A stretch of DNA of 64,000 nucleotides from an uncultured Acidimicrobiaceae bacterium. GTDB lineage: Bacteria; Actinomycetota; Acidimicrobiia; Acidimicrobiales; Bog-793. The position numbers were made by a program, and so were the translations under genes. Positions 1 to 64,000 of the stretch are shown here, piece after piece. The DNA lies in contig CAWAVB010000001.1 in assembly GCA_963785415.1 (NCBI GenBank), forward strand, positions 1,973,479 to 2,037,478, written 5' to 3'. Position 1 is the first letter of the stretch, and every line of letters begins with the position of its first letter. The notes below the pieces were generated by a model. It was not told the DNA's origin. It saw only the letters and a program-made list of their open reading frames with translations, and searched no databases.

Positions 1-348
1 GATCGCTTCTGTCCGATCAACAGCGCCTACAGCGACCATCCGGCCGACGAGATCATGCAGCTAGGTGGGATCGAGGCATTTGACGGGTGCTTCCAGAATC
101 CCGACACCTACCAGGCTGGCGACGCAGAGATCTTTGTACCGTCGCTCGTTCCCCTCGTCTCGTTCCGAGGGCTGGTGCTCTGCGATGACCAGGCACGCGA
201 CTACTGGCTTCCTCTGTTTCGTGCAGCGCTCCGCGAAGTACCTGGTGACACGCTCGCCCCACCTAGGATCGACGTGGCTGTGCGATCAGGCCTCCGCTTT
301 CGCTTCCCCGGAGATTTCTCGCCAACGAGGAGGATTAGGAATGGCTGA
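1..348 (+). CDS. 5'-truncated DarT-like (DUF4433) ADP-ribosyltransferase family protein, C-terminal part
   Basis: Frame 1 is open from base 1: DRFCPINSAYSDHPADEIMQLGGIEAFDGCF...DAEIFVPSLVPLVSFRGLV. This resembles the DUF4433 pattern F-x-x-x-NAA...G-x-E-x-F...QAE-h-h-V-x-x-x-h-P, with the catalytic-type Glu retained. The stop overlaps the start of the downstream glycohydrolase. Confidence 0.5.
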   Translation, partial: DRFCPINSAYSDHPADEIMQLGGIEAFDGCFQNPDTYQAGDAEIFVPSLVPLVSFRGLVLCDDQARDYWLPLFRAALREVPGDTLAPPRIDVAVRSGLRFRFPGDFSPTRRIRNG

Positions 349-1807
349 GATGGCCTCAGCAACAGTGTTCGAGACGATCCCGCGTTCACCAGAGGAGCAG
401 TACTTCTCACGAGTTGCCGGGTCGTTGATCGGATCGGCCGCTGCGGACGCCCTCGGCTGGATCACCGAGTTCGTGCGCGGTCTGGACCACATGCGGAAAA
501 TCTACCGAACCGATCGCGTCACGGAGTACAGGTCGTGGCAGAAGACGAGCGGCGGAAGATTCAACGCGTATATCGACTACATCAGCGCGGGTGAGTACTC
601 GGACGATACTGAACTGACCCTTGCTGTCGCGCGGTCCCTGCGCCCGGACGGTTCAGTTGATGTACATCATCTTGCCAAGGCTGAGTTTCCGCTTTGGCTC
701 GACTACGCGTGGGGAGCGGGCTCCACCATTACTGCCGCGGCCCGATCGTTACAACGGAGATCGGCAGATTGGGACAACAACTTCTTCCGGTACAGGCACA
801 GGGGCCAAGAGCGGGACTACCGTGACGCCGGGGCTAACGGCGCCGCGATGAGGATCGCGCCGATCGCGTTGGCGAACATCGAGGACTCTACGCAGATGAG
901 TCTCGCTGTGTGGCAAGCCACGATCTGCACACACGGTCACCCACGAGCAATCCTGGGTGCCCTGCTTCTTGCCGAGGCAGTTAGACGATGTGCGAGCGAA
1001 GGTATAGAAGCAAGGACGACTCTCTTGAGGAGCCTTGAGAGCTTCGTGGAGGGTTGCGAGCCACCGACGACCAAGGACTTCGAATCGTGGCTGGATCGCT
1101 GGAATGCACCTGGGCGCGACTTTGCACAAGAGTGGGATGTCACTAAGGACGAGGTCCTCCTCGGCCTGAATGCGCTGCGCAGCGTCCGAGAACGCGATGA
1201 CGCTTACCGGCTGATGGACGACCTCGGCTGCTTCAGGCCGGACTCGAAGGGCTCGGGGACCGCGACCGTCCTCGCCGGCATAGCGATCTTCCTCGGTGCC
1301 GGCGACTCTTTTCGTGATGCAGTGCTGCTCGCTGTCAACGCGCTGGGCTCCGATACGGATACGATCGGCGGCTTTGTTGGCGCGATGTGTGGTGCCGCCC
1401 ACGGGTATGACGAGGTACCACCCGAGTGGGCGAGCATGATGCAGGACTACGACTACTTCATGCGGGTCGCGACCGAGGTAACGCGGATCGCGTGTCGATC
1501 TGGACTGGGTGGCGAGGCATTGCGCCCGTCGTCGACTGGTCGGAGGACCGATGTCCCAGACCTGATCCGGCGGCTCCGCAGCCATGACATCAGCCAGGGT
1601 GAGCGCGTATTTCATCCCCTCTTCGGAACTGGATTCGTGAGGTCAGTCGAGGCACAGCATCTGCGTCGTAAGGACGGCGCCAGCGTGGTATTTGCGTGGG
1701 TGATCTTTGATATCGGGCAAAGCTGCAAGTTCCGGTTCATGACGATCCCCTCGGCGAGACGCGCCGTGAGTGAGCGAACGCCGCCAGGGAGACCGCGTCT
1801 CTTCTAG
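341..1807 (+). CDS. ADP-ribosylglycohydrolase (ARH/DraG family) with C-terminal PcrA/UvrD-like Tudor domain
   Basis: ARH motifs: GSLIGSAAADALG, YSDDTELT, NGAAMRIAP, THGHP, GSDTDTIGGFVGAMCGA. RBS GAGGAGG precedes ATG 341. The tail reads GERVFHPLFGTGFVRSVE. Confidence 0.9.
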   Translation: MAEMASATVFETIPRSPEEQYFSRVAGSLIGSAAADALGWITEFVRGLDHMRKIYRTDRVTEYRSWQKTSGGRFNAYIDYISAGEYSDDTELTLAVARSLRPDGSVDVHHLAKAEFPLWLDYAWGAGSTITAAARSLQRRSADWDNNFFRYRHRGQERDYRDAGANGAAMRIAPIALANIEDSTQMSLAVWQATICTHGHPRAILGALLLAEAVRRCASEGIEARTTLLRSLESFVEGCEPPTTKDFESWLDRWNAPGRDFAQEWDVTKDEVLLGLNALRSVRERDDAYRLMDDLGCFRPDSKGSGTATVLAGIAIFLGAGDSFRDAVLLAVNALGSDTDTIGGFVGAMCGAAHGYDEVPPEWASMMQDYDYFMRVATEVTRIACRSGLGGEALRPSSTGRRTDVPDLIRRLRSHDISQGERVFHPLFGTGFVRSVEAQHLRRKDGASVVFAWVIFDIGQSCKFRFMTIPSARRAVSERTPPGRPRLF

Positions 1808-2113
1808 TTGATGAGATGACATGCCTCATGGATTGTTTCGAGGTTTCCTGTTGAGATTGGGCTGAACCGCACTGGATCTGGAGCAGGTCACTTTGATCCG
1901 TGAGAAGTGGATTCATGGAGGAAGAACCCATTCCCCTGGACGAGGGCGGAGGCCCGAGCACCTTGGTGCTCACACGGCTGGAGGCCGGAGCGCCCGAGTT
2001 CGGGGTGTTTTCTGTCCTGGAGTGAATCCTCGGTCGAGCACCCGGAGGGAGACACCAGGCCCCTCTCCGGAGCGTCTCCGAGTGACCTTCGGGGCGGAAC
2101 CCGAAGGTCTGTC

Positions 2114-2279
2114 ATCCCAAAAAAATCCCAAAAACTTTCCAAAACGTGCAAGATGGGTCCTCGCAGCACAGCGGGCAGAAGCGAGCAAAGTCCCAGGTAG
2201 AGCGGCAAATCTGGACAACGGTAGAGGACTGCAGAAAACGGGGCGGACAGGCCGAATAGGTCTCATAATCCGAAGATCG
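2114..2279 (+). repeat. Possible relic attachment-site arm ending in a tRNA-Met-like fragment
   Basis: Tandem ATCCCAAAAA (2114-2123, 2125-2134), then about 130 bp later CTCATAATCCGAAGATCG, which resembles a tRNA(CAT) anticodon arm plus variable loop. Confidence 0.35.
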
Positions 2280-2480
2280 AGCACTGCGATCGGCATGTAT
2301 CGGCAATGGAGGCTCATGCCGTGTGGCGACGAAATAGCGCCGCTGCCAGGACGATGGATGCGACAAGGAGGCCAGAGCACCAGATGGTGGCGACGAAGGG
2401 CGCGTTCCCGGTGGGGGTGTGAAGCAGGAGGCCCCGCCGAAGCTCGACTAGTTGTCGCAGCGGGTTCAGCGTGTACTGGC

Positions 2481-2630
2481 GACTACGGGCGCATGATCCG
2501 TGAGCTCATCGACCCCGACCGATTGCCAGGCGTCTGGGCTGCCGCATCCGCCGGCGCGTTCGAGGACGACGCCGGCGTGGAGGGCGAGTGCCGCTTTTGC
2601 CTCGAACGGTTCCTCGACGGCACCGATTGA
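2481..2630 (+). pseudogene. C-terminal remnant of a TetR/AcrR-family regulator
   Basis: DYGRMIRELIDPDRLPGVWAAASAGAFEDD...ECRFCLERFLDG resembles the actinobacterial TetR C-terminus (P..FP.L.....G.F....F.FGL.R.LDG). No HTH is present upstream. Confidence 0.55.
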
Positions 2631-2861
2631 AGGCATCGAGCCTCGCCGGCTGGCGAGTAGCGCCATCTTCGATCTTCGGTCGGCGAGACTAGAGGAGGAG
2701 CGCAACCTCCATCTCGTTAATCGTCGAGAAACGACAGAGGTCATGACCGTGGAGATGACCGAGCAAGAAGAGCGTGAGATACGCCAGTACGTCGAGTCAC
2801 AGACCGCCGATCGAGACAACGAAGTCCAGCTCGTACAGAGAGTGGGCAGACGGCGAATCGC

Positions 2862-4310
2862 GGTCAAGTCCGGCCGACTGGTGTACGACGACCACCACAC
2901 CAACCGTTGATCGTGTCCCTAGCTGACGGCCTCCAGCTCCGCCGTCTTGCCCACCTCCTTCACCTGTTCGATGTTGCCGGCAATCACGCGCATGCGAGCC
3001 TTGGCGAGGCTGTCAGGGCTCATGTAGCGGCGAGCCACGGCCCACTCGTCGTGCTGTTCGGCGAGGACGGCTCCGACGAGGCGGATGCACGCGGCCCGGT
3101 TCGGGAAGATGCCCACGACGTCGGTCCTCCTGCGGAGCTCTTTGTTGAGACGCTCCTGGGGGTTGTTGCTCCAGATCTGCTTCCAGTGCTCGGAGGGGAA
3201 CGAGGAGAAGGCCAGCAGGTCTGCCTCGGCGTCGACGAGGAACTCGGCGGTGACGGGGAACTGGCCCTCGAGCTGGTCGATGACCCGGTCGAACTGTGCT
3301 TTGACCTGGGTGGCGTCAGCCTGGGCGAAGATCGTCCGCACGAGGGTGGCGACCATCGCCTGGGCGGTCTTTGGTACTCGGGTGAGCAGATTGCGCATGG
3401 CATGGGTCCGGCACCGTTGCCAGGACGCACCGGTCAGCACGGCGCCGATCGCGTTCTTCAGCCCCTCGTGGGAATCGGAGACGACAAGGGCCACCCCGGA
3501 AAGGCCGCGGGCGACGAGGCCTCGCAAGAACGCCGTCCAGCCCGCTCCGTCCTCGGCACTTATGACGTCCACGCCGAGGATCTCCCGGTGGCCGTCGGCG
3601 TTCACGCCCGTGGCCACGACGGTCGCCAACGAGACGACGCGTCCGCCCTCGCGCACCTTGTGGAACAAGGCGTCCAACCAGAGATAGGTATAGGGCCCCT
3701 CGTCCAGGGGACGGTTGCGGAACTCGCCGACCTTTGAGTCGAGGTGCTTGGCGAGCTCGGAGACCTGGGACTTGGACATGCCGTCGATGCCCATCGATCT
3801 CACGAGGTCGTCGACTCTTCTCGTGGAGACGCCTTCGACATAGGCCTGGCAGATCACCGAGACGAGGGCCTGCTCGGCTCGCCGGCGTGGCTCCAACAGG
3901 CTCGGCAGATAGGAGCCTTGGCGAAGCTTTGGGATGTCGAGGCTGATCGTGCCGGCCCGTGTGTCCCAGCGCCGTGCCCGATGCCCGTTGCGACTGTTTC
4001 GGCGATCGTCGGACCTCTCGTTGTAGCCGGCGTTGCAGATGACATCGACGTCCGCGTCCATGAGCAGCTCAGCTGCCATCTTCACCATCTCTCCGAGCAG
4101 GTCGGAACCAGCTGGGCTCTCCAGGTACTTGCGCAGCAGCTCTGCCGCGCCCATGTTGTTGTTGACGGTCACCGCATCTTCTCCTTCGTGAACTTGTCGT
4201 TCTTGAAGGTTGGTGCGGTGGCTGTCGCGTCTGGGGGATGCTCGACGCGAAGCAGTGCTCAGCGCGAGTTGGTCACCTCGGGCTTGTACACCACTTTGGC
4301 GGACTCAACT
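2862..4310 (-). mobile_element. IS256-family insertion sequence (1449 bp)
   Basis: 8-bp target duplication CGAATCGC at 2854-2861 and 4311-4318. Imperfect 25-bp terminal inverted repeats, 18/25 matches (GGTCAAGTCCGGCCGACTGGTGTAC vs AGTTGAGTCCGCCAAAGTGGTGTAC). Confidence 0.95.
2919..4172 (-). CDS. IS256-family (mutator-type) DDE transposase
   Basis: Motifs RNGHRARRWDTRAG, IPKLRQGSY, GVSTRRV, YLWLDA, SDSHEGL, WQRCRTH, SNNPQERLNKELRRRT, GIFPN. Confidence 0.97.
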   Translation of the reverse strand: MTVNNNMGAAELLRKYLESPAGSDLLGEMVKMAAELLMDADVDVICNAGYNERSDDRRNSRNGHRARRWDTRAGTISLDIPKLRQGSYLPSLLEPRRRAEQALVSVICQAYVEGVSTRRVDDLVRSMGIDGMSKSQVSELAKHLDSKVGEFRNRPLDEGPYTYLWLDALFHKVREGGRVVSLATVVATGVNADGHREILGVDVISAEDGAGWTAFLRGLVARGLSGVALVVSDSHEGLKNAIGAVLTGASWQRCRTHAMRNLLTRVPKTAQAMVATLVRTIFAQADATQVKAQFDRVIDQLEGQFPVTAEFLVDAEADLLAFSSFPSEHWKQIWSNNPQERLNKELRRRTDVVGIFPNRAACIRLVGAVLAEQHDEWAVARRYMSPDSLAKARMRVIAGNIEQVKEVGKTAELEAVS

Positions 4311-5242
4311 CGAATCGCCGGCTACACCCATGACCTGTACGACGTGTGGATGTCGAAGGGCGATAGGTGGTGGGTTATCACCGGCATGACCAATCTTTAC
4401 GCCCAGGAAGATTTTCACGACCTCGATCAGGTGTTCACCTTCCACCTTGGCCTCTGTGCTCTGCTCCGCGAGAGATTCCTGATCGAGGCCGACGAGGAGT
4501 CGGCGGAGCACATCGGCCGCGCATGGCGCCGGTACGCGAAGGCGGTTGACGCCATGAGCGAAGCCGAGGAGGCCGAGGACTTCCAGGCCGTCGGAATTCG
4601 TTGCCGCGAGGCGCTGCTCGCACTCAACCGCGACCACGCGACGGCGCCATGGCTCCCAGGAACCGAGCCGCCTCCGAAGGTCGCTGACTTCGGGGGCTGG
4701 GTAGAACTCCATGCTCAAGCCTTGGCCCGCGGCAGGATGCGGGCCTACCTTCGGGACCTGGCCAGTAGGACCTGGGACATCGTGGTTTGGCTCCAGCACT
4801 ATGCAGATGCGACGGAGCTTGATGCCGAGATTGCCCTCGAGGCGACGGCGCACTTCCTTCGTATGTTCGCTCTGGCGGTTCGCAGGTACCAGCAAGGGTC
4901 CTTGCGGCGTTGCCCGTCTTGTGACTCATACCGACTTGCCCAGGACGGCGACGTCGAGGAGCACGACGGACTCCTCGGTTACGCGACTCACGACGTCTGC
5001 CTGGCCTGCGGTTGGACCTCCGAGCAAACATTCGAGCCCTACTCAGCTGAATGGTTCGGGCGGGCCACGGAATATCTCGAAGCTGACCCAGTGGACCTCA
5101 ACGCGATCGGCGCCGATGATGCTCTCGGACGGTCCGGCTACCCCCGTTCGACACGTGGCGGCGCCTCCGATCTGGACCGCTGACACACGTTCACAGATCT
5201 GGGGTGTCTCAACCTGCGGGCATATCGCGCGGGACATCCTCG

Positions 5243-5369
5243 TGTAGCCATTTGTGTAGCCCAGCGCTGAGATCTGGCCAGACGCACTTGGACGCTTATA
5301 GGTCTAGACACCTGTTCAGAGCTGCTCTGTGGACTCTGATGGACGCCCGGATACCCGTTCGATTTCTCT
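5243..5369 (+). repeat. Degenerate 127-bp direct repeat, copy 1 (att-arm-like)
   Basis: Ungapped alignment to 18748-18874: first 23 bp identical (TGTAGCCATTTGTGTAGCCCAGC), about 95/127 identical overall by manual count. Confidence 0.85.
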
Positions 5370-5447
5370 AGGGGTTCCATCCCCAGACCCAAGCGTTTCG
5401 TACCCTGCCGAGCACACCGTCCCCGGTCAGCTTTCCAGTCATCGGCA

Positions 5448-6644
5448 TTACGAGGTGCCGTGCCTGTGAACGATCGACAGATCCTCCTCTGCAAGCGCCT
5501 CCTCTTCTTCGTCCGGGATCGCAATCGTCGGGTGGAATAGCTGCTGGGCGATGACCGTCGGGACGAACGCAGACAGGATCACGACCGTGACCAGCTCGGT
5601 GTACTGGGTCTGGTCGATGAGGTGGTGGGTCAGTCCGAAGAGCGCAGCGATTGAGCCGAACGTCAGTCCTGTCGCCATTAGCAGCGTTGTGTAGGCGCGT
5701 TCCCGGTTTGGGATCCGGAACGATGCCGACGCCGGCCAAACGCCGATGAGCTTCGACAGCATCTTGACTGCGAACAGTGCGCCGATGATCCCGGCCCCTG
5801 TGAAGAGGGCGGGTGCTGAAATGAGGGTTCCCGCTCGAAGGAAGAAGAACGGCGTGAGCAGAGCGAACGAGATCGTGCGGATTCTGTCGAGGATGACCCG
5901 ATCGTGCATGAAGACCCCGGCCACGACAAGGCCTGCCACGTAGGCGGGCAGGACCGCCTCGCTCCCGGCTGCTGTCGCGAGCCCTCCAAGCCCCAGTAGC
6001 ACGACAAGCAGGAACTTGACCTCTGGCTCGCTGATTCGATGCCCGAAGCGTGCGATGACGAGCCGCATCGCCCGGGGCAGTACGAGCATCGAAACCGCCG
6101 TGGTGACGGCGAAGGCCAGGAGCATCCACCCGTAGGTCGCGAAGAACCCGCCGAGTGCCATCACCGTTCCGAGGTCGGTTACGAAACACGCCGCCAGGAT
6201 GAGCTTGCCGATGTCCTCCCGGTTCAGGCCCGTCTCCACCATCACGGCGTAGACAACCGCAACCGATGTTGTGCTGAGGGCAATGCCTCCGATCTCCGCC
6301 GCCTGCAGATGCCAATCGAGGGCGAACCTGCAAATCGCGAAGACACCGGCGAATGGGAGCGCGAACGAGGTCGTGCCGATCACGAGACTCGCTTTCCAAT
6401 GCCGCTTCAGTGAAACCGGGTCGATCTCGGCGCCGGCGAGGAAGGTCAACAAGAGAGACCCAATGCTCGCAAGGAAGGTCGTGAACGCGGTCTGGTCCAC
6501 GTGTTCCTTGATTCCGGGGATGTTGCCTACCACGGCTCCGACGAGTATCTCGACGAGCGCCACCGAAATGCCAACCCGAACACTGATGAACGACGCGAGA
6601 AATGCCATGCCCAGCCAGATCGCAGCGATGTAGTAGATGTTCAC
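5448..6644 (-). CDS. Cation:proton antiporter (CPA2/Na+/H+ exchanger family)
   Basis: Polytopic membrane protein with FLAGAEID, LSTTSVAVV, AACFVTDLG and TPFFFLRAG motifs. RBS GAAGGGGG before GTG. Confidence 0.9.
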   Translation of the reverse strand: MNIYYIAAIWLGMAFLASFISVRVGISVALVEILVGAVVGNIPGIKEHVDQTAFTTFLASIGSLLLTFLAGAEIDPVSLKRHWKASLVIGTTSFALPFAGVFAICRFALDWHLQAAEIGGIALSTTSVAVVYAVMVETGLNREDIGKLILAACFVTDLGTVMALGGFFATYGWMLLAFAVTTAVSMLVLPRAMRLVIARFGHRISEPEVKFLLVVLLGLGGLATAAGSEAVLPAYVAGLVVAGVFMHDRVILDRIRTISFALLTPFFFLRAGTLISAPALFTGAGIIGALFAVKMLSKLIGVWPASASFRIPNRERAYTTLLMATGLTFGSIAALFGLTHHLIDQTQYTELVTVVILSAFVPTVIAQQLFHPTIAIPDEEEEALAEEDLSIVHRHGTS

Positions 6645-6711
6645 GCTTACCCCCTTCTCGGCCGGCAGGGGGTGCGGAATTAGCGCGCGCCTACCAGCAG
6701 CTTCCTTCTCT

Positions 6712-6769
6712 GGTAGAAGCCATCAGTCGAGCGGCGCTCGACGATTCGAGGGGCGGGCCTCATCGCGCC
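6712..6769 (-). promoter_or_regulatory. Fluoride (crcB) riboswitch 1, upstream of the antiporter
   Basis: Minus strand GCGATGAGGCCCGC-CCCTCGAATC-GTCGAGC gcc GCTCGAC-TGATGGCTTCTAC, with a GAGGCC/GGCTTC pseudoknot. A CTACCAG...CTGGTAG hairpin follows and a TAACAT -10-like hexamer precedes it. Confidence 0.85.
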
Positions 6770-7284
6770 TCCTCGGATGTTATCGGGACTCATCGACCCC
6801 CAACTCGTGCCCTGTTGCCAAATGCCCATTTGGGGGAGCCACGCTCAGCGGGCTTGAGCGGTTGCCACGAGGAAGCGAATATCGGCCGTCCTTCGGCACC
6901 ACGACCTCCATGGCCGAAAACGCCAGTCGGAGATTGGTGACGGCGGCTCCCCGACACGGCGAAACTGCCTTTTGAAGTCGTGTTTGTCTTTGCGATCCTG
7001 CAGCGAAAAATGCGTCCAGCTCCAGGGCATCCGTTTTGCTAATCAGGCGTCAAGGAACGCTTTGCGCTATTCGCTTGCGAGTGGATCGAGACGGCGAATC
7101 GCGTCTCGCGGTTGAGGTATTCAGGGCCTTCGGGGCCGCGCCGCCATCTCGGCGAAGCCGTCGGTGAAGGTGTGCACTTCTCGCGCGTCCTTTGCTTCCG
7201 CCTGGTGCGACGAACTCTTCATGGCCCGGACGTCGAGCCGGATCGTGAGTCGCCTGGCGTCCAGAAGGCGATCCCGAGGCCTCC

Positions 7285-7749
7285 TCAGCGGCGCCGGTTG
7301 TCATCGTGGATCAGACCCTCGTCGAGGGCGGCCCGGAACCCAGGATGCAAAGGGAGAAACTGCATCTCCTTCCGAGTGAACCAACCTGTTGCATCGCTCT
7401 CATGAACGCAGTAGGCGAGGAACATTTCCTCGACGTCTGCAAGGACGATATAGAACTTCCAGCCACCTCCACAGTCCTGAATGGTGATGCTGCGAACTCG
7501 ATAAGCAGGAAGTGTTCCTACCTCTTCCTCGGATTCGCGCCGCGCGGTCTCTTCTGGACTTTCGCCCACGCGAATCGCGCCGCCAGGAATGCCCCAGGTC
7601 CCCCCTTCGTCCACCCATCTTGAGCGCTGCTGAAGGAGGAACTGTGGCTCAACACTCAGCGAGAACCCGTACCGGAGAAGGAGGCCAGCACCGCCGAGTG
7701 CTCCCCAATGCACGTGGTTCACGTGACAGATGGTCCAGCGGTCCACCAT
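7285..7749 (-). CDS. NUDIX hydrolase
   Basis: Nudix box G-AIRVG-E-SPEETAR-RESEEEVG, HWGALGGAGLLL N-terminus and LHPGF C-terminus. The true start may be GTG 7722. Confidence 0.85.
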   Translation of the reverse strand: MVDRWTICHVNHVHWGALGGAGLLLRYGFSLSVEPQFLLQQRSRWVDEGGTWGIPGGAIRVGESPEETARRESEEEVGTLPAYRVRSITIQDCGGGWKFYIVLADVEEMFLAYCVHESDATGWFTRKEMQFLPLHPGFRAALDEGLIHDDNRRR

Positions 7750-8111
7750 TCGATGCTAGTGGGGCATTGTGAAACGACCGGCGAATTCCACCGAACGAAG
7801 ATCTTCCTCTAGCGCCCCTCCGGTTTAGCGGAGGAGGCGAGGTAGGGGCGCGCTGGGGACAACGACAAGGAGAGCAAGGAAGGCAAGGCGGGGACTCCGG
7901 TACCAAGGGCAATTTGGCGAGTTTCTGCTCGACCGGGGAGTTTGGTGTCGCAACTTGTCGCAGGCGATGGGGAACCGTCGTCGCCATCGTTTGCCACGAG
8001 ACAAGTGGGGCTCGCTCCAAGGTCGTCCTGCGCGACACGTGATCTGTAGTCCGTGACGCTATTAAGGCGAACGTCACACGGCAGCGAGTGGCCGTACTGA
8101 TTTCGCTCGCG

Positions 8112-9299
8112 TCAAGGCGATCGATGCTGGTCGCGCCGCACTCGGAAAATGACCGGCACGGCCGCGAGCTCGGCGACCACGCAGAACGCGACGACGCCGC
8201 CGAGCGAAACTGAGAGGAGCGCGCCGATGACGACGCTGCCGAGGAACCACGCGATGCCATAGATCCCGGTGAACAACCCGTACGCGGAGGCTCGGCGGTT
8301 CCGGGAAACCATTGGCGCGACCGCGGCCGGGATGATCGCCTCGTGCACGCCCATCCCGAGGCCCCATAGCGCCGCACCGATGAGCGCCGGCCAGAATCCC
8401 GCGAGGAAGACAAGCGGCGCGTACGCGGCCGCGACGATCGTGAGAGGGATGAGCATGCCGATGCCGACACGGTCGAAGACGCGTCCCAAGATGAGCGAGC
8501 CGCTGCCGCTCACCGCCATCGCCACGGCGTAGAAGATCGGGACAAGTGTCACCGACACCGTCTTTGCCTGGGTGAAGTGGAACGCGATTAGCGGGTAGTC
8601 CGCGAAGCCCGCCGCGACGAGCCCCGCCGCGACGAGGTAGACGTAGAACACGCGCGGGAATCCTTTGGTCGTGACCTCCGGGGGACCGGCGGCGAGCTCC
8701 TGTGGCCGCGGGTACTGGACGCGGGCGATGAACAGCAGGGACAGCATGATGACCGCCGGCACTGTGAGCGACGCGAAGGCGAGCTTGTACTGTCCGTGGC
8801 TCACGGCGAGGATGAGGGCCACGGCGAGGGGCCCGAACATCGCGCCGAACTGGTCGAGGCCCTCGTGCAGGCCGAACGCCCAGCCGTAGCCGATTTCCTT
8901 CGCGGCGTGCGAGAGCATCGCGTCGCGCGGCGGATTGCGCGTCGCCTTGCCGACGCGTTCCAGGATGATCAGCAGTGCAGCGATTTCCCAGTTTCCGGCG
9001 AGCGCGAGAAGGGGTACGACCGCCATCTGGAGCACGTAGCCGCTGATCGTGACGGGCCAGTAGCGCTGGGTCCTGTCGGCGAAGCGTCCCGAGAAGGCCC
9101 GGAGCCCGTAGCCGAGGAGCTCGCCGAAGCCGGTAATGGCGCTGATGCCGAGCGCGCCGACGCCGAGGATCGCGAGGTACGGGCCGACGATGGTGCGCGA
9201 GCCCTCGTAGGCGAAGTCCGCGAAGAAGCTCATCACGCCGACGGTGACGATGAACTTCATCGCTGGTGTCGCCGCCCTGAGGCGCTCGCGAGTCGTCAC
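8112..9299 (-). CDS. MFS transporter
   Basis: 12-TM pattern with SFFADFAYEG, GRFADRT, ERVGKATRNPPRDAML and GRVFDRVG. Start placed at GTG 9299 (uncertain). Confidence 0.9.
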   Translation of the reverse strand: MTTRERLRAATPAMKFIVTVGVMSFFADFAYEGSRTIVGPYLAILGVGALGISAITGFGELLGYGLRAFSGRFADRTQRYWPVTISGYVLQMAVVPLLALAGNWEIAALLIILERVGKATRNPPRDAMLSHAAKEIGYGWAFGLHEGLDQFGAMFGPLAVALILAVSHGQYKLAFASLTVPAVIMLSLLFIARVQYPRPQELAAGPPEVTTKGFPRVFYVYLVAAGLVAAGFADYPLIAFHFTQAKTVSVTLVPIFYAVAMAVSGSGSLILGRVFDRVGIGMLIPLTIVAAAYAPLVFLAGFWPALIGAALWGLGMGVHEAIIPAAVAPMVSRNRRASAYGLFTGIYGIAWFLGSVVIGALLSVSLGGVVAFCVVAELAAVPVIFRVRRDQHRSP

Positions 9300-9536
9300 A
9301 TGCGAACCACGCGGAGGAGGTTGCCGCCGTCGCGCACCCCGTGCACGGTGAGGAAACTCCCGGCACGGAAGTTCCTCCACCGCCGGTCGAGCGTGTTTCG
9401 GGAGACAGGCACCTCTATGGCCTCGAGGAACGAGCTACTTCGGGAATCGCTGGTTCGAGCAGCCGGATTCGGTTGATGGGACATGCCACGCCCGCTCGTG
9501 CAGAGGACGATCGCCCGCCGGTTAGACCTCCTGTCG

Positions 9537-11109
9537 TCATGTCCGACTTTCCGGCAACGGGCATTCACGGCGCACCGAGTGCAGCTGTAATGAAGACCGG
9601 GCCGGCTCTCCCGGCGCGGGCGGTGGCGGCGCGAAGATGCGTCGGTAGGAATCCTCTCCGTAGCTGGTCGGAAGTGGCTCGCCCTCGACGAGCCGGAGGG
9701 TCCGACGACCGTCAGCGAGTCTTTCGGCCCGGAGGAACAGCGCCGTGTCCAAGTGCTCCGTGAAGAGCCCGTGCGCGAGCTCAAACAGGTGGGTGACGAA
9801 GAGAACCTTGACGCGGGCATCTGTCAGCGCGCGGATGACCTGGCGAGCGATCTCTGATCCCTCCCGTTCGTTGGTCGACGCGAAGGACTCGTTGCACAGC
9901 ACGATGCAGTTCGGAGTGACACTGCTCGCGATCTCGCTCATCCGGCCCAGCTCCTCGTCGAGCTTGCCGCTTTTCATACTGGGGTCCTCTTCTCGCTTGA
10001 AGTGGGTGAAAACCCCTTCGCAGATGTTCGCCCGGAAGGATTTGGCGGGAACGAACATGCCGCTTTGCATCATCAGTTGGGCAACACCGACACTTCGCAG
10101 GAAGGTCGACTTGCCACCCTGGTTGGCGCCGGTGATCATGACGAGCCATCGATCGTCCGCGTTGACGTCGTTGCCGATCGCCCTTCCTTCGAGGAGCAGG
10201 CTGAGGCATGGGTCGTAGAGGCCCTCGACGGAGAACTCCGCTCCTGCGGCTTGTTGCGGGTCCGGAAAGCAGGTCGGCTCACCTTTCGCAGCAAGCTGTT
10301 CGTGGAGGTTCAGACCACCGACATAGAACGCCAACTCGGCCATGAGCATTGCGAAGAAACTTTGGATGTGATCCGCCGACTGGGCGAGGGCGTTGGCCAC
10401 CAGGTTGATGCCTTTCGACCTCAAATCGTCGAGCGCACGCGAAACCCACGTCGTCGCGGCTGTCAACCTGATAACTCAGGCGAGATCTGTCAAAACGAGA
10501 GATCGATTGCCTCAGGCTTCGCACCGGGACCCGTCGAAGCACGTGGTTGGTGGCCGCGTTTCCCGTGCTCAGCTGTGCGCTGATCAGGACTCCGCGGCGG
10601 AACTGGAGCTCTCGTAGATGCTTCTCGATCGTTCGGATGTAGTCGTCGTCGAGCTCTTTCGCGACCATCGCGAAGAATCGCAGGAAGCCTTCGGAGCGAA
10701 AGTTGTCGACTTGACCGTCGCAGATGTTGCGGAGTCGCTTCAGGGAGCCGACGAAGATTTCGAGGACGTCCACCGACCGACGCAGGATTGAACCGGGCGA
10801 GTCCACCAATGGGCCCCAGACTCTTCGCTCGGCATAAACGGTCGCCGACGCGAGCTCGTAGATCTGGCGCACCACCGACGGGTTCTCAAGGCAATCGGTA
10901 AGTACGTCCTGGCGATAGGTAATCGCCTCGCGTTCAGTCAGCGGTGAGAGAATCATCTGGCGAGCCAGCTGGAAGACCAGTTTGTCACCCTGCGCCATGG
11001 TCCTGAACAGGATTTCGAGCTCGAGATCCGAGACGAGATCCTGCGCATTAATGGGCATCTCGGCTTGTAGGTCGAGATCGCGATCTCGATACATGAGATG
11101 AGCGTTCAT
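9537..11109 (-). pseudogene. MutS-domain-V ATPase, second gene of tandem pair (MutS4-like); one-base frameshift near 10443
   Basis: The N-part (ORF 10279-11109) and C-part (ORF 9537-10466) join as ...DSRDDVG-SRALDDLRSKGINL... if one T is removed from GGTTTCG. Walker A TGANQGGKST, FTHFKREED, LCNESF, FVTHL. Confidence 0.85.
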
Positions 11110-12662
11110 CGCGTCACTCGCTCCTTGAGCGAGTCGTAGCTGAGGCCGTACTTGTGGGCAAGGGCGACGGCGTGAGCACGTCCATCGGCCTGCTTTCTCT
11201 CCACCTTGTAGGTCCGTACGTCGGGATCCTGGGGGACGACGGTCGCAACCACGCTCACCGTCGTGTCGCCCAACGATGACAACTCGTCGACGAAGGTGAC
11301 GTACACACAGAGCGAGCCAATCTCGATCACTTGCTCTAGCACCGCCGTTCCGATGTACAAGGCATCGGCGAGGGTCGTGGCTGTGAAGCTCTCGTTCATA
11401 ATCACGACGCTGCGACTCGTCGCTTCGTGGAGGATCTCATGGACTCGCACGAGTTCGTCCTCGAGTTTGCCGCGTAAAGTCGTGAGGTCTTCCTGCTTTT
11501 CGAAATGGGTGAAAATCCGGTCCGGCAAGCACAGGCGGGCGCGTCGTGCGGGAACCGGAAACCCGAGAGCTGCGAAGTAGTGCAACTGTCCGAACATCCG
11601 GGCAAACGTCGTCTTCCCACCCTGGTTCGCTCCTGTCACGACGAAGATCCGCTCCGGGTCGGCAAGCGTGAAGTCGTTGCGAACGATCGGCAACCCCTGC
11701 GGTACCAGCGTGTTCGCCAGCGCGAGGTCGAACGCTTCCTGCGCGAAGACCGCTCTTGACTCCGCGGACACCTTTGGGTAACAGAACGGCAGCCCAGCGT
11801 TCCGGAGCCAGTCGAGATGTTCCAGGTACGCGAGATAAAACTGCACCTCCCGGTCGAAGGTCCGGACGTAGAGGTCGACGAACGAACCGTGGTTGGCGCG
11901 ATAGCGATGCAGTGAGGCGAAGACGTCAGGAAAGAGGCGTGCGACGAGCTGCAATATGTGTGCTTGGACGTGGTCCATGCTGGAGTAGTTCGCGAACTTC
12001 ACGCGGTAATCCTTGACAGCGCCCTGCTTGAACCTGGCGAAGATCTCTTCCACGTCGAGGCTGTAATCGGGTTCTCCGGCGTATTTGACTACGGTCACCC
12101 GAGTTCCCCTGATGTGCATGCAGTAACGCAGCGCGCCGAGTTCGTGTCGAAGTCGCGCGGCTTCCGTTTCAAGCGAAACGAAGCCTGGGGATTGTCTGTA
12201 CGCGGCCAAGTAATCACGGAGCGCCGTGAAACCACGTGAGCTAACCGGTAGGCAGTTGAGCCCTTCGGAGAGGCTGTTGACGGCCGCGCAGTACATCTCT
12301 GCCGAGTCGAGGAACCACCCTTCCTCGTATAGGCGGTCGCGCAGCTTATTCATCCCGGTCAGATGTGCTCGCACCCGATGCATCTGCTCGGCGAAGGACT
12401 TCACGCACTGCCGTACCTCATGGTCTTCCAGATCCTGAAGAACTTCCTGGCGGTAGCGCACCGTCGCTGAATCGTGCAGTGGCGCGTAGAAGAAAGGCCT
12501 GAGGTCGTACTCGGAGCGGCCAGCGAGAACTGACTCGAGCACCTGGTCGAGGCGGAGGTCGGTGAAGTACGAGGGCTCCTCGGCCACGGAAGCTACGTGG
12601 TCCGGCGGGCGTTCGAAGAGGATGCTCGTGAAGGGCAGGCGACCAGAGACCATCAGCATCAA
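11106..12662 (-). CDS. MutS-domain-V ATPase, first gene of tandem pair (MutS4-like)
   Basis: TGANQGGKTTFAR, IFTHFEKQED, IMNESFTATT, YVTF. No mismatch-binding domain I seen. ATGA overlap with the next gene. Confidence 0.9.
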   Translation of the reverse strand: MMLMVSGRLPFTSILFERPPDHVASVAEEPSYFTDLRLDQVLESVLAGRSEYDLRPFFYAPLHDSATVRYRQEVLQDLEDHEVRQCVKSFAEQMHRVRAHLTGMNKLRDRLYEEGWFLDSAEMYCAAVNSLSEGLNCLPVSSRGFTALRDYLAAYRQSPGFVSLETEAARLRHELGALRYCMHIRGTRVTVVKYAGEPDYSLDVEEIFARFKQGAVKDYRVKFANYSSMDHVQAHILQLVARLFPDVFASLHRYRANHGSFVDLYVRTFDREVQFYLAYLEHLDWLRNAGLPFCYPKVSAESRAVFAQEAFDLALANTLVPQGLPIVRNDFTLADPERIFVVTGANQGGKTTFARMFGQLHYFAALGFPVPARRARLCLPDRIFTHFEKQEDLTTLRGKLEDELVRVHEILHEATSRSVVIMNESFTATTLADALYIGTAVLEQVIEIGSLCVYVTFVDELSSLGDTTVSVVATVVPQDPDVRTYKVERKQADGRAHAVALAHKYGLSYDSLKERVTR

Positions 12663-12674
12663 CCGATCTATCTC

Positions 12675-12720
12675 GGTAGAAGCCGTCAGCCGACAGGCAG
12701 TTCAGGCGGGCCTCATCGCC
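12675..12720 (-). promoter_or_regulatory. Fluoride (crcB) riboswitch 2, upstream of the MutS-like pair
   Basis: Minus strand GGCGATGAGGCCCGCC-TGAACTGCC-TGTC-GGCTGACGGCTTCTAC, essentially the canonical aptamer. TAAAAT lies just upstream. Confidence 0.93.
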
Positions 12721-12841
12721 TAAAGTCAATTTTAGCCGACAACGCGCACCCGGTCGGGCGGGGCCCACCGGGCTGTGCGGCGCGAGTTCAGTGTGCCACG
12801 CAGACTTTCTTGGTAAACCGCTAGCGTTTGGGCGAGTAGTT

Positions 12842-12908
12842 GGCGATGGATCCCGCCGGGTCTGCTCTGTAGACCAGCCCGCCTCGGTCGGAGGCTGATG
12901 GGTTCTCT
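12842..12908 (+). promoter_or_regulatory. Fluoride (crcB) riboswitch 3, divergent from riboswitch 2
   Basis: GGCGATGGATCCCGCC, optional P2 (GGTCTGC tct GTAGACC), GCCTC ggtcg GAGGC, TGATGGGTTCT. The pseudoknot GGATC/GGTTC includes G-U pairs. Confidence 0.8.
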
Positions 12909-12971
12909 GAGACAGGGAACCATGGCAGACGATCGATTCCAACCCCGGGAAGTCATCGAGAGCGCCTTCTG

Positions 12972-13184
12972 ATGGCTGATGCGGGATTGTTCGTGATTGG
13001 ACTGGTGCTGGCCGCGCTCGCCGGCCTCATGGCTTTCCTCGTCACCTACGACGAGATGGGGCGCCACTTCCCCAACCGAGCCGCGGCACGGCGACACGCG
13101 ATGAGAAGCGGGCTCACGGCGTTCGCCTTTTTCGCCGTCCTTGTCGTTGTGCTCGCCGCGATCCTTCCCCGGCTCGTCAGCTAA
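12972..13184 (+). CDS. Small 2-TM membrane protein (70 aa)
   Basis: Two hydrophobic helices flank a TYDEMGRHFP loop. Lies downstream of riboswitch 3, with a TGATG overlap to a 16-codon uORF (12922-12972). Confidence 0.7.
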   Translation: MADAGLFVIGLVLAALAGLMAFLVTYDEMGRHFPNRAAARRHAMRSGLTAFAFFAVLVVVLAAILPRLVS

Positions 13185-13213
13185 CGCGGGGTGACAGGAC
13201 CTGCCCGGTGCGA

Positions 13214-13825
13214 TCAACGATCGCCGGAGCTCTGTTGCTGGCCGATCTCGGGGAGCTCTCCGAGGTGCACCGTCCTCCACGTCGGCGCGCCGGAGGATTG
13301 TTCGAGCTCAGTCCAAGATCCAGTCGGTAGTTCGAGCCTCGCGAGTTCGAGCCCGGGGACGAGACGGCGGAGGAGGGCGCGCAGCACCGCGTCGTGCGTC
13401 ACGAGAGCAACACCGGCAAGGCCTCCGTTCTCCGCCGAGTGAGTTCGGAGCGAGTCGAGGAAAGCGGCGCTCGTCCGTGATTGGAAGTCTTGCCACGGCT
13501 CCACCCCAGGGGCGGCGTCAACGGAACCGAATCGTTCTTCGACCTCGTCGAGAGTCTTCCCGGCCCACTCGCCGCAGAAGCGGTCTCGTAGCCGATCGTC
13601 GACCACGCGGGGCGAATTCGACCCAGAGGAAATGTGCCGCGCCGTGTCGAGTGCTCGCCTGAGTGGACTCGACACCACGACTGCCAATGGCACGTGTCGG
13701 AAGACCTTTCCCAGAGCGGCGGCCTCCGCTTCGCCGGTCTCGTCGAGCGGTACGTCGAGCTGTCCGCGCAGCAAACCGGCTGCGTTGAGCGAGGTTCGAC
13801 CGTGGCGGACGAGGAAGACCCGCAT
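13214..13825 (-). CDS. Histidine phosphatase (phosphoglycerate mutase superfamily)
   Basis: LVRHGRT, SSPLRRALDTA, GEWAG, VTHD. Confidence 0.92.
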   Translation of the reverse strand: MRVFLVRHGRTSLNAAGLLRGQLDVPLDETGEAEAAALGKVFRHVPLAVVVSSPLRRALDTARHISSGSNSPRVVDDRLRDRFCGEWAGKTLDEVEERFGSVDAAPGVEPWQDFQSRTSAAFLDSLRTHSAENGGLAGVALVTHDAVLRALLRRLVPGLELARLELPTGSWTELEQSSGAPTWRTVHLGELPEIGQQQSSGDR

Positions 13826-13830
13826 TGTCC

Positions 13831-14268
13831 CTACCGTGCGCAGACGAGATAGGCGACGACCAGCACTATCAATATGTAGAGGAGGTAGGCGTTGACGTCA
13901 TCCGATTGGACGGTTTCGCGCACCCGCGCGGCCCCGAGGGCCGGGCGGGGGATTGGCCGATACAGATGCCGTTCGGACAGCGGCGAAACCCTGGTCCGAT
14001 GGTGGGCCGGACCCGGGCGACCGGCCGGATCATCAGATGCTCGGTCGATGTGGACCTCGGGGCGGTAGAAGCGGTCGAAGGTCACCCTGACGGGGTTCGC
14101 GAACGTCGTCCCCGTGTAGTGAATGCGCACGTCATACCTCACGATTCCACGGTCCCACACCGGACCCCGCCCCGTCGCGCCGTGAGGTCGACTGGCCGGG
14201 AAGGTCGCCACAGGGACGGGGCGCGTCCGTCGGGCGGTTTTCGAAGCAGCGACCCTACCTGAATTCAC
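13831..14268 (-). pseudogene. C-terminal remnant of a hydrogenase-4/formate hydrogenlyase membrane subunit (HyfB-like)
   Basis: YTGTTFANPVRVTF...LYRPI...VQSDDVNAYLLYI matches the HyfB/HycC tail pattern YT.T.F..P.R..F...LY.P...LQSG....YL.YI. The long N-terminal TM region is absent. Confidence 0.65.
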
Positions 14269-15141
14269 TCAGAAGTGATCCTGCTGTAGCTGGTCGAGCA
14301 GGCGGACGGCGTCGAGACCGCGCCAGGTGTCCCGTAACGTCGAGATCGCGAAGTGCCGGGCCCCGAGTCCACCGTCGGCCCGTTGCAGAACGGTCAGGCT
14401 CTCGGCGATGGCGTGCGGGTAGCTCGGCTGGAGTCGCAGCCCGTGGACGAGTACGAGCCCGCCCCACAAGGCGTCGACTGACGTCGCGCCGGCGTCCGGA
14501 CTGAGTCGCATCCCGAGGACCCGGCTCTCACAGCGGCGGAGGAACTCCTCGGTCATGGACCTTTCCTCGGCCGTCAGATGCGAGGGTCCCGCGATCGACA
14601 CGGCGACGGCTGTGGTCGCGAGATCGGCGCCAGGGCGGGCCCAGCCCCCGTGTGGATCGCGCGCCACGGCGAGAAGGTGCGCGAACTGATCGCACGTCCG
14701 GTCGCTGGGGCCCATATCGGCGAGCCGGCGCAGCTCGGCGATGTAGAGCGCTTCATACAGCGTTCCCTGCCAGTTGCGTGACCCGTCGGCGCGCGCGAGC
14801 GCTTCCTCGCGGTCGGTGAGCCATACGGCGGGCGAGTGGTTCGGCGCGATGCCGAGGAGGGCGAGGGCCCGCAGCGTGGCCCAGCCGATCGTGAGGGTCG
14901 GATATCCGCCAGCGTCGTCCTGCAGACCACGTAGCCAGGCCACGGTGAGTTCGGTTTCGGGGACGCGGATCTCGAGGAGGCGCAGGCACTCCAGCGCGGC
15001 GAGGGTGTCGGGCGCGTTCGGCTCCTCGACGCCCCATTCCGGGGTCCGGTAGAAGGAGTATCCGCCCAAAGGGGTGCGCCTGCCAAGGACATAACGCCCG
15101 GCTGCCTCGCGGTCGAGACAAACGGTCGAGCAGAACGTCAT
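14269..15141 (-). CDS. Prenyltransferase/squalene-oxidase-repeat (alpha/alpha toroid) protein
   Basis: Repeated L..LQ..DGG motifs (RTPLGGY, LQDDAGGY, RDPHGGW, LQRADGGL). Confidence 0.7.
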   Translation of the reverse strand: MTFCSTVCLDREAAGRYVLGRRTPLGGYSFYRTPEWGVEEPNAPDTLAALECLRLLEIRVPETELTVAWLRGLQDDAGGYPTLTIGWATLRALALLGIAPNHSPAVWLTDREEALARADGSRNWQGTLYEALYIAELRRLADMGPSDRTCDQFAHLLAVARDPHGGWARPGADLATTAVAVSIAGPSHLTAEERSMTEEFLRRCESRVLGMRLSPDAGATSVDALWGGLVLVHGLRLQPSYPHAIAESLTVLQRADGGLGARHFAISTLRDTWRGLDAVRLLDQLQQDHF

Positions 15142-15145
15142 GACG

Positions 15146-16405
15146 CTAGGCGAGTCCGTAGGGGAAAGCCCCGCTGGCCTCGATCTGGATCAGCCGGTTG
15201 TACTTGGCTACCCGCTCGCCCCGGGCGGGCGCACCGGATTTGATCTGGCCGCAACCGCTGCCAACGGCGAGGTCGGCGATGAAGGCGTCCTCGGTCTCTC
15301 CGGAGCGGTGGGAGACCATCTGGGCCCAACCTGCCGCGCGGCACCGCCGCATCGCTTCGAGGGTCTCGGTGACCGTGCCGATCTGGTTTAGCTTGATGAG
15401 GGCGGCGTTCGCCGTGCCGCGCGTGATCGCCTCGGCGATGATCGTCGGATTGGTGACGAGAATGTCATCGCCGACGAGCTGGATGCGGTCGCCGAGACGG
15501 GCCGTGAGCTTCGTCCAGCCGTCCCAGTCGCCCTCGGCGAGGCCGTCCTCGAGACTCCAGACGGGATAGGCCGCGATGATCTCCTCGTAACGCGTGATCA
15601 TCTCGTCGGTGGACAGCGACTCCCCGGCGACGTGGTAGCTGCCGTCGCGGTAGAACCCGCTGGCGGCGGGGTCGAGGGCGAGCGCGACCCCCTCGGGACC
15701 GGGGGTGTAGCCGGCCGACTCGATCGCCGCGACGAGGAGGGCGCAGACCTCTTCGGGCCGGTCGATCTCGGGGGCGAAACCACCCTCGTCGCCAAGTCCC
15801 GTCGCGAAGCCCCGGTCTGTGAGCCAGTGCCGCAGGGCGCCGTAGACCTCGGCACCGGCGCGTACGGCCTCGGCGAGGGAGGGCGCGCCCACGGGGGCGA
15901 TCATGAACTCCTGGAAGTCGAGCTTGTTCGGCGCGTGCACTCCGCCGTTCACAACGTTGAAGTTGGGAACGGGTAGCCGCGGTGTCACGCCTTCCGGGGC
16001 GAGGGCCCGCCAGAGGGGTTGATCGATGGCCTGGGCAGCGGCTCGTGCCGCGGCCATCGACACCCCGACGACGGCGTTGGCGCCGAGGCGGGACTTCGTC
16101 TCGGTCCCGTCGAGCTCGATGAGGGCTGCGTCGAGTGCCGCCAGGTCGGCAAAGGTGCGGCCGACGAGTGCCTGGGCGATCTCGCCGGTCACGTTGGTGA
16201 CCGCTTTGAGCACACCCTGACCGGAGAAACGGTGGGGATCACCGTCACGGAGTTCAACGGCCTCGCGCGAACCCGTCGAGGCGCCGGCCGGCACCCCGGC
16301 ACGGGCAATCGTCCCGTCGGCGAGCGTGATGGTGACCGCGAGGGTGGGACGCGCCCGCGAGTCGAGGATTTCGACCGCATCGAGGGTCGTCACTGTTAGC
16401 GCCAT
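15146..16405 (-). CDS. eno: Enolase (phosphopyruvate hydratase), island-borne copy
   Basis: EILDSR, GASTGSREAVELRD, QEFM, GDEGGFAP, LVGDD, LIKLNQIGTVTET, SHRSGETED, ERVAKYNRL. Confidence 0.97.
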   Translation of the reverse strand: MALTVTTLDAVEILDSRARPTLAVTITLADGTIARAGVPAGASTGSREAVELRDGDPHRFSGQGVLKAVTNVTGEIAQALVGRTFADLAALDAALIELDGTETKSRLGANAVVGVSMAAARAAAQAIDQPLWRALAPEGVTPRLPVPNFNVVNGGVHAPNKLDFQEFMIAPVGAPSLAEAVRAGAEVYGALRHWLTDRGFATGLGDEGGFAPEIDRPEEVCALLVAAIESAGYTPGPEGVALALDPAASGFYRDGSYHVAGESLSTDEMITRYEEIIAAYPVWSLEDGLAEGDWDGWTKLTARLGDRIQLVGDDILVTNPTIIAEAITRGTANAALIKLNQIGTVTETLEAMRRCRAAGWAQMVSHRSGETEDAFIADLAVGSGCGQIKSGAPARGERVAKYNRLIQIEASGAFPYGLA

Positions 16406-16500
16406 GGGTTTCCTTTCCCGATCTAGCTTCTTGAGCTTCCCGTGCGAGCGACGCGTGTCGCAGGCACAACGTCACCATTTGGCAAGGATCTCCTTAGATC

Positions 16501-18243
16501 TCATACATCCGTCCCGAACTGGCCAGTTTCACCGAATGACAGGGCATGAAGTGCCGCTTGGCGAGCCACCTGGGCCGCCGCCAACCGGTGGTCGCGCTCG
16601 GACTCGTTCGCTTGTCGCAGCTCCTCGGCCCGGGCGGCGGCTGCCTTGATCGCGTTGATCGCACCGTCGAGTTCCTCGCCCATGGCGGCCTCGAACTGGC
16701 GTCGGACCGAGTCGAGACGTTGCGTGAGGTCCCAGCGAGCCCGGCCGGCGTGCTTGTCGAACTCCCGGGTCAACTCCGCACACGCGCGCGCGAGGAGACG
16801 GCGGCGGACGAGGGAGGGCGGAAGCAGTCGCCGGCCCGCCCGCAGCAGATCTTCTCCGCTTGGTTCGATTTTCAAGAACAGGTAGAAGAACCGCTCCCGC
16901 TCGGCGGCCACGGCTGGGACGGCGACGGCCGGCAGCGAGATGGTGAACAGGTCGGCCGCGGCCTGCCGCACGCGGTTCACCCGCTCCTCGGTCCTCGAGC
17001 GAAACCGCTCGGCGAGTGTCGTCCAGGCCTGCTCCACACGGTCGGCTTCGGCTCGGCGGAACTCCTCGAAACCTTCCTGCACGGCTTTTTCCACGGTGCT
17101 TTGCAGCGCGTCTTGAAGCCGACCGACCGGAACGGTCTCGGCGACCGACTCGAGTTCCTGCGTGTGTCGAGCCGGAGCGGTTCGGGCGAAATCGAAAAGG
17201 CGCTCGGCGAGTCCGGCCATGAGCACGGCGACGTCCCTCGCGAGAAGAGTCCGTTCGTCTTCGAATGCCTGGCGCTGCCCGGCGGCCTCGGTCTCGAACT
17301 CAGTCACGCGCCGCCCGAGCTCCGCGGATTCGAGGGCAAGTCCCACCATCTCGAGCGAGACGGCGTCCTCCAGAGCGCGGCCGAGGCGGGCAAGCTCGCG
17401 CCGGGCGGAGACGAGCCGCGCCTCGACGAGGTCGTTCCTCACGAACTCCTCGAAAGCAGCCTCGAAGGCCGCGAAGTCATCGCCTTCGCGGCCGTCTCGG
17501 ACCCGGCCGACCTCGCCTCTCGCGAGGGCCGCACGGGCGGAGAGGCACCAGAGTTGTTCGTTGCGGCCGAGCTCCGCTGCGACCGCGTCCGAGACGAAGC
17601 GGCGGACCTGGTCGCGTTCGCGCGTTGCGAGGTGATCGATCTTGTTGAGCACAAAGAACGTCGGCGCCCGCCGTTCGGCGAGGACGCCGAGCAGCTCCTG
17701 TTCTCGCGCGGAAAGTGGCGAGTCGGCCGAGAGGACCAGGATCGCTCCGTCAGCGTCGAAAAGCGCGCGACGCGCCTCTTCGTCGTTGTGCCGGTAGATC
17801 GAGCCGAGGCCCGGCGTGTCGACGAGCACAAGCCCCGGCTCGAGCAGCCGCGCCGGCACTTGCACCTCCACCCGCGCAACCGAGCGTTCGTTCGCGGGGT
17901 TGCGCTCCTCGGTCACGTACTCGGCGAGTTCGTCCGGCGCGATCTCGTAGCGGCGGCCATCGAGATGTTCCACGACCGCGCGGCGCTCCCCGAAGGAGAT
18001 TTCCGTCGCGACGGCCGTCAACGGCAGCGCGCCGGTAGGAAGGATGTCCTCGGCCAGCAACGCGTTGACGAGCGTCGATTTGCCACGTTTGAACTCACCG
18101 AGCACCGTGACGTGGAAGCGCCTCTGAGCCAGACGATCGCCGAGGCGCCGAGCGCGCGTGGCGATGTCGCCTGCAGGCTCTTCGGTAGCGGCCAACTCAC
18201 GCGCCGTCGCCGTCAGTTCGTCGAGTTCGCTGGTCACGGTCAT
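16501..18243 (-). CDS. Bacterial dynamin-like GTPase
   Basis: G1 GEFKRGKSTLVNALL, G2 LPLT, G3 DTPG, G4 NKID, followed by a long helical/coiled-coil region. Confidence 0.92.
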   Translation of the reverse strand: MTVTSELDELTATARELAATEEPAGDIATRARRLGDRLAQRRFHVTVLGEFKRGKSTLVNALLAEDILPTGALPLTAVATEISFGERRAVVEHLDGRRYEIAPDELAEYVTEERNPANERSVARVEVQVPARLLEPGLVLVDTPGLGSIYRHNDEEARRALFDADGAILVLSADSPLSAREQELLGVLAERRAPTFFVLNKIDHLATRERDQVRRFVSDAVAAELGRNEQLWCLSARAALARGEVGRVRDGREGDDFAAFEAAFEEFVRNDLVEARLVSARRELARLGRALEDAVSLEMVGLALESAELGRRVTEFETEAAGQRQAFEDERTLLARDVAVLMAGLAERLFDFARTAPARHTQELESVAETVPVGRLQDALQSTVEKAVQEGFEEFRRAEADRVEQAWTTLAERFRSRTEERVNRVRQAAADLFTISLPAVAVPAVAAERERFFYLFLKIEPSGEDLLRAGRRLLPPSLVRRRLLARACAELTREFDKHAGRARWDLTQRLDSVRRQFEAAMGEELDGAINAIKAAAARAEELRQANESERDHRLAAAQVARQAALHALSFGETGQFGTDV

Positions 18244-18271
18244 CCCCGGATCACGCTTCGTTCACGCTTCC

Positions 18272-18323
18272 GTAGGAGCCATCAGCCCAACTCTTGGGCA
18301 CTCGACGGCGAGCTCCATCGCCC
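18272..18323 (-). promoter_or_regulatory. Fluoride (crcB) riboswitch 4, upstream of the dynamin-enolase operon
   Basis: Minus strand GGGCGATGGAGCTCGCC-GTCGAGT-GCCCAA gag TTGGGC-TGATGGCTCCTAC, with a GGAGC/GCTCC pseudoknot. TAGCCT lies just upstream. Confidence 0.92.
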
Positions 18324-18497
18324 GACCAAAGGCTAGCTGCGCGCGCTTGCCGAGTGTCGCCGAGCCTGTCATCGGCGTCGGACCCGTCCACGGGATCGCG
18401 TCGAAGGGCTCGACCCAGCGCGGTTCAGTTCGTGACTGCTTACCAGTTTGGGATACCGCCGCGAGGGTGGGCCTTCTTTGACAGTAGTAGTCGGCTT

Positions 18498-18720
18498 CTA
18501 ACTCGTCGGGGTCGTGCAGATCGCGTCGTTAGTGATCTCGTCGTGGAGACGGCGGTGGTTGAACGAGTCGACGTAGCCAAGCGTGACGAGCTCGATGTTG
18601 TCGAGGCCGCGCCGCGGCCGCCGCGGGCAAAAGAGCTGCCATCGGTAAGGGCCGTTGAAGCTCGCAGCCATCGCGTAGTCATAGCTATCGCCACGGGCTC
18701 GACCGAGGCGACGAGGTCTT
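18498..18720 (-). pseudogene. IS3-family transposase C-terminal remnant
   Basis: GDSYDYAMAASFNGPYRWQL...RGLDNIELVTLGYVDSFNHRRLH is a decayed GDSYDNA.AES....K.E...W.....VE.AT..WV.WFN..RLH motif. Confidence 0.8.
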
Positions 18721-18747
18721 TCTAGGCGAGGCCAGTCAACCTTCGCA

Positions 18748-18916
18748 TGTAGCCATTTGTGTAGCCCAGCACTCAGACCCGATTGGACGCGAACAGACGT
18801 CCAGCGACACAGGCACCTGGTCAGAGCCGCGCCCTGGACTCTCATGGACGCCTGGATACCTATTCGATTTCTCTGGCAGTTAAGAGGTTCGGGGTGTGAG
18901 TTTCCCAGCATCTACC
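18748..18916 (+). repeat. Degenerate 127-bp direct repeat, copy 2, running into a decayed tRNA-Ala(GGC)-like 3' half
   Basis: 18748-18874 aligns to 5243-5369. It continues TGGCAGTTAAGAGGTTCGGGGTGTGAGTTTCCCAGCATCTACC, which resembles TGGCA..AGAGGTCAGGGGTTCGAGTCCCC.TAGCTCCACC. Confidence 0.75.
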
Positions 18917-18992
18917 GTGACGCAACTAGTCACCGACAGCATGGCTGGTCGCTAACGCTTCGACGTCGCTCTCCGCTATCAGGACCGAATCC

Positions 18993-19193
18993 CTAGGACT
19001 CCATCCATTCAGCGAACTCACTCCAAGTTGCCTTTTTCGCTCGTCTCGCGCTGCGGGGTTTCCAGTCGACGCCGCCCCGACTGAGGCGCGCAGCCCCAAG
19101 CAGCGTGTTCCCCTGTCGTACCTCGAAGATCACATCGACGTTTCCGATGGGTATCGGGTGTTCAATGCTGAGCTTGACGTTGTGTGTGGCCAT
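18993..19193 (-). CDS. Small hypothetical protein (66 aa)
   Basis: Globular, protein-like composition (alternating beta pattern, LSRGGVDWKP, TWSEFAEWME). No family recognised. Confidence 0.6.
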   Translation of the reverse strand: MATHNVKLSIEHPIPIGNVDVIFEVRQGNTLLGAARLSRGGVDWKPRSARRAKKATWSEFAEWMES

Positions 19194-19420
19194 GTACACA
19201 CGCTAGTCAGACCCTGGCCCCGACAAGAGTGGTCACCATTCCCGGGGCGGTTCATGGCGCTGCTTGTCGATGTTCGAGAGCTCGATGTCCGGCTACTGAT
19301 CCCGCTCTTGATAAAAGCCTCGGCAGTCCCAGTGCTTAAGCTCTCCTACCGCAGTCGCCGGCAAACGACGACACGCCTGACTCCCGGGCTCAGGGTGAAG
19401 TAGCCCGTGCACCCGCGACA

Positions 19421-20620
19421 TCAACCTTCGATCTCGAGCGCGGCAATTGCCAAGCGCTTTCCGACGTTGGTGCGTCCGTCGTAGTGGAGGCGCAGCGTCG
19501 ACTCGCTGTTACCAAGGATCTCCGCGACCGTACGGTACGACTGGCCGGCGTCGAGCATCGTCGTTGCCGCGAAGTGCCGCAGATGAAGCAGCGTGACGGA
19601 CGACGCTCCTCTGATCGACATCCATCGGTTGCTGAGCGACTCGGGGCGCGTGGGGATGTGGCTATCAAGGCCTCCAGGGAAGACATACTCGCTCGGACCG
19701 GGATCTGAGCCGCTAAGGGCGTGGCGCCTGTCAGATTGCCGAGCCAACGCAGCGGCAGCAGCGTTTGTGAGCGGCACGTCGCGCCAGTCTGATCGCTTGG
19801 TTGGCTTGCGGACCAGCCCCACACCGGGGCCACCATCGCTGATCGAAGCGGCGACGTGGACTTCATTTGCCTCTAGATCCACGTCTCGCCATCGGAGCCC
19901 AAGCAGCTCACCCTTCCGCATGCCGGTGCTTGCGAGCACGAGAGCCATATCCCCGAGTACGGGGTCGCGCTCTGCCGCACAGTCGATCAGGGCGTGCACC
20001 TCAACCGCTGTCGGGGCGAACGGCTTCGATCTCGTCGTGCGAGGTCTGGCGGCGTCCTTGCAGGGGTTCGAATCGATGAGGCCCCGCTTTCGGGCGAGTT
20101 CCAGTGACCGATTGAGCACCGTCGCGCATCGCCTGGTCCATTCGGTTCCACGACCGGAAGCACGAAAAGTTGCGTAGCACTTTTCAATGTCCTGCCAGGT
20201 GAGGCGCGACAAGCGGATGTCGCCGAACCGTCTGCCGTCAGTTAACACGGCTTCCGCCATCGTCCGAGTCGCCGAACGAGTTGTGACGAGGGTCTTGGGT
20301 GCAAGCTCAATAACCCCCGATTCGACAGTGCGGAGGTAGAGCGTGAAGGCGGCCTGGACCGACCTGGCGTTTGTGGCGTTCGGTAGTCGCCGCTCGTGAT
20401 CTGCGACCTTTAGTCGGGCAAGCGCCACCTCGGCGTCTTCGCGCGTCCCATGCACCCGCCGGGACACTCGCCGACGGCGCCCGCTAACCGGATCGCGGCG
20501 AATTTCGACGTCGACTCGCCACACATCCCTAGCAAGGGGGATTACGCCTCCACTACCGCGTTTCCGACGGCGATCGCCCTTTGGCGCGGACCGGCTTAGG
20601 GAAGTAGATCGGCTGGTCAC
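19421..20620 (-). CDS. Tyrosine recombinase/integrase
   Basis: Arm-binding N-terminus (RGSGG...WRV...DPVSGRRR), box I STGMRKGELLGLRWRDVDL, box II LRHFAATTMLDAG...ILGN...HY. Start uncertain. Confidence 0.93.
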   Translation of the reverse strand: MTSRSTSLSRSAPKGDRRRKRGSGGVIPLARDVWRVDVEIRRDPVSGRRRRVSRRVHGTREDAEVALARLKVADHERRLPNATNARSVQAAFTLYLRTVESGVIELAPKTLVTTRSATRTMAEAVLTDGRRFGDIRLSRLTWQDIEKCYATFRASGRGTEWTRRCATVLNRSLELARKRGLIDSNPCKDAARPRTTRSKPFAPTAVEVHALIDCAAERDPVLGDMALVLASTGMRKGELLGLRWRDVDLEANEVHVAASISDGGPGVGLVRKPTKRSDWRDVPLTNAAAAALARQSDRRHALSGSDPGPSEYVFPGGLDSHIPTRPESLSNRWMSIRGASSVTLLHLRHFAATTMLDAGQSYRTVAEILGNSESTLRLHYDGRTNVGKRLAIAALEIEG

Positions 20621-20710
20621 GGGTGAGATAGTAGACCAAATCAGTAGACCGAGGCACAATCCGCATTGGAGGAACTACGTCATTCTCGCCTCTCACCAGG
20701 ACTACTTGAG

Positions 20711-20783
20711 AGCGGACGACGGGACTCGAACCCGCGACCCTCACCTTGGCAAGGTGATGCTCTACCAACTGAGCCACGTCCGC
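20711..20783 (-). tRNA. tRNA-Gly(GCC)
   Basis: GCGGACGTGGCTCAGTTGGTAGAGCATCACCTTGCCAAGGTGAGGGTCGCGGGTTCGAGTCCCGTCGTCCGCT forms a complete cloverleaf. CCA is not encoded. Confidence 0.98.
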
Positions 20784-20854
20784 ATGCGCGTCATGATACC
20801 CAGCGATTGCGTGCGACGCGCGGCCGGGCGGTGCGCCCGACGTGGTTGCCGGGC

Positions 20855-21292
20855 TCAGCGACCCGAGTGTCCGAAGCCGCCCTCACCCCGTTCGCTTTCC
20901 GGGAGCATCTCGGCGCCGAGAAAGCGGGCGGCCTCGACGGCGACGATCACGAGCTGCGCGATCCGGTCGCCGCGGTGCACCGTGTAGGGCTCGCGCGGGT
21001 CGGTATTGACGAGGACGACCTGCACCTCCCCGCGATAACCGGAGTCGATGAGCCCTGGGGCGTTGAGGCACGTGACGCCGTGCCGGATGGCAAGCCCGCT
21101 GCGGGCGAGCACCAAACCGGCGTACCCCTCGGGGATGGCGATCGCGTCGCCGGTCGGAACGAGCGCCCGGCCGCCGGCCGGCTCGAGGAGGACGTCACGA
21201 GTGGCGACGAGATCCGCCCCCGCGTCGCCGGGGTGCGCGTAGGCGGGCGGGACTGCCCCTGATTCGAGGGTCGTGAAAGGTATGTCGAGCAT
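20855..21292 (-). CDS. dut: dUTP diphosphatase
   Basis: AGADL, ARSGLA, GLIDSGYRGE, DRIAQL, RGEGGFGHSG. Confidence 0.97.
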   Translation of the reverse strand: MLDIPFTTLESGAVPPAYAHPGDAGADLVATRDVLLEPAGGRALVPTGDAIAIPEGYAGLVLARSGLAIRHGVTCLNAPGLIDSGYRGEVQVVLVNTDPREPYTVHRGDRIAQLVIVAVEAARFLGAEMLPESERGEGGFGHSGR

Positions 21293-21359
21293 CGCGGCAG
21301 GGTAGCGTCCCTCCGGCGCGGGCGACGGAGGAGGACGGGCCCGAACTACCATCCACGCC

Positions 21360-21920
21360 GTGCTGGTCTGGATGGATCTCGAGATGACCGGGCTCGATCC
21401 GTCACGGCACGTGATCGTCGAGATCGCGACGCTCGTCACGGACGACGAACTGGGAATTGTCGCCGAAGGGCCCGATCTTGTCATCGCGGCTTCGCCCGAT
21501 GAACTCGGGCAGATGGACGACGTCGTGCGGACGATGCACACCGCATCGGGGTTGCTTACCGCCATCGAGTCGTCGACCATGACCTTGGCCGACGCCGGTG
21601 CCGCGACGCTCGCTTTCATCAAGAGCCACGCCCCGGAGCCAAGACGGGTGCCGCTGTGCGGGAACTCGATCGGGGTCGACCGTCGATTTCTCAGCCGGCA
21701 CCTGCCGGAGATCGAGGAGTACCTCCATTATCGGTCGATCGACGTCTCGACGGTGAAAGAGCTCTGCAAGCGTTGGTATCCGTCGCTTTACGGTCATGCG
21801 CCGAAGAAAGAGGGAACCCACCGCGCCCTTGACGACATCCGGGAGAGCGTTGCCGAGCTCAGGTACTACCGGGACAACTTCTTCAGGCTTCCTGACACGA
21901 CACAACGGGACGACAAGTAG
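21360..21920 (+). CDS. orn: Oligoribonuclease
   Basis: LVWMDLEMTGLD, MHTASGL, GNSIGVDRRFL, HYRSIDVST, HRALDDIRES. Confidence 0.97.
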   Translation: MLVWMDLEMTGLDPSRHVIVEIATLVTDDELGIVAEGPDLVIAASPDELGQMDDVVRTMHTASGLLTAIESSTMTLADAGAATLAFIKSHAPEPRRVPLCGNSIGVDRRFLSRHLPEIEEYLHYRSIDVSTVKELCKRWYPSLYGHAPKKEGTHRALDDIRESVAELRYYRDNFFRLPDTTQRDDK

Positions 21921-22051
21921 GGCTATCGGTGGGTCGCGGCTCGGGGAATACGCGTCATTTCGAATGACGCGGCTGTGTCATGCACCTCACCACATGTGAG
22001 AGGAAACTCACGGAAGGACGATTCCCCAGTCCACAAGGTGAGTGATCCACC

Positions 22052-22858
22052 ATGCAAAATGTTGTCGAGGTAGAGGCGCCCGAAGAGGGCAGGCGCGCAG
22101 TAGCGGATTTGCTGCTGGACGATGTCGAATACGTGAACGCGGCGCCCGAGCGTGAGATCATCGGATTTGTGGAACCTTCTGGCGAAGCGAACCCCCAGAA
22201 GGCCGTGGGGGAGCGAATCCGGGTCGGCATCGTCGACGACCACGCCATGGTTGCCGAGGGTCTCGGCGTTCTTCTCCGCGAGCAGCGTGATCTCGAGATT
22301 GTTGGCATCGCCGCGACGGTCGCCGAGGCGATCGAGCTCGTGGATCGGCGGCACCCCCACGTTCTGCTCCTCGACTACCGGCTCCCGGACGGGGACGGCG
22401 CGACGGCGGCGACGGAGATCCTGCGACGCTGGCCGTCGACGAAGGTCGTCATGCTGTCGGCCGCCGGCGGGGACGAGCTTCTCGCCCGGTCGATCGAAGC
22501 GGGCTGTTCGGGATTCCTGCCCAAGGACCGCAGCGGCCAGGAGGTCGTCAGTGCCGTCCGGGCCGCCTATCGCGGCGAGTCGCTGATCCCGACGACCGTG
22601 CTCGTCGGGCTGCTCGATCGCCTGCGGCGGGCACCTCAGGGCAAGGCCGGAGACCTCACGCAGCGGGAGTTCGAGGTGCTGCGCCTGCTCGCCAAGGGAA
22701 TGTCGACCGAGGGGATCAGCTCGCTGTTGTTCCTTTCGGAACACACGGTGCGCAACCACGTGCGCAACATCCTCGCGAAGCTCGGCGCCCACTCGAAGTT
22801 GGAAGCCGTGGCCGTAGCCGCGCGAGACGGCATCATCACGCTCGAAGACCGGAGGTAG
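22052..22858 (+). CDS. NarL/LuxR-family response regulator
   Basis: Receiver domain (IVDDH, LLDYRLP) plus LuxR HTH (LTQREFEVL...TVRNHVRNI). Confidence 0.92.
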   Translation: MQNVVEVEAPEEGRRAVADLLLDDVEYVNAAPEREIIGFVEPSGEANPQKAVGERIRVGIVDDHAMVAEGLGVLLREQRDLEIVGIAATVAEAIELVDRRHPHVLLLDYRLPDGDGATAATEILRRWPSTKVVMLSAAGGDELLARSIEAGCSGFLPKDRSGQEVVSAVRAAYRGESLIPTTVLVGLLDRLRRAPQGKAGDLTQREFEVLRLLAKGMSTEGISSLLFLSEHTVRNHVRNILAKLGAHSKLEAVAVAARDGIITLEDRR

Positions 22859-22859
22859 C

Positions 22860-23273
22860 GTGTCCCGCTCGTCCGAGCGGCGCATCACGGTCGTGCTCGC
22901 CGATGACCAAGACGCGATCATCGACGCGCTTCGGCGGCTCTTCGCCGAACAACCGGACATCGAACTCGTGGGCGCGGGGCGCAATGCCGAAGAGGCTCTC
23001 AAGCTGTGCATGGAGCACGAGCCCGACGTCGCGGTGCTCGACGTGCGCATGCCGCAGGGCGGTGGCGCCGTCGCCGCGGTCGAGATCAAGAGTCGTGGGC
23101 TAAGAACTCGCGTCGTCGCGTTGTCAGCGTTCGACGACAACGCGACACGCGATCATATGATGACGTCCGGGGCCGTCTCCTACGTCCTGAAGGACCGTCC
23201 GGTGACCGAACTGCTCAAGGCGATCCGGGACGCCGCGGGGAGCGCGTCTCAGGGCGAGGGCGTCGCCAGCTAG
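22860..23273 (+). CDS. Single-domain response regulator
   Basis: LADDQ, VLDVRMP, LSA, YVLK. No output domain. Confidence 0.9.
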   Translation: MSRSSERRITVVLADDQDAIIDALRRLFAEQPDIELVGAGRNAEEALKLCMEHEPDVAVLDVRMPQGGGAVAAVEIKSRGLRTRVVALSAFDDNATRDHMMTSGAVSYVLKDRPVTELLKAIRDAAGSASQGEGVAS

Positions 23274-24829
23274 TCGGCGGCGCGCGGGATCCAGACCCGG
23301 ACCGTCGTTCCGGCGCCGGGCGTCGAGGAGATCTCGAAGTTCCCTCCGGCCCGCTCTGCCCGTTCCCTCATCGACGCCACGCCAAGGTGCCCGGGGACGA
23401 TCTGGGCCGCGTTGTCCATCCCGATGCCGTCGTCGGCCACGGTGAGCGCGATGCCGCCTTGGCTTTCGAGCACGCTGACCGTGACGTTGCGCGCGTCGGC
23501 GTGCTTGCGCGAGTTCGTGAGTGCCTCGGCCGTGATGCGGAAAAGGGTGATCGCCTCGTCCGGAGTGGGTTCTTTCTCGAGTGTGCTGTCGAAACGAACC
23601 TGCGGCCCCCCCGCGGCCTCGTAGCGGCGGATGAACTCGGTCAGGGACTCGGTGAGTCCGCCGAGATGGAGGGCAGGCGGGTGGAGCTCGAACAGGAGTG
23701 TGCGCATCTGCTCGATCGACAACGCGATGGCCTTTTTCAGGTCGTCGACGACGCTGAGGGCGCTCTCGTCCTTCAGCCGGCCCTCGAGGATCTGCAGTTG
23801 GATCGAGAGTGCGATGAGGGTCTGCAGCGGATCGTCGTGGACCTCGTCGGCGATGCGCCGGCGCTCGTTCTCCTGAGCCCGCAGCAACAGCTGAGCCAGT
23901 CCGGCGCGCTGCTCGTCGAGTCGTCGTTGCTCCGAGACGTCCTGCGCGAGCGCGAGGACGAAGCGGGGACCACCGCGCTCGGGCACGACGGCCGCCGCCG
24001 TCACGATGGCATGCACGGTCTCGCCGTCCGAACGCCGATACCTGGTCTCGAAGACCGCCGACGTCGTTTTCCCGGAAAGGAGCGTGCCGAACGCGGCACC
24101 CGCCTTCTCGACGTCGTCGGGGAAGACGAGCTCGTCGAGGTGCCTTCCGACGACGTCGTGTCGGGGCCGGCCGAGCATGCCCGCGAGGGCGGCGTTCGCC
24201 GCCCGGTAGGTGCCATCGGGCCCGACGACCGCGAGGCCGATCGAGAGCTCGTTGGAGACCTCGCCGAGTGCGCCGACGCGAGCGCGGAGTCGTTCGCGCA
24301 GGGCGTACACGGCCCCGCCGAGCACGGCGACCACCGCCGCGGTGACGATCCACTCCCGGGCCGGGAGCGACGCGTCGGGATGGGCGAACCGTCCGGTCGC
24401 CCCGAAGATCACGCCCGGGACGGCCGCGGCGTAGACGGCCTCGGCGAGAGCGACGGGGGCGGGCAACACGGCGAACGCGGTCGGGCCGAACAAGCACAGC
24501 AGGGCGAGGGCGCTTCCCGCCGGGAGAAGGTAGAGATCGGCGCCGATCCATGACGTCCCCAGGGCGGCCAGGCCGACGAGCGCGCCCGATCCGAGCGATG
24601 GGTTCGTGCGGACGAGGATCGCGCCAAGTCCGGCGGCGACGATGCCGGAGATGAGAATCGCGAGACGGCCGTCGTTCCCGAGACCAGGCAGCGCGGCGAG
24701 CACGAGCGTCACGAGCGCCCCGAAGGCGTAGAGCGCGCCGACGAACCGCCCGGACCCAGGTGACCCCGGATCGTCGCCCAACCCGACCGCCGAGGTCAGC
24801 CAGTTCCCCTGGCGACGGATCGAACTCAT
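23270..24829 (-). CDS. Membrane PAS-domain sensor histidine kinase (HisKA_3)
   Basis: TM region, PAS/PAC, ERRRIADEVHDD, EALTNSRKH, DDGIG, GHLGVASMRER. Confidence 0.92.
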   Translation of the reverse strand: MSSIRRQGNWLTSAVGLGDDPGSPGSGRFVGALYAFGALVTLVLAALPGLGNDGRLAILISGIVAAGLGAILVRTNPSLGSGALVGLAALGTSWIGADLYLLPAGSALALLCLFGPTAFAVLPAPVALAEAVYAAAVPGVIFGATGRFAHPDASLPAREWIVTAAVVAVLGGAVYALRERLRARVGALGEVSNELSIGLAVVGPDGTYRAANAALAGMLGRPRHDVVGRHLDELVFPDDVEKAGAAFGTLLSGKTTSAVFETRYRRSDGETVHAIVTAAAVVPERGGPRFVLALAQDVSEQRRLDEQRAGLAQLLLRAQENERRRIADEVHDDPLQTLIALSIQLQILEGRLKDESALSVVDDLKKAIALSIEQMRTLLFELHPPALHLGGLTESLTEFIRRYEAAGGPQVRFDSTLEKEPTPDEAITLFRITAEALTNSRKHADARNVTVSVLESQGGIALTVADDGIGMDNAAQIVPGHLGVASMRERAERAGGNFEISSTPGAGTTVRVWIPRAAD

Positions 24830-25086
24830 CGGTCAGATCCCGACCGATCCGTCAAGCGCTCGTTGATCGAGGACGCCATCGCCGGGCCTCGGTAAGAAAA
24901 ACGCATGCTGCTCCGTGAAAAGACCCTACCGTCTCGCGGTACGCCGACCCGGGACAATCGTCGGCGACCAGGCGGTCGTGCCGGGGACGCCGACCGGTCC
25001 GCGGCCCGTTGGCGGGGACCTGTGACACTTGTTCCGCGTACGAGGGCGCGTCAGCATCCAGCCCGAGCATCGTGAGGAGGTCGAAG

Positions 25087-27843
25087 GTGAGCGTTTCTGA
25101 CCGTGGCGCGTCCGCGCCCGGCGCGCCGAGCGGGTATCCGGCCTCCTGGGAGGGCGACTCCCTTCTGGTCGACGGCAGGGGGGTTCATCTCCGTCCGATC
25201 CTGCCGGACGACGCGGAACGACTCGCGCTCTTCCACCGTTCCTTGACAGCCGGGAGCTCCCGCGTGCGCCTCTTCGGCACAAAGGAACGCCCCACCGCGT
25301 CCGACTTCACGAAGCTCGCCCACGTCGATTACGTCGACACGATGGCGCTCGTTGCATCGGTCGGTGATCAGATCATCGGCGTCGCGCGCTATATCCGTCT
25401 CGCGAGAAGCGAGGAGGCCGACGTCTCGTTCGTCGTTGCCGACGAGTACCAAGGCAAGGGCGTGGGGACGCTCCTTTTGGAGAGCCTTGCCTGTTATGCG
25501 TGGGAGAAGGGGATCAGTGCGTTCCTCGCCGACACCCTGCCCGAGAACTCGGTCATGCTCGGCGTGTTCGAGGACGCGGGGATGAGCGAGGCGAGCATGC
25601 TCGTCGAAGGGGTCGTCCGGGTGCGGTTAGACCTCACGCCGACCGCGTCGTACTTCGAGCGCCGGGAGGAGCGCGAGCGCGTCGCGACAGCGGCGAGTGT
25701 TGCCTCCTTCCTGCGCCCTGCCTCCATCGCGGTGATCGGAGCTGGCCGACGTCCCGGCGGGATCGGCCACGAGATCGTCCGGTCGCTCCTCGCCGGCGAC
25801 TTTGCCGGGATCGTCTATCCGGTGAACCCACAGGCCCGCTCGGTCTGCGGCGTTCGCGCCTATGCCTCAGTCGGCGAACTTCCGCCGCCCGTCGACCTCG
25901 GCGTTGTTGCCGTGCCGCCGTCCGGAGTCCTCAACGTCGTCGAGGAGTCTGCCGCCGCAGGGCTGCGTTCCCTCGTCATCATCACGTCGGGTTTCGGCGA
26001 GACGGGCCCCGACGGCGCTTCGCTGGAGAACGCCCTCCTCGACGTCGCCCGACACGCCGGCATGCGGATCGTGGGGCCGAACTGCCTCGGCGTGAGCAGT
26101 ACCGATCCGGAAGTTCGCTGTAACGCGACCTTCTCGCCCGTCCCCCCGGTGCGCGGGCGGGTCGGGCTCTACTCCCAGTCAGGCGCGGTGGGCATCGTGA
26201 TGCTCGAGGAGTCGTCGAGAGCCGGGATCGGTGTCTCGAACTTCGTCTCGGTGGGCAACAAGATCGACATCAGCGGCAACGACCTTTTGTGCTTCTGGGA
26301 GGACGATCCCGCTACCGAGGTGATCGCGCTCTACCTCGAATCGTTCGGCAATCCGAGGAAGTTCCTCCGGATCGCGCGCCGCGTCGCCCGCAAGAAGCCG
26401 ATCGTCGCCCTGAAAGCGGGGAGGACCGTTGCCGGCGTGCGCGGCGCCCGGTCGCACACCGCCGCCGCGGCGACGCCGACGGTGGCGTCGGACGCCCTGC
26501 TCTCGGCCGCCGGCGTGATCGCTGTCGGGGGACTCGACGAGCTCCTCGACGTCGTCGCGCTCCTCGGCGCGGCTCCGCTGCCAAAGGGTCGGCGGGTCGC
26601 CCTCGTCGGCAACTCGGGCGGACCTCTCATCTTGACGGCGGATGCTTGCACGGCGACCGGCCTCGTCGTACCCGAGCTGAGCGAGGTGACTCAGCAGATC
26701 CTGCGCGAGTCACTGAACCCGGCGAGCGCCGTCGCCAATCCCGTCGACACGACGGCGGGAGGAGGGGAAGCAGACCTCAGGACCGGGTTGCGCGTCGCCC
26801 TCGCCGCCGACGAGATCGATGCGGCGATCGCCGTCGTGACGCCGCTCATCTCAATGACGCGGCAGCAGGCGCTTGACACGATCGACCTCGTCGCGCGTGA
26901 CAGCGCAAAGCCGATCATCGCTTGCGTTTTCGGTGAGCCGGTCCCGTCCGAAATCGACCGGATGGCCGCGGCCCGCTTCACCGTCGTGCCGTCGCCGGAT
27001 CGGGCGGCCGCGGCGATGGAACGTGCCGCCTCCTACGCCGAGTGGCGGTCACGACCGGAGTCAAGCCCCGCCGAAGCCCCCGGCGTTGACCTCGCCGCGG
27101 CGCGCTCGATCGTTACCGACTTCCTGGCGAGGAACCCGGAAGGCGGCTGGCTCGACGTCGGAAGCGTGATGGGCGTCCTCAGGTCGTTCGGCATCGCGTT
27201 CGCCGAGACGGTCGCCGTCCGGACGCTCGAGGAAGCAATCGGAGCCGCCCGAGAGATGGGCTACCCGGTCGCGCTGAAGGCCGAGGGCACCACCATCGTC
27301 CACAAGACCGAGGCTGGCGGGGTCGCGCTCGGGCTTGGCTCCGACGACGCCCTCACCGCGGCCTACAAGACGATGGCGGATCGCCTCGGCGTCCAGCTTG
27401 AGGGTGTCGCCGTCCAGCCGATGATCCCCGCCGGAGTCGAGACGACCGTCGGGTTGTCGGTCGACCCTGCGTTCGGCCCGCTGTTGATGTTCGGTCTCGG
27501 GGGCGTCGTCACCGAGCTGCTCGGCGACCACGAGTTCACGGTGCCACCCCTTTCCGAGGACGATGCCTCGCGGCTTGTCGAGGCAATCCATGGAGCGCCG
27601 CTTCTCCACGGTTACCGGGGATCCGCGCCGGTGGCGATCGACCGGCTGAAAGACGTCATCATCCGGGTGAGCTGCATCGCCGAAGGGATGCCGGAAGTGG
27701 TCGAGCTCGATCTCAATCCGGTGTTCGCCACGCCGACCGAGGCGATCGCCGTCGACTGCCGGGTGCGCGTCGCCCCGCGGCCACTCGGCCCGGAAGCGTA
27801 TCTGCGGATCCTGCGGCGGCGTCCCGTCCAGCCGGCGGCCTGA
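25087..27843 (+). CDS. GNAT + NDP-forming acyl-CoA synthetase-like protein (Pat-type lysine acetyltransferase)
   Basis: N-terminal GNAT (YQGKGVGT), CoA-binding GPNCLG, SQSGA, SVGNKID, YLESFGNPRKF, C-terminal ATP-grasp (HKTEAGGV, LDLNP). RBS GAGGAGG before GTG 25087. Confidence 0.9.
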   Translation: MSVSDRGASAPGAPSGYPASWEGDSLLVDGRGVHLRPILPDDAERLALFHRSLTAGSSRVRLFGTKERPTASDFTKLAHVDYVDTMALVASVGDQIIGVARYIRLARSEEADVSFVVADEYQGKGVGTLLLESLACYAWEKGISAFLADTLPENSVMLGVFEDAGMSEASMLVEGVVRVRLDLTPTASYFERREERERVATAASVASFLRPASIAVIGAGRRPGGIGHEIVRSLLAGDFAGIVYPVNPQARSVCGVRAYASVGELPPPVDLGVVAVPPSGVLNVVEESAAAGLRSLVIITSGFGETGPDGASLENALLDVARHAGMRIVGPNCLGVSSTDPEVRCNATFSPVPPVRGRVGLYSQSGAVGIVMLEESSRAGIGVSNFVSVGNKIDISGNDLLCFWEDDPATEVIALYLESFGNPRKFLRIARRVARKKPIVALKAGRTVAGVRGARSHTAAAATPTVASDALLSAAGVIAVGGLDELLDVVALLGAAPLPKGRRVALVGNSGGPLILTADACTATGLVVPELSEVTQQILRESLNPASAVANPVDTTAGGGEADLRTGLRVALAADEIDAAIAVVTPLISMTRQQALDTIDLVARDSAKPIIACVFGEPVPSEIDRMAAARFTVVPSPDRAAAAMERAASYAEWRSRPESSPAEAPGVDLAAARSIVTDFLARNPEGGWLDVGSVMGVLRSFGIAFAETVAVRTLEEAIGAAREMGYPVALKAEGTTIVHKTEAGGVALGLGSDDALTAAYKTMADRLGVQLEGVAVQPMIPAGVETTVGLSVDPAFGPLLMFGLGGVVTELLGDHEFTVPPLSEDDASRLVEAIHGAPLLHGYRGSAPVAIDRLKDVIIRVSCIAEGMPEVVELDLNPVFATPTEAIAVDCRVRVAPRPLGPEAYLRILRRRPVQPAA

Positions 27844-27947
27844 CCTGCTGGTTCTCGGATCGGGACCGCCGGTGGGCACTGGCTTGTGTCCGGCGGATCC
27901 TCCGTTCGGCCGCGCCTTCGGCACGCCGATCGTCGTAGCCTCGCGAC

Positions 27948-28610
27948 ATGGCGTTGTTCGCGTCCCGCAAACAGGAGCTGGTCGACCCGGCGCGCGCGCT
28001 TCCGGGCCGCGGGCAACCGATTCTCTCCCCGGGAATCCACGAGGTCCTCAAGACCCAGATCGGTGAGCCGTTCCCGTCGGGGATGGAGCGCGCCATTTTC
28101 GGGATGGGGTGCTTCTGGGGTGCCGAACGGGTCTTCTGGCAGACCGTGGGCGTCTACACGACGGCAGTCGGCTACGCCGGCGGCTTCACCCCGAACCCCA
28201 CCTACGAGGAGGTCTGCTCGGGCAGGACTGGCCATGCCGAGGTCGTGCTCGTCGTGTTCGACCCCGAACGCACCGGATACGGGGCACTCCTGCGACGTTT
28301 CTTCGAGGGCCACGACCCGACGCAGCACATGCGCCAGGGGAACGACGTGGGAACCCAGTACCGGTCGGCGATCTACACGTTCTCGGAGGCACAGCACCGC
28401 GAGGCCATCGTGGCACGGGACCGCTATGCCGAGGTGCTCGCCGCTGCCGGGTTCGGCGCGCCCGCGACGGAGATTGCCGCGGCGGGGCCCTTCTACTACG
28501 CCGAGGAGTACCACCAGCAGTACCTGGCGAAGAATCCGGGTGGTTATTGCGGCCTGGGCGGTACCGGCGTCTCCTGCCCGGTCGGGGTCCTCGGCGACGG
28601 CCAGCCCTGA
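27948..28610 (+). CDS. msrA: Peptide methionine sulfoxide reductase A
   Basis: [37 protein letters not shown]. Confidence 0.97.
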
Positions 28611-29485
28611 CGACGGCGGCATCGGCTGGCGGTTGAGTCGGTGCCCTGAGCGGCGCCCCGACCCGTGCTCGGGTGATTTCGGCCGTCGCCTTCGCCCGAT
28701 CCCTGGTTGGGGCCGCGACCCCTGCGCCCGCCGCCAGGGCGGGAACCGGTCGACGGTCCGCGGCCACCATCCGCCCGACCGGGCCGGATGGACAAGGCGG
28801 GAGAATCTTTCGGTTTTGTGAATGTGAGACGAGCGCGCGCGTCAGCCGGCCGACCCCGGTCCGCGAACATCAAGCTCAACGGGGTGATCGAGACGGCGAT
28901 GACTCCCTTGCTTGTCACTCGTCATGTCAGTAACGTGACATCCCGAAGATTCCGTGAAACCAGGTGTCAATGATCTTTGGAGTTCCCTTCGAGGGGATCC
29001 CCGGCTGGCGTGTCCAGCCGCGAGGGTTTGCTGAGGACGTCGCGCCCGACATCTCCCGGGTGGGCGACGTCCGAGTTCGCGACGAGCTGACCCTTCCTCT
29101 TCTCCGCGGTGCGGGCGAGGGAGCGCGTCCCGTTACGACGTGGTCCGACCGCTCCGCGATGTTCCGTGACGGGCGACGAGCCATCGCTGCGACTCGCCGG
29201 GTGCAATCCGTCGCGACCAGCTGGCGCGCGAGCGCCGTCCTGGCGTGCTGTAAGCAGCCACAAGAAAGGGGGTCGGCATAAGCGGCTTAGCCCGGCGAGC
29301 GTGTCGGATTCACGCGAGACCAGTGCTCGGGACCGAGTTCCGGAGCATCTCCGTCAAGTCGAGACAAGCTGCGAGAAGGGTTATTTCGTAGTGTCGACTA
29401 AGCCTCCTGACGGCCGACGGTCAAGGGCCACGGAGGCTCCCGAAGTCGTAACATGCAGTGTCATCAAGCCAAAGGGGATATGAAT

Positions 29486-30595
29486 ATGGCGAAGTTTGAA
29501 CCCCACGAGGTAGACCCAAAGCAATACGAGATTTCACGCCGCCGGTTCCTGCGTAACGCCGGAGCGGTGGCGGCGTCTGTGCCGTTCCTCGGTGGTCTGG
29601 CCGAGATTCTCAGCGAACGGGGGGCAGGGGCCGCCACATTCCGTGACGAGTCGCACCCGCTGTTCGCGAGTCACCCGGCTTACAAGTTCACGTTCGTGAA
29701 CCACGTGACGACGAACCCGTTCTTCACGGCCACCATTTACGGGACGCAGGACGCCGCTCACATCCTCGGGATCCCGGTTCCTCAGTGGACTGGGTCGCAG
29801 GTCTCTGCGGTTTCGGACATGGTCAACGCGATCGACGTCGCGATTGCCGGCAAGGTGAACGGCATCGCCACGACCATCATCGACCCGACGGCGTTCAACA
29901 GCCCGGTCGACCACGCGTTGAACCTCGGCATCCCGGTCCTTGCCTACAACGCCGACGAGCCCGGAAACAACCGGATGTGCTACATCGGTCAGAGCAACCT
30001 CACCGCAGGTGCCGCTGCCGCTGCGAAGATTGTGGCCACCCTCAAGAAGGGTGACCTCGTCGGATTGGTCATCGCGACCCCGGGCACCGGCAACATCCAG
30101 CCAAGGATCAACGGAGCCATGCCGACCTTCAAGAAGGCCGGTCTGACTACCGAGGTCGTGGCCGGTGGTGCACTGGTTCCTGCCGAGATCACCGCAGTCC
30201 AGGCGTGGTACGAAGGTCACAAGGACGTCAAGTACTTCTACGCCGTCGACAATGGTGACTCAGAAGCTGTGGCCGACTGCATTACCAAGAACGGCCTCAT
30301 CGGCAAGGTCCACGGCTCGGGTTGGGACGTCAGCCTGCCCGTGCTCGATGGTGTCAAGAGCGGCGCTCTGGACTTCTCGATCGACCAGCAGGCCTACCTG
30401 CAAGGGTTCGTACCGACAGTCCAGATGTTCCTGTACAACATCTCGGCCGGTCTGATGAAGCCATGCGACACCGACACCGGTCTTGGCTTCATCAACAAGG
30501 CGAACTACGCGCCGTACCTGGCGCACGTCACGCGTTTTGAGGGAGCTGGCGCCACGGAGACGGCTTTCGCGCCTCCAACAAAGATCCTTTACTGA
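29486..30595 (+). CDS. Sugar ABC transporter substrate-binding protein, Tat signal
   Basis: SRRRFLRN Tat motif; periplasmic-binding-protein motifs NPFF, YIGQSN, DQQAYLQG. Confidence 0.9.
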   Translation: MAKFEPHEVDPKQYEISRRRFLRNAGAVAASVPFLGGLAEILSERGAGAATFRDESHPLFASHPAYKFTFVNHVTTNPFFTATIYGTQDAAHILGIPVPQWTGSQVSAVSDMVNAIDVAIAGKVNGIATTIIDPTAFNSPVDHALNLGIPVLAYNADEPGNNRMCYIGQSNLTAGAAAAAKIVATLKKGDLVGLVIATPGTGNIQPRINGAMPTFKKAGLTTEVVAGGALVPAEITAVQAWYEGHKDVKYFYAVDNGDSEAVADCITKNGLIGKVHGSGWDVSLPVLDGVKSGALDFSIDQQAYLQGFVPTVQMFLYNISAGLMKPCDTDTGLGFINKANYAPYLAHVTRFEGAGATETAFAPPTKILY

Positions 30596-30598
30596 TCA

Positions 30599-31627
30599 GT
30601 GCAGCCCCTAACTCCTGAAGAGGAGGCGCTCGCCCCCGCTCCGCGTTTTGCGGAGCGGGGGCTCGTGCGCCGTGTCTCGGATGTGTTCTTCATCCGGCCC
30701 GAGGCGACGATCGTTGTCGTCTGCATTGCGCTGATCGCCTACTTCTCCTGGCGCAACGCGAACTTCTACTCCTATTTGAACCTGGTCACGATGGCGCAGT
30801 ACACGGCGCCGATCGCGGTCATCGGCGCGGGCGAGGTCCTGCTGCTCGACCTCGCCGAGATCGATCTCTCCGCGGGCCAGGTGTTCCTCACGGCACCATG
30901 GTTCGTCGTGTTCATGGGGCAGCACGGCCTGCCCCTCGCTTGGGCGATCATCCTGTCGTTGGTTCTCTGCAGCCTCATCGGCGCCTTCAACGGGTCGATC
31001 GTCGTCTGGCTGAAGGTTCCGTCCTTCGTCGCGACGCTCGGTGTGAACTATGTGCTCGCGGGATATGTCCTCGTCGTCTCTAACGACATCACCACCGACA
31101 TGACCGGCACGACGGGAAAGTTCGGTGCCGTCCTGGGCATCAGCAACTGGGCCGAGGGCCTGTGGGGCTTGGGGCTCGTCCTCATCATCTGGGCGTTGCT
31201 CAAGGGGACCGTCTTCGGCCTGCATACGACGGCGACCGGCGGCAACGAGCTCGGTGCGGCCGAGGCCGGCGTGCGCACCCGGCAGGTCAAGATCTGGTGC
31301 TTCGTCATCATCGCCTTCATCTCCGCGGCCATCGGGATCGTCGACGCGATCCGAATCGGAAGCCTTGACCCCGCGGCTCCCGGGTTGAACGAGATGCTGG
31401 CCGGCGTCACCGCCGCGGTCATCGGCGGAACGGCTCTCACCGGTGGCAAAGCCACCGTCGTCGGGACCTTGATCGGAGCGATTGTGCTCGGTGTGCTCGA
31501 GGATGGCTTCAACCTCATCGGCATCAGCGCGAACTGGTTCATCCTTGTGGAAGGTGCCGTGATCCTTATGGCGATGGCGGTGAACGTCCAGCTCGGACGG
31601 GTGACGGCCAAGACGCTCCGACGATGA
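30599..31627 (+). CDS. Sugar ABC transporter permease (RbsC-like)
   Basis: IDLSAG, VPSFVATLG, GGN..AAEAGV, AAVIGGTALTGG. Confidence 0.93.
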   Translation: MQPLTPEEEALAPAPRFAERGLVRRVSDVFFIRPEATIVVVCIALIAYFSWRNANFYSYLNLVTMAQYTAPIAVIGAGEVLLLDLAEIDLSAGQVFLTAPWFVVFMGQHGLPLAWAIILSLVLCSLIGAFNGSIVVWLKVPSFVATLGVNYVLAGYVLVVSNDITTDMTGTTGKFGAVLGISNWAEGLWGLGLVLIIWALLKGTVFGLHTTATGGNELGAAEAGVRTRQVKIWCFVIIAFISAAIGIVDAIRIGSLDPAAPGLNEMLAGVTAAVIGGTALTGGKATVVGTLIGAIVLGVLEDGFNLIGISANWFILVEGAVILMAMAVNVQLGRVTAKTLRR

Positions 31628-32532
31628 TTGGTGATGATGCGATGAACGACGCTCGACTCGACGACACGTCCATGCCCGGCGAGGGTCTCGCGCGCAACGG
31701 GCAAGCGCGCGCCAACGGTGCGGAGCCCAACGCCCGCCGCTCATCCATCGAGAGCCAGGACATCATCCTTTCTACAGAAGGGATCACGAAGAGCTTCGGC
31801 GCTCTTATCGTCCTGAGAGGGATCGACATCCATCTCCGGCGCGGTGAGGTGCTCGGTCTGGTGGGCGACAACGGCAGCGGAAAGAGCACGTTCGTCAAGA
31901 TCCTGTGCGGTTTCCACCGCCAGGATGCAGGGAAGATCTTCGTCGACGGCCGAGAGCAGAGTTTCCACTCGGTGAAGGACTCTCGTCGGGCCGGCATCGA
32001 GACGGTGTATCAGGACCTGGCGCTCGTCCCGGCCCTCACCGTCTACCAGAACCTGTTCCTCAACCGCGAGATCAGCCGCTTCGGGATGCTCCGTTGGCTG
32101 TCGAACAACAAGATGCGCCAACTGGCCCGTCAGTACCTGAACGACATCAACGTCCAGGTCTCGAGCGTCGATGCCCTGATCGAAAGCATGTCCGGCGGCC
32201 AGCGGCAAGCAGTCGCCCTGGCGAGGGCGACGCACCAGGAGTCGAAGATCCTCCTCCTCGACGAGCCGCTCGCGGCGATGGGCGCGAAGGAATCCGCTCT
32301 CGTCATCGACCTCGTCAAGGACCTCTCGCACAACCGTGGCGTTTCGATGCTGATCATCGACCACAACTACCAGCACCTATTCGAACTGTGCGACCGGTTG
32401 AACGTGCTGCAGGAAGGGCGCATCACCCTCGACCTGCGCGTTGAGGACACGACGATGGAGGACGTGACCGCGCTCATGGTCGCGGACTACCGCCGCCGCA
32501 TCATGCTTGGCCAGGAGGAGCTCAAGGTTTGA
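31624..32532 (+). CDS. Sugar ABC transporter ATP-binding protein
   Basis: GDNGSGKST, MSGGQRQ, LLLDEP. Confidence 0.93.
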   Translation: MIGDDAMNDARLDDTSMPGEGLARNGQARANGAEPNARRSSIESQDIILSTEGITKSFGALIVLRGIDIHLRRGEVLGLVGDNGSGKSTFVKILCGFHRQDAGKIFVDGREQSFHSVKDSRRAGIETVYQDLALVPALTVYQNLFLNREISRFGMLRWLSNNKMRQLARQYLNDINVQVSSVDALIESMSGGQRQAVALARATHQESKILLLDEPLAAMGAKESALVIDLVKDLSHNRGVSMLIIDHNYQHLFELCDRLNVLQEGRITLDLRVEDTTMEDVTALMVADYRRRIMLGQEELKV

Positions 32533-32630
32533 CGCGGCCGGAGCTGGGCGCAGCAGACCCTGGTTCACGCATCACCGATCGATGGCTCTCGTTTGGATGG
32601 AATATCTCAGACTGCTAAGGAGCCGCCGAC

Positions 32631-33680
32631 ATGGAATATCGTCAGCTTGGCTATACGGGCGTGAGGGTGTCCGCCCTCGCCCTCGGCACGATGACCTTCG
32701 GTGGTCGTGGCAAGTTCGCGCTGGTCGGCGAGACCGAGGTTGACGAGGCTCGGCGCATCGTCAACCGGGCGCTCGATGGTGGCATCAACTTCATCGACAC
32801 GGCGGACGTCTACTCGGACGGACGGTCTGAGGAGATCGTCGGAGAGCTGATCAAGGGCCGCCGCGACGAGATCGTGCTCGCGACCAAGGCGCGCTTCGCG
32901 ATGGGAGACGGCCAGAACGACGCCGGGTTGTCGCGCCGCTACCTCCTGCGGGCCTGCGAGGCGAGCCTGCGCCGGCTCGGCACCGACTACATCGATCTGT
33001 ACCAGGTGCACGAGCGGGACGGCCTGACGCCGATGGAGGAGACGCTCGACGCGCTCGACACCCTTGTCCACCAGGGGAAGGTGCGCTACATCGGCTGCTC
33101 CAACCATTCGGCGTGGCACGTCATGAAGGCGCTCGGCATCTCGGAGCGGTGGGGACTACAGCGCTTCGTCACCCAGCAGATCTACTACTCGCTGCTCGAT
33201 CGGGACGCCGAGTACGAGCTGATCCCGCTGTCGATCGACCAAGGGCTCGGAGTCCTCGTCTGGAGCCCGTTGGCCGGTGGCCTGCTCTCGGGGAAGTATC
33301 GCCGGAACGTGGAACCGCCGGTGGGTTCGCGCCAGACGACGCCCTGGGGCGAGCCACCCGTCTACGACCGGGACCGGATGTACCGGATCGTTGAGGCCCT
33401 CGCTGAGGTGGCCTCGGCCCGCGGCACTTCTCCCGCCCAGGCGGCACTCGCCTACTTGCTCGGGCGCCCGGCCGTGACGTCGCTCGTCATCGGCGCCCGG
33501 ACCGAGGAGCAGCTCGCCGACAACCTCGGCTCCGTCGAATGGACGCTCGACGTCGAGGAGCGGGCCCGGCTCGACGAGGTGAGCGCGCCGTTGCTCATCT
33601 ACCCGTACTGGCACCAGGCCAACACGGCTCCGGAACGGCTCAGCGCGGCCGACGAGGCGCTTTTGCGCCCCTACCACTGA
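32631..33680 (+). CDS. Aldo/keto reductase
   Basis: LGTMTFG, DTADVY, LATK, LYQVH, GKVRYIGCSN, WSPLAGG. Confidence 0.93.
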   Translation: MEYRQLGYTGVRVSALALGTMTFGGRGKFALVGETEVDEARRIVNRALDGGINFIDTADVYSDGRSEEIVGELIKGRRDEIVLATKARFAMGDGQNDAGLSRRYLLRACEASLRRLGTDYIDLYQVHERDGLTPMEETLDALDTLVHQGKVRYIGCSNHSAWHVMKALGISERWGLQRFVTQQIYYSLLDRDAEYELIPLSIDQGLGVLVWSPLAGGLLSGKYRRNVEPPVGSRQTTPWGEPPVYDRDRMYRIVEALAEVASARGTSPAQAALAYLLGRPAVTSLVIGARTEEQLADNLGSVEWTLDVEERARLDEVSAPLLIYPYWHQANTAPERLSAADEALLRPYH

Positions 33681-33803
33681 CGACCGGGCTTGGCGCCCGA
33701 CCGACGTTGGCACGGGGGAAGAAGGCATAGTCAGATAGCACGCTCGCCGACCGGCTGCGATCGGGTCGAAGACGAGCGGGGTGACCGAGGAGGAAGATCG
33801 CGG

Positions 33804-34988
33804 ATGGTCGTGCCAACCAAGCAAGACAGGTTCTCGTTCGGGCTCTGGACGATCGGCTGGCAAGCGCGCGACACCTTCGGCGACGCGACCCGGGCCCGCC
33901 TCGACCCCGTTGAATCGGTCGCCCACCTCGCCGAACTCGGCGCGTGGGGCGTGACGTTCCACGACGACGACCTCATCCCGTTCGGAAGCGACGAGCCCAC
34001 GCGCGAGAAGCTCGTCAAGCGCTTCCGCCGCGCCGTCGACGACTGCGGCCTCGTCGTCCCGATGATGACGACGAACCTTTTTACGCACCCGATGTTCAAA
34101 GACGGTGCCTTCACGGCGAACGACCGCGGCGTGCGCCGCTACGCCCTGCGCAAGGTGATGCGCAATCTCGACCTCGCCGCGGAGCTCGGTGCGACGACCT
34201 ATGTGTTCTGGGGAGGGCGCGAGGGCTCGGAGACCGACGCGGCCAAGGACGTCCGGGCCGCGCTCGACCGCTACCGGGAGGGGATCGACTTCCTCGCCCA
34301 GTACGCCGTCGACAAGGGCTACCCGATCCGCTTCGCGATTGAACCCAAGCCCAACGAGCCGCGGGGCGACATCATCCTGCCGACCGTCGGGGCCGCGCTC
34401 GCCTTCATCTCCACGCTCGAACACCGCGAGATGGTCGGGGTCAACCCCGAGGTCGGCCACGAGCAGATGGCGGGGATGAACTTCGTGCACAGCATCTCCC
34501 AGGCGCTGTGGCAGGGGAAGCTCTTCCACATCGACCTGAACGGCCAGCGGGGGGTCAAGTTCGACCAGGACCTCGTCTTCGGCCACGGCGACCTCGTCAA
34601 CGCCTTCTTCCTCGTCGACCTGCTCGAGAACGGCGCCCCCGGTGGCGGTCCCGCCTACGACGGCCCGCGGCACTTCGACTTCAAACCGCAACGGACCGAG
34701 GACATGGCGGGCGTCTGGGAGGCCGCGGCCTCGAACATGAGCACGTACCTGCTCTTGAAGGAACGGGCCAAGGCGTTTCGCGCCGACCCCGAGGTGCGCG
34801 CCGCCCTTGCCGCGAGCCAGGTCGAGGAGCTGTCCGTCCCGACCCTCGGCCCCGGCGAGGACGCGGCGAAGCTGCGCGCCGACCTCGACGCGTACGAGCG
34901 CTACGACGTCGAGACGTCCGGGGTCCGGGGTTGCGGCTTCGCCCGGCTCGACCAGCTCGCGATCGAGCATCTCCTCGGTGCGCGATGA
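33804..34988 (+). CDS. xylA: Xylose isomerase (class I)
   Basis: [58 protein letters not shown]. Confidence 0.97.
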
Positions 34989-35048
34989 ACGATCCCCGGT
35001 GCGGGCCTCGGGCGTGAGCGCCACAGGTCGTCTCGGAAGCGCTTGGCG

Positions 35049-36539
35049 ATGACACTCGTCGCCGGGGTCGATTCCTCCACGCAGTCGTGCAAGGTCGTCG
35101 TGTGCGACGGCGCGACGGGTGCGGTCGTCCGCTCGGCGAGCGCGCCGCACCCCGACGCGACCGAGGTCGACCCGGCGCACTGGCTGGCGGCGCTGCGTAC
35201 GGCCATGGTCCAGGCCGGGGGCGAGGAGGGCGTCGCCGCCCTCGCCGTGGCGGCCCAGCAGCACGGGATGGTATGTCTGGACGGCCAGGGTGCGGTCGTC
35301 CGGCCGGCTGTGCTCTGGAACGACATGCGGTCGGCCGGGGCCGCCGCCGAGCTTGTCGCTGAGCTCGGCGGGCCCACCGAGGGGGGCCGGAGGTGGGCCG
35401 ACGCCGTCGGCAGCGTCCCGACGGCGTCGTTCACGGTGACGAAGCTGCGCTGGCTCGCCGAGCACGAACCCGACAGCGCGGCGCGGACCGCCACGGTGTG
35501 CCTTCCGCACGACTGGCTGACCTGGCAGCTGGGAGGCGGCCTCGTGGGCCGGGAACGTGGCGCGAACGCGCTTGTCACCGACCGGGGTGACGCGAGCGGC
35601 ACCGGCTACTTCTCCCCGGCTAGGGGCGAGTACCGCCTCGATCTTTTTGAGCGTGCCTTTGGGCGCGTGGCCGGGCTGCCCCCGGTGCTCGATTCGCGCG
35701 AACCCGCCGGCCGCACGCCGGGCGGCATCGTCCTCGGGTGTGGGACCGGGGACAACGCCGCCGCCGCCCTCGGCGTCGCCGCGTCCCCGGGCGACGTCAT
35801 CGTGTCGATCGGGACCTCGGGAACGGTGTTCGCGGTCTGCGAACACCCGGTCGCGGACCCGACCGGGGTGATCGCCGGCTTCGCCGACGCGACGCGCCGC
35901 TTCCTGCCGCTCGTGTGCACGGTGAACGCGGCGCGCGTGTTCCGGGCGACGGCGCGAGTGCTCGGCGTCGACCAGCACGGGCTTTCCTCGCTCGCCCTCC
36001 AGGCGCCGGCCGGTGCCGACGGCCTCGTCGTCGTCCCGTACTTCGAGGGAGAACGGACACCGAACCGGCCGTTCGCCACCGGGGCCGTGCACGGCCTGCG
36101 CATCGCGACCTCAACGCCACGGCACTTCGCCCGTGCCGCGGTCGAGGGCGTCCTGTGCGGGCTGGCCGTCGGTCTCGACGCGCTCGTCGCTCACGACGTG
36201 CGTGTCGAGCGCGTGATCCTCATCGGTGGCGCCAGCCGCTCCGAGGCGGTTCGCCGGATCGCCCCCGGTGTCTTCGGTCGTCCCGTCGTCGTGCCCGCGT
36301 CGGCGCAGCACGTCGCCATCGGCGCGGCCCGCCAGGCGGCGTGGGCGTTGTCCGGGGACGTCGACCCCCCGGACTGGAACGCCGGGACGAGCGCGACGTA
36401 CGAATCCGAGCCGCTCGACTTCGTCCGGGCGCGCTACGCGGAGGTCTGCGAGATGACAGCGAGAGTGCCCACAGTCGAGACGGCACCCGAACGTGCCGTC
36501 ATGGCCCCGCGGCGACGCGGATCGGCTGGGCCAGCGTGA
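35049..36539 (+). CDS. xylB: Xylulokinase (FGGY kinase)
   Basis: [37 protein letters not shown]. Follows xylA. Confidence 0.93.
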
Positions 36540-38221
36540 GCCGCGCGACGACGTCCCGCCGGCACCTGGCGATCGGTGTCGATTTCGGCACGAGGTCGGG
36601 CCGCGTGCTCCTCCTCGACCTGCGCACCGGCGAGGAGGTCGCGGTCGCCGAGGTCCGCTACCCGCACGGCGTCATCGACGCGAGGCTGCCGTCGGCGAAA
36701 GGGGAGCTGCCCCCGGACACGGCGCTCCAGGACCCCGCGGACTACCTGGAGGTCTTCTACCGCGGGATCCCGGAGGCGCTGGCGGCGGGCAAGGTCCGCG
36801 CCGAGGACGTCATCGGCATCGGCGTCGACTTCACCGCCTGCACCGTCCTGCCGGTGACCGCGGACGGCACGCCGCTCTGCCAGCTCGACGCGTTCCGCGA
36901 TCACCCCCATGCCTGGGTGAAGCTCTGGAAGCACCATTCGGCCCAGCCGATCGCCGACCGGTTGAACGAGGTCGCCATCGAACGCCACGAGCCGTTCCTC
37001 GCTCGCTACGGGGGGCGTCTGTCGTCGGAGTGGTACTTCCCGAAGCTCATCGAGATCTGGCGGGACGATCGCGGCGTTTACGAGGCGATGGACGCCTTCG
37101 TCGAGGCGACCGACTGGGTGGTGTGGCAGCTCACGGGGGTGCTCGTGCGGGCGAGCTGCACCGCCGGGTACAAGGCGTGCTGGTCGGCCCACGACGGCCT
37201 GCCGTCGCGGGGGTACTTCGAGGCCGCCTACCCCGGTTTCCCGGACCCGGCGGACAAGCTCGGGTCGAGCTTCTCCCCGCCCGGCCGGCGGGCGGGTCGG
37301 CTGCGGCCCGAAGTGGCCGCCCGGCTCGGGCTCAGCCCGGACGTCGCCGTGGCGGTCGGCAACGTCGACTCGTTCGTCTCCGCCCCCGGCGCCGGCGTCC
37401 AGCGGCCGGGCGTGTTCGTGATGGTCGTCGGCACGTCGATCTGCGACCTCGTCATCGACCGACGCGAGATCAAGATGACGGGGATCACCGGCGTCGTCGA
37501 GGACGGGATCCTCCCGGGGTACTTCGGCTACGAGGCGGGGCAGGCGGCCGTGGGGGACATGTTCGGCTGGTTCGGGGGTCACCTGTTCGGCTTCGCCCAC
37601 CGCCATTCGGGCGAGAGCTGGTTCACGAGGATCGAGCGGGAGGCGGCGACCGTCCAGCCGGGCGCGAGCGGGCTCGTCGCCCTCGACTGGTGGAACGGCA
37701 ACCGGACGATCCTCGGTGACGCCGACCTGTCGGGGGTCATCGCCGGCCTGACGCTCGCGACCTCCGCGACCGAGATCTACCGCGCGCTTCTCGAATCAGT
37801 GGCCTTCGGGACGCGCCGGATCGTCGAGAACTTCGTCGAGAACGGCATCCCCCTTTCCGAGGTGGTCGCCTGCGGCGGGATCGCCGAGCGCAGCTCACTC
37901 ATGATGCAGCTCTTCGCCGATGTGACCGGACTGCCCGTCACGGTCCCCGACTCGCAACAGATCCCGGCCCGCGGGGCGGCACTGTTCGGCGCGCTCGCCG
38001 CCGGCTCGGCCCGGGGAGGCTTCGACGACATCGAGACCGCCGTCACCGAACTGCGGCCGGCCGTCGCCCGGCGCTACGAGGCGTCGGCCGCCAACCTGGC
38101 GACGTACGACGGGATCTACGAGGTCTTCCGCGGGTTGCACGACGAGCTCGGTCTGGAGCACGCCGAGTGGATGCACCGGTTGAAGCAGATCCGGCGGGCC
38201 GTCGTGGCGAACCGCACATGA
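36536..38221 (+). CDS. araB: Ribulokinase
   Basis: [57 protein letters not shown] overlap with xylB. Confidence 0.95.
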
Positions 38222-38270
38222 CAAGCGGGGGTCGGCGACCGCCCGGGGACGCGGTTCGAAGGAGGTTGCG

Positions 38271-39671
38271 ATGACGACACGAGAGCGGCCGCGCATCGGG
38301 ATGCTCGGCATCATGCAGGAGCTCTACGACGCGATGATCCCGCGCATCACCGAGCACCAAGCCGAGTTTGCCCGCGAGCTGTGCGCGAGGCTCGCCCCCG
38401 CGGCCGATGTCGTCTTCACGCGTCCGGCGCGCAACCGCGACGACATCGAGGAGATCGTGAAGGACCTCGTCGGGCGGGGGCTCGACGGGATCATGATCGT
38501 CATGCTCACCTACGGGCCGGCGATGCGCACCCTGCGGGCGCTCGAGGAGAACCCGCTCCCGCTGCTGCTCGCCAACATCCAGCCCGAGCCCGTCGTCACC
38601 GCGGCGTGGACGATGGACGACCTCACCTACAACCAGGGCATCCACGGGGCCCAGGACCAGTCGAACGCGATGCTGCGCGCCGGGTTCCCGTACTCGGTCA
38701 TCACCGACGAGTGGCGCTCGCCGGAGTTCCTCGCCGCCTTCGAGTCCTGGGCGAGGGCGGCGCAGACGGTGACGAAGCTGAAGCGGACGAAGATCGCCCT
38801 GTTCGGCTACCCGATGAACGGCATGGAAGACGTCGTCTACGACGCCACGGCGCTGCTGCGCAAGCTCGGGCCGATTGTCGTCAACGAGAACCTCGGGGAC
38901 GTCTACGTGCGGATGCAGGCCGTCACGGCCGACGCCGTCGGTGAGGTCCGGAAGAACCACGCCGCCTGGTTCGAGATCGACCCGAAGCTTCCCGCCGCCA
39001 GCCACGAGTACGCGATCCGCTTCGAGCTCGCCCTGCGGGGGATCCTCGAGGAGGGCGGCTACCACGGGTGGTCGATGCACTTCGAACCCGTCGGGCGCGA
39101 CGGCCGTTTCGAGCAGCTCCCGCTGCTCGCCGCCTCGGACCTGATGGCCGACGGGTACGGCTACGGCGCCGAAGGCGACACGAACGCGGCCGCGCTCGTC
39201 TGCGCGAGCCACACGCTCGTCGGCGACGCGCACTTCAGCGAGATGTACGCGATGGATTACGAGCTCGACTCCGTGCTCATCAGCCACATGGGGGAGGGCA
39301 ACTGGCGGGTCGCCCGTCATGACCGCCCGATCCGGCTCGTCGACCGCCCGCTCGGGATCGGCGGGCTCGGCAACCCGCCGACGGCGGTGTTCTCGGCCGA
39401 GCCCGGCGTCGCGACGGTCGCCACGCTCATCGCGCTCGAGGGCGAGCACTACCGGCTCGCCGTCGCCCGCGGCGAGGTGCTCGACACGCGGGAGCTGCCC
39501 GCCGTCCAGATGCCGTACTTCCATTTCCGGCCGGACTCGGGGATGCGCCCGTTCCTCACGGCATGGCTGCGCAACGGTGGCACGCACCACTTCTGCACGA
39601 ACCTCGGCGACCACGTCGAACGCTGGCGCCTCCTCGCCGAGCAGCTCGACATCGACTACGTCGAGATCTGA
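38271..39671 (+). CDS. araA: L-arabinose isomerase family protein
   Basis: NQGIHG, YGAEGD, FSEMY, SHMGEGN, GGTHH. Lies between araB and araD. Confidence 0.8.
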   Translation: MTTRERPRIGMLGIMQELYDAMIPRITEHQAEFARELCARLAPAADVVFTRPARNRDDIEEIVKDLVGRGLDGIMIVMLTYGPAMRTLRALEENPLPLLLANIQPEPVVTAAWTMDDLTYNQGIHGAQDQSNAMLRAGFPYSVITDEWRSPEFLAAFESWARAAQTVTKLKRTKIALFGYPMNGMEDVVYDATALLRKLGPIVVNENLGDVYVRMQAVTADAVGEVRKNHAAWFEIDPKLPAASHEYAIRFELALRGILEEGGYHGWSMHFEPVGRDGRFEQLPLLAASDLMADGYGYGAEGDTNAAALVCASHTLVGDAHFSEMYAMDYELDSVLISHMGEGNWRVARHDRPIRLVDRPLGIGGLGNPPTAVFSAEPGVATVATLIALEGEHYRLAVARGEVLDTRELPAVQMPYFHFRPDSGMRPFLTAWLRNGGTHHFCTNLGDHVERWRLLAEQLDIDYVEI

Positions 39672-39681
39672 GGAGGATGAG

Positions 39682-40380
39682 ATGAGCATCCGGGAGGGGC
39701 TGCGCGAGGAGGTGCTCGAGGCCAACCTCGCCCTCGTGCGCCACGGCCTCGTGACGTTGACGTGGGGGAACGCGAGCGGGATCGACCGGGGCTCCGGACT
39801 CGTCGCGATCAAGCCGAGCGGCGTCGCCTACGCGGGGATGAACGCCGGGGACATCGTCGTCGTCGACCTCGCCGGCAACGTCGTCGAGGGCGAACGGCAC
39901 CCCTCGACCGACCTCCCGACGCACCTCCTCCTCTACCGCACCTTTCCTGAAATCGGTGGTGTCGTCCACACCCACTCGACCTGGGCGACGGCGTGGGCCC
40001 AGGCCGGGCGGGAGATCCCGATCCTCGGGACGACGCACGCCGACCTGTGCCCCGGTCCGGTGCCGGTCGCCCGGCATCTCACCGACGACGAGGTGGCCGG
40101 CGCCTACGAGGAGAACACCGGGGTCGTCCTCGTCGAGGCGATCCGCGCCCGCGGGATCGACGAGGTGCCCTGTGCGCTTGTCCCCGGCCACGGGCCCTTC
40201 ACCTGGGGCGCCGACGCCGCGCAGGCGGTCGAGCGGGCGGTCACGCTCGAACAGGTGGCGCGCATGGCCCTGCTTACCTTGGTCGTCCAGCCCGAGGCCC
40301 CGGACCTTGCGGCGGCCGTCGTCGAACGCCACTACACGAGGAAGCACGGACCCGGCGCCTACTACGGGCAACCTGGCTGA
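39682..40380 (+). CDS. araD: L-ribulose-5-phosphate 4-epimerase
   Basis: TWGNASG, IKPSGV, PSTDLPTH, VHTHS, GTTHAD, HGPFTWG, RKHGPGAYYGQ. Confidence 0.96.
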   Translation: MSIREGLREEVLEANLALVRHGLVTLTWGNASGIDRGSGLVAIKPSGVAYAGMNAGDIVVVDLAGNVVEGERHPSTDLPTHLLLYRTFPEIGGVVHTHSTWATAWAQAGREIPILGTTHADLCPGPVPVARHLTDDEVAGAYEENTGVVLVEAIRARGIDEVPCALVPGHGPFTWGADAAQAVERAVTLEQVARMALLTLVVQPEAPDLAAAVVERHYTRKHGPGAYYGQPG

Positions 40381-40427
40381 CCCCGAATCCCGAGCCGGCC
40401 CTTCCGGCCGACACGTCGCCCGGCGGC

Positions 40428-41765
40428 CTACGCCAGCGCTGCCTCCACCGCCTCGCCGAGCCGGTCCTGGCCCTCGAGAAAGTCGAGGACCGTGTAGCGC
40501 GCCCGGATCCGGTTCGCCACGCGGAACGTCGTCTCGAGCGTCGCCCGGTCGAGGCCCAGAAAGCCCGGCTCCGCGGGGATCCGGGCCGCGTCGAGCGCCG
40601 CGGTGACGAGCTCGAAGAGATCCATCGCCGCGCCCGCCTGGGCCCGCGCCGCCTGCCAGCGCGCCGCGGTCCGCGGCCACGCCGAACTGTGGTCCAAGGC
40701 GAACCGGCGCTTCTCGTCCATGACGGCCCGCACCTCGGGGCCGTGGCCCGCGAACCACGACCCGGGCGCGTCGGCCTCCGCACCGTCGCCGACGGGACGC
40801 GGGGCGGCGAGCTTCACCACCGAGCCGCCGAGGGCGAATCGCTGGAGGCGCATCGCGAAGCGGGTCGCGTAGCCGACCTGGAGCCCGTGGGGACCGTGGG
40901 GCCGGTGGCCCTGGGCGGCGAGGAGGTCCCAGAAGTGCGAGGCGTGGTGCTCGCACCCGCTCGCCGGCCGCGAGCTCCCGACCATGGCGATGGCGACCCC
41001 GGACTCGACGAGCCCGGAAAGGAGCAGCGGGACCGCCTGTGGCGAGCGGTCGAGGATCTCGTCGACCCGGCTGGCGGTCTCGGCGACGGCCCCGACGACC
41101 CGCGCCTCGACCTCGGGGCAGTACCCCTCGCCGTACAGCGCGTGGGCGAGCAGCCAGTCGACCCGCGCTGTCGCCTTCCCGAGCAGGTCGCCGAGGCCGG
41201 ACCGGGTCATGTCCGGCGGGGCTGCGGCGACGGTCTCGGGGTCGGCGAAGATGGCGACCGGACAGGCGGCGGGGAACGTCGCTTTCATGCCGTGGAACTC
41301 CATCGCCGCGACGCCGGAGGCGTACCCGTCCATCGAGGCGGCCGTCGGCACGCTCACGAACTCGCGTCCCGAGCGGTGCGCGACATATCTCGTGATGTCG
41401 GTGATCACCCCGGAACCGACGGCGACGAGGGAATCGGCCGCCGTTTGGCCCAGCACGTCGTCGAGACGGCCAACGCTCGCCTCGTCGGCGAGCAGGCCGT
41501 GGCGTACCGGGAAGCACATCGTCGCTGCGCGGGTCCCCCCCGACGCAAGCTCCCGCACAACGCGGGACCCGGCCGCCTCCGCGGTGTTCGCGTCCATGAC
41601 GACGAGCGGGTTCGACCAGCGCCGTGCCCGGACGAAGGCGCCGAGCTTGTCGAACGCGCCCTCCTCGATGACGATCGCCTCGATCGGCACGCGGTGGATC
41701 GCCCCGCACGAGCAGCGCGGCGAATCCGACCCGGGGTCCGCAGGTTTCTCTGGGGCGCGGGACAC
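40428..41765 (-). CDS. araM: sn-glycerol-1-phosphate dehydrogenase (AraM/EgsA family)
   Basis: N-terminal CSCG..H, AVGSGVITD, PTAASMDGYAS, GDLLGK, SRPASGCEHHASH, HGLQVG. Confidence 0.88.
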   Translation of the reverse strand: MSRAPEKPADPGSDSPRCSCGAIHRVPIEAIVIEEGAFDKLGAFVRARRWSNPLVVMDANTAEAAGSRVVRELASGGTRAATMCFPVRHGLLADEASVGRLDDVLGQTAADSLVAVGSGVITDITRYVAHRSGREFVSVPTAASMDGYASGVAAMEFHGMKATFPAACPVAIFADPETVAAAPPDMTRSGLGDLLGKATARVDWLLAHALYGEGYCPEVEARVVGAVAETASRVDEILDRSPQAVPLLLSGLVESGVAIAMVGSSRPASGCEHHASHFWDLLAAQGHRPHGPHGLQVGYATRFAMRLQRFALGGSVVKLAAPRPVGDGAEADAPGSWFAGHGPEVRAVMDEKRRFALDHSSAWPRTAARWQAARAQAGAAMDLFELVTAALDAARIPAEPGFLGLDRATLETTFRVANRIRARYTVLDFLEGQDRLGEAVEAALA

Positions 41766-41993
41766 GTTCGGGATCTTCCTTTCGTGTTGCGCCCCCGACG
41801 GGCAACCGCCGTCGACCGCCCGGCGCGTCGGGAGGCGTGACAACAGGGTAGGCGACCGCGATCTCTAACCCTTTGGTTCCGCCGCGTTGGGCTCGCCACC
41901 CGCCCGGCTCGCCAGCCCAGGGCGGGGCGACCGTAAGGTGGTGACGCCGCCGCATCGCGTCGCGGCGGTATTCCGGACGAGACTGGAGTCGAG

Positions 41994-42650
41994 ATGATCA
42001 ACGTCTTCCTCCTCGACGATCACGAGGTCGTCCGGGCGGGCCTCCGGGATCTGCTCGAGAACGCCGACGAGAACATCGCCGTCGTCGGCGAGGCCTCGTC
42101 GGCTGAGGAGGCGCTGTCGCGGATTGCCGCGATCCACCCGGACGTCGCGATCCTCGACGTCCGGCTCGGCGCGGGGGAGACCGACGGAATCGCCGTCTGC
42201 CGGGAGATCCGATCGGCGCACCCGGAGATCGCCTGTCTCATGCTCACGTCGTTCGCCGACGACGAGGCGCTCTTCGCCGCGATCATGGCGGGAGCCGCCG
42301 GGTACCTGCTGAAGGAGGTGCGCGGTCGCGACATCGTCGGCAGCGTGAAGCGGGCGGCCCGCGGCGAGTCGCTCCTCGATCCGGCGCTCACGCAGAAGCT
42401 CATCGACCGGATGCGGACCGGGGGGCCCGAGGACGAGCGGCTGGCGCGCCTGACCTCTCGAGAGCGACGCGTCCTCGATCTCGTGGCGGAGGGCAAGACG
42501 AACCGCGAGATCGGTGCCGAGCTATACCTCGCGGAAAAGACAGTGAAGAACTACGTCTCGAACATCCTTTCGAAGCTCGGGATGCAGCGCCGGACCGAGG
42601 CCGCGGTCTTCGCGGCGCGCCTCGCCGACAAAGAGCACCGGTTGCGCTAG
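41994..42650 (+). CDS. NarL/DevR-like response regulator
   Basis: LLDDHEVVR, LDVRL, LTSFADDEAL, EKTVKNYVS. Confidence 0.93.
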   Translation: MINVFLLDDHEVVRAGLRDLLENADENIAVVGEASSAEEALSRIAAIHPDVAILDVRLGAGETDGIAVCREIRSAHPEIACLMLTSFADDEALFAAIMAGAAGYLLKEVRGRDIVGSVKRAARGESLLDPALTQKLIDRMRTGGPEDERLARLTSRERRVLDLVAEGKTNREIGAELYLAEKTVKNYVSNILSKLGMQRRTEAAVFAARLADKEHRLR

Positions 42651-42655
42651 CTGTT

Positions 42656-43570
42656 TTATCCCGTTGTCGGCGGCCCCTCGGCCGTCGCGGTGTCGCCTCC
42701 AGCGGGGCTCTGGAGACCAGCAGGAGCCGGCGCCGGAGCAGCGATCGGCCCGGGCTTCCACCGAGTGCCCAGCGTGCCCTGGGCCGCCGACTTTCCGGTT
42801 ATGCCGCCACCGGGACCCCGAAGGAGCCAGGCGATGCCGACCGCTATCACCGCGCCCACCGCGGGACCGACTAGGTATGCCCACCACGAGGTCCAGTCAT
42901 TGAGCACCAGGGCCGGCCCGAGCGACCGGACTGGGTTCATCGAAGCCCCGCTGACAGGCGCTCCCCAGAGCCCCGCCAACGCGATGTAGCTGCCGACGCC
43001 GATGGCGGCGACCGGTCCGAGCTGCTGCGCTCCGGACGCCGTCCCGAGGATGGTGCTCACCAACCCCACGGTGAGCACCAATTCCCAAAGCATCGCGGTG
43101 AGCGTCGAGATGCCATGGCCCGGAAGGGTCAGGCCAGCCGAGCCTTGTTTTCCGATGAGTGCCCAGAGCAACAACGTGGCCAGGACGGCACCAAGCAATT
43201 GGGCGGCGATGTAGCCGGGGACCCGCTTCCAAGGGAAGTCGCGCCGCAGGGCAAAGGCGATGCTGACCACGGGGTTGAGGTGAGCTCCGCCGACCGCGCC
43301 CATGAACAAGATCACGGCGGCCACCATGAGGGCCGGTGCGACGACTCGCGCTTCGTAGGGGATGGCGGTGCCGCCGAAGCGGGCGTTGACCATTCCGCCG
43401 CCGACTGCCACCAGGATCAGAAAGAACGTCCCGAGGACCTCCGAGAAAAGTCGGCGGCCCTCGTAGCGGTCGTCCCGGAAGTCGAATCGGTGGGCGGTCG
43501 CGTTCGGTGTCTCGTCGGCGTGCGTCACCGTCGCCGGTGCCGGGGCCGACGGGGACGTGTGACTGGTCAT
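42656..43570 (-). CDS. Aquaporin/MIP channel
   Basis: EVLGTF, GAHLNPVVS, SGASMNPVRSLGP. Both NPA boxes read NPV. Confidence 0.9.
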   Translation of the reverse strand: MTSHTSPSAPAPATVTHADETPNATAHRFDFRDDRYEGRRLFSEVLGTFFLILVAVGGGMVNARFGGTAIPYEARVVAPALMVAAVILFMGAVGGAHLNPVVSIAFALRRDFPWKRVPGYIAAQLLGAVLATLLLWALIGKQGSAGLTLPGHGISTLTAMLWELVLTVGLVSTILGTASGAQQLGPVAAIGVGSYIALAGLWGAPVSGASMNPVRSLGPALVLNDWTSWWAYLVGPAVGAVIAVGIAWLLRGPGGGITGKSAAQGTLGTRWKPGPIAAPAPAPAGLQSPAGGDTATAEGPPTTG

Positions 43571-44122
43571 CGGGCTGTCACGGTACGCCAGCGAGCGAAA
43601 CGCGTGCCACACCGCTGTACATGTTGATCCTCCCGTCGCGAGGAATCCGACCAAGGTCAGCTCGAACTCTGGACGAGGCCGGCGACCAACCTACTCGCCG
43701 GCGGAGACCGAGCACACGGGCGGAACCACAGCCGCGACCGCCCTCTGTGCCGTCTCGAGGCTCGAGCGGCCGCTCGGCATCACCGCGTGACCGGAGAGGG
43801 GGACTGCATGTCGATTAGCGCCACCGGGACAGTTTGTACGGGGGTTGTCCCGACCCACGCCCTCATCGGAACGTCCAGAGATTCGGTCGCGACGACGCAC
43901 CGCCCGGGATCGTCCAGATGCCGAGACGATGGCTCCCAACCAGGATGTGCCGATCCTGGTCGGTACCACCGACGCCTCGAACCCATCGGTCATCGCGGGC
44001 CCGGCTTTGCCGTCAATGTCTCTGTTTGGCGCAAATTCCCGACGGTCTGTACCCCAGTCCGCGCAGCCGCTCGCGCTTCGGTCGCGTCGAATGCCGAGGC
44101 CGGGCCCGGTCGGACCTGGTGG

Positions 44123-45316
44123 TCAGGTGGCGTCGCGGGCGAGCCGGACCCCAGCGAACATCCATCGGGCGTGCGGGGGGAAGAAATTGCGGTAGGTGCG
44201 CCGGGCGTGCCCCGGTGGGGTCGCCCGGCAGCTCCCGCGCAGGACCTGCTGGTTGACCATGAACTTGCCGTTGTACTCGCCGATCGCCCCGGCGGGGGGC
44301 GCAAAGCCGGGATAGGCGGCGTAGGGGCTGGCGGTCCACTGCCAGACCGTTCCGTAGAAACCGTTCTCGATCGCCGCCGGCTCGTCGGGCTCGGGGGCGA
44401 GCGCCTCCCACTCGCTTTCCCGCGGGAGTCTCGCCCCCGCCCAGCGGGCGAAGGCGTCGGCCTCGAACCAGCTGACGTGGACGACCGCCTCGTCGCCGGC
44501 GACGGGTTGCATTCCGGCGAGCGAGAACGTCCACCAGCTCCCGCCGTGCTCCTGCCAGTACTCGGGCGACCGCCAGCCCTGGGTCCGCACGAGGGCCCAG
44601 CCATCGGACATCCACAGGTCGGGGCGCTCGTAGCCGCCGTCGGTCATGAACGCCAGCCACTCGGCGTTCGTCGTGAGCGACTCCGACAGCTCGAACGGCC
44701 GGAGGAGCTCGTCGTGCCGGGGCGACTCGTTGTCGAAAGCGAATCCCGTCCCGTCGTGGCCCACCCCGACGATCCCCCCGTCGTGGCCGAGCCAGCGGCG
44801 CACGGGCGGGTCCCGCCGCGCCGCCGCGGCCTGCCAGGGCAGGAAACCGTAGGAGGGGGCGAGGGGATTGCGCGACAGGGCGTGCTGGATGTCCATCACG
44901 AGGAGCTCCTGGTGCTGCTGCTCGTGGTTGAGGCCGAGCACGACGAGCCCGGCCGCGCCTTCGTCGGCGTCCGCGTCGAGCAGATCGACCATCGCGGCGT
45001 CGACGTAGGCGCGGTACTCGGCCACCTCGGCGGTGCTCGGGCGGGTGATGAGACCGCGCTCCGGTCGCGGGTGCCGGGGACCGACCGCCTCGTAGTAGGA
45101 GTTGAACAGGTAGGCGTACCCGTCGCGGAAGACCTTGTAGTCCGGGGAGAGCGCGCCGAGGACGAACTCCTCGAAGAACCATGTCGTGTGGGCGCGGTGC
45201 CATTTCGTCGGACTCGCGTCCGGCATCGACTGAACGGTCTGGTCCTCCGGCCCGAGCGGCGCGGCGAGCAGCTCGGTGAGGTCGCGCACGGGGCGGTAGT
45301 CGGCGGAACCGATCAT
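44123..45316 (-). CDS. egtB: Ergothioneine sulfoxide synthase EgtB
   Basis: QSMPDASPTKWHRAHTTWFFE, FNSYY, HEQQHQEL, FDNESP, GEYNGKFM, YRNFF. Confidence 0.95.
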   Translation of the reverse strand: MIGSADYRPVRDLTELLAAPLGPEDQTVQSMPDASPTKWHRAHTTWFFEEFVLGALSPDYKVFRDGYAYLFNSYYEAVGPRHPRPERGLITRPSTAEVAEYRAYVDAAMVDLLDADADEGAAGLVVLGLNHEQQHQELLVMDIQHALSRNPLAPSYGFLPWQAAAARRDPPVRRWLGHDGGIVGVGHDGTGFAFDNESPRHDELLRPFELSESLTTNAEWLAFMTDGGYERPDLWMSDGWALVRTQGWRSPEYWQEHGGSWWTFSLAGMQPVAGDEAVVHVSWFEADAFARWAGARLPRESEWEALAPEPDEPAAIENGFYGTVWQWTASPYAAYPGFAPPAGAIGEYNGKFMVNQQVLRGSCRATPPGHARRTYRNFFPPHARWMFAGVRLARDAT

Positions 45317-46314
45317 CGCCGCACCGCGAGCGTGAGCGCGAAGTCGCCGTCGGGGTCGGTCCACGTGGTGACGGGTTCGAGGGCTGCAGAGGCGAGCTCG
45401 GTCCGCAATCCGGCGATCCGGAACTTCGTGCTGACCTCCGTGATGAGGTCCTCGCCGGCCTCGAACCCGGCAACGAGCCCGAGCTCGCGCACGGTGACGG
45501 TCTGTGCCGACCGGGCGCGAAGGCGCATCTCGATCCACTCGTGACCCTCGTCGAAGCGGGCGACGTGGTCGAAGCCTTCTGGGTCGAAATCCGCGCCGAG
45601 CTCGCGGTTGAGCACGACGAGCACGTTCTTGTCGAACGCCGCCGTGACCCCGGCGGCGTCGTCGTAGGCGGCGATGAGCCGGTCCCGGTCCTTCACGAGG
45701 TCGGTGCCGACGAGGAAGGTGTCACCGGGCGCCATCGCGGCGGCGAGGTCGCGCAAGAAACTCCTCCGCGCCGCGGGGACGAGGTTGCCGATCGTGCCAC
45801 CGAGGAAGGCGAACATTCTTCGGCCGCCGGCCGGGATCGCGCCGACGTGGCGTCGGAAGTCGCCGGCGAGGGCGTGCACCGTGACCCCCGCGTAGGCGGA
45901 GGCGACGGAGCGGGCGGCCCCGGTGAGGGTGGGCAGGGCGATGTCGAACGGGACGAACCGGGCGAGGTGCCCGGTCGCGAAAAGCGCGTCGAGCAGCAGG
46001 CGCGTCTTGTCCGAGGCACCCGAGCCGATCTCGACGAGCGTGTCGGCACCGCTCAACCCGGCGACCTCGGCGGCGTGGCGCCGGAGTATCAACCGTTCCC
46101 GACGTGTCGGGTAGTACTCGGGCAGCCGGGTGATGCGCTCGAAGAGCGCGCAGCCGACATCGTCGTAGAGCCAGGTCGGGGAGAGCCGCTTCGGCGAGGC
46201 GGTCAGTCCGTCGCGGGCTTCCTGGCGCAGCTCGGCGGCCCACTCCTCCGGGGTGACGAGGACGTCGACGACCAGATCGCGTATGGCAAGGCCGGTAGCA
46301 GGCACCGAGATCAC
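45313..46314 (-). CDS. egtD: Histidine N-alpha-trimethyltransferase EgtD
   Basis: LYDD.G..LFERITRLPEYYPTR, EIGSGASDKT, FLGGTIGN, AYDDAAGVTA. Confidence 0.95.
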   Translation of the reverse strand: MISVPATGLAIRDLVVDVLVTPEEWAAELRQEARDGLTASPKRLSPTWLYDDVGCALFERITRLPEYYPTRRERLILRRHAAEVAGLSGADTLVEIGSGASDKTRLLLDALFATGHLARFVPFDIALPTLTGAARSVASAYAGVTVHALAGDFRRHVGAIPAGGRRMFAFLGGTIGNLVPAARRSFLRDLAAAMAPGDTFLVGTDLVKDRDRLIAAYDDAAGVTAAFDKNVLVVLNRELGADFDPEGFDHVARFDEGHEWIEMRLRARSAQTVTVRELGLVAGFEAGEDLITEVSTKFRIAGLRTELASAALEPVTTWTDPDGDFALTLAVRR

Positions 46315-46379
46315 TCTAAGGAGGACCTGTCGGAATCAACGCGCCCGCGAAAGGACGGGTCGTATGAACGCCCCGCCGT

Positions 46380-47330
46380 CTACGCGCCCAGCGACCGGTC
46401 GAAGGCCTTCCAGCGCCGCTTCAGGGCGGCGAGGTCGTTGCCGAGACCCTGCAACGAACGCGCCGCGTCGAGCCGCTCGATGACGACGAGCTGGCCGGCG
46501 ATGAAGGCACACTCGAAACGCTCGCTGGCGGCCCGCGTGAGGAACGCCTCGGCGGCGAGCGCGTCACGGTGATCGCCGAGGCGGTCCTGGACCGCCGCCG
46601 CCGTCGTCGCGAGCCGCGCCGCGTGCCGGCCGAACATCCCGGCGGCGAGCTCGGAGGCGTAGCGGAGCTCCTTGGACCGGATGCGCAGGGTGTGCAGGTG
46701 CGCCTCGGTCGGCGACGCGTGGGACTGGCGTGCCGCCTCCCGGACGTTGCGCCACGGTCGACGCAGATACTGGCCCATCGCCATTCGTGGGTCGTCCTTC
46801 GCGCGGACGGTGAACGGCGGCTCCGCGTCGACGAGCCGTTCGACGTGGTTGAGGACGGTCCCGTAGCGGAGCATCGCCCGGGCGCTCGCCAGGCGGAACG
46901 TCACGTCGCTGCGCTGCATGGCGACGGCGCCGTACAGGCTCTTGAGGGCGACCGGGTCGGCATCAGGCTCGGTGTGCAGCGTGATCCGTAGCGTGAGCAC
47001 GTCGAGGTTGCGCACCTCACCGAGGAGCTGCGAGAACCATCCCATGTCGGCCCGCGCTGCGCTCGCCCACCCGGGCTCGAAGACGGCGCGGAACGTTCGC
47101 AGGAGCGATCGGATCCGCCGGAGCGCGACGCGCGCGGCGTGGAGATCCTCGGCGTCGCGCGGGTTGTCACTGCCTTCATGGTCGTGGGCGAGGAACGACT
47201 CCGCCGCACGGCGCAGCGCGTCGGCGAGGAGATCGCCGATCTGCAGATCGACGGCCGTGTCGGGAGCGGCTACGTCGGCGGCCAGAGGGGCGTTGTCCGA
47301 TGGCTCTCCGGTGAGGTAGGAGTCGAACAT
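46380..47330 (-). CDS. CHAD domain protein
   Basis: LHAARVALRRIRS, LGEVRNLDV, LHTLRIRSKELRY, QDRLGDHRD. Confidence 0.9.
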   Translation of the reverse strand: MFDSYLTGEPSDNAPLAADVAAPDTAVDLQIGDLLADALRRAAESFLAHDHEGSDNPRDAEDLHAARVALRRIRSLLRTFRAVFEPGWASAARADMGWFSQLLGEVRNLDVLTLRITLHTEPDADPVALKSLYGAVAMQRSDVTFRLASARAMLRYGTVLNHVERLVDAEPPFTVRAKDDPRMAMGQYLRRPWRNVREAARQSHASPTEAHLHTLRIRSKELRYASELAAGMFGRHAARLATTAAAVQDRLGDHRDALAAEAFLTRAASERFECAFIAGQLVVIERLDAARSLQGLGNDLAALKRRWKAFDRSLGA

Positions 47331-47507
47331 TTGTCCAGATCGTAGGCGGGAGCCGGATCGGCCGTGCTGGGGCCACCCCGTCCGGGCCCGTAACAACTCG
47401 CGTCGCGGCGCTCACATTTCGCTCATGGATTCGTCGAACCTTCCTGACAGGAGCACCGCACGATGGGGCGGTTCGTTCATCTCGGACCACTGACCAAGGA
47501 GGGCACG

Positions 47508-48224
47508 ATGAAGTTCCGGCAGATCGCACCGCTCGTCGTCGGCGCGGGGATGATGGCCATCGCGTCACTCGGCTTCCTCCCGGCGGCGTCGGCCGACCCC
47601 ACCACGACGACGGCCCCGTCGTCCCTCGTCCGGCTGCAGGCAAGGCTCGAGGCGCAACTCACCGCCCGTCAGACCCAGCTCGCCACGCTCACGACCGACG
47701 TGTCGAGCTCGACGACGCTCACCTCGTCGGACGCCGCGACCCTGTCGGCGAGCCTGACGACAGAGACCTCGAACATCAACGCGCTCCTCACCGGCGTCCC
47801 GACTGACACCCTCGCCGAGCTCCAGGCCGCCCAGCAGGCGATGTTCCAGGACAATCGGGTCTACGTCGTCATGAGCCCGCAGGTGCGCCTGACGATCGCC
47901 GCGGACACCGTCAACTCGAACGCCGGCACGATCCTGGCGAACGGCCCGACCGTCTCCGCGGCCTTGACCGCCCGCGAGACGGACCAGGGCTACGCCCGCG
48001 CCGAGGAGCTCTTCGCCTTCTCGACCGCGAAGGCGACCGTCGCCCAGTCGACGATGACGAGCGTTTCAAAGAGCGTGCTCGCACAGACCCCCGCCGGATG
48101 GCCCGCCAACGAGCGGGTGTTCGTGCGGGCGAGGATCGAGATCCTGCGGGCGCGGATCGACCTCGTCCGCGCCAGGGCCGACCTCCGGCTCGTCGAGCGT
48201 TGGATCAACCGCAACCCGTCCTGA
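47508..48224 (+). CDS. Secreted helical hypothetical protein
   Basis: RBS AAGGAGG, signal peptide ending ASA, Thr/Ala-rich coiled body. Confidence 0.75.
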   Translation: MKFRQIAPLVVGAGMMAIASLGFLPAASADPTTTTAPSSLVRLQARLEAQLTARQTQLATLTTDVSSSTTLTSSDAATLSASLTTETSNINALLTGVPTDTLAELQAAQQAMFQDNRVYVVMSPQVRLTIAADTVNSNAGTILANGPTVSAALTARETDQGYARAEELFAFSTAKATVAQSTMTSVSKSVLAQTPAGWPANERVFVRARIEILRARIDLVRARADLRLVERWINRNPS

Positions 48225-48386
48225 CGGAGGTGCGTCGCTCGCCCGCAACGGGCGGCTGAGAAGAGGGGCCCGGGTCGCACGGCTCCTCGGCATGGCGGCA
48301 GGGTCGGAGCCATCTTCCCCGTGGCTCCGGCCCTGTCGGCGCGTCCGGCACCCGGTGGCGAGCCTTCGACGGCCCGGTGAGCGGAC

Positions 48387-50504
48387 CTAGCGCGGATTGC
48401 GCCGCCGGCGCCCCATCCCGCGCTCGAGCCGCTCGGCGCGCAACGCCCGCTCCTCGTCGTCGTCGAGCGCGTCGAGGCGACGGCCCGTCGCGAGGGCGAT
48501 GAGCAGGTCGGCGAGGGCCGGGTTGCGGGCGAGGACCGGCCCGTGGAGGTAGGTGCCGAGGACCTTCCCGGCGACGGCCCCATCGACGACGCCGGAGCCG
48601 TTGCCGACGCCCGACGTGACCCGGGCGAACGGCCTCGCGCCCGGGCCGAGACGCGTGCGGGCCTGATGGTTCTCGAAGCCGCTCAACGTCGGCAGGACGA
48701 CCGGCCACCCGTCATCCCGGTACGGTTCGGCGACGACCTCCCCGACGGCGCGACGCTCCTCGCTCCGGACGGTCGCGGCGTCGACGAGGCCGACGCCGTC
48801 GTGGTCGCGTCCGTCGGCCCCGGGGAAGACCGTCCCGATGATCTGGAATCCGGCACAGACGGCGAGAATGGCTGCGCCGCCGGCGACGGCGGTAGCGAGG
48901 GCGCCGTCCCCGAGGCGCTCGGCGGAGCGGACCTGCGGTCCATCCTCGCCTCCGCCGAGGCAGTAGATGTCTCCTCCGGTCGGTAGCGCGATGTCCGACG
49001 GCGCCGCGATGAGCTCGACGGGGATCCCCCGCCAGTCGGCACGGTTCTCGAGCACCCGGCCGTTGCCGAAATCGCCGTAGGTCCCCAGCAGGTCGGGGTG
49101 GACGACGACGACCCGCAGCCGCGAGGCGTCGACGCGGTGCGGGACCACCGGGCGAGGGGTTGCCGCCGGGGCCGGCGCGGGCGTCGTGGTGGCGCGCCGA
49201 CCGGACGCGGCGGTGCGGGCGCGGCGGGCGAGGCGTCGCCGCATCTGCTGGAAAGCCGTGTAGTTGCCGATGTAGTCGACTTCCCCCGTTCCGGCGATCT
49301 CGACCGCGCGCAGTGGATCCGCCTCGACGACGTGACGTGCCCCGGCGTGGCGGAGCCGGACGGCGAGGTCGAGGCGGCGGTCCCCGGTCGCGACGACGAA
49401 CCGGTCGCCGATCCGTTCGAACGGGACGTCCCACAGCCACGACGGGTCGTGGCCGTCGGCGGAGCGGGCGTTGATGCCGATGACGAGGGGTCGGCGGTCC
49501 GCCTCGACGAGCCCGAGGAGTTCGGTCCAACCGGCCGGGTTCTTGGCGAGCATGAGGCGGACGGTGCGGCCGCGGTGCACGACGACGGCGAAACGCCCGG
49601 CGACCTCGCTCACGCGGCGCGCCGCGGCGAGCGCCTCGCCGACGGCGACGCCGAACGTGCCCGCCGCCATCGCCGCCATCGCGGCGTTCGCCCGGTTGAA
49701 ACGCCCCGGGACCGAGATCTCGATGTGGTGCGACGTGCCGTCAGCGAGGAGGAGGTCCTCGCCGACGACGGACGCGGCGGGCTCCGGACGGGCGAAACCG
49801 CACGTGCAGTGCCAGGTCGCGCTCGCCGTCGCGAGGCTCGGGGGTCCGAAGCTGATGCGGGAGTCGCACACCGGGCAGTGGTAGGCATCCTCGTGCCAGA
49901 GGGAGCCGGCGGCGACCCATACGACCCGACGGGCCTGGCCGGCGGCGTAGGCGACGAGAGGGTCGTCGGCGTTCGCCACGACGGTCGTGTCGAGATCCTC
50001 GAGGGCGCGGCGCCAACGCGCCGCCACCATCCGGACCTCGCTCATCCGGTCGAGCTGGTCGCGGGAGAGGTTGAGCAGCACGACGACGTCCGGGTCGAGG
50101 ACCTGCGCCGCGATCTCCAGATACCGCTCGTCGACCTCCAAGACGGCGGGCGCGCCGGCGGGCGAGTTGGCGAGCGCGCTCACGAGACCCGCGGGCATGT
50201 TCGCCCCGAATCCTGACGAGGCGACCGCCCGCGGTCCGCCGAGCGCCTCCACGAGAAGCCGCGTCGTCGTCGTCTTGCCATTCGTCCCGGTGACGAGGGC
50301 GACCCGGCGGGCGCGGCCGAGCGTCTCGAGGAGGTCGGGATCGATGAGGAGGCCGACCCGACCGCCGACCGTCGAACCGCTGCCGAGCCGCAGGACGCGC
50401 GACAAGCGGCTCGTGGCGCGTAGCGCCCGCGTCGCGAGGGCCGTCCTCAGCGCCTCCACCGGTTCCAGAGCCATCACGCCAGCCCCTCGGTCCGTTCCCG
50501 CCAT
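48387..50504 (-). CDS. Fused MurT-GatD lipid II amidotransferase
   Basis: MurT part: TGTNGKTTT, LEVDE, NLSRDQLDR, CPVC..CTC, LAKNPAG, SWLWDVPFE, NYTAF. GatD part: GTYGD.GN, GGGED, VCAGFQ, GFENH, TYLHGP. One ORF. Confidence 0.92.
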   Translation of the reverse strand: MAGTDRGAGVMALEPVEALRTALATRALRATSRLSRVLRLGSGSTVGGRVGLLIDPDLLETLGRARRVALVTGTNGKTTTTRLLVEALGGPRAVASSGFGANMPAGLVSALANSPAGAPAVLEVDERYLEIAAQVLDPDVVVLLNLSRDQLDRMSEVRMVAARWRRALEDLDTTVVANADDPLVAYAAGQARRVVWVAAGSLWHEDAYHCPVCDSRISFGPPSLATASATWHCTCGFARPEPAASVVGEDLLLADGTSHHIEISVPGRFNRANAAMAAMAAGTFGVAVGEALAAARRVSEVAGRFAVVVHRGRTVRLMLAKNPAGWTELLGLVEADRRPLVIGINARSADGHDPSWLWDVPFERIGDRFVVATGDRRLDLAVRLRHAGARHVVEADPLRAVEIAGTGEVDYIGNYTAFQQMRRRLARRARTAASGRRATTTPAPAPAATPRPVVPHRVDASRLRVVVVHPDLLGTYGDFGNGRVLENRADWRGIPVELIAAPSDIALPTGGDIYCLGGGEDGPQVRSAERLGDGALATAVAGGAAILAVCAGFQIIGTVFPGADGRDHDGVGLVDAATVRSEERRAVGEVVAEPYRDDGWPVVLPTLSGFENHQARTRLGPGARPFARVTSGVGNGSGVVDGAVAGKVLGTYLHGPVLARNPALADLLIALATGRRLDALDDDEERALRAERLERGMGRRRRNPR

Positions 50505-50602
50505 TTGCTGGTCCGCCCGAAAACGCTAGAGGCTGACGCCGCGGGCTACCGGCACCCCGCGGATCGTGCGCACCGCCGACCGGTGCCGGGTACCGTCGGT
50601 CG

Positions 50603-51496
50603 ATGCCCGATGTCGTCTTCGTCGGAGTCTCGACCCGCCAGTCGCTCGTCCATCGCGTCTGGCCCCGGTGGCAGTCGGTGCTCGGCACGGCGTGCGGCGT
50701 GCGTTCGGTGGAACTCGGACTGGGAGCCGACGACGCGGACTTCGTCCGGCTCCTCGACGGGCTGCGCGACGACGCGGACGTTGCGGGTGCCGTGGTCACC
50801 GCGCACAAGGTGCGGGTCTTTTCCGCAGGGCAGTCGTGCTTCGCCCGTCTCGACCCGCTCGCGCTCGCCTGTCGCGAGGTGAACGCGATCCGACGCGGCC
50901 CCGACGGCCTGTGGGGCTGGGCCCGCGACCCGGTCTCGGTCGGGCGCGTCGTCGACCGCATCTGGCCGCGCCCCGACGGCCAGGTGGTCTGCCTCGGCGC
51001 GGGAGGAACGGCGCGGGCGCTCGCGGTCCACCTCGCGACCCGGCGGGCCGTCACGTTCGTTGCCGCCGACCGGGACCCGGCTGCCCCCGGCGATCTCGCC
51101 CGGCATCTTGCGGGACGCCTGGACGCGCGCGTCGGCGAGGGGCCGTGGGACGACCTCGTCGCCGCCGCCCCGCCCGGATCGCTCGTCGTGAACGCGACCG
51201 GGATGGGCAAGGACCGTCCCGGCGCGCCCACCTCAGACGCCGTGCGCTTCCCCGAAGGCGCGGTCGTGTGGGAGCTCAACTACCGCGGTGAACTCTCCTT
51301 CCTCGCCCAGGCGCGTCGCCAGGCGAAGGCGAGGGGTCTCGAGGTCCACGACGGGTGGGAGCTGTTCTGCCACGGTTGGGCCGCGGCACTCAGTGTCGTC
51401 TTCGGCCTTCCCGACGCCGCCGGACTCGGCGACCGGCTCGCCCGGGCCGCTGCTGCGTTCCGTCCCGCGGGACCTGAACCGACGGCGGCGGCCTGA
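50603..51496 (+). CDS. Shikimate-dehydrogenase-like oxidoreductase
   Basis: GAVVTAHK, LGAGGTARA, VNATGMGK, WELNY, DGW. Confidence 0.75.
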   Translation: MPDVVFVGVSTRQSLVHRVWPRWQSVLGTACGVRSVELGLGADDADFVRLLDGLRDDADVAGAVVTAHKVRVFSAGQSCFARLDPLALACREVNAIRRGPDGLWGWARDPVSVGRVVDRIWPRPDGQVVCLGAGGTARALAVHLATRRAVTFVAADRDPAAPGDLARHLAGRLDARVGEGPWDDLVAAAPPGSLVVNATGMGKDRPGAPTSDAVRFPEGAVVWELNYRGELSFLAQARRQAKARGLEVHDGWELFCHGWAAALSVVFGLPDAAGLGDRLARAAAAFRPAGPEPTAAA

Positions 51497-51551
51497 CCCG
51501 GGCCGCCGGAGGCGGGCACTAAGGTCATCTGCCGCCAAGGAGAATCGCGCG

Positions 51552-51911
51552 ATGCCGCAGCTGCGACGACAAAGCTCCGATGTGCCCGAGATCGAGCCGG
51601 CCGAGGCCGTGCAACTCCTCGACGAGGGCGCCTTCATCCTCGACGTGCGCGAGTCGGACGAGTTCTCCCAGGGCTGCGCCGCGGGTGCGGTCCACATCCC
51701 GTTCGGCTCGCTCGACGATCGTCTCGGCGAGGTGCCGAGCGACCGGCCGGTCATCGTCGTGTGCCGGTCCGGCGGCCGCTCCTACGAGGTGGCGAGGACG
51801 CTGGCGACGCGGGGGTACGTCTCGATGAACCTCGCCGGCGGGATGTATGCCTGGCACGACGAGGGGCTCCCGGTCGTGCGCGACGACGGCTCGCCCGGGG
51901 TCATCGCTTAG
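51552..51911 (+). CDS. Rhodanese-like protein
   Basis: LDVRE, GAVHIP, VCRSGGRS, NLAGGMYAW. Confidence 0.92.
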   Translation: MPQLRRQSSDVPEIEPAEAVQLLDEGAFILDVRESDEFSQGCAAGAVHIPFGSLDDRLGEVPSDRPVIVVCRSGGRSYEVARTLATRGYVSMNLAGGMYAWHDEGLPVVRDDGSPGVIA

Positions 51912-51993
51912 GGTCGGCGCGATCGCTTCCGGTGCGCCCGGCGACGAGCGCTCTTTAGGCCCAGGACACGGTGTTCAGCTCCGAGGAGGGTTG

Positions 51994-53502
51994 ATGGCGG
52001 TATTCGACGAGGGCTTCGCGGCGCTGCCGTTCGACGCGGTCCGGTCCGCGGCGCTCGACAGGGCGGGGGAGCTCGGGTGCCGCCACGCCGATCTGCGGAT
52101 CGAGAGGATCCGGACCCAGGCGGTCATGCTGCGCGACGCGCGCCTCGAGGGCGCCGTCGACGACCTCACGCTCGGCATGGGGGTCCGCGTCGTGCGGGAC
52201 GGCGCGATCGGCTTCGCGGGAAGCGTCGAGATCGACGCCGACGCGGCCGTCGGTCTCGTCGAGCGCGCCGTCGAGGCGGCGACGGTCACGGCGCGGGCCG
52301 GAGGGGAGGCGGTCGAGCTCGCCGAGGAGCCCGACCACGGCTCGGCCGAGTGGACTGCCCCATACCGGACCGACCCGACGCAGGTGCCGCTCGCCGTCAA
52401 GATCGGCCGCCTCGCCGCCTGGAGCGCCGACGTGCTCGCGGCACCAAGCGTCGACCACGTCACCGCCTCGCTGCTGTGCGTCGCCGAGGACAAGTACTTC
52501 GCCAACCTCACCGGGACGACGACGACCCAGCGACGCGTCCGGCTCCAGCCGAGCCTCGAGGCGCTCGGCCTCGACGACGGTTCGTCGGGTTTCGAAACGA
52601 TGCGGACCGTCGCGCCGCCGGCCGGGCGGGGCTATGAGTACCTCGACGGGGAAGGGTGGGACTTCCGGGCCGAGCTCGCCGAGCTCCCGGGGTTGCTCGC
52701 CGACAAGCTGCACGCGCCCTCGGTCGAGCCCGGCGCCTACGACCTCGTCATCGACCCGACGAACCTGTGGCTCACGATCCACGAGTCCGTGGGACACGCC
52801 ACCGAGCTCGACCGGGCGCTCGGTTACGAGGCGGCCTACGCCGGCACGTCGTTCGCGACGCCCGATCAGCTCGGTCGCCTCCGCTACGGGTCCGACCTCA
52901 TGCACGTGACCGGGGACCGCACGGCCCCCTACGGGCTCGCCACCATCGGCTACGACGACGAGGGCGTCGCCGCGCAGCAGTTCGACCTCGTCTCGGGCGG
53001 GGTCCTCGTCGGTTACCAGCTCGACCGGCGCATCGCCGCGGCGACCGGTGCGGCCCGCTCGAACGGGTGCGCCTTCGCCGACTCGCCGCTCAACATCCCG
53101 ATCCAGCGCATGGCGAACGTCTCGCTCTGCCCGGCGCCGGGTTCCGGCCCGACGACGGACGAGCTCGTCGCCGGGGTCGACCGGGGCATCTACGTCGTCG
53201 GCGACAAGAGCTGGTCGATCGACATGCAGCGCTACAACTTCCAGTTCACCGGGCAGCGGTTCTTTTTGATCGAGCACGGCCGCCTCGCCGGCCAGCTGCG
53301 CGACGTCGCCTACCAGGCGACGACGACCGATTTCTGGGGCGCGCTCGCCGCGTTGGGCGGCGAGTCGACCTACCTGCTCGGCGGGGCCTTCAACTGCGGC
53401 AAGGGACAACCGGGCCAGGTCGCGCCCGTGAGCCACGGCACGCCGTCCGCCCTTTTCCGCCAGATCCGGGTGCTGAACACCCGGGCGGAGTCGGGACGAT
53501 GA
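51994..53502 (+). CDS. tldD: TldD-family metalloprotease
   Basis: IHESVGHATELDR, YDDEGV, QRMANV, NCGKGQP. Confidence 0.92.
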   Translation: MAVFDEGFAALPFDAVRSAALDRAGELGCRHADLRIERIRTQAVMLRDARLEGAVDDLTLGMGVRVVRDGAIGFAGSVEIDADAAVGLVERAVEAATVTARAGGEAVELAEEPDHGSAEWTAPYRTDPTQVPLAVKIGRLAAWSADVLAAPSVDHVTASLLCVAEDKYFANLTGTTTTQRRVRLQPSLEALGLDDGSSGFETMRTVAPPAGRGYEYLDGEGWDFRAELAELPGLLADKLHAPSVEPGAYDLVIDPTNLWLTIHESVGHATELDRALGYEAAYAGTSFATPDQLGRLRYGSDLMHVTGDRTAPYGLATIGYDDEGVAAQQFDLVSGGVLVGYQLDRRIAAATGAARSNGCAFADSPLNIPIQRMANVSLCPAPGSGPTTDELVAGVDRGIYVVGDKSWSIDMQRYNFQFTGQRFFLIEHGRLAGQLRDVAYQATTTDFWGALAALGGESTYLLGGAFNCGKGQPGQVAPVSHGTPSALFRQIRVLNTRAESGR

Positions 53503-54899
53503 GGGGCGACGGGTCTCCCGGGCTGCCGGCGGCGCCCGACGTCGTCGACGAGGCGCTCGCCGCGTCGCGGGCGGCGGGGTGCGTCGTCATCGTCGACGAG
53601 GTGAGCGACGCCAACGTGCGCTTCGCCAACAACCAGACGACGACGAACGGCGTGCGCCGGGACCGCCGCGTCACGGTCGTGAGCTTCGTCGAGGACCGGT
53701 CGGGGGTCCGCTCGGGCGTCGCCTCGGCGTCCGGACCGGTCGAGATCGCCGCCCTGGTCGCCGCGTCGCAAGCCGAAGCCGAGGGTTCGGAGCCCGCCGA
53801 GGACGCCTCGCCGCTCGAGCCGGCGGGGACGGACGCCTCGTTCGCCGAGCCGCCAGAAACGACCGATCTCGGCGTGTTCGCGGGCGTGCTCGAAGACCTC
53901 GGACCGGCGTTTCGCGTGGCGCGCGCCGAGGGCCGCGTGCTCGCCGGCTTCGCGATCCACGAGCTGCGCACGACCTACCTCGGCTCGTCGGAGGGCGGGC
54001 GCCGGCGCCACGTCCAGCCGACGGGGGCGTTCGAGCTCGTCGCCCGCACGCTGAACGGCGCGGCGTCGTCGTGGGCGGGCATGGGCACGCCGGACTTCGC
54101 CGACGTGTCGCTCGAGCGCCTCGACGAGCGGCTCCGGCGGCGGCTCGGGTGGGCGCAGCGCCGGTTCGACCTCGAGCCCGGCCGGTACGAGGTGATCCTC
54201 CCCCCGGACGCCGTCGCCGACCTCGTACTGGAGCTCGACTTCGCGGCCTCCGGCCGGGAGGCCGAGGACGGCGGCACGGTGTACTCGGCCGGACCCGGGC
54301 GCACCCGGGCCGGCGAGCGGCTGACGGGGCTGCCCTTCGACCTGTGGAGCGACCCGTCCGCGCCGGGGATCGAGTGCGCACCGTTCGTCGTCGCTCCCGT
54401 CTCGGGCGCCGACACGTCGGTGTTCGACAACGGGCTCGGCGTCGACGAGACGCACTGGATTCGCGACGGCGTGCTCGAGCGCCTCCGCTACCACCGCGCC
54501 GGGGCGCGGCGGTCGCAGGTCGAGTTCGCCCCGCCGGCCGACAACCTGCTGCTCGCCCTGCCGGGGGCGGCCGCATCGCTCGACGATCTCATCGCCCACA
54601 CCGAGCGGGGGCTGCTCCTCACCTGCCTGTGGTACATCCGCGAGGTCGACCGGTCGACGCTTTTGCTCACCGGGCTCACCCGCGACGGCGTCTACCTCGT
54701 CGAAAACGGAGAGGTCGTCGGTGCGGTGAACAACTTCCGGTTCAACGAGAGCCCGCTCGACGCGCTCGGCAAGACGGTCGAGGCGACGCGGAGCGAACGG
54801 GCGCTCTCGCGCGAGTGGCACGAGTGGGCGAACCGCACGGCAATGCCGGGGCTGCGCGTCGCCGAGTTCAACATGAGCTCGGTCAGCCCGGCGAGCTGA
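53499..54899 (+). CDS. TldE/PmbA-family protein
   Basis: RFANN..TTNG, PGRYEVILPP, TGLTRDG, NNFRFNESP. ATGA overlap with tldD. Confidence 0.88.
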   Translation: MRGDGSPGLPAAPDVVDEALAASRAAGCVVIVDEVSDANVRFANNQTTTNGVRRDRRVTVVSFVEDRSGVRSGVASASGPVEIAALVAASQAEAEGSEPAEDASPLEPAGTDASFAEPPETTDLGVFAGVLEDLGPAFRVARAEGRVLAGFAIHELRTTYLGSSEGGRRRHVQPTGAFELVARTLNGAASSWAGMGTPDFADVSLERLDERLRRRLGWAQRRFDLEPGRYEVILPPDAVADLVLELDFAASGREAEDGGTVYSAGPGRTRAGERLTGLPFDLWSDPSAPGIECAPFVVAPVSGADTSVFDNGLGVDETHWIRDGVLERLRYHRAGARRSQVEFAPPADNLLLALPGAAASLDDLIAHTERGLLLTCLWYIREVDRSTLLLTGLTRDGVYLVENGEVVGAVNNFRFNESPLDALGKTVEATRSERALSREWHEWANRTAMPGLRVAEFNMSSVSPAS

Positions 54900-54956
54900 G
54901 CGCGATGCAACGCCCGAACCGCACGGCGGGCCGCGGAGCTCCGGCATGCTAGGGGC

Positions 54957-56481
54957 ATGACGACGACCGGCGCGACCCCGCGCGCGTGCGGCGCGTACCC
55001 GTAGCGCGAAGGCGACGCCGCAGGCGGTTCCGCCCAAGCGCGTCGCGCACGGCCCGCGCCGGCGCACGAAGATCGTCGCGACGATCGGGCCGGCATCCGA
55101 CGCCGCCGAGACCCTCGTCCAGATGGCGAAGGCGGGGATGGACGTCGCCCGGATCCCACTCGCCCACTCGTCGATGTCCGAGGCGATCGATCGCATCCGG
55201 CGCATCCGGGCCGTCGTCCCGCACGTCGCGGTGCTCGCCGATCTTCCGGGCCCGAAGATCCGCTGCACGCGCTTTCCGGACGGCGGTGTCACGCTCGCCG
55301 CGGGGGACGAGATCGTCCTCGCTCCCGGGTCAGCGGCCCCGTCGAGCACGGCGAAGCGCGTCGGAGTGGCCCTCGACCAGGCGGTCACCGACCTCGAGGA
55401 GGGCGACCGGGTCGCGATCGGTGACGGGGGCGTCGCGCTCGTCGTCGTCGGACGCCGCGGCGACGACGCCGTCTGCGCCGTGGTGAGCGGCGGACGCGTC
55501 CAGGGCCAGCCCGGGGTGACGATCCCGGCAAGCCGGATCTCGCTGTCGACGCCGACCCCGGAGGACATCGAGCGGACCCACGAGCTCGTCGCCGAGGGCG
55601 TCGACCTCATCGCCGTCTCCTTCGTCCGCTTCCCCGGCGACATGGAGGCCGCCCGCGCCGCCCTCGGGGGCGACAAGACGATGCTCATCGCCAAGATCGA
55701 GACGCCCGACGGCGTCGAGCACCTCGACGCGATCCTGCGCGCGAGCGACGCCGTCATGGTCGCCCGCGGCGACCTCGGCGTGCGCGTCCCGCTCGAGGAC
55801 GTGCCGCACATCCAGAAAGAGATCATCCGCACCGGAGTCCGGCTCGGCATGCCGGTGATCACGGCGACCCAGATGCTCGAGTCGATGATCAACCTGCCGG
55901 TCCCGACCCGGGCAGAGGTGACCGACGTCGCCAACGCCGTCCTCGACGGCACGAGCGCCGTCATGCTCTCGGCCGAGACCGCCATCGGCCGGTTCCCGGT
56001 CCGGACCTGCGAGACGATGGCCCGCATCGTGCTGCGCGCCGAGGAGGACTTCGACTACCTCGGGTGGGGATCCCACCTCGACCCCCAGGAGGTTGCCGGG
56101 GACGCGGCGGCGCCGGCGCGGGTCACCGCGGCGATCACGGCGGCCGGGTGGCGCGCCGCGCTCGAGATGGACGCCGTCGCCATCGTCGCCTGCACGCGGT
56201 CGGGCGCCACGGCACGGGCGATCTCGCGGTTCCGGCCGCGCATGCGGATCGTCGCCGCGACGACCTCGCGGCGGGTCCAGCGCCAGCTCGCGCTGAGTTG
56301 GGGGGTCGAGACCGTCATCGTCGGCGACTCAGCCTCGACCGACGACGTCATCCGCCAGTCCGTCGAGGCGACGGTCGCGACGGGCGCCGCCGCGCCGGGC
56401 GACGTCGTCGTCGTCCTCGCCGGCTCGCCGCACTCCGAGGTCGTCGTGTCGAACACCCTCGAGGTGATCCGGGTCACCTAG
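54957..56481 (+). CDS. pyk: Pyruvate kinase (start apparently frameshifted)
   Basis: RRTKIVATIGP, DLPGPKIR, AKIE, MVARGDLG, ATQMLESM, PTRAEVTDVANAV. The nearest ATG (54957) is out of frame, and an in-frame TGA lies at 54958. Confidence 0.9.
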
Positions 56482-57286
56482 CACTTCCGGCCCCGGCCGG
56501 CCCCGGCCCGGGCCGGGGTCGCCGGCGGGGCAGGACGGCGATCCCGCCTTCGCCGTCGTCGATGACGCGCAGCTCGGCGCCGTAGTGGCGGGCGAGCGCC
56601 GCCTCCGTCAGGACCTCGCGCGCCGTACCGTCGGCGATGATCCTCCCGCCGGCGAGGAGCGCGAGGCGGTCGGCGAACTCGCCGGCGAGGGTGAGATCGT
56701 GCATCGCCGAGACGACGGTGAGCCCGTGCTCGTCGCGCAACTCGTCGACGAGCTCGAGGACGTGTTGGCCGTGGCCGACGTCGAGCGCCGCGGTCGGCTC
56801 GTCGAGGAGCAGGACCGGCGCCTCCTGGGCGAGCGCCCGGGCGAGCACGGCGCGCTGGGCCTCGCCGCCCGAGAGCGAGCCGAGGGTCCGCCCGGCGAGC
56901 CCGTCGAGGCCGAGACGGGTAAGCACCCCGGCGGTGACGGCGCGGTCGTGCCGGCTCTCCGTGCCGAAAAAGGCGATGTGCGGGGTCCGGCCGAGCGCCA
57001 CGTAGTCGGTCACCGTCGTCGTCGCCGGCAGGACCGGACGCTGGGGGACATAGGCGACCGCCCGCGCCAGGCGTCGCCGGCTCGCCGTGTCGATCGCCTC
57101 GTCGTCGAAGCGCACCTCGCCGTGGTGGGCGACGAGGCCGCCGAGGGCGCGGAGCAGTGTCGTCTTGCCGCCGCCGTTCGGCCCGATGAGGCAGAGCCAA
57201 CCGCCCGAGTCGACCTCGAGCGAGATGCCCGCGACGACCTCGTGGCCCTCGTAGGCGACGCGGAGCCCGGTAGCCGAGACCTTCAC
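56474..57286 (-). CDS. Cobalamin/iron-chelate ABC transporter ATP-binding protein (BtuD/FecE-like)
   Basis: GPNGGGKTT, LSGGEAQR, LLLDEPT, MHDL. Confidence 0.92.
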   Translation of the reverse strand: MKVSATGLRVAYEGHEVVAGISLEVDSGGWLCLIGPNGGGKTTLLRALGGLVAHHGEVRFDDEAIDTASRRRLARAVAYVPQRPVLPATTTVTDYVALGRTPHIAFFGTESRHDRAVTAGVLTRLGLDGLAGRTLGSLSGGEAQRAVLARALAQEAPVLLLDEPTAALDVGHGQHVLELVDELRDEHGLTVVSAMHDLTLAGEFADRLALLAGGRIIADGTAREVLTEAALARHYGAELRVIDDGEGGIAVLPRRRPRPGPGPAGAGSAR

Positions 57287-58346
57287 GACGCCCGCCTCGA
57301 CTGGCGCAGCACGACGAGGAAGAACGGCGCACCGACGAACGCCGTGACGACGCCGAGCGGCACCTCGGCGGGCGACAGGACGGTGCGGGCGACGAGGTCG
57401 GCGAGGATGAGGAACGCCGCGCCGCCGAGGATCGAAAGCGGCAGGATCCGCCGGTAGCTCGGACCGACGACGAGCCGGACGGTGTGCGGCACGATGATGC
57501 CGACGAAGCCGACGAGCCCGCTTACCGCGACGACCGCCGCCGTGGCGAGCGTCGAGGCGACGACGACGAGGAGGCGGACGCGTCCGGCCTTCACGCCAAG
57601 GCTGTCGGCCTCCTCGTCGCCGACGGCCATCACGTCGAGGAGCCGGCGGCAGGCGAGGAGGATGGCGCCGCAGACGACGACGTAGGGGACGACGAGCCCG
57701 ACCTCCTGCCAGTCCGCCGTGGAGAGCCCTCCGAGGATCCAGGAGTAGACCTGCTCGAGCGTCGCCGTGTTGCGTTGTTGGGTGTAGGTCTGGATCGCCG
57801 TGAAGAACGAGCCGACGGCGACACCGGCGAGGATGAGGCTCGTCGTCGTGCGCTGGCGCTGGCCGGAGCGGCCGAGCACGTAGGTGAGGGCGACGGCGAC
57901 GAGCGCGCCGGCGAACGCGGCGAGCGGCACCGGATCGACCACCCACGACGTCGCGCCCGGCACGGCGGCGACGGCGATCGTCGCGCCGAGCCCGGCCCCG
58001 GCCGCCACGCCGAGCAGGTAGGGGTCGGCAAGGGGGTTCTGGAACACGCCCTGGTAGGAGGCCCCCGCCATGGCGAGGGTCGCGCCGACGAGGGCGCCGA
58101 GCACGACGCGGGGGCGCGGATCTGCCAGACGATCCCGGAGTCGAGTGCCGAGACGTGGCTGTGGTAGCCGAGGGGCAGTTTCGAGACGAGCACCGAGAGC
58201 ACCGTCCCGGGCGACAGGTCCGCCGGCCCGATGAGCACCGACACGAGGGCCGCACCGGCGAGCACCACGCAGGCACCGACGAGGAGCCACGGGCCGAGGC
58301 GGGCCCGCGCCAGACCCGGCGTCGGCCCGCCCGCCCGCCGGGTCAG
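57283..58346 (-). CDS. FecCD/BtuC-family permease with one-base frameshift near 58112
   Basis: ...GIVWQIRA|PRVVLGALVG joins if one C is added to a C5 run. QNPLADPYLLG, GFVGIIVPH. Start approximate. Confidence 0.85.
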
Positions 58347-59335
58347 GCGCCGCCGTGCCGCTTGATCCGCCACAGCGCGGCTTCGATGTCCCGGGCGAGG
58401 ACGACGACCCGGGGGCCCCAACGCGAGGCGATGTCGTCGTTCAGCCCGACGACGGCCCCGTCGCGCACGGCGGCGACGCTTCCCCACCCCGGTCGGGCCG
58501 CGACGGTGTGCGCCGACTGGCCGCAGCAGATCGTGTCGGCGAGGAAGATGATCCGGGGGTCGGCCTTCACGATGTACTCGTCGGAGAGCTGCGGGTAGCC
58601 GCTCGACGCGCCCTTGGCGGCGTCCGCGATGTCCCGTAGCCCGAACATCTTGAGCAGCTGGCCGACATAGGTCGACGACGTGACCGAGTAGAAGTCCGTC
58701 TCAAGTTCGAAGTAGTAGGTCTCGGGCGGGGAAAAGCGCGGCGCGCCGGCGATCGCCGCCGCGATCTCGGCGCGCATGCGCCGCACGAGTGCGACCGCCC
58801 GGCCGGCGTGGCCGGTGACCCTCCCGAGCGCCTCGATCTGGGCGTAGGTGCCGGCGAGATCCGTCGCAGCCGGTTCGAGCAGGACGCGCACTCCGAGCGC
58901 GGCGAGCGACTTCACGAACCCCTCGGGGTTGTAGGAGACGACGACGAGATCGGGGTTGTAGCGCGCGATCGCCTCGATGTTCGGTTCGAGGCCCGAGAGC
59001 TTCGTGCGCGGGGCGTCAGCCGGGTAGTCGGAGTCTTCGTCGACGGCGACCACCTGGCGGCCCGCACCGATCGCGTAGAGCATCTCGGTCGCTGTCGGCG
59101 AGAGCGAGATGATCCGGTCCGGTGGCGTTGTTGTCGCCCCGATCGCGGCCGCGCTCGCGTGGCGCATGGCGTGGTCCGGGCGGATCGCGGCCTGGGTGGC
59201 TGATCCTGTGAGCAGCGACGCCAGGACCGCGACGGCGGCACCGGCGACGAGAAGGCCCCTCGGCCGTGGGGCCCGGCTTGTCCGCACCCGGGATCGCGGC
59301 GCGCGCCACCTCCCTAAACGGTCGAACGTGTTCAC
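58343..59335 (-). CDS. Cobalamin ABC substrate-binding protein (BtuF-like)
   Basis: RIISLSPTATEMLYAIG, PNIEAI...PDLV, RWGPR. Lies downstream of a B12 riboswitch. Confidence 0.9.
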   Translation of the reverse strand: MNTFDRLGRWRAPRSRVRTSRAPRPRGLLVAGAAVAVLASLLTGSATQAAIRPDHAMRHASAAAIGATTTPPDRIISLSPTATEMLYAIGAGRQVVAVDEDSDYPADAPRTKLSGLEPNIEAIARYNPDLVVVSYNPEGFVKSLAALGVRVLLEPAATDLAGTYAQIEALGRVTGHAGRAVALVRRMRAEIAAAIAGAPRFSPPETYYFELETDFYSVTSSTYVGQLLKMFGLRDIADAAKGASSGYPQLSDEYIVKADPRIIFLADTICCGQSAHTVAARPGWGSVAAVRDGAVVGLNDDIASRWGPRVVVLARDIEAALWRIKRHGGA

Positions 59336-59466
59336 ATCCCGCTCCTCCTGGCCGAGCGCGCGGCCTGTCGGTCGGCCTCACCCTCGGAGCGGGGACACCC
59401 CCGGGAAGGTCCCAGGGGCGCTGCACCTTGCAGCCGCCAACCTTGACGCGAGGCTCGACATCTCCT

Positions 59467-59639
59467 CCCGAGGCAGGTCTCCTGACTCCCGGATCAACGC
59501 TTCCCCGTGCCTTCCCAGGACCGGTGTCCCAGTGGCGTCGCTCGGGTTCGCTCCCCGGTCACAGTGGCGCGACCGTGCCGGACTCCCACCGGCTTCCCTT
59601 TTCGGCCACCGGCTCAACGTCGCCGGCGGCTACCTCGGG
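59467..59639 (-). promoter_or_regulatory. Cobalamin riboswitch
   Basis: Minus strand AAAAGGGAA-GCCGGTG..CCGGC..GCCACTGT...GCCACTGG..CTGGGAAGG...GAGTCAGGAGACCTGCC (B12 box), closed by CCCGAGG/CCTCGGG. Confidence 0.95.
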
Positions 59640-59698
59640 TGCTACGCAATTCGTGCAGCGGCGACATTCTGCACGGCACCCCCGACGGGTGCAACCAC

Positions 59699-60565
59699 CT
59701 AGGACGCCTCGTTCGTTGCCCGGCCGCCCGCGCCGCCCCGGCCGGCGCGCCGGGCCCGGGCGTCGCGCCGGCTGAGGGTGACGAAGACGGTGACCGCGGT
59801 CGCCGCGTAGGCGAGGTAGGCGATGAGCTGGAGCGCCGTCGGCTGGTCGGCGTAGCCGACGAGGGAGTGGAACACGTCGCCGATCGAGGAGCCCTCCGAA
59901 AGCTGCCGGCTCGTGTCCCACAGGTGGCCCGAGAGGATGTGGACCCAGCCGAGCTGCTGGAGGTTCTCGACGATGTCGGCGACGAGGCCGGCGGCGAAGA
60001 TCATGAGCACCGTCCCGACGACGGTGAAAAAGATCCCGAGGTTGACCCTCCGGCCGAGCCGGTAGATGGCGAAGGAGAACCCGAGCGCGCCGACGAGCCC
60101 GGCGACCGCCCCGACAAGCGTGCCGCGGGTGCCGGCGGCGAAGACGATCGCCAGGGTGAACACCGCCGTCTCGAGGCCCTCCCGCCCGACCGCCTGGAAG
60201 GCGAGGAGGCCGAGGCCGTAGCGCTCGCGCCGCCCGAGCGCCCGGTCGGCGCGGGCGGCGAGGTCGCGGGACATCGAACGGGCGTGCCGGCGCATCCAGA
60301 ACGTCATGTAGGTGAGCACGACGACGGCGAGGGCGTAGGTTGCCGTCTCGAAGATCGTCTGGACCCGCGATCCGCTGTAGGAGTGGATCGTGTAGTAGGC
60401 GGCGAACCCGCCGGCGGTGGCGAGCCCGACGGCGAGGCCGACGCCGACGAAGATGTCGCGGAAGTGGCGGCGCTGGCCCGTGCGGTCGAGGTACGAGAGC
60501 AGGATCGCGACGATGATGCTGGCCTCAGTGCCTTCGCGCAGGAAGATGACGAACGTCGCGAGCAA
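59699..60565 (-). CDS. FTR1/EfeU-family iron permease
   Basis: Two RExxE motifs (LREGTEA, GREGLET), MTFWM. Confidence 0.92.
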   Translation of the reverse strand: MLATFVIFLREGTEASIIVAILLSYLDRTGQRRHFRDIFVGVGLAVGLATAGGFAAYYTIHSYSGSRVQTIFETATYALAVVVLTYMTFWMRRHARSMSRDLAARADRALGRRERYGLGLLAFQAVGREGLETAVFTLAIVFAAGTRGTLVGAVAGLVGALGFSFAIYRLGRRVNLGIFFTVVGTVLMIFAAGLVADIVENLQQLGWVHILSGHLWDTSRQLSEGSSIGDVFHSLVGYADQPTALQLIAYLAYAATAVTVFVTLSRRDARARRAGRGGAGGRATNEAS

Positions 60566-60587
60566 CCGGCCCCCCGAAATCCCAATT

Positions 60588-60624
60588 TCAGGTGTACTTG
60601 ATATCTGACATCCAGTCAACCTGA
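60588..60624. promoter_or_regulatory. Inverted repeat, candidate metal-repressor operator
   Basis: TCAGGTGTACTTGAT-N7-ATCCAGTCAACCTGA (12/15 complementary) in an AT-rich patch between FTR1 and peroxiredoxin. Confidence 0.5.
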
Positions 60625-60734
60625 TATTCGTGGTTAACTGGAAATCGGCGGGGAGCATCGCCGCGTTGTTTGCCTATGGTGGATCGCGGGCCCGTTCCGT
60701 GGACAGGGCCGGCCGACGAGGGAGGAGGGCGGAC

Positions 60735-61217
60735 TTGACGATCGCTGTGGGGCAGCGCATCCCCGATGTCGAGCTGCGCACGATGGAGTCGAACGGGCCG
60801 CAGCCGGTCCGCAGCACGGACGTGCTGGGGCACGGGCGGGTGGTCGTCTTCGGGTTGCCGGGCGCGTTCACGCCGACGTGCACCGACTTCCACCTGCCGG
60901 GATTCGTCATGCGCGCCGAGGAGATGAAGGCGAAGGGGGTCGACGTCATCGCCTGTGTCTCGGTGAACGACGCCTGGGTGATGGATGCCTGGGGCTCCTA
61001 CCGCCGGGTCGGCGACAAGGTGCTCATGCTCGCCGATGGCAACGGCGAGTTCACCCGGGCGCTCGGGCTCGACGAGGACCTGTCGGCGAGCGGGCTCGGC
61101 GTGCGTTCGCAGCGCTACGCCGCCGTGCTCGACGACGGCGTCGTCACCTACCTCGGCATTGAGCCCGGGCCCGGGCTCTCGGTGAGCGGCGCCGAGGCGG
61201 TGCTCGAGGCCCTGTGA
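60735..61217 (+). CDS. Peroxiredoxin (Prx5-like)
   Basis: PGAFTPTCTDFHLPG, SVNDAWVM, ADGNG, RSQRYA. Confidence 0.93.
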   Translation: MTIAVGQRIPDVELRTMESNGPQPVRSTDVLGHGRVVVFGLPGAFTPTCTDFHLPGFVMRAEEMKAKGVDVIACVSVNDAWVMDAWGSYRRVGDKVLMLADGNGEFTRALGLDEDLSASGLGVRSQRYAAVLDDGVVTYLGIEPGPGLSVSGAEAVLEAL

Positions 61218-61246
61218 GGTCCCGACGGCGGGACGCACGGGAGGGG

Positions 61247-61275
61247 TTGACATGATTGTGAGTGGTTACTAACAT
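61247..61275 (+). promoter_or_regulatory. Sigma70-type promoter with embedded operator
   Basis: TTGACA-17 bp-TAACAT. The near-palindrome TGAGTGGTTACTAA spans the spacer and the -10. Confidence 0.75.
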
Positions 61276-61282
61276 CGTTGAT

Positions 61283-61915
61283 GTGACCGCCGACCCGGGT
61301 CTTGCGACACCGGTCCCGAAGCGCAGCGGGCTGCGGATGACCGCCGACGAACGGCGCGCCGCCGTCCTCCAGTCCGCACTGAAGGTCTTCGCCCGCGACG
61401 GCATCGCCGGGGCGTCGACCGAGGAGATCGCCGCCGGGGCGGGGATCTCCCAGCCGTATCTGTTCCGGCTCTTCGGGACGAAAAAGGAGCTCTTCTTGGA
61501 GACCGTCGCGCTTGGCTGCGCGGCGATCATCCGGTCGTTCCGGCAGGCGAGCGAGGGTCTCGAAGGCGCCGAGGCGCTCGAGGCGATGGGCCGGAGCTAC
61601 CCCGCGCTCATCACCAACCACGACCTGCTCCTCATCCAGCTGCAGGGCTACGCGGCGTCGGGCGACCCGGAGATCCGCGCCTTCACGTCGGGCCAGTTCG
61701 CGAACATCGTCCACTACGTCGCCGACCGCACCGGACTCGGGCCGGCGGCGATGCGGGAGTTCTTCGCCCAGGGGATGCTCTGCAACCTCGTCGCCGCGCT
61801 CGAGCTCGCAGGCGTCGAGGAGCTCTGGAGCGACCTCCAGGACAACCCGTTCGTGAAGGCCATGCACGGCCCGTTCTTCGCCCGCCGCGGCGCCGAGCCG
61901 CCGACCGCCGACTAG
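61283..61915 (+). CDS. TetR-family regulator
   Basis: HTH FARDG..GASTEEIA..AGISQPYLFRLFGTKKELF. Confidence 0.92.
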   Translation: MTADPGLATPVPKRSGLRMTADERRAAVLQSALKVFARDGIAGASTEEIAAGAGISQPYLFRLFGTKKELFLETVALGCAAIIRSFRQASEGLEGAEALEAMGRSYPALITNHDLLLIQLQGYAASGDPEIRAFTSGQFANIVHYVADRTGLGPAAMREFFAQGMLCNLVAALELAGVEELWSDLQDNPFVKAMHGPFFARRGAEPPTAD

Positions 61916-61996
61916 GCCGGTACCGCCTCTCCGAGTTCCGTTGTGCAATCGATAACTAGTGACTACTCAATACCAAGAAGAGCGAAGGAGGGCAGT

Positions 61997-63448
61997 GTGA
62001 TCACCAGTGACGCAGCTCGAGCCCGGAGCGCCGGATCCGCCCGCCGGCCCCGTTCGACCGTCTTCTGGGCGATCCTCATCACCGGTGTGGCGCAGTTCAT
62101 GGCGGCGCTCGACAATCTCGTCGTCACGACGGCGCTGCCGGTGATCCGTCGCAGCCTCGGAACCGGTCTCGCCGGCCTCGAGTGGACGGTCAACGCGTTC
62201 ACGCTGACCTTCGCCGTGTTCTTGCTCACGGGCGCCGCGCTCGGTGACCGCTTCGGCCGGCGCCGGATGTTCGTCGTCGGGCTCGCGCTCTTCACTGTCT
62301 CGTCCGCCGCGGCCGCGCTCGCGCCGAACATCGACGCGCTCGTCGCGGCCCGCGCCTTCCAGGGAGCCGGTGGCGCGCTCATCGTGCCGCTCTCGCTGAC
62401 ACTGCTGTCGGCCGGGGTGCCCGCGGCGCGCCGCGACATCGCGCTTGGCATCTGGGGTGCCCTCGGCGGGCTCGCCGTCGCCGTCGGGCCGCTCGTCGGC
62501 GGTGCCGTCGTCCAGGGATTGTCGTGGCACTGGATCTTCTGGATCAACGTCCCGATCGGGATCGCGCTCGTACCGCTCGCCAGGTTCCGCCTCGCCGAGT
62601 CCTTTGGTGACCGCCGGCCGCTCGACGTCACCGGCGTCGTCCTGGCGAGCGCGGGGCTTTTCGGGGTCGTGTTCGGCCTCGTTCGGGGCGGTGCGCTCGG
62701 CTGGGGGAGCGACGAGGTGCTCGCCGGATTCGCCGCCGGAGCCGCGGCGCTCGCCGGGTTCTTCCTGACCGAGCACCGCTCCGCCCATCCGATGCTGCCG
62801 CTCCGGCTGTTCCGACTGCGGAGCTTCTCGGTCGTGAACGGCGTCTCGGTGTTCATGAGCTTCGGGATGTTCGGGTCGATCTTCTTCCTCGCCCAGTTCC
62901 TCCAGACGGTCCAGCACTACTCGCCGCTCTCCGCGGGGATCCGGACGCTGCCTTGGACGGCGATGCCCGTCGTCGTCGCGCCGGCCGCGGGACTGCTCGT
63001 CGAGCGGCTCGGCGGGCGCGCGCTCATCGCGACGGGGCTCGCCCTGCAGGCGGTCGGGCTCGGATGGATCGCCGTCGTGCTCACGCCGACGACGCCGTAC
63101 GTGGACTTCATCCCGGCCTTCGTCTTGTCCGGCGTCGGGATGTCGCTCTTTTTCGTCCCGGTCGCCTCCGTCGTCCTCGGCGCGGTGCCCCGTGTCGCCG
63201 AGGGCGTCGCCTCGGGAACGAACAACGCCCTGCGCGAACTCGGCGGGGTGCTCGGGATTTCCGTCTTGGGCGCAGTGTTCGCGAGCTTCGGGAGCTACAC
63301 GAGCGGCGCGAGCTACGTCACCGGGCTCATGCCGGCGCTGCGCGTCGGTATCGGCGTCGTCGCCGTCGGCGCGTTGCTCGCGCACCTGCTTCCGGGCCGG
63401 CGCCAAACCGACCCGCTGCTCGCGGCGTCGGCGCTGGAGGCGGCGTGA
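61997..63448 (+). CDS. DHA2 (EmrB/QacA) MFS efflux pump
   Basis: LDNLVVTTALP, LGDRFGRRR, WIFWINVPIG, 14-TM pattern. RBS AAGGAGG. Confidence 0.93.
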   Translation: MITSDAARARSAGSARRPRSTVFWAILITGVAQFMAALDNLVVTTALPVIRRSLGTGLAGLEWTVNAFTLTFAVFLLTGAALGDRFGRRRMFVVGLALFTVSSAAAALAPNIDALVAARAFQGAGGALIVPLSLTLLSAGVPAARRDIALGIWGALGGLAVAVGPLVGGAVVQGLSWHWIFWINVPIGIALVPLARFRLAESFGDRRPLDVTGVVLASAGLFGVVFGLVRGGALGWGSDEVLAGFAAGAAALAGFFLTEHRSAHPMLPLRLFRLRSFSVVNGVSVFMSFGMFGSIFFLAQFLQTVQHYSPLSAGIRTLPWTAMPVVVAPAAGLLVERLGGRALIATGLALQAVGLGWIAVVLTPTTPYVDFIPAFVLSGVGMSLFFVPVASVVLGAVPRVAEGVASGTNNALRELGGVLGISVLGAVFASFGSYTSGASYVTGLMPALRVGIGVVAVGALLAHLLPGRRQTDPLLAASALEAA

Positions 63449-63512
63449 CGCGCCTTTCCGCCGAGGTCGGGGCGCCTTCGAGTCGCGTCGGCCGACCGAT
63501 TAGATTCAAGGC

Positions 63513-64000
63513 ATGGCGAGCAAGCGCGGGACGAAAGGTAACGCAGCGGAACACGTGACGGGGACGGACCGGGTGAAGCGCGGCCTCGCCGAGATGCTGC
63601 GGGGCGGCGTGATCATGGACGTCGTGACCCCCGAGCACGCGAAGATCGCCGAGGACGCCGGGGCCGTCGCCGTGATGGCGCTCGAGCGTGTCCCGGCCGA
63701 CATCCGTCGGGACGGTGGCGTCGCGCGCATGAGCGACCCGGCTCTCATCGAGGCGATCAAGGCGGCGGTGACGATCCCCGTCATGGCCAAGGCGCGCATC
63801 GGGCACTTCGCCGAGGCGCAGATCCTCGAGGCGCTGGAGGTCGACTACATCGACGAGAGCGAGGTCCTTACCCCGGCCGACGAGGCGTACCACATCGACA
63901 AGTGGGCCTTCGAGGTCCCGTTCGTCTGCGGCGCGACGAACCTCGGCGAGGCGCTGCGGCGCATCTCGGAGGGCGCGGCGCTGATCCGCTCGAAAGGGGA
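63513..64000 (+). CDS. pdxS: Pyridoxal 5'-phosphate synthase lyase subunit (3'-truncated)
   Basis: [22 protein letters not shown]...[13 protein letters not shown]...MAKARIGHF...[13 protein letters not shown]. Not in the ORF track because the stop is outside the window. Confidence 0.96.

Follow-up and report, generated by a model that had tools for sequence, protein, structure and literature searches.

Can a toxin of the DarT family be paired with an ADP-ribosylglycohydrolase (ARH) as its antitoxin? The antitoxin folds established biochemically for DarT are the macrodomain and NADAR, and to our knowledge removal of base-linked ADP-ribose has been shown for no enzyme with an ARH fold. The question is raised by the left edge of the window, i.e., the whole stretch of 64,000 nucleotides that was analyzed (G000:C1:1973479-2037478). 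A preliminary description had noted an ORF with DUF4433-like motifs that runs in from the edge and overlaps the start of a complete ARH gene inside a genomic island, and had proposed a non-canonical DarT-like toxin with ARH as its partner.

Gene layout at the window edge

The left flank of the window was fetched (L002), and it revealed that the edge ORF (window 1-348, 115 aa, open at the 5' edge) comprises the last 115 codons of a gene of 218 aa. The complete toxin ORF has a GTG start, begins 308 nt left of the window, and spans L002:14692-15348, which is G000:C1:1973170-1973826. Its TGA (window 346-348) overlaps the start of the complete ARH gene, the ATG of which is at window position 341 (sequence ATGGCTGA), and thus the gene overlap was confirmed. 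The features are listed below with their window positions; A1 is the alignment of the toxin clade, and A2 that of the ARH proteins.

1-348, + strand: DarT-like ADP-ribosyltransferase gene, 3' part (115 codons and TGA); ORF lists, AF2, DarT fold, alignment A1
19-21, + strand: N110 codon (AAC); invariant in A1, profile alignment to 8baq
127-129, + strand: E146 codon (GAG), putative catalytic ART glutamate, motif AEIFV; invariant in A1
327-334, + strand: Shine-Dalgarno-like GAGGAGGA, 6 nt 5' of the ARH start codon, within the end of the toxin gene; sequence reading
341-1807, + strand: ARH-family (ADP-ribosylglycohydrolase) gene, 488 aa, putative antitoxin; PF03747, DraG 2woe, partner in 12/12 loci
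344-418, + strand: N-terminal arm of ARH, aa 2-26, predicted toxin contact; interface list of the complex prediction
419-1426, + strand: catalytic domain of ARH, aa 27-362; Pfam envelope
599-610, + strand: S87-D88-D89-T90, ARH metal-binding motif 1; invariant in 9/9 sequences of A2, aligns with DraG TDDT
1352-1363, + strand: D338-T339-D340-T341, ARH metal-binding motif 2; invariant in 9/9 sequences of A2, aligns with DraG DaDT
1406-1534, + strand: post-catalytic helix and linker, aa 356-398, with invariant QDYDY and GG.A..P, main predicted toxin-binding surface; alignment A2, complex prediction
1556-1753, + strand: putative C-terminal SH3/Tudor/KOW-like beta-barrel of ARH, aa 406-471

In the source annotation the toxin gene (P0001) has only 173 aa. 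This short call, and also the location between IS elements, would fit a remnant that has decayed or become inactive and no longer has a function. However, both reading frames are intact, and tblastn showed that the 45 N-terminal residues left out of the 173-aa call are conserved in 11 of the 12 loci related to this one. In addition, neither protein shows any change at its catalytic residues across homologues that share identities of 44-78% for the toxin and 51-70% for ARH. A remnant is, therefore, regarded as very improbable.

The gene pair upstream of the toxin encodes a metallophosphoesterase and an SMC/SbcC-like ATPase, and the latter is the nearest neighbor, with a gap of 226 nt. A macrodomain or NADAR gene just upstream, which would have spoken against ARH as the partner, was looked for, but none was found upstream of the toxin, and Pfam detected neither domain in either neighbor. 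The nuclease/ATPase pair was also considered as part of the module, and it was dropped because SbcD/SbcC-like neighbors were found in none of the 12 related loci. Upstream of the toxin gene there is a 130-nt repeat, which was first considered as a tmRNA fragment. This reading was rejected, as ARAGORN and Rfam called nothing and the repeat did not align with the real tmRNA of the genome at C1:422096-422448. One promoter-like site was found versus 0.5 expected, which alone has no statistical meaning.

The toxin and the DarT superfamily

The DUF4433-like motifs that had been reported could not be verified on the visible fragment, for which Pfam yielded no family at E ≤ 1; the assignment to the DarT superfamily held via fold and profile searches with the full protein. 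Even the full toxin reached only 17.3 bits with PF14487, under the cut-off of 22.5 and restricted to residues 18-58, and it fell short of the NCBIfam toxin_DarT model (11.1 versus 150 required). A precomputed PF14487 match exists for just 2 of the 22 close homologues, and every naming source has "hypothetical protein" for them. This toxin branch escapes annotation by Pfam and NCBIfam, and, because the PADLOC DarT model yields just a weak match (E 4.8e-4), it also marks a gap in the annotation of defence systems.

The structure search that had been recommended gave a clearer result. The AF2 model of the complete toxin (pLDDT 92.7, pTM 0.90) was used for Foldseek, and the best eight matches were all DarT proteins (E 5.8e-9 to 2.7e-5), i.e., the predicted fold is a DarT-type ART fold. 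In the ESM Atlas, 28 of the 30 nearest clusters were DarT. The A1 profile detected 298 representatives at E ≤ 1e-3. Among 117 aligned relatives 75 had a PF14487 match at E ≤ 1e-3, and it is on these transitive matches that the profile-based membership of the toxin rests. Three of the 117 are NADAR fusions, and all three are more distant relatives (P0044, P0054, P0067). With the sequences of the PDB, the A1 profile had a marginal match to DarT1 alone (E 0.0017), while a profile of 40 sequences (A5) matched DarT1 8baq (E 9.8e-9), 7omu (1.2e-3) and 7yk3 (4.5e-3). A search of 1645 candidates detected no longer, fused form of the toxin, a negative result that carries little weight. Taken together, the predicted fold and the profile matches place the protein in the DarT superfamily. 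The proposal would have been refuted by a full protein without an ART/DUF4433 fold or by a macrodomain or NADAR antitoxin just upstream, and neither check spoke against it.

H19 and E146 are present in at least 90% of the 117 sequences of the broad family, and these are the N-terminal His and the putative catalytic Glu of the H-Y-E class. In the chains of 7omu and 7yk3, E146 is aligned to an Ala at the same motif position, which we take to be an E-to-A mutation made for crystallization. Substitutions of this type are stated for DarT1 (E152A) and for the T. aquaticus enzyme (E160A) in the accessible text of PMC11543638.

Further residues bear on the type of DarT. In an HMM-based profile alignment, as opposed to superposed coordinates, N110, M80, K62 and E64 of the toxin align with N104, M71, R52 and D54 of DarT1. 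N110 is invariant in the clade, and its counterpart N104 of E. coli C7 DarT1 is described as the guanine-coordinating residue, which corresponds to His119 in DarT2 (PMC11543638, accessible text). The replacement of R52 by Lys counts against a DarT1-type reading. In the DarT tree, the ARH-paired clade and all three NADAR fusions are on one side of a well-supported split (FastTree 99; IQ-TREE SH-aLRT 99.8 with 70 rows). Sequence, modeled structure and tree thus place the toxin nearer to the guanine-specific DarT1 than to the thymine-specific DarT2.

The ARH protein and its pairing with the toxin

The second protein (488 aa) matched PF03747 with an E value of 6.9e-47 (160.9 bits, cut-off 26.2), and among the proteins of solved structure DraG (2woe, E 8.2e-23) comes nearest to it in sequence. 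Together with the SDDT and DTDT metal-binding motifs, which are invariant in all nine A2 sequences, this identifies it as a member of the ARH family. It resembles DraG, both metal-binding motifs are intact, and a putative SH3/Tudor-like barrel is added at its C-terminus. For this tail Pfam had no family at threshold (the best was Cap17-like_N, matched by 3 of 8 members, at best with E 0.0038), no match was found among the PDB sequences, and a tail profile (A3) did not detect the tails of the ARHs of loci L018, L019 and L021. Among 120 listed ARH homologues, three have an added C-terminal LuxR/GerE HTH, which was counted as an antitoxin-like trait.

DraG and Tri1 act on arginine-ADP-ribose in proteins. 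The scores of the ARH with the NCBIfam models are 70.6 bits for DraG and 53.2 bits for Tri1, far under both equivalog cut-offs (337 and 490, respectively). In the DraT/DraG and Tre1/Tri1 systems, the ARH-fold eraser or immunity protein is also encoded beside its ART, and it is these two proteins, DraG and Tri1, that the ARH of the locus resembles most. The pair could, thus, be a protein-arginine writer/eraser or toxin/immunity pair of this kind, in which a DarT-fold enzyme has switched from DNA and ARH removes Arg-ADP-ribose. The arginine specificity of the best characterized relatives would be in line with this, as would the report of Lu et al. 2025 that the ARH-like SCO5809 and human ARHs fail to reverse guanosine-ADP-ribosylation on RNA and that only NADARs succeed (PMC11833690, accessible text). 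The transferases of those systems are, however, of the R-S-E type (cholera-toxin-like) and modify protein arginine, while that of the locus has the DarT fold and is of the H-Y-E type. An arginine target is considered unlikely. Improbable, too, is an RNA target (base or 2'-OH/phosphate), as for RNA-directed ART toxins and enzymes of the Tpt1/KptA type, in which case the ARH would reverse RNA ADP-ribosylation.

A survey of the adjacency of the two genes covered 12 related loci, three of which are cut by contig ends, and in all 12 the DarT-like gene is directly followed by an ARH homologue. Three near-duplicate pairs are included (L006/L007 and L004/L008 with identical junctions, L009/L013 with identical downstream sequences), and therefore about nine cases are independent. 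The pairing is not due to chance. The ARH start overlaps the toxin stop in eight loci and abuts it in two, and in the last two the junction is broken or odd. Thus, the ARH partner is strictly conserved and, judging from the junctions, mostly translationally coupled with the toxin gene. No conserved third gene was found downstream of ARH in the related loci, no conservation of the spacer at window 1808-2918 was detected in them, and the pair is accompanied by no gene for a macrodomain, a NADAR protein or a helicase. As to the helicase, two DarH-like proteins were used for tblastn, and neither matched the window, L002 or any of the 12 related loci.

A complex of toxin and ARH was predicted with an ipSAE of 0.89, while the best control had 0.00. 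Among 80 solved complexes, 58 attain a value of 0.89, as do 2 among 110 mismatched pairs, a calibration that holds only roughly because self-built alignments were used. The contacts agreed to at least 95% between runs, and the partner pLDDT was at least 86. The interface is predicted to include toxin residues 135-143 and 183-210 and ARH residues 2-26 and 356-398, and it matches motifs that are invariant in the clade and specific to it, i.e., W78, F205 and P206 of the toxin, and QDYDY (368-372) and R375 to E379 of ARH. The prediction supports a direct binding of ARH to the toxin, and, together with the 12 loci, it favors the proposed role of ARH as the partner of the DarT-like toxin.

Island context, known systems and proposed mechanism

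The view that the pair is part of a genomic island was also supported. The GC content is 0.59-0.62 over L002 10.5-18 kb, versus 0.65-0.70 upstream and 0.70-0.74 at window 34-64 kb. IS21 istA/istB genes are located upstream of the pair and an IS256/Mutator transposase downstream, and a DNA search did not detect the 6.2-kb block in eight genomes of the same genus. In a sample of 401 genomes from the phylum the pair was present in two, including its own genome.

The same biochemistry might also serve the control of host replication or growth, as proposed for M. tuberculosis DarTG, or the pair might be a purely selfish addiction element. DarTG is reported to regulate growth via ssDNA ADP-ribosylation (PMC12170906, accessible text). 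In addition, the plasmid and phage collections contained no tblastn match to the toxin at E ≤ 0.1, the A1 profile detected no toxin homologue in IMG/VR, and the neighbors of the scanned related loci are mixed, with housekeeping genes among them. However, the rare and patchy distribution, the IS flanks and the low GC content are more in line with a mobile accessory module than with a core regulator; transposases adjoin also two of the four scanned related loci (L007, L010, L011, L012). Moreover, the related DarHTG system of E. coli defends against phages (PMC13069673, accessible text). Growth control or addiction is, therefore, judged to be distinctly unlikely, and the context suggests a possible role in defence, against which the weak PADLOC DarT match counts.

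The pairing was called non-canonical, and this is valid insofar as no macrodomain or NADAR protein is involved; it is not without precedent. DarHTG of E. coli (Liu-DS3) contains a DarT together with an ARH3-like antitoxin, "DarG3" (Nucleic Acids Res, April 2026; PMC13069673). As far as the accessible text of that article goes, a UvrD-family helicase in the operon, DarH, is required for phage defence, and the role of DarG3 rests on structural similarity and the failed isolation of a mutant, with no assay. Among the entries and passages covered by the literature searches, no other paper pairing DarT with an ARH was found. The locus resembles DarHTG in having a DarT-family toxin followed by an ARH-fold antitoxin, a likeness by architecture only, and it differs in that the helicase gene is missing. 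The three-gene form was found in two other loci, the IMG/VR contig L019 and the G290 locus L021, which encodes a UvrD-like helicase (469 aa), a DarT (61 bits) and an ARH (562 aa). The ARH of the locus has 30% identity to the L021 ARH over 466 aa (E 1e-31). The similarity of the toxin to the helicase-linked DarT is marginal (E 0.005), and the main split in the DarT tree separates the two.

Compared with DarTG1 (E. coli C7, PDB 8baq; Mol Cell 2023, PMC11543638), an ARH is found instead of the NADAR antitoxin, R52 and D54 of DarT1 are replaced by K62 and E64, and the identity is about 18%. Binding of DarG1 to its toxin is not shown in the accessible text of PMC11825919, unlike the binding predicted here. 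DarTG2 (DarT2 and the macrodomain DarG of Thermus and M. tuberculosis; PDB 7omy, 7yk3) has another antitoxin fold and His119 as the base contact instead of Asn, and the relationship is more distant.

Taken together, the pair probably forms a DarTG-type module of two genes, self-contained and horizontally mobile, with a DNA-modifying DarT-family toxin and an ARH-fold antitoxin. The first gene would encode a divergent mono-ADP-ribosyltransferase with NAD+ as its substrate and a nucleobase of single-stranded DNA as its target. This base would most likely be guanine, given that the enzyme comes nearest to DarT1 and that the Asn at the base-contact position is kept. The DraG-like hydrolase encoded by the coupled second gene would clamp the toxin via its N-terminal arm and the helix and linker behind its catalytic domain. 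The clamp is predicted to touch the loop that directly precedes the catalytic Glu, and therefore access of the substrate should be blocked. In addition, the antitoxin would hydrolyze stray ADP-ribose adducts in a metal-dependent reaction, and its Tudor-like barrel may tether it to nucleic acid or to the transcription or repair machinery. After loss or titration of the antitoxin, e.g., during phage infection, the toxin would be free to block replication.

A more far-reaching version is put forward tentatively. The ARH fold might have been recruited independently as a third eraser of ADP-ribosylation on DNA nucleobases and, in this lineage, might have replaced a NADAR beside a DarT1-type, guanine-N2-modifying toxin. 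The protein would at the same time be a stoichiometric inhibitor that clamps the substrate loop, with the Tudor-like module placing it on DNA or on the transcription or repair machinery. As the N2 amino group of guanine belongs to a guanidine-like unit, a DraG/ARH1-like hydrolase of arginine-ADP-ribose could have been adapted to guanine-ADP-ribose. If this is true, it would overturn the finding that NADARs are the sole reversers of guanosine ADP-ribosylation.

An ARH-type antitoxin had been proposed once before, in PMC13069673 for a helicase-dependent three-gene system and without enzymology. The locus and the approximately nine independent cases indicate that a pairing with ARH also occurs in the form of a minimal, helicase-free module of two genes, and ARH partners occur on both sides of the DarT tree. 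The module may, thus, be a simpler system for asking whether an ARH can cleave base-linked ADP-ribose and how antitoxin folds are swapped onto DarT lineages.

Structure and conservation of the toxin/ARH pair

The ORF that is open at the left edge of the window stops at position 348, and in the ORF list only 115 aa of it were visible. The gene is complete in the 15 kb of upstream DNA that were retrieved (L002). The two genes of the pair are:

L002:14692-15348, whole toxin ORF, 218 aa, GTG start, with a GAGAGG run a few bases 5' of the start
window 341-1807, ARH (ADP-ribosylglycohydrolase) gene, 488 aa, PF03747 at residues 27-362 (E 6.9e-47)

The toxin TGA (window 346-348) falls within the first ARH codons, the ATG of which is at window 341, and thus the overlap that had been noted in the preliminary description is real. 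The junction is ATGGCTGA, and a Shine-Dalgarno-like GAGGAGGA was read from the sequence 6 nt 5' of the ARH ATG. The source annotation of the toxin gene comprises 173 aa, and many homologues have likewise been called from an internal Met. In the homologue alignment A1 the N-terminal 20-45 residues are conserved, and in 11/12 loci the tblastn match of the toxin begins at residue 3-5, and, thus, sequence conservation indicates that the 218-aa form is the real one.

Twelve related loci were compared, two from species genomes (Acidimicrobiaceae and Acidimicrobiia MAGs) and ten from metagenomes. The survey of how often an ARH gene adjoins the toxin gene gave a uniform result, i.e., an ARH homologue (52-71% identical) begins directly after the toxin gene in 12/12 loci, and it is cut off by the contig end in three of them. 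An ATG, GTG or TTG start of the ARH overlaps the toxin stop in eight loci, typically as ATGA, and abuts it in two. Frame breaks were seen within the toxin of L013 and near the ARH end of L012. The loci include three near-duplicate pairs (L006/L007 and L004/L008, with identical junctions, and L009/L013, with identical downstream sequence), and therefore the twelve loci represent about nine independent lineages. In the related loci neither a conserved third gene downstream of the ARH nor an SbcCD-like or UvrD-like gene beside the pair was found. The neighbours in the four loci that were scanned are a DNA methylase, IS1595 and IS481 transposases, a peptidase and a tRNA synthetase. A fused toxin-ARH protein was not found, which is weak evidence.

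Relationship of the toxin to DarT enzymes

Two types of DarT systems are established, DarTG1 with a NADAR antitoxin and guanine as target, and DarTG2 with a macrodomain antitoxin and thymine as target (PMC11825919, PMC11543638, PMC12945103). DUF4433-like motifs had been proposed for the visible toxin fragment, but they are not recovered by any family model, and the 115-aa piece matches 0 families. The full toxin is also below the PF14487 threshold (17.3 versus 22.5 bits, N-terminal 40 residues only), its match to the PADLOC DarT model is sub-threshold (E 4.8e-4), and the cut-off of NCBIfam toxin_DarT is not reached (11.1 versus 150 bits). A word-seeded search with 351 candidates yielded only 22 homologues at E<=1e-3, which are called 'hypothetical protein' where the source gives a name, and a precomputed PF14487 match exists for 2/22.

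The fold of the full protein was analyzed with an AlphaFold2 model based on the 19 sequences of A1 (pLDDT 92.7, pTM 0.90). DarT entries made up all of the best eight Foldseek matches in the PDB (E 5.8e-9 to 2.7e-5). The next structural family was Tpt1/KptA with a score of at most 8.2, and cholera/pertussis-type toxins scored about 6.

When 1.84 billion representatives were searched with a profile, 298 proteins had E<=1e-3, of which 104 had E<=1e-10 and 19 had E<=1e-30. From the best 150 of the 298, 117 longer matches were aligned. PF14487 was detected at E<=1e-3 in 75/117 of these relatives, and three are NADAR-DarT fusions. Only H19 and E146 are retained in at least 90% of the 117 relatives; they correspond to the His and Glu that characterise ARTs of the H-Y-E class.

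A broader profile of 40 sequences (A5) matched the PDB chain of DarT1, 8baq, with E 9.8e-9, and 7omu and 7yk3 with E 1.2e-3 and 4.5e-3. The index of the 8baq chain equals the numbering of PMC11543638 plus 1, as confirmed on eight residues (F18, R35, N48, D49, R52, D54, M71, F72). In the A5 profile alignment the invariant N110 of the toxin aligns with N104 of DarT1, M80 aligns with M71, and K62 and E64 stand opposite R52 and D54, and in the 7omu and 7yk3 chains the residue opposite E146 is the Ala of the motif AxxLV. In DarT1, E152 is described as the ART glutamate, N104 as the base-coordinating residue (His119 in DarT2), and M71 and R52 as essential (Schuller et al. 2023, PMC11543638). DarT-domain trees were calculated with FastTree (135 rows) and with IQ-TREE in quick mode (hand-picked 70-row subset), and the main split was identical. 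The ARH-paired toxin clade is on the same side of this split as all three NADAR fusions (support 99; SH-aLRT 99.8). From the evidence of fold, profile, residues and trees we therefore conclude that the toxin belongs to the DarT superfamily as a divergent member and is closer to DarT1 than to DarT2.

The ARH partner and the predicted complex

DraG is the nearest relative of the ARH domain (2woe, E 8.2e-23). Against NCBIfam it scored 70.6 bits with TIGR02662 (DraG) and 53.2 bits with Tri1, both far under the equivalog cut-offs. In 9/9 aligned homologues both metal-binding motifs, S87-D88-D89-T90 and D338-T339-D340-T341, are unchanged. We know of no ARH that cleaves a base-linked ADP-ribose adduct. 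Because the ARH is nearest to arginine-specific enzymes, protein arginine stays alive as a rival target of the toxin. For the DarT/ARH reading, the same arginine-like chemistry suggests a possible route to the cleavage of guanine-ADPr, since guanine N2 is part of a guanidine-like group, an analogy of our own. Speaking against this chemistry, guanosine-ADPr on RNA was reported to be reversed by NADARs only, and an ARH3-like Streptomyces protein and human ARHs were inactive on it, according to Lu et al. 2025 (PMC11833690).

Outside of the catalytic domain the ARH has three conserved pieces, i.e., an N-terminal arm, a helix plus linker with an invariant QDYDY, and a C-terminal module of about 65 residues. 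Folded alone (8 sequences), the tail had a pLDDT of 76 overall and of 81-95 in 10-residue blocks over tail residues 21-80, and it is predicted to be an SH3/Tudor/KOW-type barrel. The structure matches were equally ranked and only moderate (best Foldseek E 0.08), and neither a Pfam match nor a PDB sequence match was obtained for the tail; a UvrD/CarD-like Tudor is a lead only.

The ARH-plus-tail family has at least 1682 matches at E<=1e-3 (8000 scored) and is larger than the toxin clade retrieved. The 120 matches listed all contain PF03747, and most have 465-520 aa and at least 40% identity. Three of these 120 (P0179, P0180, P0185; 582-588 aa) carry an additional C-terminal LuxR/GerE HTH (PF00196), and an HTH is a common trait of autoregulating antitoxins. 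The contig of P0185 has the same size (2697) as that of the toxin homologue P0015, and thus P0185 is probably part of a toxin/ARH pair.

The complex was predicted with alignments that we built ourselves, in three runs and with three controls. The score was 0.89 in the three runs versus 0.00 for the best control; 0.89 is reached by 58/80 solved complexes and by 2/110 mismatched pairs. The runs share at least 95% of the contacts, with partner pLDDT of at least 86. The predicted interface joins ARH 2-26, 356-398 and 457-459 with toxin 75-82, 135-143 and 183-210. Toxin 135-143 is the loop directly before E146, and the equivalent region of DarT1 has been named the substrate-binding ARTT loop (PMC11543638). 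The predicted interface contains the invariant motifs of both proteins that are specific to the clade, and the model thus supports that the toxin would be neutralised by direct ARH binding, besides hydrolysis.

Genomic island and helicase-containing relatives

The surroundings of the pair contain the following features:

L002:7865-10294, IS21 istA/istB, upstream side of the locus
L002:10618-14465, metallophosphoesterase (393 aa) and SMC/SbcC-like ATPase (950 aa), between IS21 and toxin gene
window 2919-4172, (-), intact IS256/Mutator-family transposase (PF00872, E 6e-133), about 1.1 kb downstream of the ARH
window 4305-5183, (+), 292-aa ORF just past the transposase, no Pfam family at E<=1e-3
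C1:~4974-5105 (L026:1975-2146, another stretch of the contig), other copy of the spacer element described below, followed by an IstB remnant

The GC content is 0.59-0.62 at the locus versus 0.70-0.74 in the window's right half. It is about 0.60-0.69 over window positions ~1-34000 and 0.70-0.75 over 34000-64000, and because it is low across the left half, the accessory region may reach well past the pair. The block was not detected by DNA in the eight same-genus genomes searched. Among 401 genomes sampled from the phylum, the toxin profile was found in two (the source genome itself and a contig-end fragment in G215), and the ARH profile at 1e-40 also in two. As an accessory module, the toxin/ARH pair is both rare and mobile.

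The ATPase has weak PADLOC matches to mad3, LmuB and AriA (E 1e-11 to 1e-9). The metallophosphoesterase and the ATPase share the low GC content of the island and adjoin the pair in none of the related loci; together they may form a distinct module for defence or repair. The spacer between ATPase and toxin has 226 nt and contains a sigma-70-like site, TTGACA-17-TATGTT (L002:14642-14670; one found versus 0.5 expected), the -10 element of which is covered by a 5-4-5 palindrome. A stretch of 132 nt in the spacer (L002:14472-14603), the end of which lies 398 nt to the left of window position 1, shares 75-77% identity with a non-coding element that is present elsewhere in the source genome and in the same-genus genomes G404, G405 and, in shorter form, G402. 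Full copies terminate in a tRNA-like T-arm and ACCA. The element gave neither an ARAGORN nor an Rfam call and did not align to the tmRNA of the source genome; it may be an integration-site remnant or a novel small RNA. A 98-nt 'tRNA-Arg(tcg)' called by ARAGORN (L002:8032-8129, (-)) lies within the istA reading frame and is probably a false positive. Between ARH and transposase (window 1808-2918, about 1.1 kb) only unconvincing ORFs and no similarity to the related loci were found, and an Rfam scan past the ARH up to window 2950 revealed no family above threshold.

Two operons that combine a helicase with DarT and ARH were found:

L021:3462-7248, (-), in genome G290 (same order as the source genome); helicase 5836-7248, DarT 5147-5839, ARH 3462-5150
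L019:281-4043, (+), on an IMG/VR contig, viral or proviral

Both have 4-nt overlaps and encode a UvrD-like helicase of about 469 aa, a DarT (PF14487, 61 bits) and an ARH of 562-565 aa, and thus have the same three-gene architecture as the E. coli system 'DarHTG', which was described in April 2026 and is phage-protective (PMC13069673). A mutant of its ARH3-like DarG3 was unobtainable, and the excerpted text of that study describes no hydrolase assay for DarG3 (PMC13069673). Between the ARH described here and that of L021 there is 30% identity over 466 residues (E 1e-31), whereas the toxin barely matches the L021 DarT (E 0.005), and the two are on opposite sides of the DarT tree. By these comparisons, the module is a variant without the helicase that joins a related ARH to a DarT of another lineage.

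Taken together, the toxin/ARH arrangement was confirmed, and its interpretation as a DarT/ARH pair is supported at the computational level. The central idea of the preliminary description, an ARH as non-canonical antitoxin of a DarT, therefore has a precedent in the published DarHTG with DarG3 (PMC13069673). The contributions of the locus are a DarT-ARH module of two genes that has no helicase, a clade of putative toxins that is overlooked by current family models, a predicted clamp-type toxin-antitoxin interface, and a putative antitoxin with a predicted additional Tudor-like domain.

Follow-up and report, generated by a model that had tools for sequence, protein, structure and literature searches.

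The window (the whole stretch of 64,000 nucleotides analysed) contains what is probably a four-unit fluoride-responsive regulon, located in a strain-specific mosaic island of a bacterium whose genus lacks CrcB and, with a single exception, CLC. The observation of a first-pass annotation, namely four fluoride aptamers without an exporter gene, was confirmed, and its interpretation as a mobile fluoride-tolerance module was partly supported. The gene classes that it had named (CPA2 antiporter, MFS, MutS-like ATPases, enolase, and a piece of the hydrogenase-4/formate-hydrogenlyase type) were recovered with family profiles. Its statement that aptamers lead most genes of the module stands in that four aptamers head four units, although MFS and NUDIX lack their own aptamers. 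The first unit would consist of an aptamer and a CPA2 cation/proton antiporter gene; the second, of an aptamer and the genes of two MutS-like ATPases, possibly running on into MFS and NUDIX; the third, of an aptamer, a short upstream ORF and sm70; and the fourth, of an aptamer followed by genes for a dynamin-like GTPase, an enolase, a prenyltransferase-fold protein, a hyfB remnant and a histidine phosphatase.

Canonical fluoride riboswitch regulons, which control crcB or eriC-F, were reportedly described by Baker et al. in 2012, and MutS-related proteins have been linked with fluoride riboswitches. Control of crcB (Fluc) or eriC-F (CLC-F) also appears in the available portions of two papers (PMC11139923, PMC7266159). 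The available part of the first, a review, lists Na+/H+ antiporters, enolase and formate hydrogenlyase as riboswitch-associated, and treats the roles of antiporters and enolase (PMC11139923). The present module shares with canonical regulons the aptamer class RF01734 and accessory gene classes, but the genes most commonly controlled by the canonical ones, the exporters, are missing from it. In addition, two of its four aptamers are structural variants (with a long P2 or a J1/2 hairpin), both below the Rfam threshold.

An Rfam cmscan of the whole window at the gathering score (34 bits for Fluoride, RF01734) returned two Fluoride matches: aptamer 2 (12670-12729, minus strand, 42.7 bits), with TAAAAT 10 nt upstream, and aptamer 4 (18266-18331, minus strand, 40.4 bits), which leads the dynamin-like gene. 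A permissive scan of positions 5000-19500 added aptamer 1 (6707-6776, minus strand, 27.7 bits, E 3.1e-4), a variant with a 7-bp P2 that leads the CPA2 gene. Variant 3 (12833-12914, plus strand, 13.6 bits, E 0.15), which leads sm70, surfaced only in a separate scan of 171 nt. By the covariance model alone, two aptamers thus pass, aptamer 1 is sub-threshold and aptamer 3 fails; the failure is due to a 17-nt hairpin inserted in J1/2, P1, the pseudoknot and the core being intact. When each sequence was parsed, all four had a loop starting with AUG, the 3' core CUGA[UC]G and a 5/5 pseudoknot, that of aptamer 3 including two G-U pairs. P1 and pseudoknot pairing had been claimed for each aptamer; P1 is complete (4/4) in aptamers 2, 3 and 4 but 3/4 in aptamer 1. 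The sub-threshold score of aptamer 1, the much lower score of aptamer 3 (13.6 bits) and the absence of the usual CUAC tail from the latter count against our reading.

A structural descriptor requiring complete P1 (4/4) and pseudoknot (5/5) pairing, the AUG loop and the core at a distance of 9-45 nt was run on both strands of the 2.2-Mb genome and matched exactly three times: aptamers 2 and 4, which are also Rfam matches, and aptamer 3. Five block-shuffled genomes gave 1, 0, 1, 0 and 0 matches. The RF01734 search of the whole genome found no aptamer beyond the window, all matches lying in the module. The four fluoride-type aptamers announced by the first-pass annotation are therefore borne out, at coordinates that agree to within 10 nt, as two matches above the Rfam threshold and two structural variants supported by their core parse and by recurrence elsewhere. 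A −10-like hexamer had also been reported upstream of each; TAnnnT hexamers are visible by eye 8-15 nt upstream of all four, but a strict sigma-70 scan found no promoter at these sites. The back-to-back arrangement of aptamers 2 and 3 is also present in G013:C34, a 16-kb contig from a genome of the same family that carries four aptamers, two MutS-like pairs, an enolase, a toroid protein and a histidine phosphatase.

Among the same-family genomes, aptamers lead CPA2 genes in five, dynamin-like genes in two and, in two cases, a MutS-like pair; one MFS, one enolase and one histidine phosphatase gene also lie behind a fluoride aptamer. In the window, the antiporter (5448..6644, minus strand, 398 aa, PF00999 2.8e-37) comprises the membrane domain only, and its assignment to CPA2 comes from TIGR00932 at 3e-32, under the cutoff of that model. 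Its orthologues in G003, G005, G010, G011 and G023 (70-81% identity) follow sub-threshold fluoride aptamers of the same long-P2 type. These five loci were picked through their aptamer matches, so that 5/5 cannot stand for all orthologues, which counts against our reading. The alignment shows compensatory changes in P2 between G000, G003/G005 and G010, and a CUACCAG/CUGGUAG hairpin lies 3' of the aptamer in 6/6 CPA2 leaders.

The second unit begins with MutS-like ATPase a (11106..12662, minus strand, 518 aa, MutS_V 5.9e-20), which among solved structures comes closest to the MutS2/MutS ATPase domain and whose homologues (47% identity) follow aptamers twice on G013:C34. MutS-like ATPase b (9537..11109, minus strand, MutS_V 3e-22) is split into two frames in this assembly: its N part (11109-10534) and C part (10436-9633) align in different frames to one intact G013 protein. 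Contigs of three other runs lack one base at 10441, and without this base the gene forms a single 523-aa ORF. The MFS transporter (8112..9380, minus strand, PF07690 3e-23) is a 422-aa ORF, the true start of which is probably later, and has no NCBIfam or PDB relative. The NUDIX hydrolase (7285..7749, minus strand, 154 aa, PF00293 5.6e-15) has no counterpart beside the aptamers of relatives. Neither gene has an aptamer upstream and both are set apart by gaps of 157-363 nt; therefore they may lie outside the regulon, which counts against our reading, and the membership of NUDIX is uncertain.

The dynamin-like GTPase of the fourth unit (16501..18243, minus strand, 580 aa, Dynamin_N 7e-26) has homologues behind fluoride aptamers in G010, G003 and a Phycisphaerales MAG. 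It shares with its nearest structures, IniA (6j72, aligned over residues 16-408) and BDLP (2j68), a dynamin-type GTPase domain followed by a helical region, but the similarity is distant (E 2e-15 for IniA). A literature query for "fluoride riboswitch" and "dynamin" gave no match on control of dynamin-like genes by fluoride aptamers. The enolase (15146..16405, minus strand; TIGR01060 545 bits, cutoff 300) is the third copy in the genome, besides C1:459488-460744 (80% identity), which has no aptamer, and C1:1199285-1200499 (58%). The next protein (14269..15141, minus strand, 290 aa) is an alpha/alpha-toroid of prenyltransferase type by its nearest atlas clusters (PF00432, score 0.98), without a Pfam match at 1e-3; a paralogue 73% identical to it lies behind the second enolase, and a PF00432 protein precedes sm70 in two Patescibacteria loci. 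What had been taken for a formate-hydrogenlyase gene (13831..14268, minus strand) is indeed of hydrogenase-4 subunit B type, but only a C-terminal hyfB-like remnant of 128 residues (NF005086 positions 554-668 of 669), whose residues 17-144 match the ends of open frames of 678-850 aa in relatives at 57-64% identity. The histidine phosphatase (13214..13825, minus strand, 203 aa, PF00300 1.9e-41) belongs to the phosphoglycerate-mutase superfamily, without an NCBIfam equivalog at its cutoff; its gene lies behind a full-length hyfB-like gene in G064, G010, G095 and G105.

The new finding of this analysis is the sm70 family, an unannotated small membrane protein recurring near fluoride aptamers. In the window, sm70 (12972..13184, plus strand) encodes 70 aa with two predicted helices. 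It is preceded by a 16-codon ORF (12922..12972, plus strand), seen in the sequence and the ORF list but absent from G060 and G064, whose stop overlaps the sm70 start (TGATG); in the predicted fold, its AUG lies 2 nt past a 9-bp hairpin that holds the pseudoknot 3' strand. A profile search yielded 244 representatives at E<=1e-3, mostly of 64-75 aa, and no Pfam or NCBIfam family covers them. An RF01734 match was present in the fetched flanks of 18 of the 27 loci examined (3/3 in the genome family, 7/7 genome contigs and 8/17 metagenome contigs). The nine loci without an aptamer, four of which have less than 900 nt of upstream sequence, count against our reading, and so does the co-occurrence of crcB with sm70 in two loci (L052 and L057); sm70 is therefore not simply an exporter substitute. 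In the Phycisphaerales MAG, which lies outside the genome family, a 55.6-bit aptamer precedes genes for a dynamin-like protein, a TPR protein and sm70. Like Fluc (CrcB), a dual-topology channel commonly encoded under fluoride riboswitches, sm70 is a small membrane protein, but it has two predicted helices instead of four, and hhalign found no relation between them (probability 0.3%). Its strongly basic loop suggests a fixed topology.

The absence of Fluc/CrcB and CLC from the window, as claimed by the first-pass annotation, extends to the whole genome (2.2 Mb in two contigs, estimated 92% complete, a figure that counts against our reading). PF02537 (CrcB) and PF00654 (CLC) had no match in a six-frame search; among 14 control genomes, the same search detected CrcB in 11 and CLC in 12. 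Neither a lineage-specific CrcB profile nor tblastn revealed an exporter (best E 1.3 and 0.2). CrcB is present in 0/9 genomes of the genus and CLC in 1/9, so the missing exporter is a trait of the genus and not of the island. Six of the other eight species have no aptamer, and six of the eight have neither exporter nor aptamer; the genus thus copes without the module, and this counts against our reading. Free-living bacteria are rarely without fluoride exporters, according to the available part of PMC11139923.

This rarity would fit a cell that exports fluoride through an unrecognised transporter (MFS, sm70 or both), which would make the island an ordinary export-centred regulon with a new exporter. 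We consider this unlikely. The G013 homologue of the MFS protein (61% identity) has its own 42.6-bit aptamer directly behind an adjoining crcB pair, the membrane protein sm70 lies close to fluoride aptamers in loci that, by their record titles, represent five phyla, and in the available part of PMC13104614 the non-canonical transporter BenE-I contributes to the tolerance of a crcB mutant of P. putida. However, the MFS gene of the module has neither an aptamer of its own nor a characterised relative, and sm70 shows no similarity to CrcB, has crcB beside it in two loci and is missing from all eight sister species, themselves without exporters (CLC in 1/9 genus genomes). Still less probable is a two-switch regulon, in which only the threshold-passing aptamers work, whereas the leaders of CPA2 and sm70 have decayed or resemble aptamers by chance. 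The scores of these leaders (27.7 and 13.6 bits against 34) and, for sm70, the G-U-rich pseudoknot and changed 3' tail would agree with it. Against it, the CPA2-type variant is kept before orthologues in five other genomes, with the compensatory P2 changes and the conserved downstream hairpin, and the insert-type variant recurs before sm70 homologues in G060 (22.8 bits) and G064 (16.9 bits) and before other genes in G013, G011, G023 and G024. Besides, aptamer 3 is one of three descriptor matches in 4.4 Mb of searched strand and sits 113 nt from a bona fide aptamer.

The module lies within a 28-kb strain-specific segment between conserved flanks that stop at window positions -7217 and 20700; the synteny of all eight other species resumes at 20695-20704, and the segment is missing at this site from 8/8 of them. 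Between the same flanks, G004 has 3.9 kb and G002 14.2 kb of unrelated sequence, and the nearest relative (G008, flanks with 93-96% nt identity) has no aptamer, sm70 or hyfB piece. The right border is a tRNA-Gly(GCC) gene (20710..20783, minus strand), next to a tyrosine integrase (19421..20659, minus strand, PF00589 2.8e-17); in G001 this tRNA adjoins a 94% identical integrase whose cargo differs, as is typical of integration hot spots. On the left there are an IS21 and, bordering the module, an IS-like repeat of two ORFs (276 and 479 aa; 2907..5183, plus strand), without a Pfam or NCBIfam match. By tblastn, the 276-aa ORF has four genomic copies (98.5-100% identity), and behind each of them only the first 189-225 residues of the 479-aa ORF are matched. 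Copies of a 127-bp repeat lie on both sides in the same orientation (5243..5369 and 18748..18874, plus strand, 75% identical), with further copies elsewhere in the genome and in G001. An IS remnant (18429..18732), about 80% identical over 306 bp to five other genomic copies, consists of the 3' end of a transposase gene, presumably the tail of an integrase-core transposase.

It is a real possibility, though short of probable, that the module is not a portable kit but arose locally, by recombination at a chromosomal hot spot that put resident genes together bit by bit, and has never travelled as a whole. No att repeat of at least 11 nt was found, and the repeats on the two sides are of different kinds or only 75% identical; both points count against our reading. 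In the right half the GC is native, and the enolase and toroid genes there have the 80% and 73% identical chromosomal paralogues. Compared with G010, G064, G095 and G105, the truncated hyfB piece is the mark of a rearrangement, and the module is a mosaic whose parts have their best matches in different relatives. Nevertheless, the integrase at the tRNA, the elements at the left, the absence of the segment from 8/8 sister species and the low GC of the left half (59-67% over 1-13000, against 68.8% for the genome) argue otherwise, as does the hot-spot pattern in G001. The description of the module as mobile is thus borne out only in part, by the 28-kb segment with its tRNA, integrase and IS copies; there is neither an att repeat nor a second module copy elsewhere in the genome, and the composition is mosaic.

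If the four units form a regulon, fluoride and Mg2+ would lock the pseudoknot of each aptamer, as in the solved mechanism of the family, and the predicted folds suggest that its 3' strand would then be kept from an alternative hairpin. This hairpin would otherwise hide the ribosome-binding region (third and fourth units) or form the CUACCAG/CUGGUAG stem (first unit); with the strand unavailable to it, expression would be on. For instance, in the predicted alternative fold of aptamer 4 the pseudoknot-strand CUCC pairs with GGGG just before the AUG. Having no channel to expel fluoride, the cell would mitigate instead. The antiporter could adjust the pH of the cytoplasm as well as the pH gradient behind HF entry and fluoride trapping, the extra enolase and the mutase-family phosphatase could replace or out-titrate fluoride-inhibited glycolytic steps, and the IniA-like dynamin protein could maintain the membrane. 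The MutS-like pair and sm70 may also act in mitigation.

As far as the available text goes, the closest precedent is GI3 of Enterobacter cloacae FRM, a genomic island with the fluoride-riboswitch operon ppaC-uspA-eno-gpmA-crcB-orf5249 (PMC5533749). A fluoride-resistance island with eno and gpmA is already in print, though with crcB. Both islands are strain-specific and combine a fluoride riboswitch, an extra enolase and a phosphoglycerate-mutase-family gene. In what is available on GI3, there are one riboswitch and crcB, in contrast to four aptamers and no exporter in island or genome here; the CPA2 antiporter, MutS-like ATPases, dynamin-like GTPase, toroid protein and sm70 go beyond it. GI3 was tested by knockouts.

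The acid habitat proposed by the first-pass annotation fits the distribution of the module: one possible source run apart, half or more of its sampled words occur in seven runs, all of them with the label of a peat or soil metagenome, and peat, as is generally known, is usually acidic.

Fluoride exporters are regarded as the first line of fluoride defence and occur in more than 85% of reference genomes, those lacking them being mostly reduced symbionts (according to an excerpt of a review, PMC11139923). In the host assembly (two contigs, estimated completeness 92%) six-frame searches gave no match to CrcB (PF02537) and none to CLC proteins of any kind (PF00654), and the same searches were positive in 11 and 12 of 14 control genomes, respectively. 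A lineage-specific profile, constructed from CrcB sequences found within the host's family of genomes, and tblastn gave best E values of 1.3 and 0.2 for CrcB. The absence of Fluc and CLC-F genes, noted in the first-pass annotation for the window with the rest of the genome left to be searched, is therefore borne out for the whole genome. Within the genus, CrcB is present in none of the nine genomes and CLC in one (G003), and in the wider family CrcB is found in 10 of 24 genomes, mostly as riboswitch-led pairs. Therefore, the absence of exporters across the genus is a lineage trait, on top of which a genomic island has been added in the host species. Six of the eight sister species carry no fluoride aptamer whatever.

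The fluoride genes of this island are led by four elements that are taken, from their sequence features, as real fluoride-class aptamers. The leader of a pair of MutS-like genes (12670-12729, minus strand) and that of a dynamin-like gene (18266-18331, minus strand) match the Rfam model RF01734 with 42.7 and 40.4 bits, over a gathering score of 34. The other two are sub-threshold variants: the leader of a CPA2 antiporter gene (6707-6776, minus strand) reaches 27.7 bits in a permissive scan, and that of sm70, the gene of a 70-residue two-helix protein, reaches 13.6 bits (12833-12914, plus strand; E 0.15), a score obtained solely when 171 nt were scanned alone. Thus, of the four crcB-type aptamers proposed in the first-pass annotation, the covariance model accepts two and leaves two below its threshold. 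A genome-wide search found no RF01734 match outside these window elements, and no further aptamer was detected ahead of the MFS or NUDIX genes in 6780-9650 at E<=10.

The pairing of the four elements was assessed by a per-sequence parse of 28 aptamers from the host genome and its relatives, two rows of which (the CPA2 leader of G005 and the sm70 leader of G064) were mis-read at the 3' core. This parse was used because a MAFFT alignment of 16 aptamers misplaced the insert-type variants. All four window aptamers have five of five pseudoknot pairs, the AUG loop start and the CUGA[UC]G core, and the P1 pairs number 4, 4, 3 and 4 out of 4, the three belonging to the CPA2 leader. A structural descriptor run over both strands of the 2.2-Mb genome returned three sites, namely the two Rfam matches and the 12833-12914 element, against 1, 0, 1, 0 and 0 sites in five block-shuffled genomes; the CPA2 leader is not among them because of its incomplete P1. 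The 12833-12914 element is the least certain of the four. Its low score is due to a 17-nt hairpin insert between P1 and P2 and to the tail UCUG in place of UAC; its pseudoknot is GGAUC/GGUUC versus the GGAGC/GCUCC usual in the family, both strands being altered. The aptamers lie 5' of known fluoride-regulon gene classes and are kept in relatives. A strict sigma-70 promoter scan found no site adjoining them, and terminator-like sites were not more numerous than in shuffled sequence. Contigs of two sequencing runs (X5 and X6) have one additional C at window position 6738, where the CPA2 aptamer has its P2 loop region; this is a population variant in a loop.

Both variant types recur in related genomes. 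Among 40 relatives searched, five sub-threshold RF01734 matches (25-31 bits) lie directly 5' of CPA2 genes whose products are 70-81% identical to that of the host; these loci were picked through the RNA matches, so that they speak for recurrence and not for an aptamer at every orthologue. The P2 stems of the CPA2 leaders show compensatory changes (GUCGAGC/GCUCGAC in the host, GCCGAGC/GCUCGGC in G003 and G005, and the GUCGGAG/CUCCUUCGAC type in G010), and a CUACCAG...CUGGUAG hairpin 3' of the aptamer is common to all six CPA2 leaders. The hairpin-insert type is also present in G013, G011, G023 and G024, and precedes sm70 homologues in G060 and G064 (22.8 and 16.9 bits). The back-to-back arrangement of a MutS leader and an insert-type aptamer is found again on contig C34 of G013, with 47 nt between them. 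Since both variants are missed by Rfam's threshold, fluoride regulons of high-GC lineages are probably under-counted.

The same G013 contig holds, within 16 kb (L035), four fluoride aptamers, two MutS-like pairs, an enolase, a prenyltransferase-fold protein, a DUF190-like ORF and a histidine phosphatase, as well as a 284-residue protein with four helix-turn-helix-like repeats encoded 3' of an insert-type aptamer. The whole G013 genome has eight aptamer matches and two crcB pairs.

The unit led by the CPA2 leader encodes a 398-residue antiporter of which the membrane domain alone is present. The MutS-leader unit starts with two MutS-like ATPases that contain only the ATPase domain V. The second of them is split over two frames in the assembly. 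Three other runs have contigs in which one base at 10441 is missing; when it is left out, the gene becomes a single 523-residue ORF. The frame break is therefore attributed either to strain variation or to an error of the assembly. After gaps come an MFS gene and then a NUDIX gene, neither with an aptamer of its own. The 360-nt gap between these two genes (7750-8111) contains solely an Arg/Ser/Pro-rich ORF (7649-8470), apparently an out-of-frame artefact of the high GC content. On the plus strand, sm70 (12972-13184) is preceded by an ORF of 16 codons, the stop of which overlaps the sm70 start.

The dynamin-leader unit encodes, in order, a dynamin-like GTPase (with IniA as its nearest solved relative), an enolase, a prenyltransferase-fold protein, a 145-residue ORF and a histidine phosphatase. 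The enolase is bona fide, scoring 545 bits with the equivalog model TIGR01060, whose cutoff is 300. The 145-residue ORF corresponds to the C-terminal end (128 residues) of a hyfB-like gene. In relatives this gene encodes 678-850 residues and is located ahead of the same phosphatase, in convergent orientation to the riboswitch-led dynamin gene; the piece in the host is a remnant marking a rearrangement. A PDB sequence search found no solved relative of the hyfB piece or of the MFS protein. Two additional enolases in the genome are 80% and 58% identical to the island copy. The closer one is followed by a 73% identical paralogue of the prenyltransferase-fold protein at a locus without any aptamer; thus, the pair is conserved apart from fluoride control. 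In that region (458992-461640 of contig C1; 3993-6640 of the fetched locus L059) an RNase P RNA stands directly ahead of the two genes.

All these units lie in a segment that varies among close relatives. Sequence conserved in all eight sister species ends at window position -7217 and resumes at 20695-20704, at the 3' end of the tRNA-Gly (20710-20783) that forms the border of the variable segment and is adjoined by a tyrosine integrase gene (19421-20659). The intervening segment measures 27.9 kb in the host, 3.9 kb in G004 and 14.2 kb in G002 (both flanks on one contig). Its sequence is unrelated in the six stretches compared, with the exception of G001, which shares the integrase (94% amino acid identity) and carries different cargo. 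The island is absent from the same site in all eight sister species, and no marker of the fluoride module was found in the nearest relative, G008. From left to right, the host segment contains an IS21 element, SbcCD-like genes with an ADP-ribosylglycohydrolase, a four-copy IS-like element, the fluoride module, and an IS remnant with the integrase. GC content falls to 59-67% over the leftmost 13 kb, versus 68.8% in the genome; it is native-like in the right 5 kb and in the enolase operon (66-70%). We read the segment as a mosaic island, specific to the strain, at a hot spot of integration. The first-pass annotation had called the regulon mobile; the tRNA-adjacent integrase and the absence of the island from this site in the sister species agree with this in part, and a blastn-short search (word size 11) found no att direct repeat of the tRNA 3' part within the variable segment. 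A composite transposon was rejected, since the element on the left (2907-5183) is of another repeat family than the remnant on the right (18429-18732); a 127-bp repeat common to both sides of the module has only 75% identity.

The two-ORF element at 2907-5183 is probably an unclassified insertion sequence. Its 276-residue ORF exists in four copies of 98.5-100% identity (the others around 33-1376, 1938168-1939565 and 2076702-2078207 of contig C1) and was matched by neither Pfam nor NCBIfam. Immediately left of the window and into its first genes (L039 11344-17944 and window 65-1807), the IS21 genes istA and istB are followed by genes for a calcineurin-like phosphoesterase, a 950-residue SMC/AAA_23 ATPase (SbcCD-like) and a 580-residue ADP-ribosylglycohydrolase, which may represent defence-type cargo of the variable segment. 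Contig C2 of G001 (L045, 10625-12394 and 4317-4490) carries the 94% identical integrase at the same tRNA-Gly, and also one copy of the 127-170-bp repeat found on either side of the fluoride module in the host.

The most promising lead is the sm70 family, a family of small membrane proteins, so far without annotation, that is linked to fluoride aptamers. When 1.84 billion proteins were searched with a profile built from three sequences, 244 representatives came up at E<=1e-3, almost all with a length of 64-75 residues. They share a motif between two hydrophobic helices, about AFL[IV][TAS]Y[DE]E...H[FY]P...R[RK] (also written AFLI[TAS]Y[DE]E..[HR]H[FY]P....R[RK]), which is present in 25 of 25 fetched loci, these having been retrieved by that motif. 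The family has no model in Pfam or NCBIfam, and its members gave sub-cutoff noise only against Pfam at E<=10. An RF01734 match accompanies sm70 at all three loci from the host's own family of genomes (upstream on the same strand in 3), at all seven loci on genome contigs (6) and at 8 of 17 on metagenome contigs (7), that is, at 18 of 27 loci in total (16). For scale, 41 related genomes contain 30 RF01734 matches, about one per 4 Mb. Nine loci had no match, and at four of them the upstream sequence was shorter than 900 nt. Record titles of the genome contigs name Solirubrobacterales, Phycisphaerales, Patescibacteria, Saccharibacteria, Armatimonadetes, Anaerolineae and Chloroflexi, five phyla by these titles.

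In most cases sm70 is the final gene of its unit. It is preceded by prenyltransferase-fold genes (two loci), by DUF6062 genes (two loci, and one nearby on the other strand), by a triple DUF190 gene with crcB, or by dynamin-like and TPR genes; crcB co-occurs with sm70 at two loci. DUF6062 proteins recur directly 3' of fluoride aptamers, adjoining sm70, at L052, L057 and L058, and L048 from about position 2870 is possibly a further case. A relationship of sm70 to CrcB was ruled out, there being no similarity to the CrcB profile. The structure neighbours of sm70 in the atlas are generic helical hairpins, and a predicted complex of two copies (alignment A4) scored 0.01; neither is used as evidence here. 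The basic loop suggests that this loop is cytoplasmic and that both termini are outside. It would be rather surprising if sm70 turned out to be a third kind of fluoride-resistance membrane protein, namely an oligomeric fluoride/HF conduit or an essential subunit that, with pH control by CPA2, replaces Fluc/CLC-F in a free-living peat/soil lineage.

Foldings are predicted for three of the leaders. Ahead of sm70, the 3' strand of the pseudoknot could alternatively form a 9-bp hairpin ending 2 nt 5' of the AUG of the upstream ORF. In the dynamin leader, the pseudoknot-strand CUCC would pair with GGGG just 5' of the AUG, and in the CPA2 leader the conserved hairpin and a second stem over AAGGGGG are predicted ahead of the GUG start. 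It is established for this riboswitch class that the pseudoknot is stabilised by fluoride together with Mg2+ and that the downstream genes are switched on (excerpt of PMC11139923). The products may have the following roles: the CPA2 antiporter in pH control, the island enolase and the mutase-family enzyme in the replacement of fluoride-inhibited enzymes, and the dynamin-like protein in membrane maintenance. This physiological reading is drawn from the gene families, from the review (PMC11139923) and from the precedent of the Enterobacter cloacae island GI3 (PMC5533749).

Besides one possible source run, seven runs contain at least half of the sampled words of the module; they come from four studies and bear the label of peat or soil metagenomes. 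In a comparison of contigs only, those of four of these runs agree with pieces spread over the module apart from 0-1 differences; several joints in this comparison are short, with sides of less than 35 nt. No RNA run was listed among those containing the module. The share of membrane-permeant HF rises at low pH, and the earlier guess of an acid habitat fits these peat and soil runs.

Fluoride riboswitch regulons were known before, as was a genomic island for fluoride resistance that contains eno and gpmA (GI3 of Enterobacter cloacae; PMC5533749). In contrast to these systems, the host has no exporter in its genome, nor has most of its genus, and it groups four aptamers within 11.6 kb, two of them variants under the Rfam threshold that are a lead in themselves. 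Dynamin-like, prenyltransferase-fold and sm70 genes appear, by their position in the loci compared, to recur as fluoride-controlled genes, the dynamin-like GTPases being a further lead. The literature searched yielded nothing that links a fluoride riboswitch with dynamin, although the gene tables of Baker et al. 2012 may list such families as hypothetical proteins; by title and abstract, nothing relevant was found for prenyltransferase, DUF6062, DUF190 or 'small membrane protein'. A free-living peat/soil genus that has 2-Mb genomes and lacks an exporter, and in which one member has all its fluoride aptamers in a single island, offers a natural test bed for the role of 'accessory' fluoride genes where no exporter masks it.

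Elsewhere in the window, a full-length cobalamin riboswitch is located at 59455-59652 on the minus strand (Rfam, 119 bits).
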